Assembly (NCBI GenBank): GCA_963780535.1
Contig: CAWACS010000043.1
Location: 17,613 to 81,612, forward strand
Direction of reading: 5' to 3'
Length of the DNA: 64,000 bases
Source: an uncultured Verrucomicrobiae bacterium
GTDB lineage: Bacteria > Verrucomicrobiota > Verrucomicrobiia > Limisphaerales > UBA11358
Under the pieces are notes generated by a model that saw nothing but the letters and a program-made list of their open reading frames with translations, made no database searches and was not told the DNA's origin. Position numbers and translations under genes: made by a program. This document shows positions 1 to 64,000 of the stretch, piece by piece (within the stretch, counting starts at the first letter, position 1; each line of letters starts with the position of its first letter).

Positions 1-110
1 AACTGGACATTGATGCCTGGGAACGGTTGACTCTGGACGTGGCAGCGAGCCAGCTCGACCGCGAGCACACGACGGCCCGCCTTAAAAAACTTCTCCGTAC
101 CCGCAAATGA
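1..110 (+). CDS. C-terminal end of an unidentified CDS entering from upstream (partial)
   Basis: Frame is open from the window edge to TGA at 108-110 (...LDREHTTARLKKLLRTRK*). No motif recognised. Confidence 0.3.
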   Translation, partial: LDIDAWERLTLDVAASQLDREHTTARLKKLLRTRK

Positions 111-222
111 GCACATCCTTCGGCGCATCGGGTCCGCCTTCATATGATTTCGGCGTGACGGGCAGGGGCACGGTGAATTTTGTTCCGTTGACAAAATTCA
201 CACCGGTCAACATTGTTCGGGC

Positions 223-750
223 ATGAAACGGACATTGTTCTTTGTTTCCCTGATGGCATGGCTCACCGGCGGCTGCGCCTGGTACACGATTCAGCCCATC
301 TCCGCCGATTCACTGAACGGCTGGGGCAAGACCAATGCCCTGCCGGAGGGATATATTTTCTACCAGCCGGAACTGTATTTCTCGGCGACCATTGTGACGG
401 AGTCCACCAGCTCGACCAGCAAGCAAACCGTCACGGTCACCCCGGTCTGGCTGCCGAACTATCAAAAACCCTACCGGGTGACGACGCACAATTTTCTGGC
501 CAAGGCGGATTTCACCTTCAACTTTGAAAACGGCTGGAAGTTGACGCAGATCGCCGACACGGGGGACAATTCGACGGTGGCGAACACCCTGGCCGGGCAA
601 CTGGCCGCGACATTGAAGGCGGCGGGGTTCAGTGCCGCAGCCAACAACCAGCCTCCCAAGCCACGCATCATCCTTTTCCGTCCGACGGTCAACCCCGCAA
701 CCGGCTATTTCAACGGCTTCGAGGAAGTGTCCACAAACATCGAAGATTAG
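223..750 (+). CDS. hypothetical exported lipoprotein
   Basis: 175-aa ATG ORF. N-terminus MKRTLFFVSLMAWLTGGC has a signal peptide plus a lipobox-like LTGGC. No family recognised. Confidence 0.6.
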   Translation: MKRTLFFVSLMAWLTGGCAWYTIQPISADSLNGWGKTNALPEGYIFYQPELYFSATIVTESTSSTSKQTVTVTPVWLPNYQKPYRVTTHNFLAKADFTFNFENGWKLTQIADTGDNSTVANTLAGQLAATLKAAGFSAAANNQPPKPRIILFRPTVNPATGYFNGFEEVSTNIED

Positions 751-970
751 CGGGGTGCGCCCGGTTTCGTTGGGCTATGGCCCGCACAGGCCATCGAATC
801 CGCCGGGCGGCCACGATCGCCTCCGGTTCCTTCAGGATGTGCAGACAAATGGCGCCTCGCCCGGAACATGAATGTCACCGAAATGCTGAACCGTCCCGGA
901 ATAGTCCATCGCAGTGATTTGCCGAAGGGACTTGCCGGAAACCCATAATTAAGCCAAAACAACCGGCGGC

Positions 971-1996
971 ATGGCGTTCAAGCACTTTTCTAAACCATCG
1001 CCGGGCGTCCAATTGCTCCAGCGCTCGCTGGCGCGCGGGCGGCTCGGCCATGCCTACCTCTTCACCGGCCACCGGCTCGAGGAACTGGAACAGCTCGCCC
1101 GCACCCTGGCCAAGACGTTGAACTGCCGGAACCCGGCCAAAACCGGCGGCGTGGCCACCGACTGCTGCGACGAATGCGCCAGTTGCCGGAAAATCGACAA
1201 CGAAACGCACGGGGACATCCACTGGGCCCGGCCCGAATCCAAGTCGCGGGTCGTCACGGTGGAGCAAACGCGTGAATTGATGCGCGAGATCCAGCTCAAA
1301 CCCACCGAGGCGGAGTACAAGGTCGCCGTCATCGCGGCGGCGGACCGGCTGAACCTGCAGGCGGCCAACGCCTTCCTGAAAACGCTGGAAGAGCCGCCGG
1401 CTAAATCGGTTTTGATTCTGCTTTCCACCGAACCCCAGCGCATTCTGGAAACCATCCTTTCCCGCTGCCTCCGTTTGAATTTCCCCGCTGAAGGCGCCCG
1501 ACCAGCCGATGATGCGCAAATCGAATGGCTGGCCCGCTTCGGCGCCCTGGCGGCGGACGAACAAAAAAGCCTGCTGGGCCGCTACCGGTTGCTCGACTTG
1601 TTGCTCCAAAAACTCGCCGAAATCCGCACGGGCGTGGACGAGGCGCTCACCGCGCGGTCGCCGTTGCAACGCTATGACGACGTGGAAAAGGATCTGCGCG
1701 AACGATGGGAGGACGAACTGACCGCCGCCATTGAAGCGGAATACCGGCGGCAACGCGCGGACCTGCTGTTGCTCGTGCAATGGTGGCTGCGGGACGTCTG
1801 GCTGCATAGCCTGGCGGTCGGCGGGAGTTTGCTGAACTTCCCGCAAATGGCCGGGGTGGAATCCATCGCCAAAAAAATCACACCGCGCCAGGCCCTGGAC
1901 AATCTGCAAACCCTGGAACACACCCAACGTTTATTGCACACCAACGTGCAGGAAGCGCTCGCCCTCGAAGTGGGCCTCTTGAAACTGCATCTGTGA
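971..1996 (+). CDS. holB: DNA polymerase III subunit delta-prime
   Basis: GRLGHAYLFTG degenerate P-loop, Cys cluster CCDECASCRKI, and SRC motif (ILSRCLRL). Length of 341 aa is typical. Confidence 0.85.
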   Translation: MAFKHFSKPSPGVQLLQRSLARGRLGHAYLFTGHRLEELEQLARTLAKTLNCRNPAKTGGVATDCCDECASCRKIDNETHGDIHWARPESKSRVVTVEQTRELMREIQLKPTEAEYKVAVIAAADRLNLQAANAFLKTLEEPPAKSVLILLSTEPQRILETILSRCLRLNFPAEGARPADDAQIEWLARFGALAADEQKSLLGRYRLLDLLLQKLAEIRTGVDEALTARSPLQRYDDVEKDLRERWEDELTAAIEAEYRRQRADLLLLVQWWLRDVWLHSLAVGGSLLNFPQMAGVESIAKKITPRQALDNLQTLEHTQRLLHTNVQEALALEVGLLKLHL

Positions 1997-2040
1997 GGCG
2001 CCGATGCCGCGCCGTCCAGCGAACTTGACGACTCGTTTTT

Positions 2041-2160
2041 AGGTAGTGGCACCTTTTGGTGGGGCGAGGCTGCTGACGAGCCGGCCTTGGCGCGTCAAAG
2101 CGTAACGAAGACGGCTCGCGGGGACGCTCGCCCCACCGAAAGTCGCAAAATGTGCCACCA
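2041..2160. repeat. REP-A palindromic intergenic element (long form)
   Basis: Inner arms GGTGGGGCGAG (2058) / CTCGCCCCACC (2128); outer arms GGTAGTGGCAC / GTGCCACC. Related copies at 5213, 23695 and 44015. Confidence 0.8.
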
Positions 2161-2209
2161 GCCATTTTTTTCGTTGCCTTTGCGGATTCAATTCCTAACT
2201 TGCTTGATA

Positions 2210-5152
2210 ATGAAAGCCATCACCCTGGTCTCCCGTCTCTTTCTTGCCATTTCGCTCGCTCTTTCCGCCGCGACGGCGTTCGGGGCCGAAATGTCGCCGG
2301 CCTCCGAACGGCTGTTGTTGGATTTCGGCTGGAAATTTCATCTCGGCAACGACTGGGGTTTTGCCCAAAGCCTGGCCAAGGCCGGCACCGGCAGCGGCCC
2401 GGCGAGCATGTCCTTCAGCGACGCGAGCTGGCGTCCGGTGAACCTGCCGCATGATTGGGTCGTGGAACTGCCATTCGATCCCAGTGCGGACGCCGGACAC
2501 GGCTTCAAGCCGGTCGGGCCGGGCTTTCCGCAAAACAGCGTCGCGTGGTACCGCCGCGCGTTTGACTTGCCGAAAACGGACGGGGGCAAGCGGCTGTGGC
2601 TGGAATTCGACGGCGTGTATCGCGATTGCGATGTGTTCGTGAACGGCTGGTTCGTCGGCCATCACAACAGCGGTTACGACAGCTTTCGTTATGACATCAC
2701 CGATGTGGCGAATTACGGGAGTAAAAACGTCGTGGCCGTGAAAGTGGATGCCTCGCAATTTGAAGGCTGGTTTTACGAAGGCGCGGGGATCTACCGGCAC
2801 GTCTGGCTCGTGAAAACCGCGCCGGTCGCCATCGCCCCGGACGGGATTTTTGTTTACAGTAAATTCAAAAATAATGTGCCGGAAGACCTGGCCGAGATTC
2901 ATATCGAAACCCGGCTGTGCAATTCGCAAAGCAACTCCGCCGCTGCAACCGTTAAATGTGAAATCATCAGTCCTGATGGAAAATCCGTCGGCCAGACTGA
3001 AAAACCACTTGATTTGAAATCGTGGGCTGACCAGCAAGTTGAGTCCGGTTTTTATCTGGTTCGTGAAGGGAAACCATTCGATATGGAAACTCCCATCGGC
3101 TGGAATGTCGTTTCTCACACGCCAATCCTCTGGTCTCCGGAATCACCCAAACTTTACAAGCTCATCACGACCGTTGAAAGCGGTGGAAAAATTGTTGACC
3201 AAAAAGAAACCGAGTTCGGCATCCGCACCGTCGCCTTCGACCCGGACAAGGGATTTCTGCTCAACGGCAAGCCTTACGAATTGCACGGCACGTGCAATCA
3301 CCAGGACATGGCGGGCGTGGGCGCGGCGCTGCCGGACGGGTTGCAATATTTTCGCGTCGAGAAATTAAAGGCGATGGGTTGCAACGCCATCCGCACGTCG
3401 CACAATGCGCCCACGCCGGAACTGCTTGAAGCCTGTGATCATCTCGGCCTGCTGGTGATGGATGAAAACCGCCTGCTCGGCAGTGATGCGGCCAACCTGG
3501 CCCAGTTCGAGGGTCAAATCCGGCGCGACCGGAACCATCCCAGCGTCGCCATCTGGAGCCTCGCCAACGAGGAATTCACCGTGCAGGACACGCCCGCCGG
3601 CAAACGGGTCGCCGATACCATGCAGACACTGCTCCAACGGCTTGACCCGACGCGGCCGATCACGTATGCCGCGCCCGTCGGCGACGATTATGAGGCCAAC
3701 ATCAATTCCGTCATCGAAGTCCGCGGCTGGAATTATCACGTCGGGCAGGACATGGACAATTATCACCGGGAACACCCGGCCCAGCCGGAAGTAGGCACCG
3801 AACAGGGCAGCACGGTCAGCACACGCGGCATTTACACCAACAACGCCGTCCGCGGTTACGTCAGTTCCTACGATTCGAACGCGCAACCCTGGTCAAACAC
3901 GGCCGAAAGCTGGTGGAGTTACTTCGCGGACCGTCCCTGGTTGTCGGGCGGGTTCATCTGGACGGGTTTTGATTATCGCGGCGAACCGACGCCGTACGGC
4001 TGGCCGTGCATCAATTCGCACTTTGGCGTCATGGACACGTGCGGTTTTCCCAAGGACCTTTACTACTATTACCAGGCCTGGTGGACGGACCAGCCGGTGC
4101 TGCACCTGTTGCCGCATTGGAACTGGCCGGGCCGGGAAGGCCAGGCCATTAACGTCTGGTGCTTCAGCAACTGCAAGGAGGTGGAATTGTTCTTGAACGG
4201 GAAAAGCCTGGGCCGGAAAACGATGAAACCCAATTCGCACCTGACCTGGACGGTGAACTACGAACCCGGCACGCTCTCGGCCAAGGGTTATGACCAAGAC
4301 GGCAAAGTGATTGCTGAAACCAAGGTGGAAACGACCGGCGACCCCGCCGCCGTCCAACTGGAGCCCGACCGCGCCACCATCAACGCCGACGGCGAGGATG
4401 TGAGCGTCATTACCGTTTCCGTGCGCGACGCGCAGAACCGCGTGGTGCCGGTGGCAACCAATCTGGTGGCTTTCGACCTCGAAGGTCCCGGAAAAATCCT
4501 GGGTGTTGGCAACGGCGACCCCAGTTGCCATGAGCCGGACATTTACCTGGCAAAGTGGCCGATCGAGACGGTTGCCCTCAATGACGGCTGGCATTGGAAA
4601 AAGGTGCCGAACGTGTATGATTCAAAGCCGCCCGAGGTGGAAACCAATTACGACGATTCGAGCTGGGAAACGGTTGATCCGCGGGCCGACAGCGGACCCT
4701 TGCGGGACCGCGGCCAGGCGGTTTTCCGCGCCAAAATCCAGGTGACCGAACAGGAACTGGCCGCCGAAAGTGTTGAGCTGAATTTCGGCAGGATTGACGA
4801 GGAAGGCTGGGTTTATGTCAACGGCCAGAAAGCCGGGGAATCCCATGACTGGCAATCGTCACCCGCCTTTGATGTAAAACGTTTTCTCCATCCCGGCGAG
4901 AATGTCATTGCCGTCGCGCTGGCCAACTGGAACGGCGCCGGCGGCATCAACAAGGGCGTGACCCTGCGGCTGGCTGGAAAACCGGAAATGCCCCAGTGGC
5001 AACGCAGCGTGTTCAATGGACTAGCGCAAATCATCGTGCAATCCAGCAAAACCCCGGGTGAAATCAAACTGACCGCGCGGGCGGAAGGGCTGTCGCCGGT
5101 GACGGTGATGATTCAGTCCCAACCATGCACGCCGCGCCCGGCCGTGCCTTGA
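2210..5152 (+). CDS. glycoside hydrolase family 2 (beta-galactosidase-like), secreted
   Basis: Signal peptide MKAITLVSRLFLAISLALSAATAFG starts at ATG 2210. GH2 signatures: NHPSVAIWSLANE and GGFIWTGFDYRGEP. The 41 codons upstream in the longest ORF lie inside REP-A and are rejected. Confidence 0.85.
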   Translation: MKAITLVSRLFLAISLALSAATAFGAEMSPASERLLLDFGWKFHLGNDWGFAQSLAKAGTGSGPASMSFSDASWRPVNLPHDWVVELPFDPSADAGHGFKPVGPGFPQNSVAWYRRAFDLPKTDGGKRLWLEFDGVYRDCDVFVNGWFVGHHNSGYDSFRYDITDVANYGSKNVVAVKVDASQFEGWFYEGAGIYRHVWLVKTAPVAIAPDGIFVYSKFKNNVPEDLAEIHIETRLCNSQSNSAAATVKCEIISPDGKSVGQTEKPLDLKSWADQQVESGFYLVREGKPFDMETPIGWNVVSHTPILWSPESPKLYKLITTVESGGKIVDQKETEFGIRTVAFDPDKGFLLNGKPYELHGTCNHQDMAGVGAALPDGLQYFRVEKLKAMGCNAIRTSHNAPTPELLEACDHLGLLVMDENRLLGSDAANLAQFEGQIRRDRNHPSVAIWSLANEEFTVQDTPAGKRVADTMQTLLQRLDPTRPITYAAPVGDDYEANINSVIEVRGWNYHVGQDMDNYHREHPAQPEVGTEQGSTVSTRGIYTNNAVRGYVSSYDSNAQPWSNTAESWWSYFADRPWLSGGFIWTGFDYRGEPTPYGWPCINSHFGVMDTCGFPKDLYYYYQAWWTDQPVLHLLPHWNWPGREGQAINVWCFSNCKEVELFLNGKSLGRKTMKPNSHLTWTVNYEPGTLSAKGYDQDGKVIAETKVETTGDPAAVQLEPDRATINADGEDVSVITVSVRDAQNRVVPVATNLVAFDLEGPGKILGVGNGDPSCHEPDIYLAKWPIETVALNDGWHWKKVPNVYDSKPPEVETNYDDSSWETVDPRADSGPLRDRGQAVFRAKIQVTEQELAAESVELNFGRIDEEGWVYVNGQKAGESHDWQSSPAFDVKRFLHPGENVIAVALANWNGAGGINKGVTLRLAGKPEMPQWQRSVFNGLAQIIVQSSKTPGEIKLTARAEGLSPVTVMIQSQPCTPRPAVP

Positions 5153-5212
5153 CGGGAGCGCCGGCAGCCTGCCGGCGAATTTTCAACTCCGTCCTTGGGT
5201 GCTGCTAAATTT

Positions 5213-5278
5213 CGGTGGGGCGAGGCTACTGACGAGCCGCCCTTGGCTCTTCAAAGCGTAGCGAAAAGTCACAAGCAA
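5213..5278. repeat. REP-A element, left half only
   Basis: TTTCGGTGGGGCGAGGCTACTGACGAGCCGCCCTTGGCTCTTCAAAGCGTAGCGAA matches the left arm and internal segment of the 2041 copy. The right arm is absent. Confidence 0.6.
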
Positions 5279-5305
5279 AGGTTTTAGAGCGGTTTCATCT
5301 TTAAT

Positions 5306-5358
5306 GTAGCGCGGACATTCTTGTCTGCGGGTCTGCGGGACTGGAAAGCCTGCGCTAC
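5306..5358. repeat. short element with GTAGCGC terminal inverted repeats
   Basis: GTAGCGCGGACATTCTTGTCTGCGG...CCTGCGCTAC. The termini are reverse complements. It lies at the left edge of the AT-richer island. Confidence 0.45.
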
Positions 5359-5582
5359 GTTATCATCGGAACCGCTATAGTTTTGAGCCTCTTGCGTATT
5401 TTTGTGGCTATGGTTTTAGTTAATTTTTTCAACGCGGATACCGGAGAGGGAAAGAATCCGCGAAAATTCATGGAATTCGTGTCGGATTTCAAGTTGCAAA
5501 GAATTGTCAAAGTAAGTGTTGACATCATGCCAGTATTTGCTGTGATGGTTGGCGCAGGACATGAGACCATTCGGCACATGTA

Positions 5583-5927
5583 ATGCCGCTTGCTCAGGGC
5601 AAGTCAACCGCGCAACCGCGCAATAGTGCAGGGGAATCGTTTACCCGATCAAAATCTGGTTTGGCGCGCTTTGGCATGGATCGGGCGCATAGCTTTGCGC
5701 ACACCGGAATTGACCACCAAATCCAACCCTGCATCGAAATGAATGGTGGAACAATTAAAACTGGGGACATGGGCCCACGTGGCCAACTGGTTTTACCGTG
5801 GGGAAAAAGTAAATTTGTGTCAATACTTGGGACTGAACCCTTTACTGGCGATTGGCTGCGCTGGGTGAGCACGCGCGGCGGCAAAGGCCCGTGGAACGAG
5901 CCGGTCAGCGCTACGATTGCAGGATGA
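5583..5927 (+). CDS. possible gene remnant with FN3-like C-terminal strand
   Basis: The tail ...DWLRWVSTRGGKGPWNEPVSATIAG resembles the last strands of fibronectin-III-like domains. Its stop overlaps the next ATG (ATGA at 5924-5927). The N-terminal part looks non-coding. Weak call. Confidence 0.25.
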   Translation: MPLAQGKSTAQPRNSAGESFTRSKSGLARFGMDRAHSFAHTGIDHQIQPCIEMNGGTIKTGDMGPRGQLVLPWGKSKFVSILGTEPFTGDWLRWVSTRGGKGPWNEPVSATIAG

Positions 5928-7078
5928 AAGCGAAATGCAACATCCACAAGATGGCTTTAGTTGTCTTGGTGTTAGTTGTTTTAGTAGCGCAACCTTGGCT
6001 TGCTGACGCCGGGCAAGTAATTGATGTTCAGGGGCACTATGTTAAGACGCTCTATAGATACGGGAAACCAACAAGTGAATCTTTGCGTGTAACTTTTTTC
6101 ATTACCCTTTCGACAAACGCCTGTGGGATATGGGCGACGAACATGGACGATGCCTCTGTATGGGAAACTGTTGTTTACGATGGCACCAATACATATTTGC
6201 TAACTCCGATTGCCGGCCATTCCCCCCAAGGGGCGAGCGGAGCCACATTGTGTGGACTTGTAGATCCCGGACGTCAGTACTATACGATGGGCATAAGTTT
6301 TTTGGATACATATATTCCGTGGATAACATATTGCTTACGACCGTCTGACGTAACTCCCCACATGCATACACCCGGCGTGAACTGGAGAAGTGATGTAAAT
6401 ACTTATGGCTGGCGTTGGAAAGAGGTTGTGATTTCTTCCGACGGAAGGTTTTTGCAAGGATTTGTAATTGTCCGGGATTCATCGCTTGATTTGAACGGCA
6501 AGAGCGAACTTCTCCGGACCAATCTTGAGTATCCGCGAACAATTGATGATTTTCAAAATCAGAATCAATATCTAGCTTATCGTAAAAGCATTCCCGATGG
6601 TTGGGTTGGAAGAACATATATATGCGAGCAGTGGTATGAGACAAATGGCTATACTATTCCCTTGAGCGCCGAATTTAAACATTATGCTTTTAGCGGCGGC
6701 AAAACGCTTCTTACTGACAGTATAATCATACAGGCCGATACGATAAGTGTTTCCGAAGAAGCCACAAACTCGGCTCCGCCGCTAGCAGAGAAAACTTATG
6801 TCAGGGATTACCGCTACACCCGCCGGAACGAAAGTCGGATGTTCCCCTATGCCGAATATGTCGGATCGGGATCATGGAAACCTGATAACGACCCAGAGTT
6901 ATTAGCACAAGCAAATCGTTATATGAAATATGGGCCTACATTTGGTGATTTTGGGGTAGTGTCGAAGTTTTTCAGTCCTCAAGGAGGTCGCTTAATAGTG
7001 ATTTGGCTGTCATTGTTGCTCGTCAACGTAACAGTGATTGTCATATTAGTCCGTAACAAACTAAAAAAACACAAATAA
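5924..7078 (+). CDS. hypothetical exported, C-terminally membrane-anchored protein
   Basis: Signal peptide (MALVVLVLVVLVAQPWLADA). C-terminal TM helix plus basic tail (LIVIWLSLLLVNVTVIVILVRNKLKKHK). AT-richer than the flanks. No family recognised. Confidence 0.6.
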   Translation: MKAKCNIHKMALVVLVLVVLVAQPWLADAGQVIDVQGHYVKTLYRYGKPTSESLRVTFFITLSTNACGIWATNMDDASVWETVVYDGTNTYLLTPIAGHSPQGASGATLCGLVDPGRQYYTMGISFLDTYIPWITYCLRPSDVTPHMHTPGVNWRSDVNTYGWRWKEVVISSDGRFLQGFVIVRDSSLDLNGKSELLRTNLEYPRTIDDFQNQNQYLAYRKSIPDGWVGRTYICEQWYETNGYTIPLSAEFKHYAFSGGKTLLTDSIIIQADTISVSEEATNSAPPLAEKTYVRDYRYTRRNESRMFPYAEYVGSGSWKPDNDPELLAQANRYMKYGPTFGDFGVVSKFFSPQGGRLIVIWLSLLLVNVTVIVILVRNKLKKHK

Positions 7079-7082
7079 CAAC

Positions 7083-7328
7083 ATGAAAAATAAACTAAAA
7101 ATGACAATCGGTTTGCTTGCATTGTTGGGGATTGGAATAATCCCTGTGTCCATATTGGCTGCGGAAGATGCGGCAGCCTGCGCGTCGGAGACGCCTCCAT
7201 GTGATGGAGGAGAATGCCTGGCAAGTTATCCTGCAGGAGGCAATCAGCGTGGCCAATGTATTCAACAGGACAACCCTAGGTTTGACGGGGATCCGAAATG
7301 GTGCTTTTGTATTCCCGCCGGCAATTAG
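7083..7328 (+). CDS. small secreted cysteine-rich protein (6 Cys in a mature part of about 54 aa)
   Basis: Starts 4 nt after the previous stop. Signal peptide MKNKLKMTIGLLALLGIGIIPVSILA. Mature Cys pattern is C-x6-C-x4-C-x14-C-x14-C-x-C. Confidence 0.6.
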   Translation: MKNKLKMTIGLLALLGIGIIPVSILAAEDAAACASETPPCDGGECLASYPAGGNQRGQCIQQDNPRFDGDPKWCFCIPAGN

Positions 7329-7331
7329 GCC

Positions 7332-7853
7332 TTGTTAACCAAGCCACCATGCTTGATAAATCCATTGAAGCGACAAAGCAAAAAACAGAGCCAAGATCGT
7401 GTATCCGGCTCTGTTATCCTTGTTATAAGCCGAACACTTTTTATAAAATCAGCGGGAGTGTTGTTAACATTGACAGCGTTGGCAAAGCTGTATACAGCAT
7501 ATGCGGGATTGCGAATAATTGATTTGCACGATCCAATTCTGGGGTTCCGATTTCGCCACGAGTTGTTAGCCATCGGCATATTGGAGTTAACAATCGCTTG
7601 CGTGTGTTTGCTTACAAACCGCATCGGCTTGCAGTTGGGGCTTATTGCATGGCTGGGAACATGCTTCGCGGTGTATCGGTTAGGTCTATGGTGGATCGGC
7701 GGTGTTCAAGCTTGTCCTTGTCTCGGCAATTTTCCTGATGATCTTCATCTTTCAAAGGCAATCACCAATGCTATAACGTCGTGGATTATAATCTATTTAT
7801 TGATAGGGAGTTACAGCGGGCTGCTTAATATATGTTTACGAAAATCGGAGTAG
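7332..7853 (+). CDS. MauE/DoxX-like four-helix membrane protein
   Basis: Starts 3 nt after the previous stop (TTG start in the track). Four hydrophobic helices. CPCLG motif after helix 3, resembling the CGCFG-type motif of the MauE family. Confidence 0.5.
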
Positions 7854-10186
7854 TTTTCAGAGCAACAGTGCTGCTCGCAGTGCTTGTTTGCTGCCTATTC
7901 CAGTATGCATTGCGGTATCGCAGTCCTTTGAATAGGGATATTGCCACATTTGAACTGGTTTTTCTGCCTCAAGCCCAGTGGATGATTTTCGTGCTGGCTT
8001 GTGTTTGGTGCATTGGTCTGATCGCTTTGACGTATCAGTGGAACAATTTGTGGTTGATTGGACTTCTGTTGATTGTAGTCTTCGCCTATGCATCAAATTA
8101 CAAAATAGCTGCCTCGGATCCCAGCGCCTTAATTCTGTTGGTTGCTGTGGCTGCTGGCAAAGGAATCCTTTATTTTCGACAACAGAGACTCACACTTTCC
8201 TGTCTGATTGCGCTCTTGGTGGTGGCTTCCTGTTGGCACATTGAAAAGATTGTTGGCCATTATGTCGGGCCGCGCTGGATGGGGCTTTGGGATAATCCCA
8301 ATGACTACGGGTTGTTGATGGCCGTGGGCTTGATTCTAGCCGTTGGATTGTTGGCCGCGAAGAGGCACAAAAGGCACATAGAAACAGCAAATCAGAAAGC
8401 GGAAGGCGGAAACCAGGAAATAACAATCATAAAAAGGTACAAAGAGCACAAAGAAAATTCAAATTCTTTATTCCGTTCCTTTTTGCGTTCTCTGCGCTTT
8501 TTTGCGGCCAAAATAATTTCTGTTCTTCTTTTTATCGCGGCCTTTATGATGGCAACAGGATTGATCTTCAGTTACAGCCGTGGCGCATGGGTGGGAACGG
8601 CCATTGGGTTGCTGTATCTGGCAATGACTTACGGAAAGTTCAAGTGGCGGTGGGTGATACCGGGAATTTTCGTCGTGGCGGCGGTGGTATGGTTTTTCTG
8701 GAATGCCACGCCGGACAATGCGCCGTGGTATGTGAAGCGGCTGGATTTAGGCAGGGCATCGGCGCAACACCGGGTTGCGGCTTGGAAAGCGGGCTTTCAA
8801 ATGATGCGGGATCATCCTTTTGGCGTGGGTTGGAACGAGGTCGTTGATCTTTATCAGAAAAATTATTTGCCGCCGGAAGATGGCGCGGCGGCCATTACCA
8901 CGAATGATTATTTGATGCTGGGGACGCAATTGGGCTTGCCAGGGTTGATTTGTTTTGTGGCCTACGCTGCGCTCTGCTTTGTAGATAGGAGATGGAAGTT
9001 GGGAGTTGGCAAAGAAAAGCCTCACCTCACCCCGGCCCTCTCCCCATTTGGCCCCGCTGCCCCCGCCAAACGCGGAGAGGGAGAATTGTCGGTCGTCGCG
9101 ACGCAAACCATTTCACTTGGCACTCGTCACCTGTCACCCGCTTTCGCGTCACTTGCCACCCGTCACCTGTCACTCCAAGCCGCCTGCCGTTCGGCGGCGC
9201 TGGCCATGCTGGTGGCGTTTTGGTTTGACGGCGGGTTGTTCAAGCTGGCCACGGCAGCGGTGTTCTGGATTCTGTTGGAATTGGGAGCAGAGACAAGACG
9301 GAAGACAGAGGTCAGGGACCAGAAGACAGAGATCGAAAATCAGAAGTCAGAAGTCAGAAACCCGACCTCTGACCTCCGACCTCTGACTTCCGGCTTTACG
9401 CTCATTGAATTGCTGGTCGTTATCGCCATCATCGCAATTCTGGCCGCGCTATTGCTGCCCGCTCTTTCTGTCGCTAAACGAAGGGCTTCAGATATTCAGT
9501 GCATAAATAATCTCGGCCAAATGGCGATAGCAGGCACGCTATATTCCCATGATCACGATAAAACCGTCGCTTATACGGACGACTTGGGTATACCAAGGGC
9601 TGGCGACATCTGGTTGGCCCTTTTAAGCGAGTATTACTCTAATGTGAATGCCATTCGCCTCTGCCCGTTCGCATCGCAAGTCGCTACAAACACAGTTTGG
9701 TACGCAAAAGACATGAATAGCGCATGGCTTTTCAGATCCGTGGTGGATCCGAATAAGACTTATTCGGGGAGCTACGCGATGAATGGCTGGCTTTACACAG
9801 GTTTGCCGGACCCCAACGGCTACTTTTTCGAAAAATATTCCGCTGTAAAAAATACATCCATGACTCCGTTTTTCTGCGATTCCATCTGGGCAGATGTCTG
9901 GCCCGATGAAGTATCCGGCCCGGCGATTGATTTGACGAGGGGCGCGCTCACACCGGATATTGGACGCATAACCATTGCTCGACACGGCATATCTCCCGGG
10001 AATGTCCCCAGAAACATGACGGGCACCACGCCACTTCCGGGGTTCATCAATCTCTCCTTTATGGATGGACACGCGGAACGGGCATCCTTGGAGAGTCTGT
10101 GGGGGTTTTTGTGGCATCTAAAGTATGCGCCGCCAAAAATCCGCCCCCCGGCGATCGGTCAACCTCCACCGTGGCCGCCTAAATGA
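7832..10186 (+). CDS. single 784-aa ORF joining an O-antigen-ligase/Wzy_C-type polytopic protein to a prepilin-type protein
   Basis: N-terminal about 490 aa are multi-TM with Wzy_C-type loop motifs ([39 protein letters not shown]). There is no stop codon before the pilin-like module. The junction and one loop consist of repeat elements. Confidence 0.6.
9036..9081. repeat. CCCTCTCCCC...GGAGAGGG palindromic element inside a CDS
   Basis: Arms at 9036-9045 and 9074-9081. Translated in frame as [16 protein letters not shown]. Same arm sequence as the elements at 30291-30389. Confidence 0.7.
9124..9176. repeat. 7-nt periodic array (GTCACCY-type) inside a CDS
   Basis: tcGTCACCTGTCACCCgctttcgcGTCACTTGCCACCCGTCACCTGTCACTcc, translated as [17 protein letters not shown]. 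Confidence 0.7.
9289..9391. repeat. inverted pair of 7-nt arrays, (CAGAAGT)n / (GACCTCT)n, at the ligase-pilin junction
   Basis: Left: ...atCAGAAGTCAGAAGTCAGAAA. Right: GACCTCTGACCTCCGACCTCTGACTTCC. The arms are imperfectly complementary. Translated as ...[21 protein letters not shown]. Confidence 0.75.
9392..10186 (+). other. prepilin-type N-terminal cleavage/methylation module with DUF1559/H-X9-DG-like C-terminus
   Basis: G|[24 protein letters not shown] class-III signal at 9392. C-terminal ...[11 protein letters not shown]. No in-frame ATG/GTG/TTG in the roughly 30 codons upstream, so no independent canonical start is visible. Confidence 0.6.
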
Positions 10187-10221
10187 CGTCATAAATTATA
10201 TTGGCGTATCACACAGAATTC

Positions 10222-11955
10222 ATGACCAGCCCATCCACAGAATTCACCAGGAAACGGTTCACCATTTGGATTGTTCTTGGCGCGATTTTGTTTGTCTTGG
10301 GTTGGAGGGCGTTGGTGATAGCCGCTCAATATTTCAACGAACCTGATGTTGTCCGGGAACTTTGTTCCATACCGCAATTCGAGCAGGACTTGATTCCCAA
10401 CAGTGCCAACACGCGCTTGGTATTTTGCCAGGACACGGAGGCTGGCGTTGGTATTTATTTTTGCGATACCGACGGTGGGAAACCGCAATTATTGTGCGAA
10501 CAGAAAGAAAAAGGGAATCATTACAGACGTTTCTCGATGTTAGGTTGGGCTCCGGATGACAGTCTATTCGCGTGTGCTTGGCCGGAGAACACACAAGATC
10601 AAGAGTTCATCCTGATTTTTGATGGTCTCACGGGCCAGCTTTTAAGCAAGCTTGAAGCTGACCAAAGCTTTGAACAGTTTACTTGGCTTTCCAGTGGATC
10701 TTTCGCTTATTCCGCAGGCGGCACCTCGGTCAGGGTTGTCATCAAGCAGGCGGATGGTAGTTGGGTTCATAAGCGATATTTTGAGAATGTTGCCACCAAT
10801 ATGGACAATTTCGTCGCTTTTTCTCCCGATTCAGTTGCCTGGCACGACGGCAACGCGATTTGGTTGTTCAATCTTGATTCGGGCTCCTCGGAAAAAGTCT
10901 GGGAAGCGACCAATCAGTTGGTGGAGTTTACCATCGCCAGGGATAGCGGCGGATTTTTGCTGAATTGCAGCGATGACCTTGGACAATATCTGTCGTGGTT
11001 TGACCTGCAGGACAAACGTACAGTTGATTTGGGGCGGATCAGCGACCAGCAGAATTACATCCGTAACGCCATCTGGAACGGTCATGGCAGCAGTTACGCC
11101 TACCTGACGAACGATTTGGCGGGAAGCGCCTTTTGTATCAAGACCGCAGAAATGACCACGCCGATCACAATTACATGGCGCGGGGGCGTTCACAATTTAA
11201 CCCTGAACGGCAATCAATTGTTTTTCACCGGCAATCCGGAAGATCAACCACCGGGTATTTGGGAATACGACATCCAATTCAAAACCTTCAAATGTATAGT
11301 TCCCAGCACAAGCGGCCCGCCTGGAAATAGGATCGGGAGTCCGCCGATGTGTCAAATGATGACCAACTCCCTGGGCGAACAACGGTTCTACCATCTTTGG
11401 GGGCCACCTCATGTTTCACCCAATAAGAAATATCCGGTCTTGCTAGCTCAGGAGCTTAACTACTGGTTCCCCTGTTTTCAGGTCGCCGCCGACAGCGGTT
11501 ACTATGTGGCAGTGGTGGATCGCCCATTCTTCAACACTTGGGATGGGAATCCAGAGCATTCGTGGGTTGAAGACGTTAGTGGTCTCTATGAGGTTGCGAT
11601 GCGCAATCCAAACGTTGATACCAACCGTGTTTATCTTTACGCCTGCAGCAGAGAGACATCATTTTTGAGCCAATTGATGAATGAGAGGCCATCACTGGCG
11701 AAGGGCGCAATTCTATTCAGTCCGACCGGTCTTCCCGATGCTTCTGCCTTGCAAAACAAGCGGATTCTGATCGTGGATGGAAAGCTCGATGGCGACGCCT
11801 CACAGCGATTTTCTGAATTTCAGGACCGTGCAGCCCAGGAAGGGAATAACGTTACACTCCTTCTGCAAGATAATGCGGGTCATATTTCCGCCTCCGGCAC
11901 AACTCTATGTAATCAGGCGAGGCTGTTTGCCAAATTTATCTCGGATTACAAATGA
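10222..11955 (+). CDS. membrane-anchored beta-propeller plus alpha/beta-hydrolase (S9-peptidase-like) protein
   Basis: N-terminal TM (FTIWIVLGAILFVLGWRALVIAA). TolB/WD-like repeats (WAPDDSLFACAW, FSPDSVAWHDGNAIWLFNLDSG). C-terminal hydrolase-like region (KYPVLLAQ..., YLYACSRE, DGKLDGD, NAGHI). A TTG at 10201 is an alternative start. Confidence 0.6.
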   Translation: MTSPSTEFTRKRFTIWIVLGAILFVLGWRALVIAAQYFNEPDVVRELCSIPQFEQDLIPNSANTRLVFCQDTEAGVGIYFCDTDGGKPQLLCEQKEKGNHYRRFSMLGWAPDDSLFACAWPENTQDQEFILIFDGLTGQLLSKLEADQSFEQFTWLSSGSFAYSAGGTSVRVVIKQADGSWVHKRYFENVATNMDNFVAFSPDSVAWHDGNAIWLFNLDSGSSEKVWEATNQLVEFTIARDSGGFLLNCSDDLGQYLSWFDLQDKRTVDLGRISDQQNYIRNAIWNGHGSSYAYLTNDLAGSAFCIKTAEMTTPITITWRGGVHNLTLNGNQLFFTGNPEDQPPGIWEYDIQFKTFKCIVPSTSGPPGNRIGSPPMCQMMTNSLGEQRFYHLWGPPHVSPNKKYPVLLAQELNYWFPCFQVAADSGYYVAVVDRPFFNTWDGNPEHSWVEDVSGLYEVAMRNPNVDTNRVYLYACSRETSFLSQLMNERPSLAKGAILFSPTGLPDASALQNKRILIVDGKLDGDASQRFSEFQDRAAQEGNNVTLLLQDNAGHISASGTTLCNQARLFAKFISDYK

Positions 11956-12057
11956 CCTTTGACACTGCCAACTTCAATTCAATCGTGACCGGTTTCTCTG
12001 GGGAAGGGTTGGAACGATGGATTGTAGTCGCTCGGACCGGCATTGGTCTGGAAAGAT

Positions 12058-12747
12058 ATGCAGCCTAAACTCACGTTCTACTTCACGAATTCGGCCGCCG
12101 CCTTGCTGGCCGCCATGGCCACAGTTTTTTTTGTCGGCAATCTGGCCACCGGAACCTTGGTTCAACCACACGACCCGGTGTTGATGGTTTCTATGCGGAT
12201 TTTGTTTTGGATTCTGGGGATGGCTGGACTGGCGGTGTCCTTGTTCTGCATCTTTGCGAACAATCCTCAGTGGAAGATTGCACTTGTTCTGTGGCTTTCC
12301 CTGGACTTGGTGATTTACGGATTTGCCTTTCAATGGAGTGGGACACATGGCCTCGGCACCTATTTGGGCGCGGTTGCAGAACCATTCGGACTCTCAACCG
12401 GCACGTCCGGCTTCATTCTGACAGCCATGTTTGTGTATTTATTGGTAGGCAGTTCCTTTTTGCTCGGATCCTCCTGGTGGCAAAAGATTAGAGAGGAAGC
12501 AGGTGGCTACCTGAAAATTCCATGTCCCTCCTGTGGGGGCAAAATTAAATTTCCGCCGGCTGATATGGGCCGACAGATTCCTTGTCCGCATTGTCAGGTA
12601 TTGCTTACGCTGCGAAAACCCGAAGACAGGATGAAAATGGTCTGCGTTTTGTGTGGAGGACACGTTGAATTCCCCGCCCATGCGCTGGGACAAAAAATCC
12701 CATGCCCTCATTGCGCGAAAACCATCACACTGCTTCAGCCAACTTGA
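12058..12747 (+). CDS. membrane protein with two C-terminal zinc-ribbon repeats
   Basis: Four or five hydrophobic helices followed by CPSCGGKIKFP...IPCPHCQ and CVLCGGHVEFP...IPCPHCA. A TTG at 12043 is an alternative start. Confidence 0.6.
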   Translation: MQPKLTFYFTNSAAALLAAMATVFFVGNLATGTLVQPHDPVLMVSMRILFWILGMAGLAVSLFCIFANNPQWKIALVLWLSLDLVIYGFAFQWSGTHGLGTYLGAVAEPFGLSTGTSGFILTAMFVYLLVGSSFLLGSSWWQKIREEAGGYLKIPCPSCGGKIKFPPADMGRQIPCPHCQVLLTLRKPEDRMKMVCVLCGGHVEFPAHALGQKIPCPHCAKTITLLQPT

Positions 12748-12807
12748 ACGGCTTTGTCGCGGATGACATTGGTGATTCACAGCAGGCCCTGTGTGCCTTG
12801 AGGAAAC

Positions 12808-14589
<1,782 letters not shown>

Positions 14590-14677
14590 TCAATGCTCCC
14601 GGTTCATGCACCCAAAACGGGTTCGAATATGAAAAAGCCCGTTCCGTTTCGTCAAGCGGGGAAACTTCATGATGAAA

Positions 14678-16006
14678 CTATTTTTCCGGCACAATATAAA
14701 TGCCCCGGCCCTTCAGATTTTCCAAAATCATTTCCACCGTCCGGCCCATGGCTCCCAGATTTTCGCGGACGACCAGGAGCGCATTACGCCGCAATTCCTC
14801 GCGCCGGTTTTCATCCGCCAGCAATTCGCCCAGCGCCAGCTCCAGGGCCGCCGCGTCGGCCACCTGGACCGCCGCGTTCCGGGCGATAAAATTTCGCGCA
14901 ATGTCCGTGAAATTCTGCATGTTCGGCCCGAATACCATGGCCTTGCCCGCCGCCCCCGGCTCGATTGGATTCTGCCCGCCAACCGCCGTGAGGCTCTTGC
15001 CCACGAACACCAATGTCGCATGTTCATAGAAAAACCGCAACTCGCCGGTCGTGTTGACGAGCAAACATTCGATCTGCCCCTCGGTAAACCGCGCGCTGGC
15101 AAGGATTTCGTTGCGATAAACAAATTTGACGCCCCGTTCGCGCAATTGCCGCCCCACCTCACGGCACCGCTCAAAATGCCGGGGCACCAGCACCAGAAAC
15201 AGCCGGGGAAACAATATCCGCAGCCGTTGCGCGATCTCCGCCAGGGCGATTTCCTCGCCGGCATGGGTGCTGCCGCACACCAAAATCGGCGCGTCCGGCG
15301 GCACGCCGATCTGCTGCAACAGCGCCGGCACGTCAAGCCGGCGGTGACCATCGATCTTGGCCGCATCGAATTTCAAATTTCCCACCACCCGGATCGCTTC
15401 GGGCCGGCACCCGATTTCCCGCAGGCGTTCGGCGTCGGCTTCATTCTGCGCGCTGACACCCGTAAAGGCCGCGAACAGCGGGCGGAACAAAAATCCAAAG
15501 CGCCGGTAGCCACGGTGGGAACGGCTGGAAAGCCGGGCGTTGACCAGAAACAGGGGAATCTTGCGATTCCGCGCGCGCCACAGGAAGTTTGGCCAGATTT
15601 CCGCCTCAAAAAGCACAACGGCCACGGGATTGATGGTATCCAGGGCACGAATGACGGTTCTCCGCCCGTCCAAAGGATAGTAAATTTTACTGATGTGCGG
15701 CGGCAAATGACGGTGTAATTCCGCCATGCCGGTCGTCGTCGTCGTTGAAACCACGATTTTCAAATTGGGCACGCGCGGCTCGAGGGCGCGAATGAGCTGC
15801 GTGCACAGATTGACTTCGCCAACGCTGACGGCATGCAGCCAGATCACCTGGCGATTGGTCAACGCCTGCTTGAGGTTCCGGTGGTAACAGCCAAACCGCT
15901 CGGAAAAACCGGAAAGCCAGTCGCCGCGCCGCCACATCCGCAGGAAATAATACGGCGCGGTCAACACGAAGAAAACCGTGAACAGAATATTGTAGAGCGT
16001 TTGCAC
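14678..16006 (-). CDS. waaA: 3-deoxy-D-manno-octulosonic acid (Kdo) transferase
   Basis: N-terminal anchor LYNILFTVFFVLTAPYYFLRMWRRG, then WLHAVSVGE. GTG start at 16006 chosen. The track ORF extends to 16570 but that part overlaps the next gene. Confidence 0.8.
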   Translation of the reverse strand: MQTLYNILFTVFFVLTAPYYFLRMWRRGDWLSGFSERFGCYHRNLKQALTNRQVIWLHAVSVGEVNLCTQLIRALEPRVPNLKIVVSTTTTTGMAELHRHLPPHISKIYYPLDGRRTVIRALDTINPVAVVLFEAEIWPNFLWRARNRKIPLFLVNARLSSRSHRGYRRFGFLFRPLFAAFTGVSAQNEADAERLREIGCRPEAIRVVGNLKFDAAKIDGHRRLDVPALLQQIGVPPDAPILVCGSTHAGEEIALAEIAQRLRILFPRLFLVLVPRHFERCREVGRQLRERGVKFVYRNEILASARFTEGQIECLLVNTTGELRFFYEHATLVFVGKSLTAVGGQNPIEPGAAGKAMVFGPNMQNFTDIARNFIARNAAVQVADAAALELALGELLADENRREELRRNALLVVRENLGAMGRTVEMILENLKGRGIYIVPEK

Positions 16007-16074
16007 TCCAAGGTTAAACGGAACAGCCCTATTTTCCCGCAAACCGGAGCCGCGCGCAAAGAAAATGTTGCAAA

Positions 16075-17343
16075 TCAACCACGAAAGAAGACCAGCCACA
16101 CCGCCAGCAGCATCGGCAACAGGAACGGCAGCGTGAATTTCCAGATAAATCCCGGAAACGTCGGGGTACGGACTTTTTCGTGGTCGGCGATGGCTTTGAC
16201 CATGAAATTCGGCCCGTTGCCGATGTAAGTGGCGGCGCCGAAAAAGACCGCCCCCACACTGATGGCCACCAGATTCAGGGTATTTCCGCCCAATAGTCCC
16301 CCGACATCCCGGACGCCAGTCGCGCCCGAAAGTGCACTCAAAAAACTGAGATAAGTCGGCGCGTTGTCCAGCATGGTGGACAGTGTGCCCGTGCCAAAAT
16401 AGAAAAAGGCCGGCGCCGGTTCCGCGCCCAGCAACGCCCGCGCGTGCAAATCGAGCCAGTCCAGCGCGGGAATCATCGTGGCAAAAATGCCGGCGAATAA
16501 AATGGCCACCTCCTGAATCGGATGGAAATTGAAACGATTGGCCGCGTGCACGGCTTTGGGGGTGGTCCACCAGGAACCCGCGGCCGCGGCCAGCAGGATG
16601 CCTTCACGCAAAAAGACCGGGCGGTGGATGAACACCGCGCCCAGCATCAGGCCCAAAAAGAACAAATTCGCCAACCCGTCGAATTTCCAGGTTTCCCGCG
16701 CCGTCTCCCTTTGTCGGATTTCCCGCGGCGCGCGGAGGAAGTTGCGCCGGTCCACGACGTAGAACATGGCCAGCAGGATGCCGACGCCCATGGCCCACAT
16801 TCCCCAGCAATGCTCCGCCACCCACCAAAAGGGAATCCCCTGCAAGTAACCCAGAAACAACGGCGGATCACCAATGGGCGTCAGGCAGCCACCCACGTTC
16901 GCCACGATGAAAATAAAAAAAACAACGTGGTGCGCGGTGACACGGTATTGGTTCATCCGGAGCCATGGCCGGATCAGGAGCATGGCCGCGCCGGTCGTGC
17001 CTAAAACATTTGCCAGGACGGCGCCGATCAGCAGAAAAACCACATTCACCAACGGCGTCGCCTCGCCTTTCACGTTGATGTGGATGCCGCCGGCAACCAC
17101 AAACAGCGAGCCGACCAGCAGGATGAAACTGGCGTAATCGTGGGCCACGTGCAGCACGCGGTCCGGCGCCCGGAGAACCAGGAGGTAATAGCCCAGGGTG
17201 ATGAAGCCGAGACCGAGCGCGACCTTGGGATAGTGCCGCAACCACCAACCCGGGGCGATCAACGGCGCCAGGGCGATGGCCCCAAGCAGCAGCACAAACG
17301 GCAGAATCATCCACGGATTGGGCGCCATGATGTTTTCACTCAC
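16075..17343 (-). CDS. ArsB/NhaD-superfamily ion transporter (sodium:proton antiporter-like)
   Basis: 422 aa with about 10-12 TM helices. Motifs GTTGAAMLLIRP and VANVGGCLTPIGDPPLFLGY are typical of this permease superfamily. Confidence 0.65.
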   Translation of the reverse strand: MSENIMAPNPWMILPFVLLLGAIALAPLIAPGWWLRHYPKVALGLGFITLGYYLLVLRAPDRVLHVAHDYASFILLVGSLFVVAGGIHINVKGEATPLVNVVFLLIGAVLANVLGTTGAAMLLIRPWLRMNQYRVTAHHVVFFIFIVANVGGCLTPIGDPPLFLGYLQGIPFWWVAEHCWGMWAMGVGILLAMFYVVDRRNFLRAPREIRQRETARETWKFDGLANLFFLGLMLGAVFIHRPVFLREGILLAAAAGSWWTTPKAVHAANRFNFHPIQEVAILFAGIFATMIPALDWLDLHARALLGAEPAPAFFYFGTGTLSTMLDNAPTYLSFLSALSGATGVRDVGGLLGGNTLNLVAISVGAVFFGAATYIGNGPNFMVKAIADHEKVRTPTFPGFIWKFTLPFLLPMLLAVWLVFFRG

Positions 17344-17399
17344 GCGCGGGAAGGTTGCGCGGTCGAGGGAAACCAGGTCAAACAGAAACGCCGGAAAGT

Positions 17400-18240
17400 C
17401 ACCCCAGTGTTCAGGACGTGGATTACTGCCCTCATTGGCCTGCGATCACCTTGGCTGGATCCGCGACTCCGGGAATGGCGGTTTGCGCTGATTGGTGTTG
17501 CCAGGGCAGCCTTGCTGGCCACCTGCCCCGGTTACTATTTCCGTCCGCATTATTTTCTTCTGGCCTGCCGGCTGTGTCGCTGTTGGCCGGTTGTGGCGTC
17601 AGCGGCATGGAATCGATCATCCCGAACGCCACCGGTTCCACCGCCTTGCGGAAAGCCGGGCCCGGTGCGGCATTCATGCTGATCGTGGCGGTGAGTGTTT
17701 TTCTCAACCGGCAGGTGTGGTTTGAGTTGAAGCCGGCACCGGCCAGCCGGGAGATTTACGGTTTCGACCTGTTTTCCCAGGCCGGATCGGTTGCCACACT
17801 CATCCAGGCCATCACACCACCGGACGCGCGGGTGGCGGTGCTGGGTTCGGAACCGGAGATCTATTTTCTTTCACACCGGCGGCCGGCCACCAGCTACCTC
17901 TACGCCTATGCGCTGATGAAACCGCAGCCGTTTGCGCGCCGGATGCAGCAGAAAATGATCGGCGCAATTGATTCAGCCCGGCCGGAATGCGTGGCGGTGC
18001 TCACCTTCAACGTCTCCCGGATCAGCGGCCGGAATCGGACCGTGAAATCTTTGACTGGTGGGATTCCTACCGGACGAATTACGATCTGGTCCGCAGCCTT
18101 CCCATCACCCCCGCGCCGGCGGGCAGCGCCCTTTTGACCTGCCAGCGGCTTCCAGTCATACCGGCGACAACTTCTGTCCATTCAACCCCAGCGCCTCCGC
18201 AACCCGGCACCAGCGGATTTTATCTTCATCAGGGTTGACG
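17400..18240 (+). pseudogene. truncated, multiply frameshifted remnant of an ArnT/GT39-like membrane glycosyltransferase (C-terminal part only)
   Basis: A coherent sequence is spread over three frames. It reads ...CPGYYFRPHYFLL in one frame. It continues LPAVSLLAG...VLGSEPEIYFLSHRRPATSYLYAYALMKPQPFA...ECVAVLTFNVS in the next, then PESDREIFDWWDSYRTNYDLV in the third. There is no room for the N-terminal half. Confidence 0.5.
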
Positions 18241-18271
18241 CGCGAGGCGTCCACTGCGACGTTACCGCGGC

Positions 18272-21200
18272 TTGGCGCAAAACGCGACAGCGTCGGCGAC
18301 AGGCGATTTGTTCGCTGACATCGCACACTTTCCCGCCGTGCAGTCCCTCATACGGCGATTGGAGCATGGCGGAGTGTTGTCCGGTGCCGGCGTCTGCCAG
18401 GCGGCCCAGCCGTTTCTCGCGGTTCTGCTTCAGGACATTTTCCCGCGACGACCGCTTGTCATTGTCGCGTCGGACCTGAAAATCCAGGAAAGTTTCCAGC
18501 AGGACATTGAAACGTGGCTTTCCGTGGGTCGAAAGACGAGGAGTGAAAGTCGAGGGCAAAAGCCGCCCGGTGAGTCGGGTCCTCGACCCCCGGCCCTCGA
18601 CCCTCGACTGCTGTTTTATCCCGCCTGGGAATCACTGCCGCACGAGGGCAAACTGCCGCACGCCGACACCATCAGCGATCGCCTCCAAACCCTGGTGGCC
18701 TTGTCCGGCAACTTAAACCTTAAAACTCAAAACTCCACACTGCTGGTCACGAGTGTCACCGCCCTGCTCCAGCAAACCTTTCCGCCCGGCGAAATTGATC
18801 AGCGCACCCGCCGGCTGGCACGCGGGGACAAAATCGATCCGCTGGATCTGATCGAATGGCTGGAAGCGCAGGATTACGAACCGGAAGCCCAAGTGACCCA
18901 AAAGGGCGAGATCGCCCTGCGCGGCGGCATTCTGGATGTCTGGCCGCTGACCCGTCCCTGGCCGGCGCGGCTGGAGTTCTTCGGCGATGAATTGGAATCG
19001 CTCCGCCACTTCGACCCGCTCACGCAAATCTCGCGTGAGGAAATTTCACAGATCGCCATTCCACCGGGAGGCGAACTGGGAATATTGAAGTCCAAAATCC
19101 AAGGTCCGGAGTCCAGGGTCAGCGAATTCGCCACCCTTCTGGATTACCTGCCACCGAATACGATCTTTCTGCTCTGCGAACCGGAACAGTTGGCCGCCCG
19201 CGCGGAGGAATACGCGCAGCAAATTCCTCCGGACGATCCGTTTTTCATTTCATGGGTAGAGTTTCTGCGACGACTCACCACCAAAGCAATGGCGGTGGTG
19301 AAACTGGCCGAAACGGGCGATCAAGGTTCGCAATCCGACCCGGCGCCTGCCGAAAATCCAAAATCCGCAATCCACATTCCGCCATTCCAAAGCCTCGATA
19401 TTTACCGTCCCCTGGCCGGGCGTACGCTGGAATTGCCCATTGTCGAGGCTCAGCGCCGCGAATTTTTCAATCACCTCCATCATTGGCTGCGGCAGGGCTA
19501 CGCCGTTCATGTCTTCTGCAACAACGAGAGCGAACGGCAGCGGTTCGGTGAGATTTGGGAAGAATCGGGCCTTGGGTCTGGCGTCCCGGATCCAGGGAAA
19601 GACCCCGCCGGCGCACAACCCCAAGCTCCGGACCCCAGACCCCAGACGCAAATCGGCTCGCTCGCCCGCGGCTTCCTTTGCGACTACGCCAAACTGGTCG
19701 TCGTCACCGACGCGGAAATTTTCGGCCGTTACAAAATCCAGCGACCGCGCCGCCTCAAATCACCGCACGCGCTCGCCACCCGCTCCGCCCTGGACATCGA
19801 TTTCACCGCCTTGGAGGAAGGCGACCTCGTCGTGCACCTCCAATACGGCATTGGCCGTTACCTGGGCCTGAAAACCCTGCCGGCTTCGAGCCGTGTTCCC
19901 GTCTCCCATCTCCCATCTCCCATCACCGAAACAGAATGTTTGGTCATCGAATACGCCCCCGCGAATCCCGGCGATGAACGGCCGAAACTTTATGTGCCGG
20001 TGACCGAGGCGCATCTGGTCGGCAAATATGTCGGGGCCGGCAAGGCGCATCCGCCGTTGAACACGCTGGGAGGCACGCGCTGGCGCAAGGCGAAGGAACA
20101 GGCCGAACGCGCGGTGCGCGATGTCGCCGCCGAACTGCTGCAAATCCAGGCCGTGCGCGAATCCCAACCCGGCCACGCCTGCAAACCCGATGTCCCCTGG
20201 CAACGGGAGTTCGAAGGCGCCTTCATTTTTGAGGAAACACCCGATCAATGGCGCGCAATCCAGGAAACCAAGTCCGACATGGAAAGACCAAAGCCGATGG
20301 ACCGGCTGATCTGCGGCGACGTCGGCTTCGGCAAAACCGAGGTGGCCATCCGGGCGGCGTTCAAGGCCGTGATGGACGGCCGGCAGGTGGCCGTACTGGT
20401 GCCCACGACCGTGCTGGCGCAACAGCATTTCAACACCTTCCGGGAGCGGATGGCGGATTATCCGGTGCGCATCGAATTGCTCTCGCGTTTTCGTTCACGC
20501 CGCCAGCAACAGCGGGTGGTCAAGGACCTGGCTAACGGCGCCGTGGACATCGTCATCGGCACCCACCGGTTGATTCAAAACGACATTACCTTCAAGGATC
20601 TCGGCCTGGTCGTCATTGACGAGGAGCAACGGTTCGGCGTGTTGCACAAGGAAAAATTCAAGCGCCTGCGCACGCTGGTGGATGTGCTGACGCTCAGCGC
20701 CACGCCGATCCCCCGCACACTTTACCTGGCCCTCACCGGCGCGCGCGACATGAGCACCATCCAGACGCCGCCACACGACCGCCTGCCGGTCGAAACCATC
20801 GTCACCCAGTTCGACGAACGCGTCATCCGCGATGCCATCCAGCGTGAACTGAGCCGCGGCGGCCAGGTTTTCTTTCTGCACAACCGGGTGATGACGATTC
20901 AGCTGACGGCCGACCGGCTGAAACGGCTGCTGCCGCGCGCGCGCATCGTCGTTGGCCACGGCCAGATGGATGCGGACGAACTGGAAGAGGTCATGACCAA
21001 GTTCGTCAATGGCGAGGCGGACGTCCTGCTGTCCACCACCATCATCGAGAGCGGCTTGGATATTCCAAACGCGAACACCATCATCATCGATCGCGCCGAC
21101 CGGTTCGGCCTGAGCGATTTGTATCAATTACGCGGGCGCGTCGGGCGGTACAAGCATCAGGCCTACGCGTATCTGCTGTTGCCGCGCCACGTGAGCCTGC

Positions 21201-21844
21201 TCACTGATGTGCGCAAACGCATCAGCGCCATCCGGCAATATTCCACGCTCGGCAGCGGCTTCAAAATCGCGATGCGCGACCTCGAAATCCGCGGCGCGGG
21301 CAATCTGCTCGGCGCGGAACAGAGCGGCCATATCACCGCCGTCGGCTTCGAGTTGTACTGCCAGTTGCTCAAACAGAGCGTTTCGTCGCTCAAGGGTGAA
21401 AAAGTAAAACCCCGCGTCGAAGTCAGTGTAACATTGGATTTCCTGGACCAGTCAGTAGTTCGTCGTCAATCGTCCGCAGCTACCGACTGCGGACCATTGA
21501 CGGCCGGCCTGCCCCACTCCTACGTTACCGGACCGCAGCATCGCATTGAAATCTATCGCAAGCTCGCCCAGGCGACGGACCAGCCGGCCATCGAAGCCTT
21601 GCAAACGGAAGTGCGCGACCGTTTCGGCCCGCCGCCGTCGGCGGTCAAATTGCTGTTGCTCGTGGCTGGACTGAAAATTCTGGCCGGCGAAAAGGCGGTG
21701 ACGGTCATCGAAGTGAAGGACGACAAGTTGATGCTGACGCGCCACGGCGATTTCATCACGCTCGGCGGGAAATTCCCGCGGCTGACCAAAAGGGACGCCC
21801 AGGCGCGGTTGAAGGAAATCAAGCGGCTGTTGCTGGCGATTTAG
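18272..21844 (+). CDS. mfd: transcription-repair coupling factor
   Basis: Helicase motifs [39 protein letters not shown] and RGRVGR. The 1190-aa length includes several repeat-derived inserts. Confidence 0.9.
18536..18612. repeat. inverted 7-nt arrays (GTCGAGG / CCTCGAC) inside mfd
   Basis: gagtgaaaGTCGAGGGcaaaag...CCTCGACccccggcCCTCGACCCTCGACtgc, translated as [23 protein letters not shown]. Confidence 0.7.
19353..19388. repeat. 7-nt array (AAAATCC-type) inside mfd
   Basis: AAAATCC AAAATCC GCAATCC ACATTCC GCCATTCC, translated as [13 protein letters not shown]. Confidence 0.65.
19570..19649. repeat. inverted 7-nt arrays (GGGTCTG / GACCCCA) inside mfd
   Basis: Left arm GGGTCTGGCGTCCCGGA (19574). 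Right arm TCCGGACCCCAGACCCCAGACGC (19627). Roughly complementary. Confidence 0.65.
19895..19928. repeat. 7-nt array (TCTCCCA)x3 inside mfd
   Basis: ccgTCTCCCATCTCCCATCTCCCATCACC, translated as VSHLPSPIT. Confidence 0.75.
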
Positions 21845-22047
21845 GCGGCGAAAAATTCATTTGCCTGATATGGAGGCTAAAATAAGCCTCGTGATTGGAT
21901 TTGTTGCAGAGGAGTTTGCTGGTTTTACAAATCGCCTTTTTTGAGCAACAAGGTTGAAGGCTTTTGGGAAGACCCCTTGCCAGTTGGATCAAAAAGTATT
22001 TTCATCGTGCCTTGATCTTTGTCTGTCTCGCATGAAATCACCGGCAG

Positions 22048-22275
22048 TCAATCATCGTGTAATGCAAATTCCCATGTTATCCCTCCAGCATCTTGAATTG
22101 TGCCCCGCAAATCAGGCTTTTCACCTTTCATTACAAATTGCGGGTCGGGCGGAATGGCTGCGGCAACGGCCATCATAAAACCTCCTCCCGCACGTTGATT
22201 CCCGGCATTCTCTATCTTCGCGATATCTGCTGGGTTGTTTATTTGATATCCTTGAATGATCGAGCCAGCCATCAC
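22048..22275 (-). CDS. small hypothetical protein in an AT-rich gap (possibly a fragment of a degraded gene)
   Basis: 75-aa ORF (MMAGSIIQGYQINNPADIAKIENAGN...ITWEFALHDD). A plausible upstream continuation (...LGTWNVSATVKVGF...) lies in another frame. No family recognised. Confidence 0.25.
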   Translation of the reverse strand: MMAGSIIQGYQINNPADIAKIENAGNQRAGGGFMMAVAAAIPPDPQFVMKGEKPDLRGTIQDAGGITWEFALHDD

Positions 22276-22449
22276 AACTTTTCTCTTCTGGTGGAAGTTG
22301 TATGTCGAAATCCCACCTTAACCGTCGCGGATACGTTCCATGTTCCCAAGAGCCATGTGCATTTGGCTTCATTGTCTTTCCGCTTTTGCTCCGCAGCCGC
22401 ATTTTCTTTATCCAGCCACCTGCGGCCGCGGCTGTTGTAGCCGTTTTGA

Positions 22450-23688
22450 TTAACTGAACTTCAGGAAAATTCCCTTCAAATAGTCCGATTCCTTGAAGGT
22501 CGCCGGATGATCCGGCGCGTGACGCGTGGTTTTCAGTTCCCTGAAGCGCCGACCGGAATCCACGGCCGCCGACCGCACGGCGCTGAAAAATTCCTCCGCA
22601 CTCACGTGCGCGGAGCACGAACCGGCCAGCAGCAGTCCGTCGGGCGTGAGCCGGCGGATGCCGTTCGCCGCCAGCCGGGCATACGCCCGAATTGCCCCGG
22701 CGCGTTCGGCCTCGCGTTTGGCGAGTGACGGCGGATCCAGGACGATCAACCCGTACTTCCGCGCGTCGCCGACCGCGAGCCAGTCAAACGCATCGGCCTG
22801 CACACATTCATGGCGGCAATGGGCGACGGCGGGATCGGCGGCATTCAGGTGGAAATTCCGTTGCGCCGCCGCCAGCGCGTGGGGGCTCAGGTCGAGATCG
22901 GTCACGGACTTCGCGCCGCCACGGGCCGCGTAAAGCGAGAAGCCACCAGAGAAGCTGAACGCGTTCAACACCTCACCTCCGCGTGCGAGTTCGCCGGCCT
23001 CGCGGCGGTTCTCCCGTTGATCGAGGAAAAATCCCGTTTTTTGCCCGCGCAACACGTCCGCCTCGAAGTGGATTCCGTTTTCCAAAAACACCACTGCCTC
23101 CGTCACTGCCGGACCGCACAAGATTTCCCCGTCGTGCCGGCCCCGGCCAAAAGGTTCCGCCGCGCGTTGAATATTCCGGCTCAGGCGCAGGACGATTCGT
23201 TCCGGCTCCAACCGCTCACAAATGAGCGCGGCAATATCGTCGAGCCTCGGCAGCCACGCCGCGGTGTAAAGCTTGAGAACGAAGGTTCGGTCGTATCGGT
23301 CAAGCACCAGGCCGGGCCAGCCATCGCTTTCGCCGTTGATGAGCCGATACCCGGTGGTGCGGGTGTCAAAAAGCCCGTCACGGCGGCGCACGGCGGCGGC
23401 GAGCCGCGCCGTCCACCAGGCGGCGTCCAACGCCTGCGGTTTGCCGGCATGCAACACGCGCACGCGGATGGGCGAATCGGGGTCAAACAGACCGGCAGCC
23501 AGAAATTTGTCCTGGCGGTCATAGATGACGGCGAGTTCACCGGCGGCGCCCTCCCGGTTTTGCTCGCGCACGCTGTCGGCAAAAACCCAGGGATGACCGG
23601 AACGGACATAATTTTCCGCCGCCGCCGTGATGCGGAGCCGCAGACGTGGGAGCTTTTCAGCAACGGATGGAGGATCAGGCGGTTTCAC
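22450..23688 (-). CDS. class I SAM-dependent rRNA methyltransferase, RlmI-like (with PUA-like N-terminus)
   Basis: [13 protein letters not shown]-terminal motif. SAM motif [32 protein letters not shown] motif IV. Confidence 0.8.
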
Positions 23689-23694
23689 GTTTCG

Positions 23695-23785
23695 GTACGG
23701 GTACTTTTTGGTGGGGCGAGGCTGCTGACGGGCCGGCTCGCGAGGACGCTCGCCCCACCAAAAACTGCGAAAGCTACCACTACCC
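23695..23785. repeat. REP-A palindromic intergenic element (short form)
   Basis: TTTTTGGTGGGGCGAGGCTGCTGACGGGCCGGCTCGCGAGGACGCTCGCCCCACCAAAAA with GGTAC.../...CTACC outer arms. Confidence 0.8.
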
Positions 23786-23790
23786 GCGTT

Positions 23791-25464
23791 TCAGCTGATT
23801 TGCAACCACACCGTCTTCAAATAGGCCGGTTCGGCGCGGCTGACGGGGAAATCCGGCGGCTGCGGAAAATAATGCTGCTGTAAAATTTCCCGTCGCGCGT
23901 GAAGGACGGCGGTTTCGACCTCGGCGAGAAACGCCTCCGGCGGCCAGTCGGTGGCATTGGTCGAGGCCAACAGGATTCCGCCCGGCTTTACCAGCGGCAG
24001 CGCCGCGGTCACAAGTTTTGCATAATCCTTCTCCACCCGGAACACACCGCTTTCCTTCGACTGCGAAAATGTCGGCGGATCGAGCAGCACGGTGTCGAAC
24101 CGGCGGCCCTTTTTCGCCAGCCGTCGCAGCCAGTCGAATGCATCGCCGTAAATGAACTCGTGCGCCGCTGGGTCCAGCCCGTTCACCGTGAAGTTGCGCC
24201 GGCCCCATTCGAGGTATTTCCTCGAGAGATCAAGGCTCGTCGTCCGGGCGCCCGCCCGCGCCGCACAGACGGAAAAACCGCAGGTGTAGGCGAATACGTT
24301 CAGAAGTTCGGAGTTCGGAGTTCGGAGTTCGGAGTTCGAAAAATCCGCGGCGATGTAACCGGTCAAAATTCGGCGGCGGTTGTCGCGCTGGTCCAAAAAC
24401 AAACCCATGGAATAACCTTCGTTGAAACTCAACTCAAAGCGGACGCCATTTTCCATGATCTCGAACCGCTCCGGCGCGGCCTCCCCCAGCACCCGTTGTG
24501 GCGACGCCTCCGCCGTCGTCGTGCGCCGAACCTGTTGCGACAGGATTTTGTGATACGCGCCGCGCGCGGCAAACGTTTTCAGCAGTCGCGCCAGCCCGTC
24601 GCGCTGGTCCACCCGCAACGGTTGCCCGGATTGCGAGAGCAGAAAATCGCCCAATCGCTCTACATACCATCCCGGCCAGCCGTCGCTCGCGCCGTGAATC
24701 GCGCGGAAGGCATTCGTCGCTTCCGGCTCGATCACCGCGGCCCGCAACGCGCAGGAGCCGACGTGAGGAGGCCCTGACTTTTCTGTTTTGTTTTTGAGAC
24801 TCGTCACCTCGTCTCCTGCAAAGTCAGCCGGCGCGCCAAATGTCACCGGCTTGCCGGTGGTCGGATGGGTGAAGAAAATTTCCGCCGCGTGCAGAAAGAC
24901 GCGCGACGACGTCGTGCCGCCATAGAGCGTGTCGCCGAGAACGGGAAATCCACTCTCCGCGGCGTGAACGCGGATCTGGTGCGTGCGTCCGGTAAGCGGC
25001 TCGGCCTCAATCACGTTGCAGCGGCGGTCACAGACCGCCGATACAGTAAAACGCGTTTCCGCGATTTCCGCACCCGTATGCGGCGGCCGGCTCACATACC
25101 TGTCACCGGCCCGAACCAGCGCGGTCTTGACCGTGAATTCCCCTTCTGGCACTTCGCGGTCGGTGAGCAGGAGATATTTCTTGCGGACACGCCGTTGCGT
25201 GAATTGTTCGGTCAGCGAACGGTTGGCGGCGGGGGTTTTGCCAAACACGAGCACGCCGCTCGTTTCCTTGTCCAGCCGGTGCAAAATCGCCAGCGCCGAC
25301 CAGCGCGGCTCGCGGTGGCGCAGCCAGTCGTAGATGCCCTCGCCCGCGTAGGGGCCGGGCGCATGCGTGTTCCAGCCGGCAGGCTTGTGGACCACCAGCA
25401 GATGCTCATCCTCAAAAATCACGCACGGCGCCATGCCCAGATGAAAGCATTTTCCCCCGCCCAA
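23791..25464 (-). CDS. fusion protein: RluA-family pseudouridine synthase (N-terminal) plus RlmI/RlmK-type SAM methyltransferase (C-terminal)
   Basis: N-terminus: FEDEHLLVVHKPAGWNTH and HRLDKETSGVLVFGKT (catalytic Asp motif). C-terminus: LLNVFAYTCGFSVCAARAGA (motif I) and VLLDPPTFSQSK. ATG 25434 is an alternative start. Confidence 0.75.
   Translation of the reverse strand: MGGGKCFHLGMAPCVIFEDEHLLVVHKPAGWNTHAPGPYAGEGIYDWLRHREPRWSALAILHRLDKETSGVLVFGKTPAANRSLTEQFTQRRVRKKYLLLTDREVPEGEFTVKTALVRAGDRYVSRPPHTGAEIAETRFTVSAVCDRRCNVIEAEPLTGRTHQIRVHAAESGFPVLGDTLYGGTTSSRVFLHAAEIFFTHPTTGKPVTFGAPADFAGDEVTSLKNKTEKSGPPHVGSCALRAAVIEPEATNAFRAIHGASDGWPGWYVERLGDFLLSQSGQPLRVDQRDGLARLLKTFAARGAYHKILSQQVRRTTTAEASPQRVLGEAAPERFEIMENGVRFELSFNEGYSMGLFLDQRDNRRRILTGYIAADFSNSELRTPNSELLNVFAYTCGFSVCAARAGARTTSLDLSRKYLEWGRRNFTVNGLDPAAHEFIYGDAFDWLRRLAKKGRRFDTVLLDPPTFSQSKESGVFRVEKDYAKLVTAALPLVKPGGILLASTNATDWPPEAFLAEVETAVLHARREILQQHYFPQPPDFPVSRAEPAYLKTVWLQIS
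24303..24340. repeat. 7-nt array (GGAGTTC)x5 inside the methyltransferase domain
   Basis: GAAGTTC GGAGTTC GGAGTTC GGAGTTC GGAGTTC. On the mRNA (minus) strand it reads (GAACTCC)n, translated as [11 protein letters not shown], directly before SAM motif I. Confidence 0.85.
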
Positions 25465-25522
25465 ATGAAAGCGTGGAATCAGGAACGCGCACAGTCATGG
25501 AATCGCCGTGCGCCGGTCCGGC

Positions 25523-27178
25523 TCACTTTGTTGAATTTGTTTTGGAGGAGTTCGAAGGGTTGCGGCAATAGTTGATGCCCAGTTGATCGAAGCGGTCGTA
25601 TTCGACCTGGAGGCGGCGCGTGAAATCATTCCAGTCGCGTGACGACCTGGGCGACCACGTGACTTCGGCAAGGGCGCACGCCCGCGGGAACAGCATGTAT
25701 TCGGCCTGCAACAGCGAAGGAATGTATTCCGTCCACAGGTTGCCCTGTGCACCAAGAATGTGTCGTTGGTATTGCGGCGCCAGCTTGGCGGGGATTGGCT
25801 CGAATGAATAAACCCGGTCCAGCGGCAGAAAGCCGCCGTTGGCGCGCGGCTCAGTGGAACGGTCCACCGATTGGTAATGGTCAAGGTAACAATAATCCGT
25901 CGGCGTCATCACCACGTCGTGACCGGCGCTCGCGGCTTCCACCGCGCCGCCAATCCAATCCATGACGACCGCGTTCTGCGCGAGGCCGCCTTGGCGGATT
26001 TCACTCCAGCCGATCAGCGTGCGTCCATGGGCGTTGATGAATTTTTCCATGCGCCGGATAAAGTAACCCTCCAGTTCGCTTTCGTTCCCAAGTCCTTCCC
26101 GCCGGATGACCGCCTGGTCCTTCGGACAACGCCGCCACTCATCCGTCGGCACCTCGTCGCCGCCGATGTGGATGTATTTGCCGGGAAAAAGCCGGAAAAC
26201 CTCCGCAAGCACGTTTTGAAGGAATACATAGGTTTCCTCATTACCCGTGCAATAAATGCCGGGAAAGACACCGCCCTTCAATTCGGGAGTGAACGGTTCG
26301 CCGGTGCAGCTGAATTGCGGATACGCCGCCAGCGCCGCTGATGAATGGCCGGGCATTTCAATCTCCGGCACGATGGTGATGTGCCGGGCGGCGGCGTATG
26401 CCACGACCTCGCGGATGTCATCCTGCGTGTAAAATCCGCCGTAGCGGCCATCCGGGCCGTAAGCCGTCGTGGATTTCGGGTCGAGATCAAAACCAACGCC
26501 CGGGCGCCACGCGCCAATTTGGGTGAGCCTGGGATATTTTTTGATTTCGATGCGCCAGCCCTGATCGTCCGTGAGATGCCAGTGAAATGTGTTCATTTTG
26601 AGCAATGCCATTGCGTCAAGAATTTTTTCAACTTCTGACTTGTTGTAAAAATGACGGCTGACATCGAGCATCAAACCGCGCCAGGGGAACCGCGGCCGGT
26701 CTTCAATCTGAACACACGGCATTTGCCAGCTCGGGTGGGCGGCCAGTTGCGTTGAAAAAACCTCCGGCGGCAGCAATTGCAACAGCGTCTGCACACCGTA
26801 GAACAAACCCGCCGGCGCGGGCGCGCGAATGACGACGGCATTCGAGGCGACGGTGAGTTCGTACCCTTCCGCGCCCAGATTCGTGCCGGCGGACCGGGTT
26901 GTCAACAGGATGCCGTCCAAGACCGCCGTGCCGGAGAAAAAACTCGTGCTGACCTTCAGCGGATAACCCGTGGACCGGCGAAGAGTGGCGGCCAGCTGGT
27001 TTGCGGTTTCAAGGGAACCCGGGCTGGCGACAATTTTCGTGTCCGGCGCGAGTTTGAACACGCCCGCTCGCAGTTCAAGCGTTTGAGGTTGCGGAATGAT
27101 GGCGGGCGGGCTGGGGGCCTCCGCAAAAACCGTTGCGCCCAGCGATAGAAAAATGGATCCGGCAATTATGAATTTCAT
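25523..27178 (-). CDS. beta-N-acetylhexosaminidase (GH20), secreted
   Basis: Signal peptide MKFIIAGSIFLSLGATVFA at ATG 27178, which overlaps the upstream stop as ATGA. GH20 motifs HWHLTDDQGWRIE and IHIGGDEV. Confidence 0.85.
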   Translation of the reverse strand: MKFIIAGSIFLSLGATVFAEAPSPPAIIPQPQTLELRAGVFKLAPDTKIVASPGSLETANQLAATLRRSTGYPLKVSTSFFSGTAVLDGILLTTRSAGTNLGAEGYELTVASNAVVIRAPAPAGLFYGVQTLLQLLPPEVFSTQLAAHPSWQMPCVQIEDRPRFPWRGLMLDVSRHFYNKSEVEKILDAMALLKMNTFHWHLTDDQGWRIEIKKYPRLTQIGAWRPGVGFDLDPKSTTAYGPDGRYGGFYTQDDIREVVAYAAARHITIVPEIEMPGHSSAALAAYPQFSCTGEPFTPELKGGVFPGIYCTGNEETYVFLQNVLAEVFRLFPGKYIHIGGDEVPTDEWRRCPKDQAVIRREGLGNESELEGYFIRRMEKFINAHGRTLIGWSEIRQGGLAQNAVVMDWIGGAVEAASAGHDVVMTPTDYCYLDHYQSVDRSTEPRANGGFLPLDRVYSFEPIPAKLAPQYQRHILGAQGNLWTEYIPSLLQAEYMLFPRACALAEVTWSPRSSRDWNDFTRRLQVEYDRFDQLGINYCRNPSNSSKTNSTK

Positions 27179-28944
27179 GGGATTCCGGATTTCCGCCGGC
27201 CTTCGAAATGTTCCTCGATTTCTTCCAGCGTTTTTCCCTTCGTCTCCGGCAGGAAGAAGGCGGCGGTGACCAAGTAGATCACCGTGCAGCCGGCGAACGC
27301 AAAAAACATCGTCGCGTAGCCGTATTTGCCGACGGCCGGCAGGAAAACCGCGGCGATGGCCGTGGAAACGGCCTGGTTGATGAGCAGCGCGATGCTCATG
27401 CCGTTGGAGCGGATGCGGGTCGGCATCAATTCCGACAGCGCCAGCCAGACGCACACGCCGGGGCCGACGGCGAAGAACGACATGAACATGAACAGGCAGA
27501 CGGCCGTCAGCCAGCCGTTTTGTTCGTCCGGCACGGGCGTGACGAGGGCATTTTCAATTTTCAACGGAGCCGCGCGCGCCGCGTCAAGATCGGCAAACGG
27601 ATTCGAGAAAAACGCCACAACCTTGTTGGGTGGAATGCCATTTTCACGGGTGATATCAATGGGTTTTGCAGCCCGGTCGTCGGAGCGGATGGCGGTGGTT
27701 GCTCCGTGAAAACCGCCGTAGGAATAAATGACCACCAATGAACCCGGCAAATCCCTGCCGGTTAAATGCGTCATCACGGTTTCATTGAAAGCGAGCGCAA
27801 GCGTTTGATTCGTCGCAACCATCGTTTGCACGGCGTCTTTCACATCCACGCGCAGGTTTTCGGCATGGTGAAAAAGAATCCCCGCGCAAAAAAGCGAGAT
27901 GATGATTCCGGCGCTGCCCAGCGAGAGCAGAAATTTTCTTCCCCGGCGGTCCACGAGCATGACTCCACCGATGGTCGCCAGGAAGTTAATCATTGTGAAA
28001 AGAACGTTGGCAAAATGAGCGTGCAGGTCGGAAAGGCCGGCCTGGATCAGAATCGTCGCATTGTAACCGATGATGGAATTGATGCCGGTGAGCTGGTTGC
28101 ACGCGAGGATGATGCAGGCCAGAAGAAATGGGATGACGTATTTGCGGTGCAGCAGTGATTCCCTGATTTTTTCGCCGGCCGGGGTTTTCGCCTTTTCGGC
28201 GGCCACCGTTTCGCTCATCTCGGCCAATTCAACTTCCGCCTGCTCATCCGTGCGCGAACATAAAAGCGCGGCGCGCGCAGCGTCGATTTTCCCGCGGCGA
28301 AACAGCCAGCGCGGCGATTCGGCAACCATGAAACTGCCGATGACAAACAAGATTCCCGGCGGAAAGGAAACCCAGAAAATGCCGCGCCAGGCGGTGTCCT
28401 TGAACGCAAAAAGTTTGTCAGCGTCGCCGAGTCTGGCGATTTCATCAACGCGGCGGCTGAAATACAGGCCGATGATTGTCGCCGCGAAAATGCCGAACGT
28501 CAGCAGCCACTGAAAAATCCCCGTGCCCCGGCCGCGGCGGGAGGCGTCCAGACATTCGGCGAGATAGAGCGGCACGACGACGCCAATCAATCCGGCGCTG
28601 ATGCCTTGCAGCAGGCGGCCCAAAACGAGCGGCCAGTAACCGTGCGCCAGCGCAATGGTCGGAATGCTGACGACAAACAGGACGCCGCCCAGTGTCATCA
28701 GTTTTTTCCGTCCCATCCCGTCGGCCAGCATGCCGGCGAACAAGGTTGAAATCACGCTGCCGAGCAAAACGGCGGCGACGATGAATGACAACTGCCCCGC
28801 GTTCAAACCGGACGTGGCCTCCAGGTAGGGCAACGCGCCGGCAATGATGCCGACGTCCACGCCATAGAGCAAACCTCCCAGCCCCGCGACCAGCAGAAGA
28901 AAGCGGTTGTAACCGGACTTCGTTGTGCCTGGGGCACCGCTCAT
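27175..28944 (-). CDS. MFS sugar-porter-family transporter with an extra loop domain of about 115 aa
   Basis: Sugar-porter motifs GMLADGMGRKK, PESPRWL, VDRRGRK and PETKGKTLEEIE. 589 aa, compared with about 470 aa typical. Confidence 0.85.
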   Translation of the reverse strand: MSGAPGTTKSGYNRFLLLVAGLGGLLYGVDVGIIAGALPYLEATSGLNAGQLSFIVAAVLLGSVISTLFAGMLADGMGRKKLMTLGGVLFVVSIPTIALAHGYWPLVLGRLLQGISAGLIGVVVPLYLAECLDASRRGRGTGIFQWLLTFGIFAATIIGLYFSRRVDEIARLGDADKLFAFKDTAWRGIFWVSFPPGILFVIGSFMVAESPRWLFRRGKIDAARAALLCSRTDEQAEVELAEMSETVAAEKAKTPAGEKIRESLLHRKYVIPFLLACIILACNQLTGINSIIGYNATILIQAGLSDLHAHFANVLFTMINFLATIGGVMLVDRRGRKFLLSLGSAGIIISLFCAGILFHHAENLRVDVKDAVQTMVATNQTLALAFNETVMTHLTGRDLPGSLVVIYSYGGFHGATTAIRSDDRAAKPIDITRENGIPPNKVVAFFSNPFADLDAARAAPLKIENALVTPVPDEQNGWLTAVCLFMFMSFFAVGPGVCVWLALSELMPTRIRSNGMSIALLINQAVSTAIAAVFLPAVGKYGYATMFFAFAGCTVIYLVTAAFFLPETKGKTLEEIEEHFEGRRKSGIP

Positions 28945-28950
28945 ATCGGG

Positions 28951-29754
28951 TTATTGCGCCGGTTGATGGGTGCGGAATGGTTTCCATTCCGGTTCATTCT
29001 CGTAAATCCACCGGTAATAATCCGTTGCCTTCAGACGGCCGGCCGCCGCCTCGTCCAGGACCACCACGCAACGCGGATGCCACTGCAACGCAGTTGCGGA
29101 AATCATGCCGGTCATCGGGCCTTCGACGGCTTGCGCGACAATTTCCGCCTTGTCCCCGCCGGTGGCCAGCAGCAGGCAGCGGCGACAATCGAGAATGGTG
29201 CCCACGCCCATCGTGATGGCGCGGCGCGGCATCCCATCGGGTCTGGAAAAAAGCGGCGCGTTTTGTGCGAGGGTCACTGGCGAAAGCGCCTTGACCCGGG
29301 TGCGCGAGCGGAAGGCGGACAGCGGCTCATTAAATCCCAGGTGCCCGGCCAGGCCAAGCCCGAGCAATTGCAAATCAATGCCGCCGGATTCACCGATGAG
29401 CCGTTCGTAATTTCCGCATTCGGCGTCCAGGTCGGCGGCCATGCCGTCCGGCAAATGCGTGTTGCGCAAATCGATGTTCACCTTTGAAAACAAGTGATGG
29501 TTCATGTAGTGCCGGTAGGAATGGGGATCGCCGCTGGACAGCCCCACGTATTCATCGAGATTGAATGTGCGGCACCGGGAGAAATTCAGCGCTTCCTCGC
29601 GGTGCATTTCCGCCAAACGGGCATAAACCGGTTCCACCGTGCAACCGGTCGCCAAGCCAAGAACCAGTGCCGGCCGGGCGCGTAATTCTGCGGCGATGAC
29701 ACAAGCCACCCAGTCAGCGGCGGCTTCCGGGCTGGGCTGAATGATGACTTCCAT
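28951..29754 (-). CDS. nagB: glucosamine-6-phosphate deaminase
   Basis: LVLGLATGCT and FNLDEYVGL motifs. 267 aa. First gene of a nagB-MFS-GH20 operon. Confidence 0.9.
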   Translation of the reverse strand: MEVIIQPSPEAAADWVACVIAAELRARPALVLGLATGCTVEPVYARLAEMHREEALNFSRCRTFNLDEYVGLSSGDPHSYRHYMNHHLFSKVNIDLRNTHLPDGMAADLDAECGNYERLIGESGGIDLQLLGLGLAGHLGFNEPLSAFRSRTRVKALSPVTLAQNAPLFSRPDGMPRRAITMGVGTILDCRRCLLLATGGDKAEIVAQAVEGPMTGMISATALQWHPRCVVVLDEAAAGRLKATDYYRWIYENEPEWKPFRTHQPAQ

Positions 29755-30034
29755 ATTCGTTTCGTTCGGAAACAGACGTTCGCAAAATTAATCCTTGCCC
29801 GCAACGGCGATTTCGTCACCCAGGCCAAAGGTTCCCACGTCTTTCCAAAAGGAAACTCAAGACCAACCTCCCGAAAATCAAACATCTGCTGCGGAACGAT
29901 GGAGGTGGCGAGTTTGAGATCGCAGGCAAAAACACAAAGGGGTTTCATTTATTCAAGCCTCCGCAGATATGCGGGTCATTTTTGTTTTGCTGAAAAAACT
30001 CGCCGGCGCTTTTTTTCCAATTCATTTTACCGGC

Positions 30035-31258
30035 GTGCATCTGGCCCATTTGCGACTCCGGGACTTCCGCAATTACGCGCGGTTGGACATGGATTTTGCG
30101 CCCGGCTTTCACCTGCTGCTGGGCGACAACGCGCAGGGCAAAACGAACATTCTCGAGGCCATTTACCTCATGGCCACGCTGCGGTCGTTCCGCGGCGTCG
30201 GCGGCGCCCAAATGATCCGGCACGGTGCGAAAGGCTATTTCGTCGGCGGCCACGTGGTGGGCGGAAACATTCCGGCCTCGCCGACATCTTCCTCTCTCTC
30301 CGCCAACAGAGTTGGGGGAGAGGTGGCGCCAAGTTCCCAAACTCAACCCCCCCCGCCCCAGCCCTCTCCCCGCTCGGGCGGGGAGAGGGAGTCAAAAATC
30401 CTGACCCGTCAAAACTCACGCGAAATCAAAATGTACTGGTCGGCCAGCGAACGCAAACTGGCACTCGATGGCCAGCCGGTGAAAAAACTGGGCGATTACC
30501 TCGGCGTGTTGCGGACGGTGGTGTTTTGCACCGAGGATTTGCAGCTGGTCAAGGGCGCCACGCGGGCGCGCCGGCGGTTTCTCGACCTGCTGCTCGCGCA
30601 GACGCAGCCCGGTTATCTTCCCCTGCTCCAGCGTTATATGCACGCCGTCCGCGCCCGCAACGCGCTGCTCAAGCAACGCGTCACGGACGAGGCCGCGCTC
30701 GACAGTTTTTCACAGGAACTCGTGAAGCTTGGCGACGAAATCATCCGCGCCCGCCGCGAACTGACGCCGAAATTCTCCCCGCTGGCGCGGCTGGCCTACC
30801 GGCGCATTTCCCATGACGCGGAGGAAATGCGCCTGGAATACCAGCCGAGCGTGAAAAAAGATTTCGCCGTGGAACTCGCGCAATCCCGCGTCCGGGAACG
30901 CACCCATCGTTCCACGCTCGTCGGCCCGCACCGCGACGATTTGCAACTGCTGCTCAATGAAAAATCCGCCGCGCAATTCGGAAGCGAAGGCCAGAAACGG
31001 ACGTTGGCCATCGCCCTCAAAATGGCGCAGGCGGAATTTCTCGCCGGCCTCCAGGGTTCGCCGCCGATCCTGTTGATTGACGACGTGATGGGCGAACTGG
31101 ACGTGAACCGGCGCAGCGGTTTTCTGCCGTTGCTCGAATCGGCGCGCAAGGCCAGCGGCCAGGTCTTCATGACCGCCACCGGGGAAAACTGGCCGAGTGA
31201 ACTTGGCAAGGACCTGCAGCGGTGGGAGGTGCAGACCGGAACGCTTAAGAAACTTTAA
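30035..31258 (+). CDS. recF: DNA replication and repair protein RecF (with a repeat-derived insert of about 52 aa)
   Basis: GTG start gives VHLAHLRLRDFRNY. Walker A GDNAQGKTNILEAI. Signature region and Walker B LLIDDVMGELD. Confidence 0.8.
   Translation: MHLAHLRLRDFRNYARLDMDFAPGFHLLLGDNAQGKTNILEAIYLMATLRSFRGVGGAQMIRHGAKGYFVGGHVVGGNIPASPTSSSLSANRVGGEVAPSSQTQPPPPQPSPRSGGERESKILTRQNSREIKMYWSASERKLALDGQPVKKLGDYLGVLRTVVFCTEDLQLVKGATRARRRFLDLLLAQTQPGYLPLLQRYMHAVRARNALLKQRVTDEAALDSFSQELVKLGDEIIRARRELTPKFSPLARLAYRRISHDAEEMRLEYQPSVKKDFAVELAQSRVRERTHRSTLVGPHRDDLQLLLNEKSAAQFGSEGQKRTLAIALKMAQAEFLAGLQGSPPILLIDDVMGELDVNRRSGFLPLLESARKASGQVFMTATGENWPSELGKDLQRWEVQTGTLKKL
30291..30389. repeat. two CTCTCC/GGAGAG palindromic elements inside recF
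   Basis: CCTCTCTCTCCgccaacagagttgGGGGAGAGG (30291-30323) and CCCTCTCCCCgctcgggCGGGGAGAGGG (30362-30389). Confidence 0.8.
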
Positions 31259-31326
31259 CCGCCAAGGCACCGAGGGCGCCAAGATTTTTTCTTTGTGTTC
31301 TTTGCGCTCTTTGCGGTTAATGTCTT

Positions 31327-32292
31327 ATGCGAATTTTGTCAGGCATCCAGCCCAGTGGCGCGCTGCATCTTGGAAACTACTTTGGGATGATGCGACCCGC
31401 CCTCGAATTGCAGGAAAAGGGCGAGGCATTCTATTTCATCGCAGACTATCATTCGATGACCTCCCTGTTCGACCCGGCCCAACGCCGCCGGAACACCCTG
31501 GACGTGGCGCTCGACTTCCTGGCCTGCGGGTTGGACCCGAAACGGACCGTTTTCTTCCGCCAATCCGACGTGCCGGAAGTGACCGAATTGACCTGGATTC
31601 TTTCCACGATGACGCCCATGGGATTGCTCGAACGCGCCCACAGCTACAAGGACAAAACCGCCAAGGGTATCGCCGCCAGCCTCGGCCTGTTTGCCTATCC
31701 GGTGCTCATGGCGGCGGACATTTTGATTTACGACTCCAACCTCGTGCCGGTGGGGCGCGACCAGAAGCAGCACGTCGAAATGACGCGCGACATCGCCATC
31801 AAATTCAACGAGCAGTACGGCCAGACGTTCGTGATCCCCGAACCGCAAATCCGCGACGAGGTGGCCGTGGTGCCCGGCACCGACGGCCAGAAGATGAGCA
31901 AGAGCTACGGCAACACCATTGAAATTTTTGGCGATGAAAAAGCCACGCGCAAAAAAATCATGGGCATTGTCATGGACTCGCGCACACCCGCGGAGCCAAA
32001 GCCCGACGCGGACAAAAACCTGGCCGTCCAATTGCTCAAGCTGGTGGCGCCGGCGGCGGTGGCGAAGGATTTTGAAGGCCGCCTGCGGGCTGGCGGACTC
32101 GGCTATGGCGACTTGAAGAAGGCATTATACGAGCATTATTGGAATTACTTTGCCGACGCGCGGCAGCGGCGCGCGGAGCTCGTCACGAACCTGGATTATG
32201 TGAACCAGATTCTGGCCGGCGGCGCGCAAAAAGCGCGGGCGCAGGCGCAAAAAGTCCTGCAGCGGGCCAAAGTCGCCAGCGGGCTGGCTTGA
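31327..32292 (+). CDS. trpS: tryptophan--tRNA ligase
   Basis: MRILSGIQPSGALHLGNYFG (HIGH-type motif) and KMSKS motif. Confidence 0.9.
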   Translation: MRILSGIQPSGALHLGNYFGMMRPALELQEKGEAFYFIADYHSMTSLFDPAQRRRNTLDVALDFLACGLDPKRTVFFRQSDVPEVTELTWILSTMTPMGLLERAHSYKDKTAKGIAASLGLFAYPVLMAADILIYDSNLVPVGRDQKQHVEMTRDIAIKFNEQYGQTFVIPEPQIRDEVAVVPGTDGQKMSKSYGNTIEIFGDEKATRKKIMGIVMDSRTPAEPKPDADKNLAVQLLKLVAPAAVAKDFEGRLRAGGLGYGDLKKALYEHYWNYFADARQRRAELVTNLDYVNQILAGGAQKARAQAQKVLQRAKVASGLA

Positions 32293-32546
32293 AGGGTTTT
32301 CTGGCACATGACTTGCAGTATTGCCCGCATGGCCAAGAAAACCGGTTTGTTGAAAATCTCCCCGCAAACTCGCGCCGCCGGCGGAGCTGCAAATCAGCAG
32401 CGCCCGTCGCAACCGGCTGCCTTGTGCCTGATGCAACTCCGCTCGCATGTCATGCGAATCACCATGTCAAAACGCCGGTTGCAAATTGCCATTGAAGATC
32501 AGACCGAAGGCGACCTGCCCCAGCCGGTTAAAATCAACCACGCTGG

Positions 32547-33218
32547 CTAAAATTTAGGCACGTCTTCGTGCGCCGGGCCGGCCGGACTTTGGTCAACAAA
32601 CTCAACCGTCCCAAATCCCGCCTGATGCAGGAACAAGGCCAGTTCCAGTCGCGCCCGTTCGCCGGCATCGTTCAAAATCCCATCCGTTCGAGCCGCCCGG
32701 CTGATATCATCCACGGCGTTCTGGCGGGCGGTTTGCTCGAGGTCCTTGTCGAACGTGCGTAAAAAGCCCCGCTGCCAGTCAATCACCTGCGTTTGCCTTT
32801 CATCCAGATAGGCGTCGGTGATTTGCGGTGGCGGCAGGCGCAGGGTGATCTTCCGGCCGGAAATCAGCACGTCCTCCGGTTTGAGGCGTTTCAGGTCAAT
32901 GCCCGCCTTGACGATGCCGTGCGCCAGCAGCAACACGCGGTTGTTGCCTTCCACAAACTGTCCCAGTGCGCTCGTCGGCGGCGAATCGAGAATGACCACT
33001 TTCTCCAGGACGTACTTGACCGTGACCAAATCCGACAGCGTCTGGACCTGTTCCACGACGGTGGCGGTGTTTTCCTCGTGCGCGCCGGAACCCGGCGCCA
33101 GCAGGCGGGTCAGCTTGATGCCGAACACGCCGCCGGCGATGAAAATGACGGCCACCACCAGGACCCACAAAATCTGTTGCAACCGCCGCATGCCAAAAAT
33201 CCATGACACGAATTCCAC
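32547..33218 (-). CDS. DUF4230-like membrane-anchored protein
   Basis: N-terminal TM, then ...VTVKYVLEKVV...GIVKAGIDL...ITLRLPPPQI, a pattern typical of DUF4230. Confidence 0.65.
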   Translation of the reverse strand: MEFVSWIFGMRRLQQILWVLVVAVIFIAGGVFGIKLTRLLAPGSGAHEENTATVVEQVQTLSDLVTVKYVLEKVVILDSPPTSALGQFVEGNNRVLLLAHGIVKAGIDLKRLKPEDVLISGRKITLRLPPPQITDAYLDERQTQVIDWQRGFLRTFDKDLEQTARQNAVDDISRAARTDGILNDAGERARLELALFLHQAGFGTVEFVDQSPAGPAHEDVPKF

Positions 33219-33314
33219 GAATTGTCACGAAGGGAATTGGTTCAATTTGCTGTAGAAGTTGACAGCTTCACCAGCGGTGGATATCTCCACTTTCCGCTTG
33301 GAAACTCTTTCATG

Positions 33315-33375
33315 GTGGCAGCCGACGTCAGTCGGCTCATTTCTCAAGATGGAGCGGACCAACGTCCACTGCCAC
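33315..33375. repeat. GCAGCCGACGT-type palindromic element (intergenic copy)
   Basis: GTGGCAGCCGACGTCAGTCGGCTC-loop-GAGCGGACCAACGTCCACTGCCAC. A related copy lies inside copA at 50292. Confidence 0.75.
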
Positions 33376-33422
33376 GTAAACTTTGCGCTTTGCACAGCGC
33401 GCACAAAATCTAAACTGTCCCC

Positions 33423-34409
33423 ATGACTTTGCCCGGATTTCCCGTGTATCGCCCGCGCCGGTTGCGGCAATCGCCGGCGCTGCGCCGGCTGGTCGCCGAA
33501 ACCCGATTGAGCGTCGAGCAGTTGGTCCTGCCGCTGTTCGCGCGCTCCGGTAAAAAATTGCGCCGCCCCATCGAGGCCATGCCCGGCGTGTTCCAGTTTT
33601 CACCCGATGAACTGGTCCGTGAAGCGGCGCGCGCCCATGCGCTCGGCGTGCCGGCGGTCTTGCTTTTCGGCATCCCCGACCAAAAGGACGGCAAGGCCTC
33701 GGGCGCTTATGCTAAAAACGGCATCGTGCAGCAAACCGTCCGGCTGCTGAAACAGGAACTGCCGTCATTGCTGGTCATCACCGACGTTTGCCTGTGCGAA
33801 TACATGGCGCACGGTCACTGCGGCATCGTATCGGGCGGGAAAATCCTGAACGACCCATCGTTGAAACTGCTCGCGCGCACCGCCGCCAGCCATGCCGAAG
33901 CCGGGGCGGACATGGTCGCACCGAGCGACATGATGGACGGCCGCGTGCGCGCCATCCGCGCCGAGCTGGAACGGGACGGTTTCACCGACACGCCGATCAT
34001 GTCCTACGCGGCCAAATTCGCGTCGGCGTTTTACGGACCGTTCCGGGAAGCCGCCGAGTCCGCGCCGAAATTCGGCGACCGGCGCAATTACCAGATGGAC
34101 GCGGCCAATGCGAACGAGGCGTTGCGCGAGGTGGCGCTGGACATTCAGGAAGGCGCGGACATTGTGATGGTCAAGCCGGCACTGGCGTATCTGGATTTGA
34201 TTCATCGCGTGAAGACCGGATTCGGTTATCCCACCGCCGCCTATTCCGTAAGCGCCGAACACGCGATGATCAAGGCGGCCGGCGCCCGGGGCTGGATTGA
34301 TGAACGCGCGGTGACGTTGGAAAGCCTGCTGGCCATGCGGCGCGCGGGCGCGGACATTCTCATCACCTACGCCGCGGCGGACGTGGCTGGGTGGTTAAAA
34401 GCCGGCTGA
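33423..34409 (+). CDS. hemB: porphobilinogen synthase (delta-aminolevulinate dehydratase)
   Basis: RPRRLR N-terminus, metal site DVCLCEYMAHGHCG, active-site lysine region VMVKPALAYLD. Confidence 0.9.
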   Translation: MTLPGFPVYRPRRLRQSPALRRLVAETRLSVEQLVLPLFARSGKKLRRPIEAMPGVFQFSPDELVREAARAHALGVPAVLLFGIPDQKDGKASGAYAKNGIVQQTVRLLKQELPSLLVITDVCLCEYMAHGHCGIVSGGKILNDPSLKLLARTAASHAEAGADMVAPSDMMDGRVRAIRAELERDGFTDTPIMSYAAKFASAFYGPFREAAESAPKFGDRRNYQMDAANANEALREVALDIQEGADIVMVKPALAYLDLIHRVKTGFGYPTAAYSVSAEHAMIKAAGARGWIDERAVTLESLLAMRRAGADILITYAAADVAGWLKAG

Positions 34410-34568
34410 AGGCGAATTCCGCTTGCCGGCGAAATGATGGTAGGTCAGGCATCCTGCCTGCGGATTCACGAAGCCTCCGGTTTTGTGTGCCAGAGCGGGA
34501 AACCTGCGTTAGCCGGGCTGGAAAGCGGGATGCGCGCGGCAGCAGGGTCGTTTGTTTTGTGAGCGTGA

Positions 34569-34633
34569 GTTGCTGGAGTTCATGCTTTGGCATGTTTTCG
34601 GCCCGAAACAGCCTGAAGGCTGAACTCCAACAG
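34569..34633. repeat. TGGAGTTCA...TGAACTCCA palindromic element (intergenic)
   Basis: GTTGCTGGAGTTCA-loop-TGAACTCCAACAG. A related copy lies at 41618. Confidence 0.7.
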
Positions 34634-34740
34634 GGTTCCCCGACAAAACAAAAGACCCTGCAGGCACCAGCCGACCTGCACCCTTTTGCGTTGACCGGGA
34701 TTGGCCGGGCCGGTTACGCTGGATTTTCCTTTTTTGACCT

Positions 34741-36426
34741 ATGATCGGAACGATTCGCAAGCATTCAAAATGGCTGTGGTGGTTCATTGCCGGCCTTACC
34801 ATCATTTCCTTTATCTACTGGGGCGCCGCCCCGGCAACGCGCAACAGTGGCGGCGCGCGAGGCGGGGCGGGCGACCTGGGTTCCATTGCCGGCCGAAAAG
34901 TCACCCCGGAAGCTTATGCCAGCGCCATGAACGACGTGGCCCTCTTTCATTGGTTTCGCTTTCATCAATGGCCGGATCGGGATCCCAATTATTCCGCCGC
35001 CGACTGGCAGCGTGAGGCTTACGTGCGCCTGATGCTCATCCAAAAGGGGCAGGATTTGGGCATTAACATCGGCGACGACGCGGTGGTCGCGGCCGCGAAC
35101 GAGATTCTAAGCACGCCGGGCCTGGCGCAGGCATTGGGGGTGGACGGCCAGACGGTGCCGATGGATGCTTTTGTCAGGGGGATTCTGCAACCGAAAGGGC
35201 TGACGGCCGCGGATTTTGAATCGTTTGTCCGGCATGACCTGATCGTGGATCAATTACGCGAGGCCATGGGGCTGGCCGGTGAACTCATCACCCCCCAGGA
35301 AGCCGCCGCCGTTTATCAACGCCAAAATCAGGAGCTCTCGGCCCGAATCGTTTTCTTTTCCGCGTCAAATTATCTGGCCGCCGTGCCGGTAACCCCTGCC
35401 GCCGTCGGCCGGTTTTACACGAATTATCTCGCGCAATACCGCCTGCCTGACCGCGTGCAGGTCAGTTATGTCGCGTTTACGGTGAGCAATTTCATGGCCG
35501 GAGCGGAACAGGAATTATCCCACACCAATCTCAACGACCAGGTGGAGGCCATCTACCGCCGGTACGGCACCAACGCCGTGCCGGAGGCGAAAACGCCCGA
35601 GGAAGCGATGGCGAAAATTCGCGACCTGCTGATCCAGCAACAGGCGCTCACCGATGCACGTCAGCAGGCCGATGACTTTGCCAGCGCGGTTTTCAACCTG
35701 GATCCGCCGCAGCCGGAAAACCTTGCGACGGTCGCCAAACAAAAAGGGCTGGCCGTGCACCTGACGGCGCCGTTCAGCCAGGAATCTGGTCCGGAGGAAT
35801 TTGCCGCCCCGGAGGCTTTCACGAAGGCGGCGTTTGGCCTGACGCCGGACGATCCACTGGCCGGGCCCATCATCAGCCGCGAGGCCATCTATGTCATCGC
35901 GCTCGCCAAACAATTGCCCACCGAAATTCCCCCGCTCAGCCGGATCACGGAGCGGGTTACCCGGGACTACCAGCTCCATGAAGCCATGTTGCGGGCACAA
36001 CAGGTTGGAACCAATTTCGTTCTGAAACTCCAAACCGGCCTGGCGCTGGGAAGCAGTTTTTCGTCCATTTGCGCCGCCGCCGGACGGCACGCCGAAACCC
36101 TGTCGCCGTTTTCCCTGAGCACCAGCAGTCTGCCGGAATTGGGCGCCCGCGCCACGATGGAACAGGTCAAGTCGGCCGCGTTTGCCACGCCCATCGGCCA
36201 GGCAAGTGATTTTCAGGCAACGGATGACGGCGGCTTTGTGGTCTTCGTCAACGCGCAATTGCCCATTGATACCACGGCCATGAACGCCAATCTGCCGCAA
36301 TATGCCGCCGCCATCCGCCAGCAGCGTCAGCTCGCCGCATTTTACAACTGGCTGGGGCACACCGCCGCCCGGGACCTGCAGGACACCCCCATCGGGTCGG
36401 GGCAGGCGGCGGACAAAGCGCCATAA
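34741..36426 (+). CDS. PpiD/SurA-N-like periplasmic chaperone (peptidyl-prolyl isomerase D-like)
   Basis: N-terminus MIGTIRKHSKWLWWFIAGLTIISFIYWG is typical of PpiD. 561 aa. Confidence 0.7.
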   Translation: MIGTIRKHSKWLWWFIAGLTIISFIYWGAAPATRNSGGARGGAGDLGSIAGRKVTPEAYASAMNDVALFHWFRFHQWPDRDPNYSAADWQREAYVRLMLIQKGQDLGINIGDDAVVAAANEILSTPGLAQALGVDGQTVPMDAFVRGILQPKGLTAADFESFVRHDLIVDQLREAMGLAGELITPQEAAAVYQRQNQELSARIVFFSASNYLAAVPVTPAAVGRFYTNYLAQYRLPDRVQVSYVAFTVSNFMAGAEQELSHTNLNDQVEAIYRRYGTNAVPEAKTPEEAMAKIRDLLIQQQALTDARQQADDFASAVFNLDPPQPENLATVAKQKGLAVHLTAPFSQESGPEEFAAPEAFTKAAFGLTPDDPLAGPIISREAIYVIALAKQLPTEIPPLSRITERVTRDYQLHEAMLRAQQVGTNFVLKLQTGLALGSSFSSICAAAGRHAETLSPFSLSTSSLPELGARATMEQVKSAAFATPIGQASDFQATDDGGFVVFVNAQLPIDTTAMNANLPQYAAAIRQQRQLAAFYNWLGHTAARDLQDTPIGSGQAADKAP

Positions 36427-36479
36427 TCCCGGGACGGACGCGCCCGCGGCCGCAGTGGCGCCGTAAAATCACCACGCGA

Positions 36480-37283
36480 TTGAAAGCCGAGACCACCATC
36501 AAACTGTCCGCGCCGGCCACGCGTGAATTCTGGGAAATTCCGGTCCTGTTCGAGGACGCTTATCTGCTGGCCCTGGACAAACCCCCGGGGTTGCTGGCCT
36601 CGCCGGACCGCGACGATCCGCAGCGGCCCAATCTGATGCAGTTGCTTCACGCCGCCATCACCGCCGGCAAGCCGTGGGCGCGCGAACGCGGGCTGGATTA
36701 CCTGATGACCGCCCACCGGCTCGATTTTGAGACCGGGGGCGTGATGCTGCTCGCCAAAAACAAACCGACGCTGGTCGCGCTGGCCAATTTGTTTGGCTCC
36801 GAAAAGCCGCTCAAAAAATATGCGGCGCTGGTTCAGGGTTCACCCCGGGAGGATCCATTTGAAATTGACGCCAAACTCGCGCCGCACCCCATGAAAATCG
36901 GCTTGATGCGCGTGGACGCCCAAAACGGCAAGAAATCCAGGACCCGGTTTGCAGCGCTGGAGCGCTTTTCCGGTTACACGCTGTTGCAATGCGAGCCGTT
37001 CACCGATCGCACGCATCAAATCCGCGCCCACCTGCGTCACGCCGGCTTGCCGATGGTTGGCGACGACCTTTATGGCGGCAAAAAGCTCTGGCTGTCGCGG
37101 CTCAAGCCGGATTACCGGCTCAAACCCGGACGCGAAGAACGTCCCTTGATTTCACGCGCCGCGCTGCACGCGGCAGAATTGTCGTTGCCGCATCCCGTCA
37201 CCGGCCAGACCGTGACCATCACCGCACCCTGGCCCAAGGACCTCCAGGTGGCGTTGAAGTACCTGCGCCAATATGCCTTGTAG
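36480..37283 (+). CDS. RluA-family pseudouridine synthase
   Basis: FEDAYLLALDKPPGLL, HRLDFETGGVMLLAK (catalytic Asp) and TDRTHQIRAHL. Confidence 0.8.
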   Translation: MKAETTIKLSAPATREFWEIPVLFEDAYLLALDKPPGLLASPDRDDPQRPNLMQLLHAAITAGKPWARERGLDYLMTAHRLDFETGGVMLLAKNKPTLVALANLFGSEKPLKKYAALVQGSPREDPFEIDAKLAPHPMKIGLMRVDAQNGKKSRTRFAALERFSGYTLLQCEPFTDRTHQIRAHLRHAGLPMVGDDLYGGKKLWLSRLKPDYRLKPGREERPLISRAALHAAELSLPHPVTGQTVTITAPWPKDLQVALKYLRQYAL

Positions 37284-37440
37284 TCTCGCGACGACTCGAA
37301 CCCCGGCGGAATCGAACCCGCGGCTGCGAGTTGGAATGTAAACAGCTTGATACAACTTGTTCCGAACAGCAAGGGAGGCAGCGCAAGGTCGCAGTTATTC
37401 GGGGCCAAAAACAATCCGCCAAATCAACATGGTTTGCGGT

Positions 37441-37830
37441 TCAGTCCATGGCTGAACCGGGGATGGGATCGCTGTTGAGCGGGTTGGCGGCGGTCCGGTA
37501 TCTTAGACGGCGGCTTTGAATTTCTCCCAATTCGCCCCGGCCTCGGAGTGGAGACGAATCTCGTTTAATCCGCCACCCCCGTTGGCGGGGGTGATGACGC
37601 GGGCACAAATCAGTATCCCAAACGACTTCGGGGAAGATTTCCCGCTCCTCACTCTTCAGACGACACGCAATAACGTGGATCGGCTTCAGCCCTTCCTTTG
37701 CTTCAAGAACGAAAGCCACGCATTGTTCCAGGCCTTTGACACTGGAAAGATTGCCGTTGCCGGGACACGCTTCCCTGCCGAACAGGAGGTCGGCGGTGAC
37801 TTTCAAGATTTTATCCTTCGGTGCGTTCAT
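37441..37830 (-). CDS. hypothetical protein (only the first 75 aa or so look protein-like)
   Basis: The ATG overlaps the stop of a 31-codon upstream ORF (ATGA at 37830). The C-terminal third runs through a CACCCCCG-TTGG-CGGGGGTG hairpin region. No family recognised. Confidence 0.3.
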   Translation of the reverse strand: MNAPKDKILKVTADLLFGREACPGNGNLSSVKGLEQCVAFVLEAKEGLKPIHVIACRLKSEEREIFPEVVWDTDLCPRHHPRQRGWRIKRDSSPLRGRGELGEIQSRRLRYRTAANPLNSDPIPGSAMD

Positions 37831-37938
37831 GACTCATCCCAGGAATCCTTGCGCCGCAAGTCTGCCTTGTGCCACAGCTGCAAAAGCATGGACATGGTGT
37901 GGTGAACGATCCACGTTTTCATAAACGCGGGGACGGCA

Positions 37939-38841
37939 TCACGACACCACCCAGTTCAATGCCGCCTTTTGCACGTGCAACCGGTTTTCGGCCTGCGTGA
38001 ATATCGTGTCGGCGTGGGCCTCAAACGTTTCCTCGTCGATTTCCTTGCCGCGATACGCCGGCAGGCAGTGCATCACCAGCGCGTCCGGCCTGGCCAGCCG
38101 GAGCAGCTTCTGGTTGATCTGGTAGCCGCCCAGGATTTTCAGGCGCTCGGCGGACTCGGCTTCCTTGCCCATCGAAACCCACACGTCGGTGTACAGCAGG
38201 TCCGCGCCCTTCGCGGCCGCCGGCAAATCGTCGGTGCAAATGATGTTTCCGCCCGCGCGCTTCACCAGGGCCGCCGGCGGCTGGAATTTTTTGGGCGCGG
38301 CGATGCGCAATTCAAAGCCGAGTTTTCCCGCCGCAAACATCCAGGACCGCGGCACGTTGCACGCGCCGTCGCCCACAAACGTCACCACCTTGCCCGCAAT
38401 CGGCCCGCGCGCCTCCCGGAACGTCATGATGTCCGCCAGAATCTGGCAGGGATGCTCGTCGTCCGTCAGCGCATTGATGGTCGGGATGCCGGAAAATTCG
38501 GCGAACTCCTCGACGTCGCCCTGCGCAAACGTGCGGATGACCGCGCCGTCAATCAGCCGGCCGAGGACCCGCGCGGTGTCCTTGACGGGTTCGCCCCGGC
38601 CCAGTTGAATCTCGCTCGCATTGAGGAACATCGTCTGGCCGCCCAGCTCGCGAATGCCGACCTCAAACGAAACCCGCGTGCGCGTGGACGACTTGGAAAA
38701 CATCAGCGCCCAGATCTGCCCGGCCAGCGGCAGCCGGTCGCGCCGCGCCCGCTCGCGTTTGTACGTGACCGCGTCGCGCAGGATTCTCTCCAGGTCCGCG
38801 CCCGGCAATTTCTCCAATGACAGCAGATGTTTCGTTTTCAA
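37939..38841 (-). CDS. argF: ornithine carbamoyltransferase
   Basis: STRTRVSFE, HPCQILAD and HCLPA motifs. TTG start at 38841 gives MKTKHLLSLEKL and a typical length of about 300 aa. Confidence 0.85.
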   Translation of the reverse strand: MKTKHLLSLEKLPGADLERILRDAVTYKRERARRDRLPLAGQIWALMFSKSSTRTRVSFEVGIRELGGQTMFLNASEIQLGRGEPVKDTARVLGRLIDGAVIRTFAQGDVEEFAEFSGIPTINALTDDEHPCQILADIMTFREARGPIAGKVVTFVGDGACNVPRSWMFAAGKLGFELRIAAPKKFQPPAALVKRAGGNIICTDDLPAAAKGADLLYTDVWVSMGKEAESAERLKILGGYQINQKLLRLARPDALVMHCLPAYRGKEIDEETFEAHADTIFTQAENRLHVQKAALNWVVS

Positions 38842-38894
38842 AAGTTTTGGAATTTTCGCCCAAAGGAACTTATTAACGCAAGTCCGGCGCGCCG

Positions 38895-39518
38895 TCACTT
38901 CTTTTTCTTCGCCGCGTTGGCCGCCTGCCAGAGATACCACGCGGCGGTGGTGCGATGCGGACGCCAGCGTTCACCGAAGGCGAGCAATTCCTTTGCCCGG
39001 GGCAGATCGCGCTTCCGGTAGGCATGACGGAAACCGGTGCGCACGCCGAAATCGTCCGCCGGCAACACGTCCGGCCGGGCCAGTTGAAAAATCAGCAGCA
39101 TCTCCACCGTCCACCGCCCCACCCCGCGAACTTCCGTGAGCCGCGCAATGATTTCGTCGTCGGACAGTTTCGCGATCTGCCGCGACGTTGGGACGACGCC
39201 GGACAGCGTCTTGGCCGTGATGTCGCGGATGGATTTGATTTTGGCGAAGGAGAACCCGCAGGCGCGGATTTGCGCGTCGGTGACGCCGGCCAGGTCTTCC
39301 GGGCGCGGAAACCGGCGTCCGGGAAACAATTGGATGAACCGCCGCAAAATGGTGCCGGCGGCGGTGCCGTTGAGCTGCTGGTGCGCCACCGCCTGCACCA
39401 GCGATTGAAACGGTGAGCGGCGCGTTTCCGGCGTGAGCGCGCATTTTCCGTGCTCACGAATGAGCCGGCGCATCACCGGATCGCTGGCGGACAGATGTTT
39501 GTGGGCGGCGGGAGTCAT
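38895..39518 (-). CDS. DNA-3-methyladenine glycosylase II family (HhH-GPD)
   Basis: HhH-GPD region LTEVRGVGRWTVEMLLIFQL and catalytic-Asp region LPADDFGVR. Confidence 0.75.
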   Translation of the reverse strand: MTPAAHKHLSASDPVMRRLIREHGKCALTPETRRSPFQSLVQAVAHQQLNGTAAGTILRRFIQLFPGRRFPRPEDLAGVTDAQIRACGFSFAKIKSIRDITAKTLSGVVPTSRQIAKLSDDEIIARLTEVRGVGRWTVEMLLIFQLARPDVLPADDFGVRTGFRHAYRKRDLPRAKELLAFGERWRPHRTTAAWYLWQAANAAKKKK

Positions 39519-39548
39519 GGCTTTGCTAACAGTGGCGTCGCAAACCTA

Positions 39549-40286
39549 TCATGAAGTTAGCGTTTGTTGCCACCATACCGAAAGCATTGCATAATATGCC
39601 GCGCTTGCCCACTCTCCTTTGACGCGCCACTGCTCGAGGAACTCTCCTTCTAATTTCATGCCTGCCTTCTCAACCATTCGACGACCAGCGAGGTCTCGAA
39701 CATCTATTCTGACCCGAATGTCATGCAGAGCGATGCCGTTAAACCCAAAATCGAGGAGGCCACGAACCGCTTCAGTTCCATATCCTCGCCGTCGGTAACC
39801 AGGATGTATCATTATATGGAATGATCCCTGCCGATGCTCTTCTGGGTCATTTAAATCAAACGTCAGATTGCCTATAACCTTCACATTTTCTTTGAGTTCG
39901 ATTCCTAAAGCCAAGCGCCCATTAGGAGACGCGAGCCGAAGGGTCTTACATTTCTCCAACCAAATCCTGGTTTCTTCATCGTCCGGCGGGTAGTTAGTGA
40001 GATATTTATAGGAATCGTGATCTGTCACAAATTCAAGCCAGTCGGGCAGATCTTCCGTCCGCAATGGTCTTATGTTTAATCTCGGCGTTTTAATTGGAAG
40101 CGGAAGTTCTCTACCTTTTTCCGAGCCAGCCGGCGGGACTACTACTGTTTCGGAACAGTGCGGACATTCCTGCGCCGTGCCGAGGCGTGTTTCGGGAAAC
40201 GAAAGCGCCGCACCGCAATATGGACACCGAAAATCTATCAATTCATCGTCTGGCCGCTCAATGCTCATGACAATTCCAGCTTTCAA
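39549..40286 (-). CDS. GNAT (RimJ/RimL-type) N-acetyltransferase with N-terminal zinc ribbon
   Basis: CPYCGAALSFP...CPHCSETVVVP, then LRPLRTEDLPDWLEF...GYRRRGYGTEA (acetyl-CoA motif A). The ATG overlaps the argD stop (ATGA). Visibly lower GC than its neighbours. Confidence 0.75.
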   Translation of the reverse strand: MKAGIVMSIERPDDELIDFRCPYCGAALSFPETRLGTAQECPHCSETVVVPPAGSEKGRELPLPIKTPRLNIRPLRTEDLPDWLEFVTDHDSYKYLTNYPPDDEETRIWLEKCKTLRLASPNGRLALGIELKENVKVIGNLTFDLNDPEEHRQGSFHIMIHPGYRRRGYGTEAVRGLLDFGFNGIALHDIRVRIDVRDLAGRRMVEKAGMKLEGEFLEQWRVKGEWASAAYYAMLSVWWQQTLTS

Positions 40287-41593
40287 ACCAGCGATTTGAC
40301 GACTTCCTCGATTTTGCCGATGCCTTCACCGGCTTCCTGCGGCTTGAGGTTCAACGGCGGCAGCAGCCGCACGATTTGCGTTCCCGCTGGTATCGTCAGC
40401 ACGCCGGCCGAGTGCAGCCGGTTGACCAACTGGACCGCCGCCGTCTGGTCGCCCGAGGCGAACGCCGGAATTTTCTCCTTCTCCACCAGTTCCAGGCCGA
40501 GCATGAAACCAAATCCCCGCGCGCCCTTGAGCACCCGCGGATAACGGGCGACCAGCTGTTCCAGCCCGTGCTTCATCCAGTCGCCGAGTTGGCGCGCGTT
40601 TTCATCCAGCCGCTCGCGTTCGATGACCTCCAGGACTTTGAGCGCCACGGCGCAGGCCAGCGGCGTGCCGCCAAACGTCGTCGCGTGCGTGCCCGGCCCG
40701 AGCAGATCCGCATACGGCGCCCGCACCCAGAACGCGCCGATGGGAAATCCGCCGCCCAACGATTTGGCCATCGAAATGCCGTCGGGCCGGAAATCGGAGT
40801 CCGGAGTTCGAAGTCCGGAGTCCGGAGTTGCCGCTTCGAGAATCCTTTGGAAGCTCTGGAATCGGCCCGTCCGATAATGTCCGCACTGCACGCCATCAAG
40901 GAACAGCAGCAGCTTTTTCTCGTCGCACAACGCGCGCAGGCCCAGGAGGTATTCCGGCGTGGCAGGCGTGACGCCGCCCTCGCCCTGCACACCTTCAATG
41001 AGAATGGCGACCGTCGCGGGCGAAATCGCCGCGCGCACCGCCGCCAGATCGTTGAACGGCACGTGCCGGAAACCCGGCGTCATCGGTTCAAACCCCTTTT
41101 TAACCTTGTCCTGGCCGGTCGCCGCGATGGCGGCCAGCGTGCGCCCATGAAACGAGTTCGTCGCGGTCAGGATTTCAAACCGGCCCTCGGCGTGACCGAA
41201 TTTCCGGGCCAGTTTGAACAACCCTTCGTTGGCCTCCGCGCCGCTGTTGGCGAAGAAGCATTTGCCCGGGCCGATGCGTCGGACCAGTTCGGCGGCCAGC
41301 CGGCCCTGCGGCTCGGTGAAATACAGGTTCGAGACGTGAATCAGCTTGCGCGATTGCTCGACGAGCGCCTCGGTGATGGCCGGATGCGCGTGGCCGAGGC
41401 AGCACACAGCGATGCCGCCGCCCAGGTCGAGATAACGTTTGCCCGCAACGTCAAAAACGTAACTGCCCGCGCCGTGGCTGAGCACGAGGTCAAAACGCCC
41501 GTAGCTCGGCACGACGTTCTGGTTGAACAATTGCCGCACCGACTCGTGCTGGTTGTGCACGAGCGGCGGCGGTGAGGGAACGATTTCTTTCAT
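40283..41593 (-). CDS. argD: acetylornithine aminotransferase
   Basis: Class-III aminotransferase motifs (GGGIAVCCLGHAHP, LLFLDGVQCGHYRTG, AKSLGGGFPIGA). Start moved to ATG 41593, because the upstream ATG 41629 lies inside a repeat element. Confidence 0.85.
   Translation of the reverse strand: MKEIVPSPPPLVHNQHESVRQLFNQNVVPSYGRFDLVLSHGAGSYVFDVAGKRYLDLGGGIAVCCLGHAHPAITEALVEQSRKLIHVSNLYFTEPQGRLAAELVRRIGPGKCFFANSGAEANEGLFKLARKFGHAEGRFEILTATNSFHGRTLAAIAATGQDKVKKGFEPMTPGFRHVPFNDLAAVRAAISPATVAILIEGVQGEGGVTPATPEYLLGLRALCDEKKLLLFLDGVQCGHYRTGRFQSFQRILEAATPDSGLRTPDSDFRPDGISMAKSLGGGFPIGAFWVRAPYADLLGPGTHATTFGGTPLACAVALKVLEVIERERLDENARQLGDWMKHGLEQLVARYPRVLKGARGFGFMLGLELVEKEKIPAFASGDQTAAVQLVNRLHSAGVLTIPAGTQIVRLLPPLNLKPQEAGEGIGKIEEVVKSLV
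40807..40841. repeat. 7-nt array (GGAGTYC)x5 inside argD
   Basis: GGAGTCC GGAGTTC GAAGTCC GGAGTCC GGAGTTG. On the mRNA strand it is translated as TPDSGLRTPDSD. Confidence 0.8.
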
Positions 41594-41617
41594 TTCCGGT
41601 TCAGGCTTTGCATTTTT

Positions 41618-41690
41618 GTTGGAGTTCACGCTTCAGCGTGTTGGCTCGGAAAGAGCGCGACTCCCGACAAGCTAAAGCTTGAACGCCAAC
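41618..41690. repeat. TGGAGTTCA-type palindromic element at the argD 5' end
   Basis: GTTGGAGTTCACGCTTCAGCGTG...CAAGCTAAAGCTTGAACGCCAAC. Confidence 0.7.
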
Positions 41691-41732
41691 CCGCAAACGT
41701 CAATCGTAATTCACAAATCCCAAATCGCAATT

Positions 41733-42299
41733 TTACTTTTCGTTCTGGAGGGCGTCCCAGGTTTCGAGGTAGTACGCACGCACGGCGGAATTCACGGCGA
41801 GATCGCGCGGCAAATTACGGTATTTGATCAATTCAATGACATCCGTTTTATCCTTGTGCCGGCGCACGGGCGAACCAACCCAACTGTCGAGCTTGAGCGA
41901 AATCAAATCCTCCAGCGTCACCATCTGGATCTGTTCGGTGACCTTGCCGGGTTGCGGGAACGGCACCTTGCAACCGCGCCGCAACACTCTCCCGGCCGGC
42001 AGCAAATCAATCATCACGCCGTTGCGCCGGTCCTCCACGCGATCGTCAACGCCGGGCACGCGATAAAACGGCCCGGTCAGGCTGGCCGTAAGAAATTCCA
42101 CCGCCTCCAGCACATCCGGCACGACGATGTCCACATCAATCGTCACCCGCGGATAGCCGTGTTCCTGCACCGCCAATCCGCCCACGACCAGATGCGGAAT
42201 CTCATGGTCCGCCAGCACGGACACCGCCGTCCGGGCGGTCTCCACAATGCCGGAGGTCCCGGTGTTCTCGCGCAAAATGTAAGCATCTCGATTCGTCAC
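41733..42299 (-). CDS. nucleotidyltransferase-fold protein (MNT/AbiEii-like)
   Basis: GGLAVQEHGYPRVTIDVDIVV matches the G-x-...-D-x-D minimal nucleotidyltransferase signature. No partner gene is visible. Confidence 0.5.
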   Translation of the reverse strand: MTNRDAYILRENTGTSGIVETARTAVSVLADHEIPHLVVGGLAVQEHGYPRVTIDVDIVVPDVLEAVEFLTASLTGPFYRVPGVDDRVEDRRNGVMIDLLPAGRVLRRGCKVPFPQPGKVTEQIQMVTLEDLISLKLDSWVGSPVRRHKDKTDVIELIKYRNLPRDLAVNSAVRAYYLETWDALQNEK

Positions 42300-42534
42300 G
42301 TTGACAAAGTCTCACAGAAGGCGGTTTGCTTCAAACCATTCGGAGGTGTCTTAATTTGAAATGGTTCATTGTTTCTTTCGGAAAAAGGCAATGTAAATAA
42401 CAGCGCAAATTATTCCTAAATAGAATATGATTAACCCGAGTCTTGTCATTGGGGTGGCATCTTGGACCTGCCATGTCGTAATGTTCGTCATTTTCTGGCC
42501 TTTTGATTTTGTACGCGGCTTCAACAATCCGAAA

Positions 42535-43416
42535 TTACAAAACGATTTCCGTGCCGACGCCTTCGTCGGTGAAAATTTCCAGCAGCACGGCGTGCGGCAC
42601 CCGGCCGTCCACGAAGGAAACCTTTTCCACGCCGGACCGGATGGCGGCCACGGCGCTGTCCACCTTCGGGATCATGCCCCGGTCAATGATGCCCTGCTTT
42701 TTGAGTTCGCCGACCTCGCCGGTTTTGAGGTGCGGCACGACCGAATCCGGCCGTTTCGGATCGCTCAGCAGGCCCGGCACGTCGCTCATGAACACGAGCC
42801 GCTGGGCCTTGAGGGCGATGGCCAGTTGCGCCGCGGCGATGTCCGCGTTGCAATTGTAAATCTTCCCGTCCTCGCCGCGCGCCGTCGGGCTGATGACCGG
42901 CGTGAAACCGCACCAGATGGACTCCTTCAACGGCGCGGTGTTCACCTCCACGACTTCGCCGACGTAGCCAACGTCAATTTTCCCGCCCGGGTTATCCTTG
43001 TCATCCAACCAGAGCTTGCGGCATTTGAAAATGTCCCGGCCGGCAAAGCCGACCGGTTTGCCTCCCAGCTCCTTGATGGTCTTGACGATCTCCGGGTTGA
43101 TTTCGCCGGACAAGACGTCATCCACGATCTTCGCCGTCGCCTCGTCGGTGACGCGCTGGCCCTGGATGAACTCCGTCTGCAGCCCGGCCTTTTCCATCGC
43201 GCGGGTGATGGCCTTGCCGCCGCCGTGCACCACCACGGGATTGATTTCAACAGCCTCAAGAAAAACAACGTCCCGCGCGACGCTGTTACGGACGTTGGCG
43301 TCGGGCGAATCCATGAAACTGCCGCCGTATTTGACGACGAAAGTGGCGCCGCTGAACCTCAGGATATACGGCAGCGCTTCCAGCAGCGTCTCGGCTTTGG
43401 CGATGAGGTCTTGCAC
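42535..43416 (-). CDS. argB: acetylglutamate kinase
   Basis: FVVKYGGSFM, PVVVHGGG and NCNADIAAAQLA motifs. Confidence 0.9.
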   Translation of the reverse strand: MQDLIAKAETLLEALPYILRFSGATFVVKYGGSFMDSPDANVRNSVARDVVFLEAVEINPVVVHGGGKAITRAMEKAGLQTEFIQGQRVTDEATAKIVDDVLSGEINPEIVKTIKELGGKPVGFAGRDIFKCRKLWLDDKDNPGGKIDVGYVGEVVEVNTAPLKESIWCGFTPVISPTARGEDGKIYNCNADIAAAQLAIALKAQRLVFMSDVPGLLSDPKRPDSVVPHLKTGEVGELKKQGIIDRGMIPKVDSAVAAIRSGVEKVSFVDGRVPHAVLLEIFTDEGVGTEIVL

Positions 43417-43515
43417 GGGCTTATTCCTAGCAGGAAGCCGGGCGAAGGAAAGCGCGTTTCGTCATCCCGATTTCACTTTCACCGGGGCGGAGATTTTCAT
43501 AGATTCCCTGCCGCC

Positions 43516-43920
43516 ATGCCTGAAATTGCCAAGTTTGTGAACAGCGCCGCCGGCACGATCACCCCGGCGATTGCCGAAAAGGTTTTGCGGCAATTGCCGC
43601 AGTGGAAGCTCGAATTCACCCAGATCAACGCGCCGAAGTTTCCGCATCTGGTGGACCAGCTGGAATTTCTGGCCAATGCCGCCGAGGACGCGATTGAAGG
43701 CGCTTACAAGGAATTGCCGTATCAGACCATCGCCCAATCGGTGTTTGCGTTGCTGTACACACACAAAAAAATGGGCATCATCCCGGACAGCATTCTGGAG
43801 CTGGGCCGAGCGGACGATTCGAGTGTGGTGCGCAGCGTGCTGATTCAGAACGAAAAGGTGTTTGAGAAATACGCCGGGTTGCAGGGCGTCAACTGGCAGA
43901 AAATCACCAGTCAGCCCTAA
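43516..43920 (+). CDS. hypothetical protein (134 aa)
   Basis: Only the last 134 codons of the 497-aa track ORF lie outside the argB antisense region. ATG at 43516 gives MPEIAKFVNS.... No family recognised. Confidence 0.5.
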   Translation: MPEIAKFVNSAAGTITPAIAEKVLRQLPQWKLEFTQINAPKFPHLVDQLEFLANAAEDAIEGAYKELPYQTIAQSVFALLYTHKKMGIIPDSILELGRADDSSVVRSVLIQNEKVFEKYAGLQGVNWQKITSQP

Positions 43921-44014
43921 GGCAAGGGGTCGCTTTGCGATTTGCGGGCTGGTCCCGACGGCGGCCGGTCCGAGCACGGCCAGCTTGAACGCCATATTCC
44001 CTCCCACCCTGTCT

Positions 44015-44103
44015 TGGGTACTGGCACATTTGGTGGGGCGAGGCTACTGACGAGCCGGCTCGCGAGTACGCTCGCCCCACCGAAAGCTGCAAAACGTACC
44101 CCC
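44015..44103. repeat. REP-A palindromic intergenic element (short form)
   Basis: GGGTACTGGCACATTTGGTGGGGCGAGGCTACTGACGAGCCGGCTCGCGAGTACGCTCGCCCCACCGAAAGCTGCAAAACGTACCC. Confidence 0.8.
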
Positions 44104-44145
44104 ACCCTGTCTTGACTGTGTTCGCCGAAAAAATACGATTCCGGG

Positions 44146-46423
44146 ATGCACCTTAAACAAACTCAAGTGGGGGTGTGGCTGGCGGTCTTGCTGGCCGGGT
44201 TGATGCCCCGGCCAGCGTTCTGCCAGGCAACCAACGTGCCGTCGCAACCGTATGTGTGGAAGAATGTGAAAGTCGTCGCCGGCGGTTTTGTTCCCGGCAT
44301 CATCTTCAACCTCAAGCAGCCGGGTCTGGCCTATTGTCGCACCGACATCGGCAGTTCCTACAAATGGGACAACGCGGCCGGACGATGGCTTCCGCTGACC
44401 GATTGGAGCCCGGATTCCAATCTGCAAGGCACCGAAAGTCTCGCGACCGATCCGGTGGATCCCAACCGGTTGTATCTTGCCCAAGGCATGTATTCGCGCG
44501 ACCCGGCGGCCATCTTCCGTTCCATGGATCAGGGCAAAACGTTTCAAGTGATTGATGTGCCCTTTCGCATGGGCGGCAACGAAAATGGCCGCGGCGTGGG
44601 TGAACGCCTGGCCATTGACCCCAATGATGACAACCTCCTTTACTTCGGCTCGCGATACGATGGTCTGTGGCTGAGCCAGGATACCGCGTTGACCTGGCAC
44701 AAGGTCGGGAATTTTCCCGTCAAAGGCAGCGGTGTTCCGGACCCAAAAGACGGTTTCCCCCGGGGTAAACACGGTGCGGGCCTGAGCTTCGTCGTTTTCG
44801 ACCCCGCCACAGGCACACCGGGCAAACCCACGGGGACCACTTACGTCGGCTCCACCGACCCCGGCGATGCCCAGCTCTATTGGAGCACCAATGCCGGCGC
44901 GACCTGGGGACCGGTGCCGGGACAACCAACGAATTTCGTGCCCGTTCATGCCGCCTTCGACACCCAGGGCCTGCTTTATCTGGTCTATGACAACGGCGTC
45001 GGGCCGTATGGCGTCACCGATGGCGCGGTTTGGAAATTCAACCCCCGGAACAACGCCTGGACCAACATTACTCCGGTCACCGACCCCAACCGCCCGCCGG
45101 GAGGTTATGGCGGCCTGGGGGTTGACCGCCTGAATCCCGGCACGCTCGTCGTGGCGTCGCTGAACCGCAAGACAAAGGATGATGACGACCGCATCTACCG
45201 CACGACCGACGGCGGTGCGACCTGGAAGGACATCACCGCCGGAACCCAGCGCGATCCGGCGGCGTCGCCATATCTGATCTGGGGCAAACCCGCGCCGACG
45301 CCTGGCTGGTGGATCGCCACGCTGGCCATCGACCCGTTTGATTCAAACCATGTCTGCTACGCCACCGGCGCGACCATCTGGAACACCGACGACATCCACG
45401 ACGCGGACCTGGACCAGGACACGCACTGGTCGGTCTGGGCGAATGGCCTCGAGGAAACGGCCGTGATTGGCCTCGCCAGCCCGCCCGCGGGCGCGCACCT
45501 CGTCAGTGCCTTCGGCGATATCGGCGGTTTTGTGCACGACGACCTGGGCGTCTCGCCGGCGGGCGGGATGTTCCTGCATCCGCTGTTCACCACCACCTAC
45601 TCGCTCGATTTTGCGGAAAAGGAACCCAACATTTTTGTCCGAAGCGGCTCGCCGGCATTGCACATTCCCGACCGCGCCACCCTGGCGTATTCACTTGATG
45701 GCGGACACACTTGGAACCCCTTTTCGTCCGGCGAAGCAAACCCCGGCGGCCAACGAGGCGGCGAGGAGGGTCCGCAAGGTGGCGGCGTCGGCTCCGGCGC
45801 ACTGATTCTCTCGGCGGACGGTTCGGTGTTCATGAGCACCGTGGATACCGTGCAGATTTCCACCAATCGCGGCGGGACCTGGACGCCCGTGGAAGGACTT
45901 CCACCGGGCGTCCGGCCGGTCGCTGATCGCTCCAACCCGGAGAAGTTCTATGGCTTGGACCTCGCCGCCCGGAAAATTTACCGGAGCACCGACGGCGGGG
46001 CCACGTTCACCACCAACGACGTCACTGGTTTGACCGGGACCAACGGTGGGGAGCTGCGGTTGCTGGCCGTGCCTGACCGGGAAGGCGACCTGTGGTTGTA
46101 TGGCCGCGGCCAGTTGTATCACTCCCTTGACGGCGGGAAACGCTTCGAGCCGGTGACCAACCCACCCCACATCCGTGCGCTGGGCTTTGGCAAGGCGGCC
46201 AGGGCACTGGGGTTATCCGGCGCTTTACATCGCCGGCGCGGTCAATGGCCGGGATGGCCTCTTCCGTTCTGACAACCTGGGCGTCACCTGGGTACGCATC
46301 AACGACGACCAGCATCAATGGGGCAACCGCTTCCGCTGCATTGCCGGCGACCCGCGCATTTACGGCCGGGTCTATGTTGGCACCGATGGCCGTGGCATCC
46401 TGTTTGGCGACATTGCCAGATGA
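44146..46423 (+). pseudogene. GH74-like BNR/Asp-box repeat glycosidase, reading frame broken near 46195-46205
   Basis: Signal peptide. YVWKNVKVVAGGFVPGIIF...YCRTDIGSSYKWD plus many Asp-boxes (TDGGATW, LDGGHTW, TNRGGTW). The conserved C-terminus GYPALYIAGAVNG...WVRINDDQHQWG...GRVYVGTDGRGILFG continues in the +1 frame (track ORF 46175..46423). This is either a true frameshift or a sequencing error. Confidence 0.6.
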
Positions 46424-46588
46424 GTTTCCAGACAACTGGTGCTGATGAATTCTTGACTGGCGCTCGCCCCCGGCATGCCAACGTGGTTTGCGCGGATTAA
46501 GCTGCCTGAGGCGGTGGTTTTGAACCTGCCGGAAGGCAGATCGCTCGTCTCCCCTGCAAATAATTGTGCCGGCCCGGAACCAGTCCGT

Positions 46589-48649
46589 TTAATGTTTCTG
46601 ATATCGTTGCTGCATTTCGGGGGAGAGATCCCCAAAATTGACCTTCGTCATCGCCCACCCGCCGCCCGCCGGCGTATAACTGATGATGATTCCGTCCGAC
46701 ATCACCCGTTGCACCTCCGCATTTCTGTAGATGGATCCCGTAATGGTCACAAGTGCCGGAGCCTGTCTTGTCTGTGCCAAGGGACGGGGTCGCATTGGCG
46801 CCGCGTGAAGCACCAGGGAGGTCTTGGGCATTGCCAGCGCCACCGGCCGTAGCGTCTTGATTGGCGCCGCAACCACCGGTCGGGAGGTGACAACTGGAGC
46901 CACCGCAGCATGGGCGACCACCGGAGTGGGTTTCACGGAAATGACTTTGGCCACGGCGACAGGAGCTTCAGTTGCCGTTTCGGCGGCCACGGAAGCTTTC
47001 GGAGCCGAAGCAGGAGTAACCGGAGCCGCCGCTGGCGGTTGAGCCTGCGGATGATCCAAGTCGTACATTTTTTGCTCCAAAGCCGCCCGGGCAACCGCCA
47101 TTTCTGAAGCGCTGACAGCGGGAGCGGGAGTGGCACTGTCGATGGTGGCTGTGGAAACCGATGTTTCGTTTGTAGCCGCAGGGGCAGATGACGCTTCCGC
47201 AACCGGAGCCGTCGTCGGAGTGGTTACCGCTGGAGTTTCAACTGTCGGTGCCGTGGGTGCCGTGGCTTCAGCCGAAGTGGCCGCGGCAGGAGCAACGTCG
47301 GTTGTGGCTGCGGAAACCGGTTTAGTCTCAGTCGGAACGGCGGTCACGGTATTGGTGTCAACCGATGTTTCATTCGTAGCCGCAGGGGTAGATGACGCTT
47401 CGGCAACCGGAGTTGTCGTCGGAGCGGTTGCCACCGGAGTTTCCATTGTCGGTGCCGTCGGTGCCGTGGCTTCAGCCGAAGTGGCCGCGGCAGGAGCAAC
47501 GTCGGTTGTGGCTGCGGAAACCGGTTTGGTCTCAGTCGGAACGGCGTTCACGGTATTGGTGTCAACCGATGTTTCGTTCGTAGCCGCAGGGGTAGATGAC
47601 GCTTCGGCAACCGGAGTTGTCGTCGGAGCGGTTGCCACCGGAGTTTCCATTGTCGGTGCCGCCGATGCCGTGGCTTCCGTCGAAGCGGTCGCGGCTGGAG
47701 CAACGTCGGTTGCGGCGGTGGAAACCGGTTTGGTCTCAGTCGGAACGGCAGCTACGGAATTGGTGGCAAAAGACGTTTCGTTCGTGGCTGCGGGAGCAGA
47801 CGACGCTTCGGCAACCTGAGCCGTCGTCGGAGCGGTTGCCACCGGAGTTTCCATTGTCGGTGCCGCCGATGCCGTGGCTTCCGTCGAAGCGGTCGCGGCT
47901 GGAGCAACGTCGGTTGCGGCGGTGGAAACCGGTTTGGTCTCAGCCGGAACGGAGGTCACGGTATTGGTGGCAAAAGACGTTTCGTTCGTGGCCGCGAGAG
48001 CAGACGACGCTTCGGCAACCGGAGCTGTCGTCGGAGTGGTTGCTACCGGAGCTTCAATTGTCGGTGCCGCCGGCGCCGTGGCTTCCGTCGAAGCGGTCGC
48101 GGCTGGAGCAACGTCGGTTGTGGCTGTGGAAACCGGTTTGGTCTCAGCCGGAACGGCAGCTACGGAATTGGTGGCAACAGACGTTTCGTTCGTGGCCGCG
48201 AGAGCAGACGACGCTTCGGCAACCGGAGCCGTCGTCGGAGTGGTTGCCACTGGAGCTTCAATTGTCGGTGCCGCTGGCGCCGTGGCTTCCGTCGAAGCGG
48301 TCGCCGCAGGAGCAACGTCGGCGGCGGCGGTGGAAACCGGTTTGGTCTCAGCCGGAACGGCAGCTACGGAATTGGTGGCCTCAGACGTTTCGTTTGTAGC
48401 CGCAGGGGTGGATGACGCTTCCGCGACCGGAGCCGCCGCCGCGGTGATGTTGGTCGTGGAGGATGCGGATTGCGCCGCCGCCGTTAAATTTGTATCCGTC
48501 GACGGCTGGGCCTGCGGGTGGTCGAGCTCAAATATTTTTTGCTCGAAAGCCGCGCGGGCCGCGGCCTGGTCCGGCGTATCATCCGCACGGGCAGAAAGCA
48601 TGGTCGCCGCCACAACGACGGATAAGCCAACCTGGATTCGGGTTTTCAT
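46589..48649 (-). CDS. secreted Ala/Thr/Pro/Glu-rich tandem-repeat protein with SH3-like C-terminal domain
   Basis: Signal peptide MKTRIQVGLSVVVAATMLSA at ATG 48649. Six full copies and one partial copy of a 68-aa unit. C-terminus ...GSIYRNAEVQRVMSDGIIISYTPAGGGWAMTKVNFGDLSPEMQQRY. Confidence 0.75.
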   Translation of the reverse strand: MKTRIQVGLSVVVAATMLSARADDTPDQAAARAAFEQKIFELDHPQAQPSTDTNLTAAAQSASSTTNITAAAAPVAEASSTPAATNETSEATNSVAAVPAETKPVSTAAADVAPAATASTEATAPAAPTIEAPVATTPTTAPVAEASSALAATNETSVATNSVAAVPAETKPVSTATTDVAPAATASTEATAPAAPTIEAPVATTPTTAPVAEASSALAATNETSFATNTVTSVPAETKPVSTAATDVAPAATASTEATASAAPTMETPVATAPTTAQVAEASSAPAATNETSFATNSVAAVPTETKPVSTAATDVAPAATASTEATASAAPTMETPVATAPTTTPVAEASSTPAATNETSVDTNTVNAVPTETKPVSAATTDVAPAAATSAEATAPTAPTMETPVATAPTTTPVAEASSTPAATNETSVDTNTVTAVPTETKPVSAATTDVAPAAATSAEATAPTAPTVETPAVTTPTTAPVAEASSAPAATNETSVSTATIDSATPAPAVSASEMAVARAALEQKMYDLDHPQAQPPAAAPVTPASAPKASVAAETATEAPVAVAKVISVKPTPVVAHAAVAPVVTSRPVVAAPIKTLRPVALAMPKTSLVLHAAPMRPRPLAQTRQAPALVTITGSIYRNAEVQRVMSDGIIISYTPAGGGWAMTKVNFGDLSPEMQQRYQKH
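47156..48433. repeat. 204-nt tandem repeat, about 6.3 copies (coding)
   Basis: The period is seen directly: near-identical out-of-frame track ORFs start at 47392 and 47596 (204 nt apart). The protein unit is APVAEASSxxAATNETSxxTNxVxxVPxETKPVSxAxTDVAPAAxxSxEATAxxAPTxExPVATxPTT. Confidence 0.85.
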
Positions 48650-48865
48650 AAATTTTCCTGTCTTCACCGGCCCTTGCGAGCATCTCCGGGGCCAATCTGG
48701 TTGGTCGCCGGTGCAAAGCGCATTTTTCCTCCAGCGAACGGTTTCCGGGGATGTCCGGGGATGATAGGAAATTCCATCTTCATGGAAAATTCCCGTTTGA
48801 ATCACAATATTGGTGAATGTCCAAATATTTGACGGGCTGGTATAAGTCGTGAAGACTGGAGATTA

Positions 48866-51250
48866 ATGGCAACCGACCCGATTTGCGGCATGACGGTGAA
48901 CGAAACGTCCGCCTTGCGCACCGAACGGGACGGGCAGACGTATTATTTTTGCTGCGAACATTGCCGGCAAAAGTTCTCGGAAATTCCGAACTCCGAACTC
49001 CGAACTCCGAACTCCGGCCATGGCCACGGGCATCACGGCGAGGCGGCGGCAAAGCCGGCCTCAAACACGCGGTATTTTTGTCCGATGTGTCCCGGTGTGG
49101 AATCGGACCGGACGGGCGATTGCCCGAAGTGCGGGATGCCGTTGGAACCCAAAACCGTGTCCGCCGAACCGGAGGACGACGGCGAAACCCGCACGCTGGC
49201 CCGCAAATTCCGGATCGGCCTGGCGCTGACCATTCCCGTCGTGTTTCTGGCAATGGGCCAATGGATTCCCGGCGTGCCAATCGACCGGTGGATTTCCAGG
49301 CCGGTTTCCCATTGGCTGGAATTGTTGTTGAGCACGCCGGTGGTGGTGTGGACGGGCGGGATCTTTTTTGGCCGGGCGTGGCGGTCGTTGAAGACGCGCC
49401 AGTTGAACATGTTTACCCTCATCGCGACCGGCGTCGGTGCGGCGTACGTTTACAGTGTCGTGGCCGTCGTCGCTCCCGGCATTTTCCCGCCATCGTTCCG
49501 GCAGCACGGCGTGGGACTTTATTTTGAGGCGGCCGCGGTCATCACCGTGCTGGTGTTGCTGGGACAGATGCTCGAAGCCAAAGCACGCCGCCGCACCGGA
49601 CAGGCCATCCAGGCGCTGCTCGGTCTGGCAGCCAAAACCGCGCACCGCGTCCGGGACGGCCACGAACTGGATGTGCCGGTGGAGGAATTGCAAAAAGGCG
49701 ACGTGCTGCGCATCCGGCCCGGCGAAAAGATTCCCCTCGACGGTGTGATGATCGAAGGCCACAGCAACGTGGACGAATCCATGATCACCGGTGAACCGAT
49801 GCCGGTCACCAAAGGCGTGCATGACGCGGTCGTCGGCGCGACCGTAAATCAAACGGGAACGTTTCTGATGCGCGCGGAGAAGGTCGGCTCGGAAACCCTG
49901 CTGGCGCAGATCGTGCAAATGGTGGTGGAAGCCCAGCGCAGCCGCGCGCCCATCCAGAAACTGGCGGACAGCGTGGCGGGCTATTTTGTGCCGACCGTCA
50001 TCGGCGCCGCCATCATCACCTTCGTGGTCTGGGCCGTTTGGGGACCGGCGCCGGCCATGGCCTGCGCGCTGGTCAATGCGGTGTCGGTGCTCATCATTGC
50101 CTGTCCGTGCGCGCTGGGTCTGGCGACGCCGATGTCCATCATGGTCGGCGTGGGCCGCGGCGCGCAGTCGGGCATTCTCATCCGAAACGCGGAAGCGATT
50201 GAAACGACGGAAAAGGTCACGCACCTGCTGACCGACAAGACCGGAACATTGACCGCCGGAAAACCGAAGGTGGTGAGCACCGTTTCGTCCCGTAGCAGCC
50301 GACGTGAGTCGGCTCAAACTGAAGGTTTTATAGAGGGTCAGAGCCGACTGACGTTGGCTGCTACAGATTTTAAAGAAGACACGCAACTGCTCGGCCTGGC
50401 TGCGTCGGTCGAGCAACTGAGTGAACATCCGCTGGCCCGGGCGATTGTGGACGAGGCAAAGGAAAGGAGAATCGCCCTGTCGCCGGTGAATGATTTTGAA
50501 TCCATAACCGGCGGCGGCGTGTCGGGAAAGATCGGCGACCGGACAGTCCGCGTGGGCAAGGAGAAATTTCTAAGTGAATTCGGCGTGATGATTCCCGACG
50601 ACTTGAAACAGGCATCGCAGCAACTTCAGGAAAAGGCGCAGACGGTGGTCTGGGTGGCGGTGGATGGCAGGGCGGTTGGCATCATCGGCATTGCCGATCC
50701 CATCAAGGAAACGACGCCCGCTGCCATCCGGGCGCTGCATGACATGGGACTGAAGGTCATCATGTGCACCGGCGACAATCGCAAGACCGCCGAGGCGGTG
50801 GCAAAGGAACTGGGCATTGACGAAGTCCGGGCGGAGTTGTCGCCGCAGGGTAAACATAAGCTGGTGAAGAAACTGAAAGCCGAGGGCAAGATTGTGGCGA
50901 TGGCCGGCGATGGCATCAACGACGCGCCCGCTCTGGCCGAGGCGCACGTGGGCATTGCGATGGGGACCGGAACGGACGTGGCCATCCAAAGTGCCGGCAT
51001 CACGCTGGTGAAAGGCGACCTGCAGGGCATCATCAAGGCGCTGTCCCTCAGCCGGGGCGTGATGAAGAACATCCGGCAGAATTTATTTTTCGCGTTTGTC
51101 TATAACGCACTGGGCGTGCCGATTGCGGCGGGAATTTTATATCCGGTGGCCCACCTGCTGCTCAATCCAATGATTGCCGGCGCCGCGATGAGTTGCAGCT
51201 CGCTCTCGGTCGTCAGCAACGCGCTGCGCCTGCGCAAGTTGAAATTGTAA
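48866..51250 (+). CDS. copA: copper-translocating P1B-type ATPase with N-terminal TRASH/YHS and CxxC-x-CxxC metal-binding modules
   Basis: DPICGMTV...[17 protein letters not shown]...[15 protein letters not shown] ([13 protein letters not shown]), DKTGTLT and GDGINDAP. Confidence 0.9.
48980..49017. repeat. 7-nt array (CGAACTC)x5 inside copA
   Basis: GAAATTC CGAACTC CGAACTC CGAACTC CGAACTC CGG, translated as [13 protein letters not shown], in the linker between the two metal-binding modules. Confidence 0.85.
50292..50364. repeat. GCAGCCGACGT-type palindromic element inside copA
   Basis: GTAGCAGCCGACGTGAGTCGGCTC-loop-GAGCCGACTGACGTTGGCTGCTAC, translated as [24 protein letters not shown]. It lies about 20 codons after DKTGTLT. 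Confidence 0.8.
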
Positions 51251-51281
51251 ACATGCCAACTTGATTAAGCAGATTCATCAT

Positions 51282-52319
51282 TTATTTGGCTTCATTCAAA
51301 TCGCGCACAAATTCAGCTATTGCGAGAAACCACTCACGCATTTTGTCATCAGCGCAAAAATCTTCAGTCAAACGTTTACGAAAACGAATCCAACTTTTCT
51401 CTTCTTTCTGAACAAAACACCCACCCACACCTTCTTCCTCTGGATACAACTGACTTCCCCAGACAGAATGAGTTTTTAACTTCTCAAACAATGTCCTTTT
51501 ATCTCCAACGAAAGCACGTTGCGCATGAACATAAATTTCCGGGGGTGATTGATGCATTTGGAAACCAAACCAAAAACCTTGGATGTCTTTGCCATAAGCT
51601 CCCAACCATAAATCACCCTTCCATATTTCAAATTTAATTTGACTGCCCTTAAACAAGGCTCCAAGGCGCTTATTCTTTCTTAAACTTTCGAGGAAATTTT
51701 CCATGTCTTCTCTTAATTGAAAACCATCAAAGTAATCCCGGATTTTTTGAATTTTAATTTTCATAGGTTTTAAACCTTGGTGGGCCAGAAATTCAGCGAA
51801 CCAAAGACAAACAAATTGCAATCCATGGTCACTGCGATCTCTAGGAGTAGCCAACAGTTCTTGCACTTGAGACCACGTGCAATGTTTGTCAGCACCTGTA
51901 GGCCGTTCAGAAAGAGGAGTAATTGTAACAACGTACCGATTAGCATACTTTCCAGATTGTCGGTCAATAATTTTCCTATAATCCTGAAGCTGATTTTTGC
52001 GAAAATCACTCCACACCTTATTCTCCAAAACAACGAAAAAGCTTCCTGCGTAAGACGAGATGGTTAAATCAAATCGATTTCCATCATCTGCCGATTGCGT
52101 TTCTATTTTCAAATCCGGCTGGCATTCCAATCCAAATAGGCGAAGAAAGGTTTTACGAAAATCTAAATTAACCCGAAGACACCAAGCCAAAGTTTCCGTG
52201 CAGAAATCTTCAAGGGGATCACGATTATCACGAGGAGTATAGGAAAACAATCGCGCTAATAAATTATTTGCCAGGGGATCATCGTCGTGCATTTCGGTTC
52301 TAATAACAGGAGAATTCAT
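51282..52319 (-). CDS. PD-(D/E)XK nuclease superfamily protein (PDDEXK_4-like)
   Basis: EDFCTETLAWCLR N-terminal motif. RFDLTISS...FFVVLENKVWSDFRKNQLQDYRKII gives the D...E-x-K core followed by QL-x-Y. AT-rich relative to both neighbours. Confidence 0.6.
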   Translation of the reverse strand: MNSPVIRTEMHDDDPLANNLLARLFSYTPRDNRDPLEDFCTETLAWCLRVNLDFRKTFLRLFGLECQPDLKIETQSADDGNRFDLTISSYAGSFFVVLENKVWSDFRKNQLQDYRKIIDRQSGKYANRYVVTITPLSERPTGADKHCTWSQVQELLATPRDRSDHGLQFVCLWFAEFLAHQGLKPMKIKIQKIRDYFDGFQLREDMENFLESLRKNKRLGALFKGSQIKFEIWKGDLWLGAYGKDIQGFWFGFQMHQSPPEIYVHAQRAFVGDKRTLFEKLKTHSVWGSQLYPEEEGVGGCFVQKEEKSWIRFRKRLTEDFCADDKMREWFLAIAEFVRDLNEAK

Positions 52320-52479
52320 TCAAGACACTTAAAATCTCATGCCAACACCTTTGTTCTAAAAAATCCAGCTTTGCCATGATAAAACGCGCTTGGGTCAACA
52401 GTATGCAAAGACTTGTAGCGATACCGAGAACCTTGAAGCGTTGACAACCATGGGGCTTCCGCAACAATAGCCGCGTTAC

Positions 52480-52965
52480 ATGCGGTCATTCGAAGGTCAT
52501 TGGTCCCGCTTTTTCCTCCGGTCAGTCGCGCTGGCCGTGCTCATGCTTTGGTGCGGCTGCCAGACGACGACCCAAAATCTGTTCACGGCCACCGGCCCCG
52601 GCTGGCACATCCAACAAGGCCAGGCGCTCTGGCGGCCCAAACAAGGCCTGCCGGAATTCGGCGGCGACCTCATATTGGCCACCAACGCGGACGGCTGGGC
52701 GCTGATTCAATTCGACAAGACGCCGCTGTCCATGGTGTTCGCACAGACCACTCCCACCCGTTGGTTCATCCAGTTTCCCCAGCAGCAGTATCATTTCTCC
52801 GGGCACGGGCTGGCACCCACCCGGTTTGCCTGGCTTTATCTGCCCGCGGCCCTGGCCGGGAAACCGCTGCCCCTGACATTGCGTTTTGAGCGCCGACCGC
52901 AGGGTGGCTGGCGGCTGGAAAACACCGGCACGGGAGAAACCCTGGAAGGTTTCCTGTCACCGTGA
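52480..52965 (+). CDS. small exported protein or lipoprotein, first gene of the lipid cluster
   Basis: Signal-like N-terminus FFLRSVALAVLMLWCGC. 161 aa. It occupies the position of the small lipoprotein (DUF3261-type) in aryl-polyene-type clusters; that equivalence is an inference only. Confidence 0.5.
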   Translation: MRSFEGHWSRFFLRSVALAVLMLWCGCQTTTQNLFTATGPGWHIQQGQALWRPKQGLPEFGGDLILATNADGWALIQFDKTPLSMVFAQTTPTRWFIQFPQQQYHFSGHGLAPTRFAWLYLPAALAGKPLPLTLRFERRPQGGWRLENTGTGETLEGFLSP

Positions 52966-52998
52966 GAGGTTTCCGCAAAAAAATTCAAACCCGCACCC

Positions 52999-53068
52999 GG
53001 AACGCCGAGCACCGTCTCGGCGCAATGGAAAATCAACATCCTCACGCCGAGGCGGTGCCCGGCGTTCC
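52999..53068. repeat. GGARCGCCGAGCACCGTCTCGGC-type palindromic element (intergenic)
   Basis: GGAACGCCGAGCACCGTCTCGGC-loop-GCCGAGGCGGTGCCCGGCGTTCC. A second copy lies at 58825. Confidence 0.8.
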
Positions 53069-53086
53069 AATTTTACAAAAGTCACC

Positions 53087-56000
53087 GTGAGTTCCTTCCT
53101 GAAACGCTGGTGGTGGGCGCTGCTCCTCGTGGCCATCGGCCTCGGCGCCGGCCGGCTCCGCTTCGACGTGGACATTCTCAACCTGTTGCCGCCGGACGAG
53201 CCGACGGTCCAGGGCCTGAAACTTTACCAGGAGCATTTTGCCAACGCCCGCGAACTGATCATCACCCTCCGCGCACCGGATGCCGGGCAGGCGGAACGGT
53301 TGGCGGGCGAATTGGCCGACCGTTTGCGGCAGCAAACCAATCTGGTCTCGGAAGTAACCTGGCAGGCGCCGTGGATGGAACATCCGGAGCAACTGGGCGA
53401 ACTGCTCGGCTGGCTCTGGTTCAATCAATCCCCGGAGTCGTTTGCGGCACTGACCAACCGGCTCGCCCCGGACCAGCTCAAACCCACACTGGAGCAGACC
53501 AAGGAAGCGCTCGCCACGTCCATGTCGCCGATGGACCTGGCCCGGCATGAGTTTGATCCGTTCGATTTGTTGACGATGCCGGGGCTGACCAATCTCGCGG
53601 GTTTTTCAGGCGGGCAAAGCCAGCAGATGTTCGCCTCGCCGGACGGGAAATTCCGATTGTTGTACGTGGAATCCGCCGTGGATCTGGGCAGTTACCGTTC
53701 CTGTGAGAGCTGGTTGAAAGCGATTCATGCAATCGTCGGAGCGCCGGCATCCCTGCCGGCGACTGGGGGAACCAACGCGAGTGAAACACGCCGGAAAGAT
53801 CAGCCTTCGTCGGACTACGGCGCGACAGGTGCCGGCGCTCCCGGGACGAACGGCATCGTGGTCCGTTACACCGGGCGACCGGTGTTTGTGGAGGAAATCG
53901 CGACGAGCATGCAACACGACATGAGCCATTCGGTGGGCATCACTTCCACCGTCATTGCGCTGCTCTTCTGGCTGACGCATCGGCGCTGGCGTCCGATGCT
54001 GTGGTTGCTGGCGCTGCTCATGTTGATTTTGGGCGCGACGCTCGCGCTGGGCGGGCTGGTGCTGGGCACCATCAGCGTGGTGGCGCTGGGTTTCGCCGCC
54101 GTGTTGCTGGGTTTGGCGGTGGATTATGCCGTGGTGCATTATCAGGAGGCGCTCGCGCACCCGCAAATGACGGTGCCGGAAATCCGCCGCGCGATTGCGC
54201 CGAGCATTTTATGGGCGGCCATCACCACGATGAGCGCGTTTCTGGTGCTGAACCTGGGCGGGTTGCCCGGCCTGGGACAACTCGGCACGCTGGTGGCCAT
54301 CGGCATCGCCCTGTCAGCCCTGGTGATGGTGATGATTTATCTGCCGCCGCTGTTTCCCGACCGCCGGAAACCGCGTCCCGACCAGCCGCCATTCCGCTGG
54401 TGGAATTATTTCGTCGCGCCGCTACCGGGAGCGCCGGCATCCGTGCCGGCGAGTTCGGCGCTAAATGCAGGGTCTCGCCGGCAAGATCAGCCTTCGTCAG
54501 ACTACGGCGCGACAGGTGCCGGCGCTCCCGGCAATAACATCGCTTTCCCGCTCCTGTTGACCGGTTTGATTCCGCTCGTGGCGTGCGCGGTGTTATGTTT
54601 CCGCCAGCCGGGATTGGACCGGACCGGCAACGCCCTGCAACCGCAACACGGGGAGGCGCAGACCACCTTGGACGAAATCACGTCGGAACTGGGTCTGCCG
54701 CCGCAACCGCTTTGGGTCATCATTACCGGAAAGGATGAACCGGAAGTTTATCAACGTCTTACCAAGGCCGACGGGTTGTTGGACGGCGCGGTTTCAAATC
54801 ATGTCATCGGCCAGTATTTGCTGCCGACCGCGCTGTGGCCGCGCGTTGAATATCAGGCAGCCAACCGGACGGCGGCGGCGGCTCTGGGAACGAAAGGACC
54901 GTTGCTGCGGGACGCCGCGCTGGGCGATGGTTTCAACACCAACGCGCTCGTGTTGACGGAGGAATTGGTAAACACGTGGGCCAGCGCCGGCGCCGACACA
55001 AATGTCTTCTGGCCGACCAATCATCTCAGTCAATGGCTCTTGAAACGGTTCATCACCCGAAGTCCCAACGAATGGCTGGTAATGGGTCTGGTTTATCCCG
55101 CGACCAATCGGGTCGAGCCGGCGGCGCTGACCGGCTTGTCCACGCATCTGGCCCGGAACGGCGCGTTGCTGTCCAGTTGGGAATTATTGGGAGGCGCAAC
55201 CCTGAAGCGGGTGCAGTCAAGAATGGGGGAAGTGGTGACGCCGATGGTGGTGCTGGTGTTGCTTTCGCTCTGGTTCGCCTTTCACCGGGCAACGGAAATT
55301 CTGTTGGGCGTGGCGGTGTTGTGCCTGAGCGGACTGTGCCTGCTGGCCATCATGGCGGTGAGCGGCTGGACCTGGAACCTGATGAACCTGATGGCCCTGC
55401 CGTTGATGCTCGGCACGGGCGTGGACTACACCCTGTTCATCCAACTGGCGTTGCGCCGGCATGGCGGCGATCTCGGCGCGGTCCGGCGTTCCGTTGGCCG
55501 GGCGCTGATGTTGTGCGGCGGCACGGCCGTGGCCGGGTTTGGGTCTTTGGGATTTTCCAGCAATCCCGGCATGGCCAGCCTGGGCAAGGTGTGCGCGGTC
55601 GGCATTGGCGCCAATATGCTCATCTCCGTGTTTTTGCTTCCCACGTGGTGGCAGTTATTAAGGCCAAAGGCTAAAGGCCAAAGGCTAAAGGCTGAAGTTA
55701 AAGGCACGAAGTCAGCAAGCGGGGAGAGGGAATCCATCATCCATCATCCATCATCCATCAACGCGTTTTCTTTGTATCGCGCCGGTTTGTGGCGGCTGGG
55801 ACTCGTCGTCGTCCGAATCCTGCCGGTCGGGTTGGTAAAAGGGTTCGCCATGATCGTGGCCGGGTTTTATTGGCGGTGCCAACGACAACGCTGCGAAGTG
55901 GTGGTGCAAAATTTCCTGCCTCTCTTTGCGGGCGACCGGGCGGCCGCCGCAAAGGCCGCGCATCGGCTTCACCGGAAGTTCGCCGCGAAGATGGTGGATT

Positions 56001-56638
56001 TATGGCGCGTCGAAAGCGGGGTGCCGGTGCAAAACTGGCTGACCAACCTGGACGAACTGGACATCATCCGTGCCGCCCGGCAACGCGGACGCGGCACGCT
56101 GTTCATCACGCTGCACCTCGGCAATTGGGAGCATGGCGGCCTGTTGCTGACGCAACTGGGCATCCGGCTGACGATCCTGACGATGGCCGAACCTGACGAC
56201 GGCCTGACCGACCTGCGCATCGAGGCGCGGCGGCGTTGCGGGGTCGAGACGCTGGTCATCGGCCAGGACGATTTCGCTTTTGTGGAGGTCATCAAACAGC
56301 TTCAAGCCGGGGCCGACCTGGCCATATCGCTGGACCGGCCGCCGGAAAAGGGCGGTGTCCCGATAGAGTTTTTCGGTCACCCATTCGAGGCGTCGCTGGC
56401 GGCGGCGGAGCTGGCGCGGGCCTCCGGCTGCGCGTTGATCGGCGTGACCATTGTCCGCCGGCCGGACGGCTACGCCGTGAAAGTGCTGCCGGAGTTCACC
56501 TACGACCGCCAGGCGCTGGGGAATCGCGAGGCCCGCCGGGAATTGACCCAGCAAATCCTGCGTGCATTCGAGCCGGAAATTCGCAAGGATATTGATCAAT
56601 GGTATCAATTCACTCCCATCTGGCCGAAGGACGGGTAA
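53087..56638 (+). CDS. MMPL/RND-type lipid exporter, reading through without a stop into an LpxL/HtrB-type acyltransferase
   Basis: GTG 53087 gives SSFLKRWWWALLLVAIGLGAG. Two six-helix bundles separated by soluble loops are typical of predicted MMPL exporters. No stop codon occurs before 56638. Contains two in-frame palindromic inserts and a repeat-built linker. Confidence 0.7.
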   Translation: MSSFLKRWWWALLLVAIGLGAGRLRFDVDILNLLPPDEPTVQGLKLYQEHFANARELIITLRAPDAGQAERLAGELADRLRQQTNLVSEVTWQAPWMEHPEQLGELLGWLWFNQSPESFAALTNRLAPDQLKPTLEQTKEALATSMSPMDLARHEFDPFDLLTMPGLTNLAGFSGGQSQQMFASPDGKFRLLYVESAVDLGSYRSCESWLKAIHAIVGAPASLPATGGTNASETRRKDQPSSDYGATGAGAPGTNGIVVRYTGRPVFVEEIATSMQHDMSHSVGITSTVIALLFWLTHRRWRPMLWLLALLMLILGATLALGGLVLGTISVVALGFAAVLLGLAVDYAVVHYQEALAHPQMTVPEIRRAIAPSILWAAITTMSAFLVLNLGGLPGLGQLGTLVAIGIALSALVMVMIYLPPLFPDRRKPRPDQPPFRWWNYFVAPLPGAPASVPASSALNAGSRRQDQPSSDYGATGAGAPGNNIAFPLLLTGLIPLVACAVLCFRQPGLDRTGNALQPQHGEAQTTLDEITSELGLPPQPLWVIITGKDEPEVYQRLTKADGLLDGAVSNHVIGQYLLPTALWPRVEYQAANRTAAAALGTKGPLLRDAALGDGFNTNALVLTEELVNTWASAGADTNVFWPTNHLSQWLLKRFITRSPNEWLVMGLVYPATNRVEPAALTGLSTHLARNGALLSSWELLGGATLKRVQSRMGEVVTPMVVLVLLSLWFAFHRATEILLGVAVLCLSGLCLLAIMAVSGWTWNLMNLMALPLMLGTGVDYTLFIQLALRRHGGDLGAVRRSVGRALMLCGGTAVAGFGSLGFSSNPGMASLGKVCAVGIGANMLISVFLLPTWWQLLRPKAKGQRLKAEVKGTKSASGERESIIHHPSSINAFSLYRAGLWRLGLVVVRILPVGLVKGFAMIVAGFYWRCQRQRCEVVVQNFLPLFAGDRAAAAKAAHRLHRKFAAKMVDLWRVESGVPVQNWLTNLDELDIIRAARQRGRGTLFITLHLGNWEHGGLLLTQLGIRLTILTMAEPDDGLTDLRIEARRRCGVETLVIGQDDFAFVEVIKQLQAGADLAISLDRPPEKGGVPIEFFGHPFEASLAAAELARASGCALIGVTIVRRPDGYAVKVLPEFTYDRQALGNREARRELTQQILRAFEPEIRKDIDQWYQFTPIWPKDG
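53747..53853. repeat. GGAGCGCCGGCA...TGCCGGCGCTCC palindromic element, copy 1 (in frame in the exporter)
   Basis: Terminal inverted repeats at 53747-53758 and 53839-53850. Translated as GAPASLPATGGTNASETRRKDQPSSDYGATGAGAPG. Confidence 0.85.
54425..54531. repeat. GGAGCGCCGGCA...TGCCGGCGCTCC palindromic element, copy 2 (in frame in the exporter)
   Basis: Same termini and the internal AAGATCAGCCTTCGTCrGACTACGGCGCGACAGG as copy 1. Translated as GAPASVPASSALNAGSRRQDQPSSDYGATGAGAPG. Confidence 0.85.
55660..55761. repeat. 7-nt arrays (AAGGCYA)n and (CATCCAT)n forming the exporter-acyltransferase linker
   Basis: AAGGCCA AAGGCTA AAGGCCA AAGGCTA AAGGCTG AAGTTAA ... aatCCATCATCCATCATCCATCATCCATCaac, translated as RPKAKGQRLKAEVKG...ESIIHHPSSINA. 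Confidence 0.85.
55772..56638 (+). other. LpxL/HtrB-type lipid A biosynthesis acyltransferase module (possible independent TTG start)
   Basis: HLGNWE catalytic motif (FITLHLGNWEHGG). N-terminal anchor YRAGLWRLGLVVVRILP. In-frame TTG at 55772. Confidence 0.7.
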
Positions 56639-56661
56639 CCTTGTTCATCCGCGCCCTGCGG

Positions 56662-56758
56662 TTTCTTAATCTTAATCGCAATCTTAATCCTAATCTTTCC
56701 CGACAGCCTGAGGTCGAGATGAAGATTAGGAGTAAGATTATGATTAAGAGGAAGATTT
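56662..56758. repeat. inverted hexamer/heptamer arrays (CTTAAT / AAGATT) bracketing the LolA-like start
   Basis: Left arm TTCTTAATCTTAATCGCAATCTTAATCCTAATCTT. Right arm AAGATTAGGAGTAAGATTATGATTAAGAGGAAGATT. The loop carries GAGGT and ATG 56719. Confidence 0.8.
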
Positions 56759-57426
56759 CGGTCCTCGCTGGTTGCAGCATGGTTGCGTTTTGCGCGGTGG
56801 CGGCTGTCGCCCAGGAGGCCGGCTCCAACGCGCAATTCAACCGCTGGTTCGAGGTGCAGACCAACCTGCACAGCTGGTCCGCCGACTTCACCCAGACGCG
56901 CACGCTCAAGGTATTGAATCAGCCGCTGGTGTCCACCGGCAAGGTCTGGGTCACGCCGGGTGAGTTCCGTTGGGAGTTGGGCCAGCCGGTGCAGACCATC
57001 GTGCTCCGCCAGCCGGACCAGTTGCTCATCATCTATCCCCGGCTCAAACAGGCGGAAAAATATCCGCTCGGCGCCGTTCCGACCGGACCGATCAAGGACG
57101 CGCTGGCCCTGCTGGACGCCACCCTGCCCCGCGACCGGGCAACCATGGAAAAGAACTTCAGCCTGCTGTCGGCCATGGAAACGAACGCGATGCTGCAAAT
57201 GACGCTCCAGCCCCGGAGCGATTCCGCGCGCAAATTTATCAGTGAAATTCTAATCGGTTTTCACACCAACGATTTCACCATCGCCGCCACCGAGATGAAA
57301 TTCGCCGACGGCTCCAGTCTCCGGAACGATTTCACCAACGTGGTCTTGAACCAGCCGATTGATCCCGCACGATTCGAGGCCAGACTGCCGCCGGATTTTA
57401 CCGTGGTTGAACCGCTAAAGCAATGA
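56719..57426 (+). CDS. LolA-like outer-membrane lipoprotein carrier family protein
   Basis: Signal peptide ISVLAGCSMVAFCAVAAVAQEA. FTQTRTLKVLNQPLVSTGKVWVTPGEFRWEL and IIYPRLKQAE are typical of the LolA fold family. ATG 56740 is an alternative start. Confidence 0.75.
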   Translation: MKIRSKIMIKRKISVLAGCSMVAFCAVAAVAQEAGSNAQFNRWFEVQTNLHSWSADFTQTRTLKVLNQPLVSTGKVWVTPGEFRWELGQPVQTIVLRQPDQLLIIYPRLKQAEKYPLGAVPTGPIKDALALLDATLPRDRATMEKNFSLLSAMETNAMLQMTLQPRSDSARKFISEILIGFHTNDFTIAATEMKFADGSSLRNDFTNVVLNQPIDPARFEARLPPDFTVVEPLKQ

Positions 57427-57445
57427 ACGCAAGCCGGACCTATTA

Positions 57446-57514
57446 CCGGGAGCGCCGGCATTCTTGCCGGCAAGTTTCCGACACGGCGGGCCGGCAAGAT
57501 GCCGGCGCTCCCGG
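57446..57514. repeat. GGAGCGCCGGCA...TGCCGGCGCTCC palindromic element, short intergenic copy
   Basis: CCGGGAGCGCCGGCATTCTTGCCGGC-loop-GCCGGCAAGATGCCGGCGCTCCCGG. Near-perfect hairpin ending 10 nt before the next start codon. Confidence 0.85.
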
Positions 57515-57523
57515 ATTAAAACC

Positions 57524-58006
57524 ATGAGCGCGTCGCCTGACATTTTGGAACTGGCCATGAAATCGCTGCCGCACGGGCCGGAATTCCGGTTCGTGGACCG
57601 GATGGTGAGCCTGACGCCCGGCAAGCACGGCGTGGGGGAATATCGCGTGCGCGGCGATGAGTTTTATCTGCGCGGCCATCTGCCGGGCGAACCGATTTTG
57701 CCCGGGGTGCTGCTCGTGGAGGCCGGCGCCCAGGTGGCCGGCATGGTGGCGCAGGAAGACCCGGCCAATCCCACCTGGCCGCGAATGAAACTGTCCGCGC
57801 TGCGCGCCGTCAAAATTCTCGGCTCGGCCAAACCCGGCGATACCCTGCGCATCGAGGCCACCATCACCGGCCAACTGGGTTCCTTGATTCAGGCGGCGGT
57901 GTCCGCCTTCATCGCGGACACCAAGGTGCTGTCCGCGGAACTCACCCTGGCGGGCATGGGCAAGGCTGGTGAACCGGCGGAGGAGCCTGCCCGCTCTGCG
58001 GCATGA
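57524..58006 (+). CDS. FabZ/ApeI-like hot-dog beta-hydroxyacyl-ACP dehydratase
   Basis: LPHGPEFRFVDRM and FYLRGHLPGEPILPGVLLVEAGAQ (catalytic His region). Confidence 0.8.
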   Translation: MSASPDILELAMKSLPHGPEFRFVDRMVSLTPGKHGVGEYRVRGDEFYLRGHLPGEPILPGVLLVEAGAQVAGMVAQEDPANPTWPRMKLSALRAVKILGSAKPGDTLRIEATITGQLGSLIQAAVSAFIADTKVLSAELTLAGMGKAGEPAEEPARSAA

Positions 58007-58743
58007 ACATGATGGCGCCGACCGAGCAGCCCCTCCGCACCTTCCAGTTTGAACGCGACACCTTCGCGTTTCCCCACGAACTGGTGTGGCAATACCATTT
58101 CGATCCGGTGACGGGGGCGATGACCACGTTTGACTCCAACCCGCCGCCCACTTACTATCATCGCTGCTTCGTGATGGTGCGCTCGGCGCGGCAATTCTTT
58201 TTTCACGCCCGTTTTGCGCCGGAATTGCCGCCCGTGGAACCGGAGGTGTACCGGCGGTTGATCCGCGAAGTCATCTCCCGCAATCCGCGCCGGGGGTGTG
58301 CGGAATCCAAACGCGTGGTCATTCCCGGCCATGACGGTCTGCGTTCACTCAGCCAGACGCACGAAGCGTTGCTCAAGGCGGAAATGGGCGGTCCCTGGCA
58401 ATCGTATTTTCTGCGGAGCCACTGGCGGATGGTGTTTCCGTTTGTTGGCCGGCACCGGGAATGGATGGCGCGAAAGCTGAAGCGTTCCCTGCAAAAACGC
58501 GGCGTGTCGCTCGTGCACCTGTTCCGTTTTCCGCGCATCACCATCAACCATGGCATTGTGCTGTACCGGCTGACGGAGTTGGAGCAACACCTGGAATTCG
58601 AAGCGTATGATCCCAACATTCCGGCGCATCCGGTCAAATTGATTTACGACCGGCAACAACGGAAATTCAACTTTCCGCCCAGTTGTTATTGGCGCGGGGG
58701 AGCGCTGAACGTGGTTGAAATCTTTTGCGGCGGGTTTTACTAG
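58003..58743 (+). CDS. hypothetical protein, translationally coupled to the dehydratase
   Basis: ATGA overlap at 58003-58006. 246 aa. No family recognised. Contains YYHRCFVMV, ITINHGIVLY and EAYDPN, which could form a Cys/His/Asp set (speculative). Confidence 0.6.
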   Translation: MNMMAPTEQPLRTFQFERDTFAFPHELVWQYHFDPVTGAMTTFDSNPPPTYYHRCFVMVRSARQFFFHARFAPELPPVEPEVYRRLIREVISRNPRRGCAESKRVVIPGHDGLRSLSQTHEALLKAEMGGPWQSYFLRSHWRMVFPFVGRHREWMARKLKRSLQKRGVSLVHLFRFPRITINHGIVLYRLTELEQHLEFEAYDPNIPAHPVKLIYDRQQRKFNFPPSCYWRGGALNVVEIFCGGFY

Positions 58744-58824
58744 GGTGGGATATCAATGCGGCAACCCATGGCATGAGGCTTCCGCCATTGGTCAGGTTCC
58801 CCTGATTTAGTGGACGGGGGAACT

Positions 58825-58894
58825 GGAGCGCCGAGCACCGTCTCGGCATGTGCCATGGATTTTCCGGCCGGGCCGAGACGGTGCTCGGCGTTCC
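58825..58894. repeat. GGARCGCCGAGCACCGTCTCGGC-type palindromic element (intergenic)
   Basis: GGAGCGCCGAGCACCGTCTCGGC-loop-GCCGAGACGGTGCTCGGCGTTCC. Confidence 0.8.
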
Positions 58895-58943
58895 GAACGC
58901 CCGGGAAACGGGTTTCGTGCCCGGCCGGCCGCCATTCACGCTT

Positions 58944-59309
58944 TCAGCGCCGGTTTCGCGGGAACCGGAAGGCGACGCCAAAAAACAATGTGCCGCAGGT
59001 ATTGATCCCCACCAGGTAACCGATGTTGTAGAGCCGGCCGGAATTGTTCGGCGCGTAAATCGGGAAATCATTGCCCATCAACAAACCCGGCAGGGCGGCG
59101 GGCATCAGGAAGCCATGCAGAAACCCCAGGTAAAAGCCGGCGACATGGTTCGGCTTGTAAGAACGGGTGGCGGCCCAGCCTTGGGCAACCCCCAGTGCCA
59201 CGCCCAGCACAGTCAAGGCGACGATTTTAATCGTTATTTCCTTTGCCGTCAGGGAATGATGGGAAGCCGCGTCCGGCTTCGGAACAGATTCTTCCATGCG
59301 GCACAGCAT
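58944..59309 (-). CDS. small hypothetical membrane protein
   Basis: 121 aa with three hydrophobic helices (IVALTVLGVALGVAQGW, GFYLGFLHGFLMPAALPGLLM, YLVGINTCGTLFFGVAF). Opposite strand to the cluster. Confidence 0.45.
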   Translation of the reverse strand: MLCRMEESVPKPDAASHHSLTAKEITIKIVALTVLGVALGVAQGWAATRSYKPNHVAGFYLGFLHGFLMPAALPGLLMGNDFPIYAPNNSGRLYNIGYLVGINTCGTLFFGVAFRFPRNRR

Positions 59310-59690
59310 GTTCCGTCACCATCCTGCCGGGCAAGCACATAATGCCCGGAACCACCCGACAGACTCCCGCAATTTTCCAACGGCTCCACTGTTTTTTTCA
59401 ATTCCTGCGACTGTTCCCCCTTGGCGACTTCCCAAATCACCGGTTCGATGGCATGACTGACTTTAGCCCCGGGTAACCTTCCTCCGTGAGTCAACACGGC
59501 GATCGCCCTGAGCTTCCAAGCTTGACGCCGTTTCGAGCCGGGTCATACTCAAGGGAATGAGCATTGACCCTGATCTCTGCTTCCTCATTTGCGTAAAAGC
59601 CGGACTCGAACCCCGATCGGCTGCTTCGCCGTCAGCTTATGTCGTTGCGGTCGCAAACGACCGCCGCTTCGTCACCGAACACACCCAGCA

Positions 59691-59966
59691 ATGACCCCCG
59701 AGAAGGACCCTAAAGCCATCGCCGCGCAGCTTTGTCAGTTCGCGCGGACCAATTTCGTCGCCGAAGGCACCACTTTTGATGAAAACAGCCCGCTGGCCCA
59801 GGCCGGCATTGATTCCTTTGCGCTGGTCGAGCTGCTGCTTTATTGCGAGCGCGTCATCGGTGTCCGGGTGCCGGATTCGCACCTGACCGGCGCGAATCTG
59901 ACCTCGATGGCCACGCTGGCCAATTGCATTGCCGAGCTGGCCCGCAACCATCACTCCACAACCTAG
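59691..59966 (+). CDS. acyl carrier protein
   Basis: 91 aa from ATG 59691. Phosphopantetheine site LAQAGIDSFALVELLL. Confidence 0.8.
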   Translation: MTPEKDPKAIAAQLCQFARTNFVAEGTTFDENSPLAQAGIDSFALVELLLYCERVIGVRVPDSHLTGANLTSMATLANCIAELARNHHSTT

Positions 59967-59985
59967 CACCAACGGCCTGTCCCCT

Positions 59986-61323
59986 ATGCCTGACCTGCCC
60001 CGTCAGATTCGATTTGCTGCCGGAGATTACTTCATGCACGCCCAGGATCGCCGGATGCGGCGGAGTGGACTGCCCGGCAATGTCTGCTGCGCGGTGATGC
60101 ACCTGGACCGGGGATTTGATGCCGGCCGGCTGCGCCGGCGGCTGGGTGAATCTCCCATCATGGATTGGCTGGCCCGGGCGCACATGGCCCGGACGTTGCC
60201 GGTGTTGCCTCCGGTCTGGCGGACGGCGGCGGAACCCAAGCCGATTTTTTTCGAGCACCGCGATCAGAATGGCGGCGGTGAAACGCCATGGTCGCCGCCC
60301 GCGGCGGTCACGGAGCGCGCATTGCGCGCCGAGGAGGGGCCGGGTCTGGCGTTTGACGTGGTGCCCCACGCGGATGGCACGAGCCATTTGTTTCTTTCGT
60401 GGAACCACACCCTGCTGGATTCACAGGGCCTGGATCTCCTCTTGCATCATTTGAACGCGGGCGGCGAGACAAACGGAGCGCCCGCGGTGGGGGATTTTAT
60501 CAGCCCCAAACAAAATCAAAAGTGGACCCCGGCCGGCTGGTGGGAGAACGCGAAACTGGCCTACACGGCGAGGCCGTGGCTGGTGGAATCCGGCAAGGAA
60601 CCGCTTTTCACCCCCGCGCCGCCCGAACCCCGTTCCGGCACGCGGGAAAACCATCGCCGCCGGATTGTGTTCACCGAGGCGGAAACCGCCCGCATTGACG
60701 CGCGCAGCCAGCAAATCACCGCCGGTTTCCGTCGCAGCCACTTTTATCTGGCGGCTTCGGTCCGCGCCTTGCATGCCATCGCCCTCCAGCGCGGCAACCA
60801 GGACGGGGCGTATCTGGTTCCCGTGCCTCACGACACGCGCCGGCACGGCGCGAAAGGCCCCATCTTTTCCAATCACCTCTCGATTCTGTTCTATCGCATC
60901 GAGCCGCGGCAGGCCGGACGGATCCGCGACATTGTCGGCGAACTCAGCCGGCAGATGACGGACCAGATTCGCGACCGCTTCCCCCAAGCCTGCATGGCGG
61001 CGCTGGATTTGTTCAAACCGTTGCCGCCGGGATATTACGTGCATCATCTGGGAAAACCGACCCGCGGCAAGATGGCCTCGTTGAGCTTTTCGGACTCGGG
61101 CGAAATCTGTCCCGGCATGACGGAATGGTGCGGTGGCCGGATTTTGGATGTCACCCACCTGATCCCCTGCTGGCGGTCACCCGGCCTGACGACGTTGTTT
61201 TTGAGGTATGGCAACCGGCTTTCCCTGATGCTGTCGTGGGTGGATGACTGCCTGAACCCGGCCGACCTGGACCAACTGGAAGGGGACATGCGCCGGGCTT
61301 TACTGGAGGAGGACCTGTCATGA
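59986..61323 (+). CDS. condensation-domain-like (HxxxD) acyltransferase
   Basis: 445 aa from ATG 59986. FLSWNHTLLDSQG carries the HxxxD(x)G-type catalytic motif of the condensation / WS-DGAT / PapA5-type superfamily. Confidence 0.55.
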   Translation: MPDLPRQIRFAAGDYFMHAQDRRMRRSGLPGNVCCAVMHLDRGFDAGRLRRRLGESPIMDWLARAHMARTLPVLPPVWRTAAEPKPIFFEHRDQNGGGETPWSPPAAVTERALRAEEGPGLAFDVVPHADGTSHLFLSWNHTLLDSQGLDLLLHHLNAGGETNGAPAVGDFISPKQNQKWTPAGWWENAKLAYTARPWLVESGKEPLFTPAPPEPRSGTRENHRRRIVFTEAETARIDARSQQITAGFRRSHFYLAASVRALHAIALQRGNQDGAYLVPVPHDTRRHGAKGPIFSNHLSILFYRIEPRQAGRIRDIVGELSRQMTDQIRDRFPQACMAALDLFKPLPPGYYVHHLGKPTRGKMASLSFSDSGEICPGMTEWCGGRILDVTHLIPCWRSPGLTTLFLRYGNRLSLMLSWVDDCLNPADLDQLEGDMRRALLEEDLS

Positions 61324-62732
61324 AGTTGCTGCTGGTGGCGACGAACCGCGAGCGCTCGCCCTATCCCGTGGCCCCGTTGGGAGCGCTGTGCGCCGCGGCC
61401 GCCGCCCGGACCGCCGGTCATGAGGTGACGTTTTTGGATCTGGGACCGGTGCGGACACCGCAACGCGCACTGCGAAAGGCAATCGCGTCGGACAAATTTC
61501 AGGCCGTTGCCTTTGGCATCCGCAATCTGGACAACTGCTGGTCGTTTGCGCCGCGTTCCTATTTCGGCGAGGTGCGGGATCTGGCGGAAACAGTGCGGCA
61601 GCATTTTGACGGGCCGTTGATTCTGGGCGGCAGCGGTTTTTCGGTGTCCCCGCAGGGTTGGATGCGGCGGCTGCGGCCTGACGGCGGTGTTGTCGGCGAA
61701 GGGGAACGGGCCTTCCCGGAAGTGTTGGCGCGGTTGGAAACCGGGCGTTCCCTGGAGGGTATTGAAGGCGTCATCACCCCGGGCAAAGGAGATGGCTCCG
61801 ACAGCGTCCTGCCCGCGAAAGCCATCGAGCGGCTGGGTGAATTGCCGCCGCCCGCCCACGACTTGTGCCGTTACCAGCCGTATGTCCGGCGCGGCGGATT
61901 TGTTGGCGTGCAAACCAAACGCGGATGTCCGTTCAAATGCGCTTACTGCATTTATCCCCAATTGGAAGGGCGGCGTTACCGGCTGCGTCCGCCAGAAGCC
62001 TTGGTTCAGGAAATTGAAACCGTGTTCACCCGGTCGAAGCTGCGGCATTTCTTTTTCGTGGACAGCGTCTTCAACGATCCCCGGAGTCACGCGCTGGCGA
62101 TCTGCCGCCAACTCGGCCGCCGGCGGTTGCCGGTCCGCTGGTCGGCCTTCTGCAATCCGACCGGGTTTGACGCGGAACTGGCGCACGCCATGAAGGAAGG
62201 CGGTTGCAACGGAGTGGAGTTCGGACTGGATGTGGCCTCGGACAAGATGCTGGCGGCCCTGGACAAGCCGTTCGGACAGAAGGAAACACGGATTGCCATG
62301 CAAGCGGCGCACGACGCCGGCCTGCCCATCGCGGTCTACCTGTTGTTCGGCGGTCCCGGTGAAACCTGGGCGGATGTCCGGGATACCCAGAATTTTTTGG
62401 ATGATTGCGCGCGGGCGAACGCCGTGTTTGCCACCATTGGCATCCGCGTTTACGAAGGCACGCCCCTGGCCCGGACGGCGGTGCGGGAAGGCCAGGTGAA
62501 GCCGGACCAGGACCTTTTCGAGCCGGCCTATTATCTTTCACCCGGGCTGGCGGAGGATACGGAGAACCGGCTCGATGCCATTGCGCGGCGGCGCGCGGAA
62601 TGGACCTCGCCGGTGGACTGGCGCCGGCCGGTGACGCGCCTGGGACAGAAGGTGACGGTTTTTCTGAACGTGCGGCCACAGTGGAAACACCTCCGCAGTT
62701 ACGGTGAGCACATGAGACCGCAAGCACCGTGA
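61320..62732 (+). CDS. B12-binding-domain radical SAM protein
   Basis: ATGA overlap with the previous gene. N-terminal Rossmann-like KLLLVATNRERSPYPVAPLG...GHEVTFLDL. CxxxCxxC cluster (RGCPFKCAYCIYP). Confidence 0.85.
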   Translation: MKLLLVATNRERSPYPVAPLGALCAAAAARTAGHEVTFLDLGPVRTPQRALRKAIASDKFQAVAFGIRNLDNCWSFAPRSYFGEVRDLAETVRQHFDGPLILGGSGFSVSPQGWMRRLRPDGGVVGEGERAFPEVLARLETGRSLEGIEGVITPGKGDGSDSVLPAKAIERLGELPPPAHDLCRYQPYVRRGGFVGVQTKRGCPFKCAYCIYPQLEGRRYRLRPPEALVQEIETVFTRSKLRHFFFVDSVFNDPRSHALAICRQLGRRRLPVRWSAFCNPTGFDAELAHAMKEGGCNGVEFGLDVASDKMLAALDKPFGQKETRIAMQAAHDAGLPIAVYLLFGGPGETWADVRDTQNFLDDCARANAVFATIGIRVYEGTPLARTAVREGQVKPDQDLFEPAYYLSPGLAEDTENRLDAIARRRAEWTSPVDWRRPVTRLGQKVTVFLNVRPQWKHLRSYGEHMRPQAP

Positions 62733-64000
62733 GCCGCGCATCACGCATTGGTGGAACGACCATTCCCTGCGACGTGCTGGTCATTGGTGGCGGTGCGGCG
62801 GGGGTGGCCGCGGCAGTGGCCGCCGGGCGCGCCGGCACGCAGGTGGTGCTGTTGGAGCGATACGGATTTCTGGGCGGGCTGGCCACCACCGCACAGGTCG
62901 GCACCATCTGCGGACTCTATCTGCGGAACACCACGGACGCGAAAGCCATACCGGTGGGCGGCGGATTTGCACAGGAATTTGCCGCGCGGTTGCAACGCGC
63001 CATCGATGTCAAACCCCTGCGGGTGGACACCGGTCTTTGGGTGCTGCCCTATTCCCCACCTGCTTTCGCCCGGGTGGCCGATGCGATGGTCAGTGAGGCT
63101 GGAAACATCACCGTCGTGCTGCACGCCACCTTGGCCGAAGCGCAGGCTGAGGCCGCCCGCTTGAATCAGGTCCGCGCCCTGGCCTGGAATGAGCCGCTGC
63201 GGTTGTGTCCGAAAACCGTGGTGGATTGCACCGGGGAAGCGACCGTCGCCGCCCTGGCCGGCGCCAACGCGGAAAATGGCGCCGCCGACCAGGCGCCCGC
63301 CCTGGTTTTTGTTCTGGAAAACGTTGATCCCAATCTGGCCATCCGCGGTCTGCTCGAAGTGCGCCGCGAACTGCGTCGGGCCGTTGAAAGTGGAGTCCTG
63401 CCCGCGCTCTGTGAACGATTGTCGCTGGTGCCCGGCACCGGCGCGAACGGCCGCCTTGCGCTCAAACTCAGCCTGCTTCCGGCAAACCCCGACCGCGCGC
63501 CCTGGCAACAGGTCACGGATTGGGAACGCGAAGCCCGTGCGCTGCTGGAGCCGCTCCGGCGATTCCTGGTCGAAAACATCGCTGCCTGCCGCAACGCGCG
63601 CCTCGATTCCGTTGCTCCGCAGCTGGGCGTCCGCTCCGGCCGCCGCATATTGGGACGCGCCCGACTGACGGACCAAGATGTGTTGGGCGCGCGAAAATCT
63701 CCGGTCGGGATTGCCCGTGGCTGCTGGCCGATGGAACGTTGGACGAACAGTCCGAGGCCGGAAATGACTTATTTTGCCGAGCGCGATTATTACGACATTC
63801 CTCTCGACTGCCTCCGTCCGGTGGAACTGGACAACGTGTTGGTGGCCGGGCGCTGCCTTTCGGCGGAGACCGGCGCCATGACCTCGGCCCGGGTCATCGG
63901 CACGGCCCTGGCGACGGGTTGGGCGGCGGGAACCGCGGCCGCTTTTCAGGCTTCAGGCCGGACACTCGATGACGCGGTGGCGCGGATTCGGAAGCAGATG
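62729..64000 (+). CDS. FAD-dependent oxidoreductase (FAD_oxidored/GIDA-like), 3' end outside the window
   Basis: GTG 62729 overlaps the previous stop (GTGA). DVLVIGGGAAGVAAAVAAGRAGTQVVLLERYGFLGG dinucleotide fold, and later GRCLSAETGAMTSARVIGTALATG. The frame is open to base 64000. It is absent from the ORF track because it is open-ended. The 311-aa minus-strand ORF here is a shadow. Confidence 0.75.
   Translation, partial: MSRASRIGGTTIPCDVLVIGGGAAGVAAAVAAGRAGTQVVLLERYGFLGGLATTAQVGTICGLYLRNTTDAKAIPVGGGFAQEFAARLQRAIDVKPLRVDTGLWVLPYSPPAFARVADAMVSEAGNITVVLHATLAEAQAEAARLNQVRALAWNEPLRLCPKTVVDCTGEATVAALAGANAENGAADQAPALVFVLENVDPNLAIRGLLEVRRELRRAVESGVLPALCERLSLVPGTGANGRLALKLSLLPANPDRAPWQQVTDWEREARALLEPLRRFLVENIAACRNARLDSVAPQLGVRSGRRILGRARLTDQDVLGARKSPVGIARGCWPMERWTNSPRPEMTYFAERDYYDIPLDCLRPVELDNVLVAGRCLSAETGAMTSARVIGTALATGWAAGTAAAFQASGRTLDDAVARIRKQM

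Follow-up and report, generated by a model that had tools for sequence, protein, structure and literature searches.

A Conserved Verrucomicrobiota Gene Cluster That Joins a Wzy_C Protein to a Type IV Prepilin-Like Protein and May Serve Envelope Glycan Transfer

Introduction

Several described Wzy_C enzymes, PglL, PglS, TfpO/PilO, and TfpM, are genetically coupled to type IV prepilins encoded by adjacent genes. Homologues of pglL adjoin the genes of type IV pilins, their substrates, in 21 of 31 cases, and two arginines are functionally important in WaaL and PglL (PMC3643930). A histidine is required in WaaL, PglL, PglS, TfpO, and TfpM (PMC9829042).

Here we describe a gene cluster in which a Wzy_C enzyme and a prepilin-like protein form one polypeptide. 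It lies in a 64,000-nt stretch of DNA from an uncultured Verrucomicrobiae bacterium (GCA_963780535.1 CAWACS010000043.1:17613-81612; hereafter the window). The initial annotation had described an AT-richer, 7.4-kb row of co-directional, tightly packed genes matching no system that could be named. Consistent with this, none of the libraries searched, Pfam and NCBIfam among them, names the gene set, and a literature search found no description of it. Our tentative reading, with a probability of roughly one in three (0.35), is that the cluster may encode a periplasmic module for glycan transfer and maturation, with its own pilin-like protein as the target; such a module would be akin to PglL/TfpO–pilin pairs yet mechanistically distinct from them.

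Layout and Composition of the Cluster

Six close-set plus-strand genes, g1 to g6 (Table 1), fill the AT-rich stretch up to ~12.7 kb, separated in order by 4 nt, 3 nt, a 22-nt overlap, 14 nt, and ~87–102 nt. Hydropathy predicts each product to be membrane-bound or exported, and packing, orientation, and localization are thus as first described. The compositional shift is also borne out: in 1-kb windows, mean GC is 0.492 (SD 0.032, minimum 0.443) from 5.9 to 11.7 kb and 0.601 (SD 0.036) in the remainder of the window, while GC3 is 0.43–0.45 in g1–g3, 0.55–0.57 in g4–g6, and 0.72–0.78 in the flanking GH2, rpoD, and kdtA genes. An LPS gene, kdtA/waaA, lies nearby at 14678–16570.

A seventh gene, with an ATGA overlap, had been proposed at 5583–5927. 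This ORF is probably not a gene, as it has no homologue in 49 related loci and L049, a close relative, carries unrelated sequence in its place; nucleotide homology between the window and L049 begins at window position 5961. Most relatives have a small AraC-type HTH regulator gene upstream (AraC-like genes lie beside the cluster in L002, L007, L013, L019, L022, and L047, and upstream of g1 in L049), which the window copy lacks. As for the repeat elements thought to flank the region, just the 5214–5265 part is repeated in the window (2058–2109, 23710–23735, and 44032–44057); at the cluster itself, copies of this repeat sit to the left and none to the right. We found no direct or inverted repeats bracketing the region and no tRNA near it.

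Table 1. Features of the cluster, in window coordinates.
Feature	Positions	Strand	Description	Basis
Upstream region	5360–5923	+	No conserved gene	ORF 5583–5927 unmatched in 49 related loci
g1	5924–7078	+	384 aa; signal peptide, C-terminal TM anchor, predicted LolA/LolB-like half-barrel	AF2 and Foldseek
g2	7083–7328	+	81 aa; secreted, signal peptide, 6 Cys	Sequence
g3	7332–7853	+	173 aa; MauE-family four-helix membrane protein	PF07291
g4	7832–10186	+	784 aa; Wzy_C polytopic enzyme and type-IV-prepilin-like protein in one ORF	Pfam, NCBIfam
g4, Wzy_C part	7832–9298	+	O-antigen-ligase-like; ~12 predicted helices	Alignments, WaaL profile match
g4, loop insertion	8984–9190	+	~70 aa in Wzy_C loop; GC-richer, repeat-like	Absent from L002 orthologue
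g4, linker	9292–9399	+	Charged linker from Wzy_C to prepilin motif; long hairpin in DNA/RNA	Inverted repeat, RNA fold
g4, prepilin-like part	9389–10186	+	Prepilin-like protein	TIGR02532, alignment to solved pilins
g5	10201–11955	+	584 aa; N-terminal TM anchor, beta-propeller, divergent S9-type alpha/beta-hydrolase	Family profile
g6	12043–12747	+	234 aa; four-helix membrane domain, then two zinc ribbons	Alignment, weak Pfam matches

Conservation and Mosaic Structure

The cluster recurs in Verrucomicrobiota and in peat or soil metagenomes, in dozens of related DNA stretches overall. The neighborhood comparison suggested with the initial annotation was run, and the genes are co-conserved elsewhere: the seven families occur together in ~20 distinct loci of Verrucomicrobiota and peat metagenomes, with a gene order that is often shared and partly permuted. 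Immediately downstream of g5 lies g6 in 28 of the 30 loci with room for it, a prepilin gene is found at most 1.6 kb upstream in 23/33 loci, and g3 and Wzy_C adjoin each other in most long loci. Co-conservation reaches loci as distant as 22–40% identity, with gene order permuted, and relatives show two independent gene fusions, Wzy_C::prepilin and MauE-like::g1. Because the families recur together across distant loci and two pairs of them are fused elsewhere, this set of genes is not a random assemblage.

The pilin–g5–g6 part adjoins rpoD also in L015 and, with an insertion, in L022, an adjacency confined to close relatives. At the left, a cassette made up of g1–g3 and the Wzy_C N-terminal half resembles L049, not L015, and is the most AT-rich part of the cluster. 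The cluster is a mosaic, in which the left cassette has been exchanged and the right part (pilin, g5, and g6) lies at rpoD in relatives too. Gain of all 7.4 kb in a single repeat-bounded island, as had been suggested, does not agree with the retention of the right part at rpoD in relatives or with the absence of flanking repeats. Horizontal mobility is nevertheless plausible for the cluster as a kind, since it is AT-richer than its own flanks in most relatives and, in L022, has a tyrosine integrase on one side and a TrwC relaxase on the other; in the window, just the left cassette is of different origin. The genes flanking the cluster vary from locus to locus. Inside it, some relatives carry glycosylation-type genes, namely GT2 with GT2_TM_C in L005–L007, GtrA and GT87 in L011, and GT2 in L027; PagL is present in L048.

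The Wzy_C–Prepilin Fusion

Both domain matches originally reported for g4 were reproduced, Wzy_C at residues 236–376 (E 2e-21) and prepilin N_methyl at residues 520–542 (E 2e-6), with no stop codon between the two parts. In-frame fusions with differing linkers recur in L015, L022/L033, L047, and L048 and in ~30 of the best 120 database homologues. Enzyme and pilin are thus often one polypeptide in this kind of cluster, in contrast to the adjacent genes of PglL/TfpO systems, which also have no counterpart of the five further conserved cluster partners.

Conserved R250 and R314 of the Wzy_C part align with the key WaaL/PglL arginines, so that both arginines of PglL/TfpO-type enzymes are kept, and g4 shares with WaaL the SRG and R-x-x-x-W arginine motifs and an N-[DE]-hydrophobic motif. 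The family profile matches a single solved structure, WaaL 7TPG (E 1.2e-5), with 'tlNdY' aligned to 'AHND'. The catalytic histidine, H338 in 'HLHNEIIEA' of E. coli WaaL, corresponds in g4 to T357, directly before the invariant N358, and Thr or Met takes its place in 56/56 relatives. Given this replacement of the required residue, the chemistry of g4 cannot be that of the known O-oligosaccharyltransferases. Unlike WaaL, g4 does not belong to a conserved LPS core locus, is fused to a pilin, and has a variable N-terminal half and a loop insertion. The inserted residues 384–452 are unmatched in the L002 orthologue, a similar insert occurs in L015, and the insertion contains a 25-nt direct repeat (9113–9137 and 9149–9173). 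The linker hairpin has a predicted RNA fold of -43.2 kcal/mol (z -4.3) and matched nothing in Rfam other than sub-threshold miRNA hairpin models. Some 12 helices preceding the pilin helix, together with the charged linker, are compatible with a cytoplasmic junction in a low-confidence model; the AF2 model of g4 (pLDDT 54) is too poor for enzyme–substrate geometry.

The prepilin-like part has a class III signal (G520/F521-T-L-I-E-L-L, cleavage at the slash), an alpha-1 helix, a globular domain, and a terminal Pro-rich tail. It scores 27.7 bits against TIGR02532 (cut-off 16.3), and over its first ~100 residues it can be aligned with type IV pilins of solved structure (Thermus PilA, E 1e-7; PilE; GspG). 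It is also the most conserved protein of the cluster, 72–85% identical where g5 is 46–80% and Wzy_C 28–51% identical. This 265-aa protein of Verrucomicrobial type, with a DGH motif and the Pro-rich tail, differs from the pilins of PglL/TfpO systems and lacks the conserved C-terminal Ser or Thr that TfpO and TfpM need; a Pfam search likewise found no PglL_A motif in g4. In its N-terminus and its C-terminal DGH motif, the pilin resembles the DUF1559/H-X9-DG and Verru_Chthon prepilin-like families of Verrucomicrobia and Planctomycetes, and some fused relatives carry PF07596 (DUF1559). The window pilin, however, falls below the thresholds of PF07596 and TIGR02596 (19.7 bits vs. a cut-off of 70), and those families have no described Wzy_C fusion or link to g5 or g6.

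Arg-only active sites without the ligase histidine suit polymerase-type Wzy_C proteins, and the substitution in all 56 relatives would fit such a role. The cluster might accordingly be a surface-polysaccharide (O-antigen/EPS-type) assembly locus, in which Wzy_C would polymerize in the manner of Wzy or ligate onto a lipid acceptor rather than act as a protein glycosyltransferase, the pilin domain would serve as a periplasmic accessory or scaffold, such as a polymer-pushing pseudopilus, and the S9-type enzyme as a glycan-editing esterase. Surface-glycan loci typically show low GC and cassette exchange, relatives carry GT2, GT87, and GtrA genes, an esterase is the best PDB match of g5, and LPS genes are close by (kdtA/waaA in the window, PagL in L048). 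We regard this as a serious alternative that is still rather unlikely: the window cluster lacks genes for a flippase (Wzx), a chain-length regulator, an initiating transferase, or sugar nucleotides, the proximity of LPS genes is not conserved, since flanking genes differ between loci, and the recurrent fusion to a canonical prepilin and the invariant association with MauE-like, LolA-like, and Cys-rich proteins would be left unexplained.

The Exchanged Cassette: g1, g2, and g3

Although the window g3 matches PF07291 weakly (E 0.051, full profile length), 14 of 15 members of its family match the model (best 9.9e-10), which upholds the MauE-like assignment. The family alignment shows an invariant P-C-x-C-L-G motif (C128, C130), where CGCF stands in the canonical MauE protein of L022 (E 1e-20). 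The MauE family is tied to maturation of the disulfide-rich MauA subunit, and g3 similarly adjoins a small secreted Cys-rich protein. It differs from MauE in lacking neighboring mau genes and a thioredoxin-like MauD partner, in being fused to a LolA-like domain in relatives, and in being duplicated as g6, with loss of CxC and gain of zinc ribbons.

The neighboring g2, which has no Pfam match, is 80% identical to its orthologue in L049. At the equivalent position, eight further loci (L002, L011, L013, L016, L019, L025, L027, and L038) encode small signal-peptide proteins with 9–14 Cys, among which no sequence similarity is detectable. The small secreted proteins encoded at this position are thus rich in Cys and hypervariable, and g2 is one of them.

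No Pfam or NCBIfam model matched g1. Its AF2 model (pLDDT 83.9) resembles a LolA/LolB-like half-barrel, with DUF1329, LolB, LolA, and RseB/MucB as the best Foldseek PDB matches (probability 0.95–1.0 and target-normalized TM-score 0.40–0.52 for the likeness in fold). Relative to these proteins, g1 is about twice the size, shares <10% sequence identity, and is membrane-anchored through a C-terminal helix with an invariant Trp; its conserved polar motifs (YDGTNTY, VRDxSLD, and VRDYRY) are not known from LolA. A profile search returned 519 representative clusters, and remote homologues occupy the equivalent position at other loci (hhalign probability 98.3%, E 2e-14), g1 being a fast-evolving component. 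An N-terminal g3-like domain is present in 54/61 long g1-family members, and CxCxG is present in 58 of the 59 g3-like domains found.

These features could also suggest a system for maturing and displaying or exporting g2 as an adhesin-, bacteriocin-, or signal-like protein, in which g3 would form disulfides, g1 act as chaperone, the S9 peptidase process, and pilin/Wzy_C anchor or present. A small signal-peptide protein with 6–14 Cys and unrelated sequence lies beside g1/g3 in almost every long locus, the MauA precedent and the g1–g3 fusion in many relatives point the same way, and the g1–g2–g3 cassette is the exchanged, fastest-evolving part. We nonetheless think this improbable: the most conserved and widespread core, pilin–g5–g6, is often separated from the Cys-rich gene by several kb, neither an exporter (ABC transporter or secretin) nor an immunity gene is present, no RiPP or bacteriocin family was matched, and Wzy_C would have no obvious role.

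The Hydrolase g5 and the Zinc-Ribbon Protein g6

Window g5 itself matches no Pfam model. Its family profile, however, reproduced the propeller and alpha/beta-hydrolase assignment, with esterase LC-Est1C (E 5e-5) as the best PDB match and a further match to the DPP-IV propeller (E 1.4e-4), and 13/25 family members match Peptidase_S9 (PF00326). The triad residues Ser483, Asp530, and His561 are conserved in 24/25, 23/25, and 25/25 members, respectively. The protein is a serine hydrolase of divergent S9 type in which the Ser-Asp-His triad is intact. As in S9 peptidases (prolyl oligopeptidase, DPP-IV, and acylaminoacyl peptidase), a propeller precedes the hydrolase domain and the triad follows the S9 order; g5 departs from them in its nucleophile elbow (A-[C/S]-S-x-[E/D], not G-x-S-x-G), its single N-terminal membrane segment (residues 22–40), and its placement between a pilin gene and g6.

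The two zinc ribbons first noted in g6 (CxxC...CPHC, twice) are conserved in the family alignment as C-x2-C...C-P-H-C, with weak Pfam matches. Sequence searches cross-match g3 and g6, and the g6 membrane domain, which has no CxC motif, is a paralogue of g3. Translation of g6 likely starts at the ATG at 12058.

Cytoplasmic zinc ribbons in g6, RseB and MucB among the g1 matches, and a small AraC HTH gene beside the cluster in many loci could together indicate an envelope-stress or lipid-sensing signaling module, with g1 RseB/MucB-like, g6 a zinc-binding anti-sigma-like protein, the AraC regulator as output, and a meaningful rpoD adjacency. This we consider very unlikely: the RseB/MucB matches are weak (probability 0.25–0.47, TM ~0.2) and rank below LolA/LolB, the g6 ribbons are C-terminal with no Pfam match to ZAS anti-sigma domains, the rpoD adjacency is confined to close relatives, and Wzy_C, pilin, and hydrolase are left unexplained. 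Least credible of all is a chance line-up, by horizontal acquisition, of membrane-protein genes that are unrelated and share no joint function, for which the atypical composition and the missing Pfam matches of window g1, g2, and g5 might speak, and which is already contradicted by the co-conservation and fusions described above.

A Possible Glycan-Transfer and Maturation Module

Returning to glycan transfer onto a pilin-like partner, this reading draws on the recurrence of the seven families, the two fusions, the conserved arginines, the pglL–pilin precedent, the polyprenyl-phosphate glycosylation genes in relatives' clusters, the canonical prepilin motif, and helices and a linker compatible with a cytoplasmic junction. 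Against it stand the Thr or Met in place of the required histidine, the pilin as the most conserved rather than the most variable component, the missing PglL_A motif and C-terminal Ser/Thr, and the absence of glycan-synthesis genes from the window's copy. We also know of no pilin-glycosylation system with an S9 hydrolase, a MauE-like protein, or a LolA-like protein.

The cluster would represent a conserved, Verrucomicrobiota-specific envelope system, of which the window carries one copy and which is built of two modules. The conserved one would comprise the prepilin-like protein, the periplasmic membrane-anchored hydrolase g5, and MauE-like g6 with its cytoplasmic zinc ribbons; the variable one, swapped among lineages, would comprise LolA-like g1, Cys-rich g2, the MauE-family CxC protein g3, and the Wzy_C enzyme. 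The steps below are inferred, namely which way the glycan is transferred, that the fusion is cleaved, and what g1, g2, g3, g5, and g6 do. With its two conserved arginines, Wzy_C may bind a glycan linked to undecaprenyl pyrophosphate and, at the periplasmic face, transfer it to, or build it on, its own pilin-like partner, much as PglL, TfpO, and TfpM do with neighboring pilins. A housekeeping prepilin peptidase would then cut the single g4 polypeptide between G520 and F521, freeing the pilin, while g3, working with g1, to which it is fused in many relatives, would oxidize or handle Cys-rich g2 as MauE does MauA. Finally, g5 may trim a protein partner, the Pro-rich pilin tail being one candidate substrate. 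These steps would yield a surface or periplasmic structure that varies between strains.

A compositionally distinct gene cluster beside rpoD

GC content was 0.492 (sd 0.032) between 5.9 and 11.7 kb, as compared to 0.601 (sd 0.036) in the rest of the 64-kb window (1-kb windows). The contrast is sharper at third codon positions, where GC3 fell into two tiers within the cluster (0.43-0.45 in g1-g3 and 0.55-0.57 in g4-g6) and reached 0.72-0.78 in the flanking GH2 glycosidase, rpoD and kdtA genes. The AT-richer stretch proposed in the initial annotation is thus a real composition shift, confirmed by both the GC profile and the third-codon-position values.

Six genes occupy the region, spaced from g1 to g6 in order by 4 nt, 3 nt, a 22-nt overlap, 14 nt and about 90-100 nt. 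Of the "six or seven" originally counted, six stood; the seventh open reading frame (5583-5927) was rejected as a gene because none of the related loci has an equivalent and the sequence at this point differs in a close relative. Scanning for sigma-70 promoters returned sites no more numerous than in shuffled sequence.

Genes of the AT-rich cluster, with predicted products and positions in the window
Gene	Predicted product	Position	Strand
g1	LolA-like anchored protein	5924-7078	+
g2	small Cys-rich secreted protein	7083-7328	+
g3	MauE-like CxC membrane protein	7332-7853	+
g4	Wzy_C::prepilin fusion, 784 aa	7832-10186	+
g5	anchored propeller plus S9-type hydrolase	10201-11955	+
g6	g3 paralogue with zinc ribbons	12043-12747	+

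The claim that repeats flank the cluster did not hold. Among the reported repeat elements, other copies within the window were found for 5214-5265 only, and nothing comparable to this left-side repeat lies at the right end. There is no tRNA near the cluster, and the window's copy has neither flanking direct repeats nor mobility genes, on which grounds a simple repeat-bounded island was rejected. The element at 5214-5265 belongs to a dispersed family of short repeats, about 26-52 nt long (GGTGGGGCGAGGCTACTGACGAGCCGCCC...), with further copies at 2058-2109, 23710-23735 and 44032-44057; one copy lies directly 5' of the cluster and another directly 5' of the GH2 gene.

A second AT-rich patch was observed at 50750-52000 (GC 0.40-0.49). 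The minus-strand gene at 51282-52319, directly after a heavy-metal P-type ATPase gene (48866-51250), encodes a 345-aa protein matching the PADLOC candidate defence family PDC-S26 (E 3e-10) and was probably acquired independently.

A conserved neighbourhood in Verrucomicrobiota

Starting from homologues of g1 (23 by word-based search and 519 representative clusters by profile search) and of g5 (72), we gathered 49 related loci from metagenomes and MAGs. Their named sources were Verrucomicrobiota, Verrucomicrobiia/-ae and Limisphaerales, mostly from peat and soil. A search with the closer g1 alignment found no relative among GTDB species representatives, and an exact-sequence look-up returned no contig for g1 or its database copy P0001 and only a 1.9-kb contig for g2.

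The gene set recurred as a conserved neighbourhood among these loci. Directly 3' of g5 lies g6 in 28 of the 30 loci with enough sequence (L044, one of the two misses, has g6), and a prepilin gene is found on the same strand within 1.6 kb upstream of g5 in 23 of 33. A g3-like gene and an adjoining Wzy_C gene directly precede the pilin, which is the arrangement of the window, or follow it at a distance of a few kb. Distant loci have the genes in permuted order, reading pilin-g5-g6-AraC-g1-Cys-rich-g3-Wzy_C in L002 and Wzy_C-pilin-g5-g6-g1 in L007, which argues for selection on co-location and against recent common descent. Two loci reached independently via g4 (L047 and L048) carry AraC, g1-like, MauE, Wzy_C::pilin, g5-like and g6-like genes in the order of the window. 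A small AraC-type HTH gene stands beside most clusters and is missing in the window's copy. Fusions tie g3 to g1 and Wzy_C to the pilin, while synteny ties g3 to Wzy_C and the pilin to g5 and g6. Seven extracytoplasmic or membrane protein families are physically and genetically associated, and the cluster is a conserved system.

Some loci depart from this arrangement. The pilin-g5-g6 unit occurs in tandem in L021 (973-3595 and 4163-7499) and at separate loci (L008 and L013) within one MAG (GCA_021780375.1, BP7.bin11), so the system is multi-copy in some genomes. At L011 (12490-15109), a 443-aa protein that matches nothing in Pfam comes after g1 and g3, and then a GT87 (GT-C type) glycosyltransferase and a pilin-like gene. 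A GtrA gene lies upstream; the locus has no Wzy_C match, and Wzy_C may be functionally replaced there by another lipid-linked-sugar transferase.

Mosaic evolution and mobility

Nucleotide similarity to the window is split between two relatives. L049 matches 5961-8964 (82% and 74% identity), spanning g1, g2, g3 and the first part of Wzy_C, and L015 matches 8526-12972 (77%), spanning the Wzy_C domain, pilin, g5 and g6 and continuing into rpoD; the cluster is therefore a mosaic. The g3 of L015 has 36% protein identity to that of the window, and in L015 the final 52 residues of RpoD show 98% identity. No protein is better conserved than the pilin (72-85% identity), and Wzy_C (28-51%), g3, g1 and g2 diverge fastest. 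The left, most AT-rich cassette has been exchanged.

Horizontal acquisition had been suggested for the cluster. This stands for the cluster as a kind, whose movement is plausible because it is AT-richer than its flanks in most relatives, because in L022 it lies between a tyrosine integrase (778-2274) and a TrwC/TraI-type relaxase (12458-15457), and because a transposase and ArdC are nearby in L011. It does not stand for the whole of the window's copy, which has no bounding repeats and whose right part is resident beside rpoD in this lineage. The relaxase segment in L022 parts g6 from rpoD, which is found 7.6 kb off beyond the inserted TrwC relaxase, suggesting that the same chromosomal site carries an integrative mobilisable element.

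A Wzy_C domain fused to a prepilin

The central gene of the cluster, g4, is one open reading frame in which a Wzy_C domain (PF04932, 76.7 bits versus a cut-off of 31.7, E 2.1e-21, residues 236-376) is followed by a canonical prepilin signal at G520 (G520-F-T-L-I-E; TIGR02532, 27.7 bits versus 16.3; PF07963, 27.5 versus 21.2). Pfam and NCBIfam thus bore out the domain calls made initially for this protein, as did motifs for the zinc ribbons of g6. Judged by sequence, with G(-1), F(+1), E(+5) and a hydrophobic alpha-1, the C-terminal part is a predicted type IV prepilin or pseudopilin, and it aligns over its first ~100 residues with type IV pilins of solved structure and with GspG. It carries the one prepilin motif of the 64-kb window, and no gene for a prepilin peptidase, ATPase or secretin is present in the cluster. 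The pilin does not belong to Verru_Chthon cassette protein D (TIGR02596), scoring 19.7 bits against the curated cut-off of 70 over the N-terminal 24 residues only.

The in-frame fusion is found in the window, L015, L022/L033, L047 and L048. About 30 of the best 120 database homologues of g4 are proteins of 660-960 aa combining PF04932 and PF07963, some also with DUF1559, and the prepilin motif is present in 27 of 56 aligned homologues. Because the fusion recurs with unrelated linkers and in database homologues, it is not due to assembly error. Wzy_C and pilin are two adjacent genes in L007, L016 and L020. Approximately 12 helices are predicted, at low confidence, ahead of the pilin helix, followed by a K/R/E-rich linker and the intact G(-1), F(+1) and E(+5); AF2 gave a poor model of the complete fusion, with a pLDDT of 54 and a pTM of 0.47. 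This predicted layout suggests processing and would be compatible with a cytoplasmic junction cut by a housekeeping prepilin peptidase.

Three further features of this gene family were observed. The linker at 9292-9399 is a GAAGTCAGA/TCTGACCTC repeat with a ~20-bp hairpin (-43 kcal/mol, z -4.3), replaced by different sequences in L015 and L022; it may once have been intergenic and now be read through, or may serve as a site of mRNA processing or pausing. Rfam matches here were sub-threshold miRNA hairpin models and were dismissed. A GC-richer insertion of ~70 aa in a Wzy_C loop (8984-9190) is present in L015 and absent from L002. With its 25-nt direct repeat (9113-9137 and 9149-9173), it resembles a small repeat element that a coding loop tolerates. 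In the database homologue P0154 (1178 aa), Wzy_C is fused to a transglutaminase-core domain (PF01841) with no pilin, another protein-modifying partner for this Wzy_C clade.

The Wzy_C part departs from characterised ligases at one catalytic position. R250 (SYSRGAW) and R314 (QHRVAAW) are invariant among 56 relatives and align to SRG and VRLKIW of WaaL 7TPG; the corresponding E. coli WaaL motifs are TQTRATL and LGARLAMY. Conserved periplasmic-loop arginines have been reported as R215 and R288 in E. coli WaaL and R224 and R298 in N. meningitidis PglL (PMC3643930). Because both are kept, the g4 family should still bind a polyprenyl-pyrophosphate-linked donor. In contrast, the histidine of the H-N motif is not kept, although it is required in E. 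coli WaaL (H338), PglL (H349) and TfpM (H286) and needed in every characterised ligase or oligosaccharyltransferase of the Wzy_C superfamily (PMC9829042). The residue preceding invariant N358 is Thr in 39 of the 56 relatives, Met in 17 and His in none, as mapped by HMM alignment to 'AHND' of WaaL 7TPG and by motif identity with 'HLHNE' of E. coli WaaL; hhalign and hmmsearch of the g4 family directly against E. coli WaaL gave no usable alignment.

The PglL_A motif (PF15864; defined in PMC3643930) was also absent from g4 in a Pfam scan at E <= 0.01. Pilins of TfpO and TfpM end in an acceptor Ser/Thr, whereas the pilin family of the window keeps no such end, its last residue being K, Q, T, L, R, H or N after a conserved QPPPWPP. 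The arrangement agrees with theirs, cognate pilins being adjacent and co-oriented for TfpO/TfpM and either fused in frame or adjacent in the g4 family. Given the loss of the histidine in all 56 relatives, the missing PglL_A and the pilin terminus, we rejected g4 as a member of PglL, TfpO, TfpM or WaaL; unlike these ligases and PglS, it combines both arginines with a Thr/Met in place of their required His. It may act like them via another catalytic residue, or be a polymerase-type enzyme.

Associated envelope proteins

No family match was found for g1. Its AF2 model was confident (pLDDT 83.9), with best structural matches to DUF1329, LolB, LolA and RseB/MucB at modest TM-scores, pointing to a LolA-like half-barrel. 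The g2 product is 81 aa long, with a signal peptide and six cysteines; a lipoprotein was considered from the sequences and rejected, as there is no consistent lipobox. Loci apparently lacking g1 and g2 carry both in diverged form. Their g1 position is taken by a signal-peptide protein of ~300-560 aa, anchored at its C-terminus and remotely homologous to g1 (hhalign probability 98.3%, E 2e-14). Adjoining it is the gene of a small secreted protein that contains 9-14 cysteines and does not resemble g2 in sequence.

The window's g3 scored 14.3 bits against MauE (PF07291; cut-off 27, E 0.051, spanning profile positions 13-126 of 128), below the single-sequence threshold. By sequence comparison across the family, the assignment appears sound: 14 of 15 orthologues match PF07291 (best 9.9e-10), and P-C-x-C-L-G is invariant. 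In L022, the motif position of a canonical MauE protein reads CGCF. An N-terminal g3-like domain is present in 54 of the 61 g1-family representatives of at least 480 aa, and C-x-C-x-G is found in 58 of the 59 g3-like domains within the g1 family.

The g5 protein, anchored by a single N-terminal TM segment, had no Pfam match, and its family profile matched an alpha/beta-hydrolase esterase and the DPP-IV propeller in PDB. Peptidase_S9 (PF00326) was matched by 13 of 25 relatives and the S9 propeller by four. The triad is conserved (Ser483 in 24/25, Asp530 in 23/25 and His561 in 25/25); the nucleophile elbow is A-C-S-R-E, and that of S9 is G-x-S-x-G. In g6, a g3 paralogue without the CxC motif is followed by two C-x2-C...C-P-H-C ribbons. 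A g5 homologue in L047 (10401-13061) carries two discoidin (F5/8 type C) carbohydrate-binding domains between its N-terminal part and the hydrolase, a hint that the hydrolase meets a glycan.

Proposed function and alternatives

The closest precedent is the combination of Wzy_C O-oligosaccharyltransferases with neighbouring pilin substrates, seen in PglL, TfpO and TfpM. Among 31 pglL homologues, 21 are paired with neighbouring pilin genes, their substrates (PMC3643930), and TfpO and TfpM are likewise paired (PMC9829042). By analogy, the Wzy_C enzyme would bind a lipid-linked glycan donor, with the pilin-like partner as its substrate, and a housekeeping prepilin peptidase would cut g4 at a putative cytoplasmic junction. 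The GT2 (with GT2_TM_C), GtrA and GT87 genes found within the cluster in relatives fit periplasmic glycosylation. MauE is associated with the disulfide-rich MauA subunit; g3 and its frequent fusion partner, the LolA-like g1, might similarly handle the Cys-rich g2 together. The S9-type hydrolase g5 could trim a partner, the conserved Pro-rich pilin tail being one candidate by pure speculation. We assign a probability of roughly 0.35 to this composite reading of glycan transfer to a pilin, g2 handling by g3 and trimming by g5.

A locus for a surface-glycan polymerase or ligase is possible, if improbable. Some copies have LPS genes nearby: in the window, kdtA/waaA (Kdo transferase; 14678-16570, minus strand) directly past rpoD, and in L048 a PagL lipid A deacylase (15475-16131) 3 kb from the cluster. 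This proximity may be coincidence, because the flanks differ in other loci.

The cluster is best described as a Wzy_C enzyme coupled to a pilin, with a small but real chance of its being something categorically different. On that unlikely reading it would be an undescribed envelope machine that is not a variant of pilin glycosylation and has three unusual features. A His-independent class of Wzy_C enzymes may form the giant 'leader' of its own prepilin until prepilin peptidase parts the two; pseudopilus-type assembly may be coupled to lipid-linked substrate chemistry; and a MauE::LolA-like redox-carrier pair, with the anchored S9 hydrolase, may assist the display or release of hypervariable disulfide-rich proteins. 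A system built to mature and display the hypervariable Cys-rich protein itself seems more doubtful still, and a signalling module very improbable. A chance row of unrelated genes is scarcely credible given the recurring neighbourhood, and an anti-phage defence system was rejected, as PADLOC matched none of g1-g6.

Significance of the cluster

Pfam, NCBIfam and PADLOC give the set no name, in keeping with the first impression that it matches no nameable system, and database homologues are called only 'hypothetical protein', 'O-antigen ligase family protein' or 'prepilin-type ... domain-containing protein'. A full-text literature search found no description of Wzy_C::prepilin fusions or of their link with MauE-like, LolA-like or S9 proteins. 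Verrucomicrobiota and Planctomycetota encode very many prepilin-like proteins, for which our literature search found no function given. Here, gene fusion and strict synteny tie one such pilin family to an enzyme family of known chemistry, and the same cluster ties it to four further families without an assigned role, offering a concrete starting point for experiments. Activity of the Wzy_C part in the absence of the canonical histidine, if borne out, would add to the mechanisms known for transferases of lipid-linked glycans, enzymes that serve in bioconjugate vaccine production. The cluster is widespread in an under-studied phylum, and its two gene fusions and absent catalytic residue invite experiments. 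Its variable cassette and constant module suggest a locus for surface diversification in bacteria that are abundant in peat and soil; were the envelope-machine reading true, such diversification would be the work of a system new in kind and specific to Verrucomicrobiota.

Follow-up and report, generated by a model that had tools for sequence, protein, structure and literature searches.

MauE was recently put forward as second in frequency among the disulfide-forming enzymes of bacteria (bioRxiv 10.64898/2026.03.05.709764). According to this preprint, MauE complements E. coli dsbB and replaces DsbB by means of a periplasmic CXC, which mutagenesis found to be essential in two MauE proteins, and the site predicted for quinone has a conserved Lys in TM1 and a conserved Glu in TM2. 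The CXC, in which X is usually Gly or Ala, is followed by a highly conserved Phe-Gly, and MauA is present in only 10% of MauE-containing species. In the mau cluster, as the work of van der Palen et al. 1997 is cited in PMC7794033 and in the preprint, MauE and MauD mature MauA, the disulfide-rich small subunit of methylamine dehydrogenase. Outside the methylamine pathway, mauE homologs also lie beside predicted small precursor peptides in candidate RiPP families of Streptomyces found with decRiPPter, whose authors read the gene as having a peptide-modifying or disulfide-forming function (PMC7794033).

Here, we followed up a first-pass annotation of a 64,000-nucleotide stretch of DNA from an uncultured Verrucomicrobiae bacterium (hereafter the window), in which a secreted six-cysteine mini-protein had been paired with a MauE-like membrane protein. 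As in the mau cluster, a MauE-family membrane protein stands beside a small exported Cys-rich polypeptide that would need several disulfides. However, the putative client here, a six-Cys peptide of 40-58 aa, has no relation to MauA, its neighbours are Wzy_C, pilin-like and further envelope proteins of no known family, and none of the six ORFs scanned between 5852 and 12747 matched MauA, MauB, MauD or MauG in Pfam or NCBIfam. The pair sits within an envelope module of seven genes that is conserved and low in GC, as judged from gene content in related loci. Within this module the peptide and the MauE-like protein are probably a client and its folding oxidase, given that the MauE family has recently been shown to make disulfide bonds. 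The features of the locus are collected in Table 1.

Table 1. Features of the peptide and MauE-like gene pair and of its neighbourhood in the window
Positions	Strand	Feature	Basis
5924..7078	+	~384-aa envelope protein gene; N-terminal signal/anchor, C-terminal TM helix and basic tail	no known family
7083..7160	+	residues 1-26 of the six-Cys precursor, a Sec-type signal peptide (MKNKLKMTIGLLALLGIGIIPVSILA)	evident from the sequence
7161..7328	+	mature six-Cys mini-protein and stop codon	54-55 aa; conserved Cys framework; dN/dS
7332..7853	+	divergent MauE-family four-TM protein, probable DsbB-like thiol oxidase	homology, AF2, active-site features; start uncertain
7349..7351	+	ATG matching the conserved MauE-like start in L013 and L001, out of frame in the window	DNA alignment A7, start-codon list
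7713..7727	+	C128-P-C130-L-G (residues 128-132), CXC in the TM3-TM4 loop, predicted periplasmic	sequence, alignment, AF2
7832..10186	+	O-antigen-ligase-like (Wzy_C) membrane protein carrying a fused pilin-like domain of prepilin type (N_methyl)	22-nt overlap with the end of the MauE-like ORF
10201..11955	+	584-aa membrane-anchored module protein, unknown family	tblastn
12043..12747	+	MauE-like paralog without CXC, TM1 Lys or TM2 Glu, fused to two cytoplasmic CxxC...CxxC zinc-ribbon units	hhalign, zinc-ribbon matches

The six-cysteine mini-protein

The first gene of the pair is an 81-aa ORF with an ATG start (7083-7328, + strand). Its precursor begins with a lysine-rich stretch, continues with a hydrophobic core and has an AxA-type site for cleavage between SILA and AED, and sites of this type (ILA, VLA, ALA, AYA) occur in every member of the family. 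The clear signal peptide and the mature part of about 54 aa with six Cys described in the first-pass annotation hold up, as do its Cys gaps apart from the third, which is x13 rather than x14, the full spacing being C-x6-C-x4-C-x13-C-x14-C-x-C-x5. A lipoprotein was considered and rejected: the residues up to Cys1 (AAAC, LASC, LANC, LADC, ATGC, VTGC) form no consistent lipobox, and the AxA sites are consistent. The small ORF was missed by gene finders on some contigs, e.g., L002.

Six Cys, the Pro preceding Cys2 and the Gly two residues ahead of Cys4 are invariant across the family (alignments A4-A6), as is the CXC close to the C-terminus, in peptides that are only 28-37% identical. This framework is kept in at least eight distinct sequences. 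Two independent comparisons gave low dN/dS for the peptide ORF, namely 0.12-0.14 against the related loci L013 and L001 and 0.10 for the L002/L010 pair. A loose regular expression for the framework returned 11 matches in 199 kb of window and related loci read in six frames; every one of them is the ORF immediately upstream of a MauE-like gene, with none elsewhere, and shuffled windows used as the control returned 0.06 matches each. The peptide gene is confirmed as real and under purifying selection, and the small ORF, whose lack of conservation had been named as grounds for dropping the proposal, recurs in relatives.

Database searches place the peptide in a narrow family. Pfam and NCBIfam gave zero matches at E<=1. 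Against 5.8 billion proteins in a word-indexed search, the single sequence found one homolog and a 7-sequence profile found six, all on contigs also bearing a MauE-like gene. An HMM of the mature peptide, run exhaustively over 1.84 billion representative proteins, recovered only four proteins, all of which had been used to build the query, and so no wider family was seen. The family appears to be new and confined to one lineage.

The first-pass annotation had likened the terminal CxC to knottin or defensin-type folds and had suggested a toxin, bacteriocin or signal. The idea that the peptide is a secreted antimicrobial or toxin of the defensin-like or bacteriocin type, with the MauE-like protein as its dedicated maturation factor, has several points in its favour. 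Like the bacterial cis-defensins (CS-alpha-beta; xanthusin-1, five classes; PMC11561630), which establish that such peptides exist in bacteria, it has a Sec signal, a six-Cys mature part of ~40-55 aa, a GXC before Cys4 and a CXC formed by the last two Cys, i.e., a GXC...C 'gamma-core-like' signature. The top-ranked PDB sequence for the peptide profile comes from Art v 1, a match to its defensin-like domain whose alignment spans the GxC and the CxC, but whose E of 0.1 is not significant. Furthermore, the sequences change quickly (28-37% identity) while the Cys scaffold stays fixed, as effector peptides typically do, and mauE homologs occur in the candidate RiPP clusters of Streptomyces (PMC7794033).

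However, the remaining evidence on charge, Cys spacing and fold goes against this reading. Unlike membrane-active defensins, the nine family peptides that were compared all carry a negative net charge (-1 to -8, pI 4.1-5.1; -5 and pI 4.1 in the window). The gap between Cys2 and Cys3 is 4 or 5 residues, Gly/Pro-rich, where cis-defensins have CX3C, and therefore all members fail the cis-defensin framework CX(2,18)CX(3)CX(2,12)CX(4,17)CXC (PMC11561630); the C3-C4 gap of the window peptide (13) and the C4-C5 gap of L004 (3) also fall outside its ranges. The first-pass annotation had itself remarked that CxxxC spacing was missing, and it is absent from all family peptides. Structure prediction, which that annotation had proposed as a check, gave an AF2 model with three beta-strands and no helix at moderate confidence (pLDDT about 62-75 in the mature part), where a defensin fold has an alpha-helix on a beta-sheet. 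Foldseek with this model against the PDB found nothing significant (best E 0.55), and neither Pfam nor Foldseek matched a knottin. Verrucomicrobiota are not among the phyla in which cis-defensins were reported (PMC11561630). Compared with the decRiPPter families, the phylum and the gene content differ, a Sec signal takes the place of the leader peptide and other tailoring enzymes are lacking. Immunity, ABC-exporter and protease genes are absent from the module, Sec export alone would deliver the peptide only to the periplasm of a diderm cell, and the low dN/dS gives no sign of diversifying selection. Anionic charge, absence of CxxxC and absence of a known fold thus disfavour the toxin or defensin idea, which we consider quite unlikely; the pair is not a stand-alone toxin cassette.

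The MauE-like membrane protein

The second ORF (7332-7853) encodes 173 aa. Its AF2 model (mean pLDDT 84.7) has four helices at residues 14-58, 74-94, 98-123 and 142-172, in agreement with the four-helix membrane protein with a CPCLG motif that had been described from the sequence, and places the CXC within the loop of residues 124-141. This loop is predicted to face the periplasm on the positive-inside rule, with about 10 Lys/Arg in the N-terminus, loop 2 and the C-terminus vs about 4 in loops 1 and 3. In an alignment of 27 MauE-like sequences (A1), C128, C130 and G132 are invariant, as is K52 in TM1, and E85 in TM2 is conserved in at least 90%; both K52 and E85 sit in the outer half of the predicted helices.

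The protein resembles the MauE oxidase of the preprint in its four-TM bundle, its periplasmic-loop CXC-x-Gly, its TM1 Lys and TM2 Glu, and its homology to the MauE model PF07291 through relatives. The window protein alone reaches 14.3 bits (E 0.051) over model positions 13-126 of 128, short of the Pfam gathering threshold of 27 bits, and the relatives nearest to it, P0002, P0005 and P0008, reach 14.8-18.6 bits. Across the family, 20 of 27 members match PF07291 at E<=0.01, and the gathering score is passed by five of the ten homologs tested singly (P0011, P0014, P0017, P0021 and P0026; 27.1-44.4 bits), to which the window protein is connected by phmmer at E values of 2e-31 to 3e-22. Judged by this homology through relatives, the window protein is a member of the MauE family. 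DoxX, which the first-pass annotation had named beside MauE, found no such support: PF07681 (gathering threshold 23.6 bits) did not match the window protein and matched 2 of 27 relatives weakly (best E 0.0024, 18.9 bits). The profile search recommended there thus came out for MauE at the level of the homologs, not of the window protein itself, and against DoxX.

In other respects the window protein departs from the described MauE. It belongs to a divergent sub-clade (14-19 bits vs 27), has C-P-C-L-G for the usual C-G-C-F-G and carries an extra invariant Cys in TM2 (C92). Throughout the clade the Phe of the canonical Phe-Gly is Leu or Met, and X of the CXC is Pro, Gly, Ser, Lys, Phe or Arg. The gene lies in an accessory low-GC island with a CXC-less paralog, and the oxidase role proposed for it here is a prediction. 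Its putative mechanism would be that of the DsbB/VKOR quinone-linked thiol oxidases, four-helix bundles in which periplasmic Cys pairs pass electrons to quinone. However, there is a single CXC instead of two Cys pairs, and no sequence or significant structural match to these enzymes: Foldseek of the model against the PDB gave nothing significant, with VKOR sixth at E 1.5, and a PDB sequence search with the MauE-like profile gave no matches.

The start of the gene is uncertain. In the two closest relatives it is an ATG which in the window corresponds to 7349, 20 nt past the peptide stop, and which a 1-nt insertion near 7393 (GAGCC[A]AGATCG) throws out of frame. This insertion leaves TTG 7332, 7353 or 7365 as possible starts in the window. 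A start 3 nt after the peptide gene, as first described, therefore applies to the first of these TTG codons only and not to the relatives. A frameshift or an assembly error near 7393 is possible, and with its conserved ATG out of frame the MauE-like protein may be impaired in the window. This insertion, together with the omission of the small ORF by gene finders, is what would suggest an artefact, either a chance small ORF or a pseudogenised MauE-like gene. Against it, the MauE-like ORF is open for 173 codons from the TTG with a dN/dS of 0.19 vs L013, and for the peptide such a reading is already largely refuted by purifying selection in two independent pairs and by the recurrence of the framework. 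Overall we regard an artefact as highly improbable.

Pairing of the two genes in related loci

Co-occurrence of small Cys-rich ORFs with MauE-like genes, a survey that had been recommended, was found wherever it could be read nearby. The peptide and MauE-like pair is present in 7/7 close loci with readable DNA (the window, L001, L013, L002/L003, L010, L004/L005 and L014). In the distant locus L007, at 48% identity, the same six-Cys module forms the C-terminus of a 10-Cys protein and the order of the two genes is kept. The proteins P0030 and P0003 are apparently encoded on one 2129-bp contig. A scan of species-representative genomes found one locus only, the degraded L009 (Verrucomicrobiota MAG SPRUCE_68), and a metagenome scan found three further loci.

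The spacing of the genes points upstream. In every close locus the peptide gene starts 1-5 nt after the gene for a ~400-aa protein, whereas in relatives the gap between the peptide and the MauE-like gene is 20-197 nt, so that relatives do not keep the 3-nt spacing. In five relatives the stretch separating these two genes had no consistent terminator or structured RNA, only L002 reaching z -3.0. MauE-like homologs at 40-48% identity (L011/L012, L017, L018, L006) have no peptide beside them, and next to three of these (L011/L012, L017, L018) the ~400-aa protein and Wzy_C neighbours are retained. The peptide is therefore not the sole charge of the oxidase, which has other clients or a general role. 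The original idea of a dedicated oxidative-folding partner thus survives in part: the pairing recurs in all close loci, with MauE homology and active-site features, but the tighter coupling upstream, the distant homologs that lack a peptide and the seven-gene module do not fit exclusive service to the peptide.

The envelope module and its low-GC island

The module comprises the ~400-aa tail-anchored protein, the peptide, the MauE-like protein, Wzy_C, the pilin-like part, a ~580-aa protein and the CXC-less MauE paralog. It lies in a stretch of about 5.5-12.5 kb with a GC content of 44-52% vs 56-64% in the flanks, which are occupied by housekeeping genes. Protein-family scans covered 15 of the window's ~50 larger ORFs, all in the first 27 kb. 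Neither the interior of the island nor its edges contained an Rfam family, tRNA or significant tandem repeat, scans for promoters and terminators gave little or nothing above background, and the literature on DUF1559/prepilin yielded nothing relevant. The same gene set in permuted order occurs in L004, L014 and L002.

The reading frame that precedes the peptide gene is open as far back as TTG 5852, with the ATG at 5924 the likely start, and ends 4 nt before the peptide gene. Genes for its ~400-aa homologs immediately precede the peptide gene or the MauE-like gene in L013, L002, L014, L004, L011, L015 and L007 (alignment A8, 16-84% identity); eight of them gave no Pfam match and the family profile no PDB sequence match. 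Only two Cys are conserved in this protein within the close clade, and no other product of the module comes near the Cys density of the peptide. The gene after the MauE-like one encodes Wzy_C in L002, L004, L006, L009, L011/L012, L014 and the P0006 contig, and the Wzy_C and pilin-like parts form one protein in L002 but two in L004. The 584-aa protein has a 573-aa counterpart in L004 (36% identity to window positions 10222-11940, E 6e-106, tblastn), and its counterpart in L002 has weak Abhydrolase_3/Peptidase_S9 matches. The CXC-less paralog was recognised with alignment A1 by hhalign (probability 99.1%, E 1.5e-18) and has homologs in L002 (45%), L014 (51%) and L004 (43%, without the ribbons).

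These observations bear on whether the MauE-like protein serves the peptide at all. It may instead be a general disulfide enzyme of the cell or of the island, its adjacency meaningless, and the ~400-aa protein the sole partner of the peptide. In favour of this, the preprint makes the case for MauE as a generalist oxidase (bioRxiv 10.64898/2026.03.05.709764), the peptide gene is coupled to its upstream rather than its downstream neighbour, and peptide-less MauE-like homologs keep the rest of their surroundings. However, the gene is located in an accessory island and not among core genes, the order of peptide and MauE-like gene is kept in all close loci read and in L007, and the Cys density of the peptide, set against the two conserved Cys of the ~400-aa protein, singles it out among the products of the module. 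We judge the generalist alternative unlikely, if deserving of real weight.

A second question is how electrons would travel between client and enzyme. MauE is thought to work via a thioredoxin-fold partner, which counts against an oxidase role here: none is encoded in the window's module, nor is there a homolog of the Trx-like gene of L014 and L009 in the 64 kb. The peptide itself could fill this place as a soluble redox carrier, with an active C-terminal CXC and two structural disulfides, passing disulfides between the CXC of the MauE-like protein and clients such as the pilin-like protein. Its CXC near the C-terminus is invariant, MauE itself uses a CXC, and the CXC-less MauE paralog suggests an elaborated redox or membrane complex. 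Mia40 offers an analogy, in that it combines a CPC with two structural pairs. Yet the carrier idea is purely inferential, a CXC on a beta-strand in Cys-rich mini-proteins usually belongs to two separate structural disulfides, Trx-like proteins are encoded at the related loci L014, L009 and L017, and distant MauE-like loci function without the peptide. We hold such a carrier to be very unlikely. A long shot of similar standing extends it to the whole module, which in Verrucomicrobiota would form a redox machine of the envelope that is complete in itself and has not been described before: a CXC-active MauE, a CXC-less paralog tethered to cytoplasmic zinc ribbons and the mini-protein, through its invariant C-terminal CXC, as a non-thioredoxin, Mia40-like substitute for DsbA would oxidise or assemble Wzy_C-pilin and tail-anchored surface proteins.

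Discussion

The explanation we prefer takes the peptide as a disulfide client, the MauE-like protein as a MauE-type oxidase, both as parts of a conserved envelope module, and the peptide as a partner of the ~400-aa protein; our confidence in this whole is evenly balanced. The 81-aa product would be exported by Sec and its signal peptide removed, whereupon the mature peptide would fold in the periplasm into a small beta-rich mini-protein with three disulfides. The MauE-like protein would act as a divergent MauE and functional analogue of DsbB, its periplasmic C-P-C drawing electrons from thiols and passing them to the membrane quinone. In this way disulfides would be supplied to the peptide and possibly to other products of the module, either directly or via a thioredoxin-fold carrier encoded elsewhere. 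The peptide, being translationally coupled to the ~400-aa protein, is most likely its small partner or subunit.

While the peptide gene, the conservation of its Cys framework and of synteny, the MauE-family homology and the active-site features are observations, we infer the client relationship, the membrane topology, the ~400-aa partnership and the periplasmic localisation. The sub-threshold score of the window protein, its Leu in place of the canonical Phe and the out-of-frame ATG count against an oxidase role, as does the missing thioredoxin-fold partner.

The peptide family is apparently found in one lineage, so the wider significance of the locus is limited unless an activity is found. 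Methylamine dehydrogenase supplies the only known natural client of MauE, and the locus offers a compact candidate client-oxidase pair, consisting of a 55-aa peptide with three predicted disulfides and a divergent MauE, in a phylum in which oxidative folding is unstudied. The presence of MauE in a conserved surface module with Wzy_C and pilin-like proteins and a redox-dead paralog hints that the family may have specialised, and not purely generalist, roles.

Conservation of the six-cysteine peptide

The small open reading frame (ORF) upstream of the MauE-like gene encodes a protein and evolves under purifying selection. Its precursor opens with a basic N-region, a hydrophobic core and an AxA-type signal-peptidase site (MKNKLKMTIGLLALLGIGIIPVSILA, with AED following the cleavage site), and the mature peptide of ~55 residues carries six cysteines spaced 6-4-13-14-1, with five residues beyond the last. 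The first-pass annotation had described this peptide correctly in every point except the third cysteine gap, which it gave as 14 residues and which measures 13.

Sequence searches recovered very few relatives. A single-sequence search of 5.8 billion clusters returned one, at 82% identity, a profile built from seven peptide sequences found six proteins, and when 1.84 billion representative proteins were searched exhaustively by HMM, the four matches were all sequences of the query profile itself. Contigs with homologs of the neighbouring membrane protein were fetched and then read for a small ORF at the same position, and an ORF with a signal peptide and the same cysteine scaffold was present there in related loci L013, L001, L002/L003 (where the gene finder had missed it), L010, L004/L005 and L014. 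A further member of the peptide family, P0030, and the MauE-like protein P0003 are apparently encoded on one 2129-bp contig. The relatives' peptides share 28-37% identity with that of the window, and keep the six cysteines, the Pro preceding Cys2 and the Gly two residues ahead of Cys4. In L007/L008, a 108-aa exported protein with 10 cysteines is encoded upstream of a MauE-like gene 48% identical to ours, and its final 36 residues match the framework (C-x7-C-x4-C-x10-C-x7-C-x-C). A loose regular expression for this framework gave 11 matches in six frames of 199 kb (window and loci), every one of them an ORF upstream of a MauE-like gene, against 0.06 matches in each shuffled window. The dN/dS of the peptide gene was 0.12-0.14 for the window against L013 and L001 and 0.10 for L002 against L010, equal to or lower than that of the neighbouring genes (0.15-0.19). 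Conservation of the small ORF, on which the earlier proposal depended, is thus evident from its synteny across the fetched loci and from these ratios, despite the scarcity of relatives in sequence searches.

Coordinates of genes in the window and in related loci
Feature	Sequence	Positions	Strand	Remarks
1021-aa ORF	window	2087-5152		flanks the module
~400-aa envelope protein	window	5924-7078	+
Six-cysteine precursor	window	7083-7328	+	ATG start, 81 codons; stop codon 7326-7328
MauE-like protein	window	7332-7853	+	open from TTG 7332, 173 codons; CPCLG at residues 128-132 (nt 7713-7727)
Wzy_C and prepilin-type pilin-like fusion	window	7832-10186	+	single ORF
~580-aa membrane-anchored protein	window	10201-11955	+	36% identity to the L004 573-aa protein
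234-aa MauE-like paralog	window	12043-12747	+	N-terminal ~150-aa membrane domain; hhalign probability 99.1%, E 1.5e-18
108-aa, 10-Cys protein	L007	5551-5877	+
141-aa, 12-Cys exported protein	L015	1659-2084	+
Thioredoxin-like protein	L014	6065-7510	-	AhpC-TSA/Redoxin
Thioredoxin-like protein	L009	7458-8873	-	AhpC-TSA/Redoxin
Thioredoxin-like protein	L017	1676-2908	+	AhpC-TSA/Redoxin

Identity of the membrane protein

The membrane protein itself gave a weak match to the Pfam MauE model (14.3 bits, threshold 27), although the alignment spans model positions 13-126 of 128, and NCBIfam gave no match to it. Its 26 homologs place it more clearly: 20 of the 27 family members match PF07291 at E<=0.01, and five of ten homologs tested individually passed the gathering score (27.1-44.4 bits). 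Of the two families that had been suggested from the sequence, MauE is therefore supported through the homologs and DoxX is not, as it gave weak matches in 2/27 members only. The alignment has invariant K52, P68, C92, Y115, R116, C128, C130 and G132, and E85 is kept in at least 90% of sequences. In the AlphaFold2 (AF2) model, four helices form a confidently predicted bundle (mean pLDDT 84.7), the CXC lying between helices 3 and 4. To judge by the placement of Lys and Arg, the N-terminus is probably cytoplasmic, which would make the CXC loop periplasmic.

According to a 2026 preprint, MauE from two phyla restores motility and PhoA activity in E. coli ΔdsbB; the CXC of its TM3-TM4 loop is essential and is mostly CGC followed by Phe-Gly, and a predicted quinone site is lined by Lys in TM1 and Glu in TM2, both of them conserved (bioRxiv 10.64898/2026.03.05.709764). 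In the window protein the CXC between TM3 and TM4 is present, as are Lys in TM1 and Glu in TM2, but in its clade the Phe after the CXC is Leu or Met, and there is an extra invariant Cys in TM2, whereas the two MauE proteins characterised in the preprint have the CXC cysteines only. Since its homologs match PF07291 and these features are shared, the protein is, judged by sequence, a divergent member of the MauE family and, by homology, a putative DsbB-like thiol oxidase. The extra residue, C92 (nt 7605-7607), lies near the cytoplasmic end of TM2 and is kept even in the CXC-less paralog.

The 3-nt gap to the peptide gene noted at first pass holds formally for a start at TTG 7332, but relatives do not share it. 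The MauE-like gene of L013 and L001 begins with an ATG equivalent to window position 7349, 20 nt past the peptide stop, and the gap in relatives is 20-197 nt. Compared with these two loci, a single base is inserted in the window near 7393 (GAGCC[A]AGATCG); ATG 7349 is thereby out of frame, and the gene body is open only from TTG 7332, 7353 or 7365. This base possibly reflects a frameshift or an error of assembly. It affects a cytoplasmic tail that shows no conservation and that the 141-aa homologs lack, and so may well leave the gene functional.

A conserved envelope module

The two genes form part of a conserved envelope module. At every locus the peptide gene starts 1-5 nt downstream of a gene for a ~335-410-aa protein (20 nt in L007), the product of which has a signal or anchor at its N-terminus and a TM helix and basic tail at its C-terminus, and found no relatives in Pfam or PDB searches. 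The MauE-like gene is almost always followed by a Wzy_C (O-antigen-ligase-like) gene and then a prepilin-type pilin-like gene, which are two genes in L004 and fused in the window and L002 (779 aa, 50% identity). The fusion would put the prepilin cleavage site ~520 residues into a membrane protein. Within its linker, at 9340-9392, lie a long imperfect inverted repeat (20 pairs) and a 14-nt tandem repeat; the region encodes a low-complexity stretch and may derive from an intergenic element over which translation now continues.

The 234-aa paralog lacks the CXC (LGTYLG instead), the TM1 Lys and the TM2 Glu, retains the TM2 Cys, and has two zinc-ribbon units (CxxC...CxxC) at its C-terminus; possibly it serves as a regulatory or scaffold partner without redox activity. 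It has homologs in L002, L014 and L004 (the last without ribbons). Gene order is permuted among loci, with the ~580-aa and 234-aa genes upstream in L004 and L014.

The module has a GC content of 44-52% (window ~5500-12750) against 56-64% in its flanks. The 1021-aa ORF precedes it, and it is followed by rpoD, a Kdo transferase gene and mfd. Neither edge of this island is marked by a tRNA or an Rfam element; transposase genes adjoin the module in L002, L006 and L007. At the left edge (5545-5924) there are only remnants of genes intact in L002, namely the last 24 codons of a 219-aa gene (5853-5924, 83% identity) and a match to a 165-aa gene (5545-5691, 46% identity), which suggests that DNA was deleted or rearranged here. 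Among species-representative genomes the single match was the Verrucomicrobiota MAG SPRUCE_68 (L009, JBEKZC010000035.1), in which the locus is degraded. There, at 5766-6213, a pilin-like N-terminus directly borders the C-terminal half of a MauE-like gene in a different frame; next come a Wzy_C gene, which is intact, and a thioredoxin-like gene (WATWCGPC) in convergent orientation.

Relationship of the putative oxidase and the peptide

Among MauE-like homologs at 40-48% identity (L011/L012, L017, L018, L006 and L015), L011/L012 have no peptide, though the ~335-aa protein and Wzy_C are kept, and it is also absent from L017 and L018. The region upstream of the MauE-like gene is disrupted in L006, and L015 has, instead of the peptide, the 12-Cys exported protein two genes upstream. 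The gene for this protein sits upstream of the ~400-aa gene, not downstream. Because homologs at this identity go without the peptide, the presumed oxidase must, on this comparison, be older than the peptide and have other clients or roles. Of the dedicated oxidative-folding partner proposed in the first-pass annotation, a client-oxidase link remains plausible through the divergent MauE, but exclusivity does not, given L011/L012, L017 and L018.

Thioredoxin-fold domains are fused to 8.2% of MauE proteins (bioRxiv 10.64898/2026.03.05.709764). The window's module encodes no thioredoxin-fold partner, and no homolog of the L014/L009 thioredoxin-like gene was found in the whole 64 kb. Near the module in L014, L009 and L017, large thioredoxin-fold proteins are encoded, which are possible MauD- or DsbA-like partners.

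It had also been considered that the peptide is a toxin or defensin. Its scaffold is similar to the cis-defensin pattern (GXC ... CXC), and its top PDB sequence match is the defensin-like domain of Art v 1, at a non-significant E of 0.1. However, bacterial cis-defensins are defined by a regular expression with a CX3C element (PMC11561630) that the peptide family lacks, Gly and Pro are abundant in the C2-C3 segment, every family member is anionic (net -1 to -8, pI 4.1-5.1), and no exporter, immunity or protease gene lies within the module; such a role is therefore unlikely. The AF2 model, of moderate confidence (pLDDT ~62-75 in the mature part), has three beta-strands and no helix, which also speaks against the earlier idea, and Foldseek against the PDB gave nothing significant (best E 0.55).

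The observation of a secreted cysteine-rich peptide beside a MauE-like protein is real, and the locus in this resembles the mau cluster, where MauE stands beside a Cys-rich client, and candidate RiPP clusters of Streptomyces, in which a Cys-rich client of mauE is suspected (PMC7794033). The best-supported mechanism, to which we give about even chances, is a client-oxidase relationship, in which the divergent MauE would supply disulfides to the adjacent six-cysteine peptide. The favoured view of the peptide itself is that it serves in the envelope as a structural component or ligand, most probably in concert with the ~400-aa protein with which it is co-translated.

Follow-up and report, generated by a model that had tools for sequence, protein, structure and literature searches.

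Heptanucleotide repeat arrays within protein-coding genes of a Limisphaerales-like verrucomicrobial clade

Short tandem arrays with a 7-nt period recur within the genes of a 64,000-nucleotide stretch of DNA (hereafter the window), whose source is described as a soil bacterium and whose genome is of the Limisphaerales/Pedosphaerales-type verrucomicrobial kind. These arrays are a coding-DNA variant of the known bacterial heptanucleotide repeats. They are probably neutral heptanucleotide microsatellites that are homogenised in 7-nt register and filtered by selection on the host protein. We infer neutrality: the arrays are most likely neutral or selfish passengers, not functional elements. What the data support directly is that the arrays are enriched, restricted to a clade, located in coding DNA and inherited vertically while evolving in concert, that inverted arms co-vary, that length changes in a 21-nt step, and that composition is filtered.

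Ten period-7 arrays scoring at least 10 were found in the window by our own scan, against 0.15 in dinucleotide shuffles (about 60-fold), and the other periods (4–6 and 8–15) gave 0 to 4 arrays each. The existence of the array class in the window is confirmed, and period 7 stands well above the shuffle expectation, as a preliminary description of the DNA had supposed. Tandem Repeats Finder (TRF) and our scan gave matches at or near every array position in that description, and two further arrays were located (8988-9009 and ~19088-19121). The description had also placed all arrays but one inside open reading frames, which proved to be real genes by Pfam domains and homologues: all ten strong arrays lie inside verified genes, at positions that are protein loops or inter-domain linkers, and only a hexamer pair straddles a gene boundary. 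Like bacterial heptanucleotide long SSRs, the window arrays are head-to-tail 7-nt copies beyond chance length.

The pair of arrays originally singled out (9289-9391) lies in a gene with the following features.
7868..10186, plus strand: host gene, a fusion of O-antigen ligase (Wzy_C) and prepilin-like (N_methyl) parts (Pfam).
8988..9009, plus strand: GGAGTTG x3.1 array in the Wzy loop, encoding WKLGVGK (TRF).
9124..9173, plus strand: two direct GTCACCY arrays encoding TRHLSP...TRHLSL, without inverted partner (TRF for 9148-9173, GTCACCT; sequence; translation).
9289..9359, plus strand: left arm of the pair, with degenerate CAGAGRT/CAGAAGA units and then perfect TCAGAAG x2.9 at 9340-9359 (TRF, own scan, sequence).
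9364..9391, plus strand: right arm, GACCTCT GACCTCC GACCTCT GACTTCC, encoding TSDLRPLTS (TRF for 9364-9387, GACCTCT x3.4; sequence; translation).

Protein P0001 is 100% identical over 772 aa to the product of this gene, a length that implies a GTG start at 7868, and Wzy_C and N_methyl are both present in more than 30 homologues of 700–850 aa. At the position matching the 8988..9009 array, homologues carry GVGRWKMG-type peptides, and the GTCACCY unit is found again in Mfd orthologues as GTGACAG/GTCACCY inverted pairs. The right-arm peptide directly precedes the G/FTLIELL prepilin motif. The GACCTCC variant in this arm had been said to avert a stop, and it does: codon 9377-9379 is CGA in the gene frame, where GACCTCT would make TGA. 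Two other TGAs, at 9370 and 9384, lie outside this frame, and the avoided one is the only in-frame one. A search of metagenome contigs with exact flanks, aimed at copy-number variation among strains at this locus, gave no hits. That this pair and the arrays at 55660-55760 are intergenic arrays open by luck was rejected, since both are linkers of conserved fusion proteins.

Arrays in the other host genes of the window, apart from mfd, are listed here.
24305..24338, minus strand: perfect AGTTCGG x4.9 array, CGAACTC on the coding strand (TRF; Pfam for the host).
40795..40828, minus strand: CGGAGTC/CGGAGTT x4.9 array encoding TPDSGLRTPDSDF (TRF; Pfam for the host).
48985..49016, plus strand: perfect TCCGAAC x4.6 array (TRF; Pfam for the host).
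55660..55705, plus strand: AAGGCYA x6.7 array encoding RPKAKGQRLKAEVKG, left part of the linker in an MMPL/lipid-A-type acyltransferase fusion (TRF; Pfam for the host).
55732..55760, plus strand: perfect ATCCATC x4.1 array encoding SIIHHPSSI, right part of the same linker (TRF).
56664..56757, plus strand: hexamer inverted pair of CTTAAT x5.7 (56664-56697) and AAGATT x6.8 (56717-56757) (TRF).

The host of the first is a pseudouridine-synthase/SAM-methyltransferase fusion gene (23791-25464), with the array in one of its loops. The second is a 15-residue insertion in acetylornithine aminotransferase (ArgD; 40283-41629), and alignment of ArgD with PDB 2ord leaves a gap exactly at the array. In the third case the array separates the YHS domain of a P-type ATPase (copA; 48866-51250) from its heavy-metal-binding domain. 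The MMPL/acyltransferase fusion is kept in more than 100 homologues, among which CCAAAGT (SPKSKVQ), one substitution away from AAGGCYA, is a common unit; unit 3 of the AAGGCYA array carries C where T would create an in-frame TAA, and the C/T alternation thus avoids a stop. The hexamer pair runs across an intergenic gap into the beginning of the LolA gene (ATG 56719), its right arm encoding the MKIRSKIMIKRKI n-region.

Six arrays lie in a single gene, mfd.
18272..21844, plus strand: mfd (transcription-repair coupling factor), host of the six arrays (Pfam: UvrB_inter, CarD_TRCF_RID, DEAD, Helicase_C, TRCF).
18530..18608, plus strand: site A, inverted pair of degenerate GTCGARR units, a loop and CCTCGAC x4 at 18581-18608 (TRF, fold).
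18710..18735, plus strand: site B, AACTCAA/CTTAAAC array encoding NLNLKTQNS (TRF, own scan).
~19088..19121, plus strand: site B2, degenerate AAGTCCA-type array (sequence).
19353..19391, plus strand: site C, AAAATCC array (TRF).
19570..19647, plus strand: site D, inverted pair with a GGGTCTG-type left arm (19570-19585) and GACCCCA x2.4 as right arm (19629-19647) (TRF, with GACCCCA at 19631-19647; fold).
19897..19924, plus strand: site E, TCTCCCA x4 array in a loop of the CarD/TRCF RID domain (TRF, as TCCCATC x4; own scan).

For comparison, 80 orthologous mfd loci were retrieved. They contained 205 period-7 arrays and 53 of period 14, with at most 13 for each of the other, non-harmonic periods. 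Inside mfd lay 188 of the 205 arrays in the related loci, and every Mfd array (191 of 191) was confined to 7 loop sites outside the ATPase motor. The density of 0.65 arrays per kb in Mfd versus 0.043 makes it a 15-fold hot spot, and period 7 was also the top period away from hot spots (17 versus at most 11 and 62 versus at most 20 arrays). In the Mfd alignment the arrays are insertions relative to orthologues. Two orthologues (L017 and L010) have AAGTCCA/AAGTTCA arrays at site B2, and site D is occupied in orthologues by AGTCCAC/GTGGACT, GAGTCGA/TCGACYC, AGTCAGT/ACTGACT or AAGTCCA/TTGGACT. Relatives with at least 80% identity to the window carry 3–3.4 arrays per Mfd, and those at 65% or less carry none; the trait is confined to one clade of Limisphaerales-like Verrucomicrobiota.

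Within this clade the arrays are vertically inherited and evolve in concert. Units within one array are 95% identical, and the distance between orthologous units rises with host divergence, from 1.23 at >90% Mfd identity to 2.46 at 80–90% and 2.81 at 70–80%, the control value for unrelated sites being 3.21. A mutational series AACTCCG > GACTCCG > GACCCCG > GACCCCA was seen, and at the ATCCATC site of the MMPL/acyltransferase linker, where one relative (L191) has AGCCATC x3, the change ATCCATC > AGCCATC has spread to three of four units. The preliminary description had proposed examining copy number between strains, and whole-unit change was indeed seen at this site: ATCCATC stands at x4 in the window and at x1 in L190, a relative whose protein is 89% identical, a difference of exactly 21 nt (three units) that keeps the frame. 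Linker length most often differs by 7 aa from that of the nearest relative of unequal length (25 of 119). Across 110 metagenome contigs the methyltransferase loop differs in length only in 3-nt steps, and many distinct perfect arrays of identical length occur among these loops.

The shared architecture with differing units that was originally reported is a genuine class, 97 rotation- and strand-collapsed unit classes being found among 215 arrays. That each unit is specific to its instance stands only in part: many do differ, but RGTY/RACY-type cores are enriched 2- to 3-fold and some units are shared between unlinked loci. A universal xRGTYxx core was rejected as a rule, since it occurs in 37% of unit classes against a background of 19%. 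The arrays stay open inside genes as described, but this is mostly a trivial filter. When heptamers repeated in tandem are read on both strands, 71% of local heptamers and 68% of arrays are stop-free, so that stop-free units were rejected as a special property. Stop-containing units make up 8% on the coding strand versus 28% on the opposite strand, a coding-strand-only depletion that is as for anything surviving inside a functional gene; the open reading frame is a consequence of selection and no built-in property of the arrays. The coding strand has a composition of A 0.29, C 0.35, G 0.20 and T 0.16, and the encoded peptides show an excess of S, P, N, T and Q and a deficit of F, M, Y, I and V. 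A search for host families with a 6x NSELRTP peptide matched only short ORFs of 41–74 aa.

Under the reading that we favour, the feature at 9289-9391 would be one of many short heptanucleotide microsatellites of 3–6 copies, often accompanied by an inverted array. In this clade, a DNA-level process working in 7-nt register would even out unit differences inside an array, and between its inverted arms, faster than point mutations build up, and each array would consequently drift as a block. The engine could be slipped-strand mispairing inside individual arrays or intra-strand template switching from one inverted arm to the other. Purifying selection acting on the host protein would then restrict net length change to multiples of 3 nt, typically 21 nt, remove in-frame stops, and favour an A+C-rich, T-poor coding strand that yields flexible peptides rich in S/P/T/N/Q/K/R.

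Several points weigh against this reading. Homogenisation in coding DNA proceeds without net length change, as among the 110 methyltransferase loops; since one-unit slippage would need frameshifted intermediates, a hypothetical conversion-like process must be assumed. The limit to one clade fits poorly with a general polymerase property as the cause, and the recurrence of units at unlinked loci and the Mfd hot spot also count against it, while lasting arm complementarity could reflect selection for a hairpin.

Known repeat systems that may be compared with the arrays include the cyanobacterial STRR heptamers, reportedly described by Mazel in 1990, and the Rickettsia palindromic elements, hairpin repeats said by Ogata et al. 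in 2000 to lie in frame in conserved protein genes. According to summaries of Mrazek 2007 in two later papers (PMC4679880, PMC4692102), no class of long SSR is more abundant in many bacteria than the heptanucleotide one, and an origin by slippage tied to the footprint of DNA polymerase has been suggested. As summarised there, these long SSRs resemble the present arrays in being 7-nt tandems of a few to tens of copies, in favouring period 7 over neighbouring unit lengths, and in varying in copy number and sequence between relatives, whole-unit change being found here too; their being characteristic of the large, high-GC genomes of free-living bacteria counts as a further likeness. The same summaries describe them as mainly intergenic, with non-triplet units disfavoured in coding DNA, whereas the strong arrays here lie in frame within genes. 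The intergenic bias and coding under-representation of Xanthomonas, Nostoc and E. coli are thus not shared by the present arrays.

The Xanthomonas GGGAATC and Nostoc GGGGAYT repeats (Rehm et al. 2015, PMC4692102) are similar in their preference for about four units, in their convergent inverted pairs, of which there are 70–75 per Xanthomonas genome, and in extensive variation of length and sequence at the same loci between close relatives. They differ in using one conserved G-rich unit with G-quadruplex potential, whereas the 97 unit classes here have no G-tract requirement and mostly lack a G3 tract, and in showing an excess in non-coding DNA and a deficit in ORFs (PMC4692102), unlike the coding arrays here. 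The STRR heptamers and the TAACTGA repeat of Beggiatoaceae share with the arrays a lineage-specific abundance of tandem heptamers (MacGregor 2015, PMC4679880; PMC4692102), and translated heptamer arrays give a 7-residue peptide repeat (MacGregor 2015, PMC4679880). Unlike the arrays, they consist of a few fixed units per genome, mostly intergenic and often just upstream of start codons (PMC4679880, PMC4692102), and TAACTGA contains stops in the forward orientation (PMC4679880). A literature search found no paper describing heptamer repeats in Verrucomicrobia.

The general view is that coding DNA is purged of non-triplet repeats, and here they are routine loop and linker material across a bacterial clade, persisting over long evolutionary times with concerted sequence change and three-unit length steps. 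The arrays offer a natural system for the question of the 7-nt register in bacterial microsatellites, open since 2007, for array homogenisation without host frameshift, for the co-evolution of inverted arms, and for gauging the mutational share in linker evolution and cryptic gene inactivation. As a practical matter, the odd low-complexity peptides from these arrays can mislead gene callers, alignments and domain annotation of metagenome-assembled Verrucomicrobiota genomes.

An origin as miniature mobile hairpin elements (REP, MITE or RPE-like), or seeding by them, with in-frame loop insertions surviving and an element-encoded or domesticated enzyme doing the copying, is unlikely but has evidence in its favour. 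AACTCCG-type units are present in three unlinked window genes, and units identical between different Mfd sites are more frequent within a genome (4.9%) than between genomes (1.4%); such recurrence hints at exchange between loci or at a preferred repertoire. The inverted pair with its loop resembles such elements, Mfd site A is empty in four orthologues (L003, L012, L023 and L080) and filled with other units in the rest, dispersed hairpin repeats (CCCTCTCCCC..GGGGAGAGGG and GTAGGACAGGC..GCCTGTCCTAC) occupy array loops in other orthologues, and a GC-rich element of ~30 nt is repeatedly nested within arrays. Against this stand the diversity of units, inter-arm loops that are conserved per site, unit distances that track host phylogeny, and single arrays that consist of the repeat and nothing else. 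Shared termini, terminal inverted repeats and target-site duplications were not seen, nor were MITE-type boundaries or duplications between empty and occupied orthologous sites, a comparison whose resolution is limited by divergence. Pfam scanning of the window ORFs, about 1% of a genome, found no transposase, RAYT or reverse transcriptase. The earlier statement that ordinary REP or MITE copying does not explain the arrays is upheld as regards the copying of a single consensus. REP/REPIN repeats have a 20–40-nt family consensus and are extragenic, whereas the arrays have no consensus beyond their core bias and lie in coding loops and linkers. Rickettsia palindromic elements are surface-permissive in-frame insertions tolerated as extra peptide, and permissive in-frame insertion is found here too (the Mfd alignment, ArgD versus 2ord), but those elements are dispersed consensus copies of ~100–150 nt that are not internally tandem, whereas the arrays evolve in place.

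A more far-reaching reading is a clade-specific active process, whether an unusual replication or repair enzyme or repeat-directed conversion, that writes and homogenises 7-nt arrays and their inverted partners in any unconstrained DNA; we consider this distinctly unlikely. If it were true, the protein linkers of this lineage would evolve by heptamer 'crystallisation', and latent reversible frameshift switches would be present in housekeeping genes by the dozen, most of all in mfd.

The inverted pairs were also weighed as selected nucleic-acid hairpins, acting in mRNA, antisense RNA or single-stranded DNA on translation pausing, mRNA decay, transcription or replication. The pairs proposed at 9289-9391, 18530-18608, 19570-19647 and 56664-56757 are real, but the arrays at 9124-9173 and 55660/55732 form none. 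In the window and the 80 related loci, 24–34% of arrays have an inverted partner, against 2–10% in a mirror-repeat control, and two-thirds have none. Pairing is conserved through unit turnover: the complementarity of native arms is 0.77–0.82, against 0.48–0.58 when arms are swapped between orthologues. Strong stems are predicted: the template strand of 9283-9395 folds at -54.1 kcal/mol (z -6.6) and the hexamer pair at -43.2 kcal/mol (z -5.4). The hexamer pair is conserved at the LolA start in two relatives (L191 and L192), and L190 has a different hairpin element in its place. On the coding strand, folds of inverted pairs are weak (z -0.8 to -3.0; -39.3 kcal/mol, z -3.0, for the 9289-9391 arms). 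Mismatches between coding-strand arms are A.C in 70 cases and G.T in 23, and each A.C there corresponds to a G.T wobble in the template strand. A hairpin function on the template strand or in antisense RNA, suggested by this asymmetry, was downgraded because an A+C-rich, T-poor coding composition predicts the same asymmetry; the stronger template-strand fold follows from that composition, imposed by the encoded peptides. Transversion-type mismatches, at 70, equal the wobble type, an Rfam 15 scan of the whole window gave no match at gathering thresholds, and quasipalindrome template switching, an established mutational mechanism, can make arms co-vary in the absence of selection. Selected hairpins are therefore quite improbable.

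Heptanucleotide repeats mediate phase variation of the Haemophilus influenzae HMW adhesins, and the arrays share with such contingency loci a non-triplet unit and a copy number that can change by whole units (as in L190), with three envelope-related hosts (the Wzy-pilin fusion, the MMPL-acyltransferase fusion and LolA). That gain or loss of one unit switches the host genes off and on is nevertheless very improbable, since the arrays are short (median 4 copies) and most hosts are housekeeping (mfd, argD, the rRNA-modification enzyme, copA). Contingency repeats are longer, lie in the promoter or 5' coding region of surface genes and commonly show on/off alleles, whereas these arrays sit in internal loops, and every orthologue examined for array frame is in frame. 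Neither the Mfd ORFs checked nor the 110 methyltransferase loops showed a +/-7-nt frameshift allele, and the two methyltransferase contigs that are out of frame differ by 1–2 nt; rare switching inside a population may still occur. A frameshift in one mfd orthologue (L066) was rejected as phase variation, since the interruption does not fall at an array and the assembly may hold indel errors.

Selection at the protein level for flexible heptapeptide-repeat linkers, with the DNA periodicity as a by-product, agrees with the loop and linker location, the S/P/T/N/Q-rich disorder-type peptides and the conserved linker length classes, but is hardly credible given a period of 7 rather than 21 nt, DNA units 95% identical without synonymous variation, peptides that vary freely among close relatives (RPKAKGQ versus SPQSTVH at 91% protein identity), and array-free relatives whose non-repetitive loops are of similar length.

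Tandem Repeats Finder recovered period-7 arrays in the window at or near all the positions where the preliminary description had placed them. In our own autocorrelation scan, with an array cut-off of a score of at least 10, the window held 10 period-7 arrays versus 0.15 in dinucleotide-preserving shuffles, and periods 4-6 and 8-15 gave 0 to 4 arrays each. The observation is confirmed, and is stronger than originally stated: the heptamer arrays form a genuine class, and the excess is particular to period 7. The window belongs to a Limisphaerales/Pedosphaerales-type genome in the Verrucomicrobiota with a GC content of about 60%, and the best matches to its Mfd protein were from peat and soil metagenome-assembled genomes (84-86% identity). 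The arrays had also been described as lying inside genes; by Pfam, all of them are in real genes, and the only pair crossing a gene boundary is the hexamer inverted pair at 56664-56757, which extends over the LolA gene start.

Host genes of the arrays, assigned using Pfam (window positions)
7868-10186: Wzy_C O-antigen-ligase membrane domain with a C-terminal prepilin-like domain
18272-21844: mfd, with six arrays
24305-24338: array in a pseudouridine-synthase/SAM-methyltransferase fusion
40795-40828: array in acetylornithine aminotransferase (ArgD)
48985-49016: array in a copper-type P-type ATPase, between the YHS and metal-binding domains
52886-57426: MMPL exporter/lipid-A-type acyltransferase fusion with a LolA-like gene 3' of it, also present in the relatives' loci L190-L192

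Compared with the Thermotoga enzyme of known structure (2ord), ArgD has 15 inserted residues at the array. Two of the array ORFs were considered as accidental read-through of neighboring genes, which was rejected since both are conserved fusion proteins. The Wzy_C/prepilin-like fusion is a single protein of 700-850 aa in more than 30 homologues, and the MMPL/lipid-A-type acyltransferase fusion is present in more than 100. The arrangement of the latter followed by a LolA-like gene is kept in more than 100 relatives.

The sequence at 9283-9395, which includes the inverted pair, was resolved into two parts:

Left part: degenerate CAGAGRT/CAGAAGA units leading into a perfect TCAGAAG x2.9 (9340-9359)
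Right part: an ACCC spacer, then GACCTCT GACCTCC GACCTCT GACTTCC (9364-9391)

The fusion product of the window is the 100% identical protein record P0001, with 772 aa and a GTG start at 7868. Since this ORF is a conserved fusion protein, 9289-9391 is a translated linker, located directly upstream of the G|FTLIELLVV cleavage/methylation motif in the prepilin-like domain. The variant unit GACCTCC had been proposed to remove a stop, and the in-frame codon at 9377-9379 is indeed CGA, which would be TGA in the consensus unit. The two remaining TGAs of the GACCTCT array are out of frame according to the sequence and its translation, and an in-frame TAA is similarly avoided in the AAGGCYA array. A prepilin peptidase could in principle cleave the pilin-like part from the ligase. 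The surrounding block (5300-12000) has a GC content of 0.45-0.51 versus about 0.60 elsewhere, holds the fusion gene and several ORFs without a Pfam match, and may be a surface-polysaccharide island.

For the wider comparison, 80 orthologous mfd loci were retrieved. They contained 205 period-7 arrays, whereas no other non-harmonic period exceeded 13, and the harmonic period 14 gave 53. Most of the arrays (188/205) were inside mfd, with a density of 0.65 per kb versus 0.043 per kb in the flanks, and those in Mfd were confined to 7 discrete alignment sites, none of them in the DEAD/helicase ATPase motor. Thus mfd is a strong array hot spot, which may reflect only its many permissive linkers or some tie to the role of Mfd itself. 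Outside the hot spots, period 7 was still the top period, but its lead over the others was just 2- to 4-fold. The presence/absence comparison called for in the preliminary description showed occupied Mfd sites, sites that were empty in some orthologues, and, in remoter ones, non-repetitive loops of similar length. Relatives with at least 80% identity had 3-3.4 arrays per Mfd, and those with at most 65% had none; the trait is limited to one clade. A second, independent locus with mfd-like behavior is the methyltransferase loop, which in 110 metagenome contigs contained many different perfect heptamer arrays, decayed forms, or non-repetitive loops. The length of this loop changed in 3-nt steps only.

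The arrays are inherited vertically and evolve in concert: units in the Mfd arrays share 95% identity with their own array consensus, and the distance between orthologous consensus units grows with host distance. This distance was 1.23 differences/7 at Mfd identities above 90%, 2.46 at 80-90%, and 2.81 at 70-80%, compared with 3.21 between unrelated sites. Stepwise unit series were found, such as AACTCCG > GACTCCG > GACCCCG > GACCCCA at Mfd site E, CCAAAGT (SPKSKVQ) > CCAAAGG (the RPKAKGQ of the window), and ATCCATC > AGCCATC, the latter in 3/4 units of L191. Wholly different units also retained complementarity (AGTCCAC/GTGGACT, GAGTCGA/TCGACYC, AGTCAGT/ACTGACT, AAGTCCA/TTGGACT). Inverted pairing was thus kept despite unit change, with an arm complementarity of 0.77-0.82 for native pairs versus 0.48-0.58 for arms combined across orthologues. 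That the arrays differ in unit sequence was confirmed, with 97 unit classes. The repertoire is diverse but non-random: RGTY-type cores were enriched 2-3 times, identical units occurred at different sites in 4.9% of cases within one genome versus 1.4% between genomes, and an AACTCCG-type unit was found in three unlinked window genes. Length change by entire units was directly observed: the ATCCATC array has four units in the window and one in a relative with 89% protein identity, a difference of exactly 21 nt in an otherwise near-identical linker. The commonest linker length difference between nearest relatives of differing linker length was 7 aa (25/119).

In the best-supported reading, a process specific to this lineage and working in a 7-nt register would homogenize arrays and inverted arms, and selection on the host protein would hold the frame open, purge stops, and favor hydrophilic peptides. 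Slipped-strand mispairing and template switching are candidate engines, and the arrays are probably neutral or selfish. The earlier interpretation was supported in part. Unit diversity and arm complementarity stood, but an open reading frame is no special property of the arrays: when local heptamers are repeated in tandem, 71% lack stops on both strands, versus 68% of arrays. Stops in units were depleted on the coding strand only (8% versus 28%). This strand of the arrays is rich in A+C and poor in T, and the encoded peptides have many S, P, N, T, and Q and few hydrophobic residues, a composition that is the expected filter for sequence translated in three phases within a surface loop. Repeat linkers selected at the protein level are a weaker reading of the arrays.

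Functional hairpins are also a weaker explanation. Inverted pairs were predicted to fold better on the template strand (e.g., -54.1 vs. -39.3 kcal/mol), and coding-strand arm mismatches were A.C in 70 cases versus G.T in 23, where each coding-strand A.C corresponds to a G.T wobble in the template. This strand asymmetry follows from the array composition given above, with abundant A+C and little T on the coding strand. Phase-variable switches are weaker as well. Mobile hairpin elements are a further weaker reading; no transposase-like gene was found among the window ORFs scanned with Pfam. The window had no Rfam family match.

Genes with in-frame palindromic insertions are known from Rickettsia. 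In many bacteria, heptanucleotide repeats are the commonest long simple-sequence repeats, and polymerase-footprint slippage was put forward for them (Mrazek 2007, summarized by PMC4679880 and PMC4692102). Abundant heptamer arrays, often in inverted pairs, also occur in Xanthomonas and Nostoc, but these are G-rich, based on a single unit, and intergenic (PMC4692102). In Beggiatoaceae, TAACTGA arrays are located upstream of genes (PMC4679880). Our literature search found no publication in which heptamer arrays are a regular in-frame part of coding loops, and none on this trait in Verrucomicrobia.

Other repeats were also observed. A non-heptamer hairpin repeat, CCCTCTCCCC...GGGGAGAGGG, lies in frame in the Wzy loop (9030-9090; arms 9036-9052 and 9065-9081) and encodes LTPALSP..GEGE; its family is also in frame at Mfd site C of the mfd loci L002, L010, L016, L017, L020, L022, L023, and L070. 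A GC-rich element of ~30 nt, ..GGCGCGCCGAAGCGGAGCGAAGGCGG.., encoding ARRSEAKAA-like peptides, is repeatedly nested in heptamer arrays, which resume on both sides. It occurs within mfd of L007, L019, L021 (two sites), L023, L025, L015, L073, L078, and L080, and a related copy is near the GH2 ORF start (about 2087-2125). The dispersed hairpin element GTAGGACAGGCGTC..GACGCCTGTCCTAC encodes VGQASRLS...RRDACPT and is found at Mfd site D in L006, L011, L012, L014, L017, and L019, where other orthologues have heptamer pairs. At the MMPL-acyltransferase/LolA junction of L190, it takes the place of the LolA-start hexamer hairpin.

In the window, this hexamer stem has a predicted energy of -43 kcal/mol over the LolA start region, and its right arm encodes the lysine/arginine-rich n-region of the LolA signal peptide. 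Since the first ATG (56719) is not kept in L192, LolA may truly begin 21 nt downstream, at an ATG with AGGAG upstream of it. A tandem repeat with a 204-nt unit occupies 47151-48435 (6.3 copies, 91% identity), within a 738-aa minus-strand ORF (46589-48805) without a Pfam match. The PD-(D/E)XK nuclease-family gene at 51282-52319 has a third-position GC of 0.33 versus about 0.75 in its neighbors, which suggests recent acquisition.
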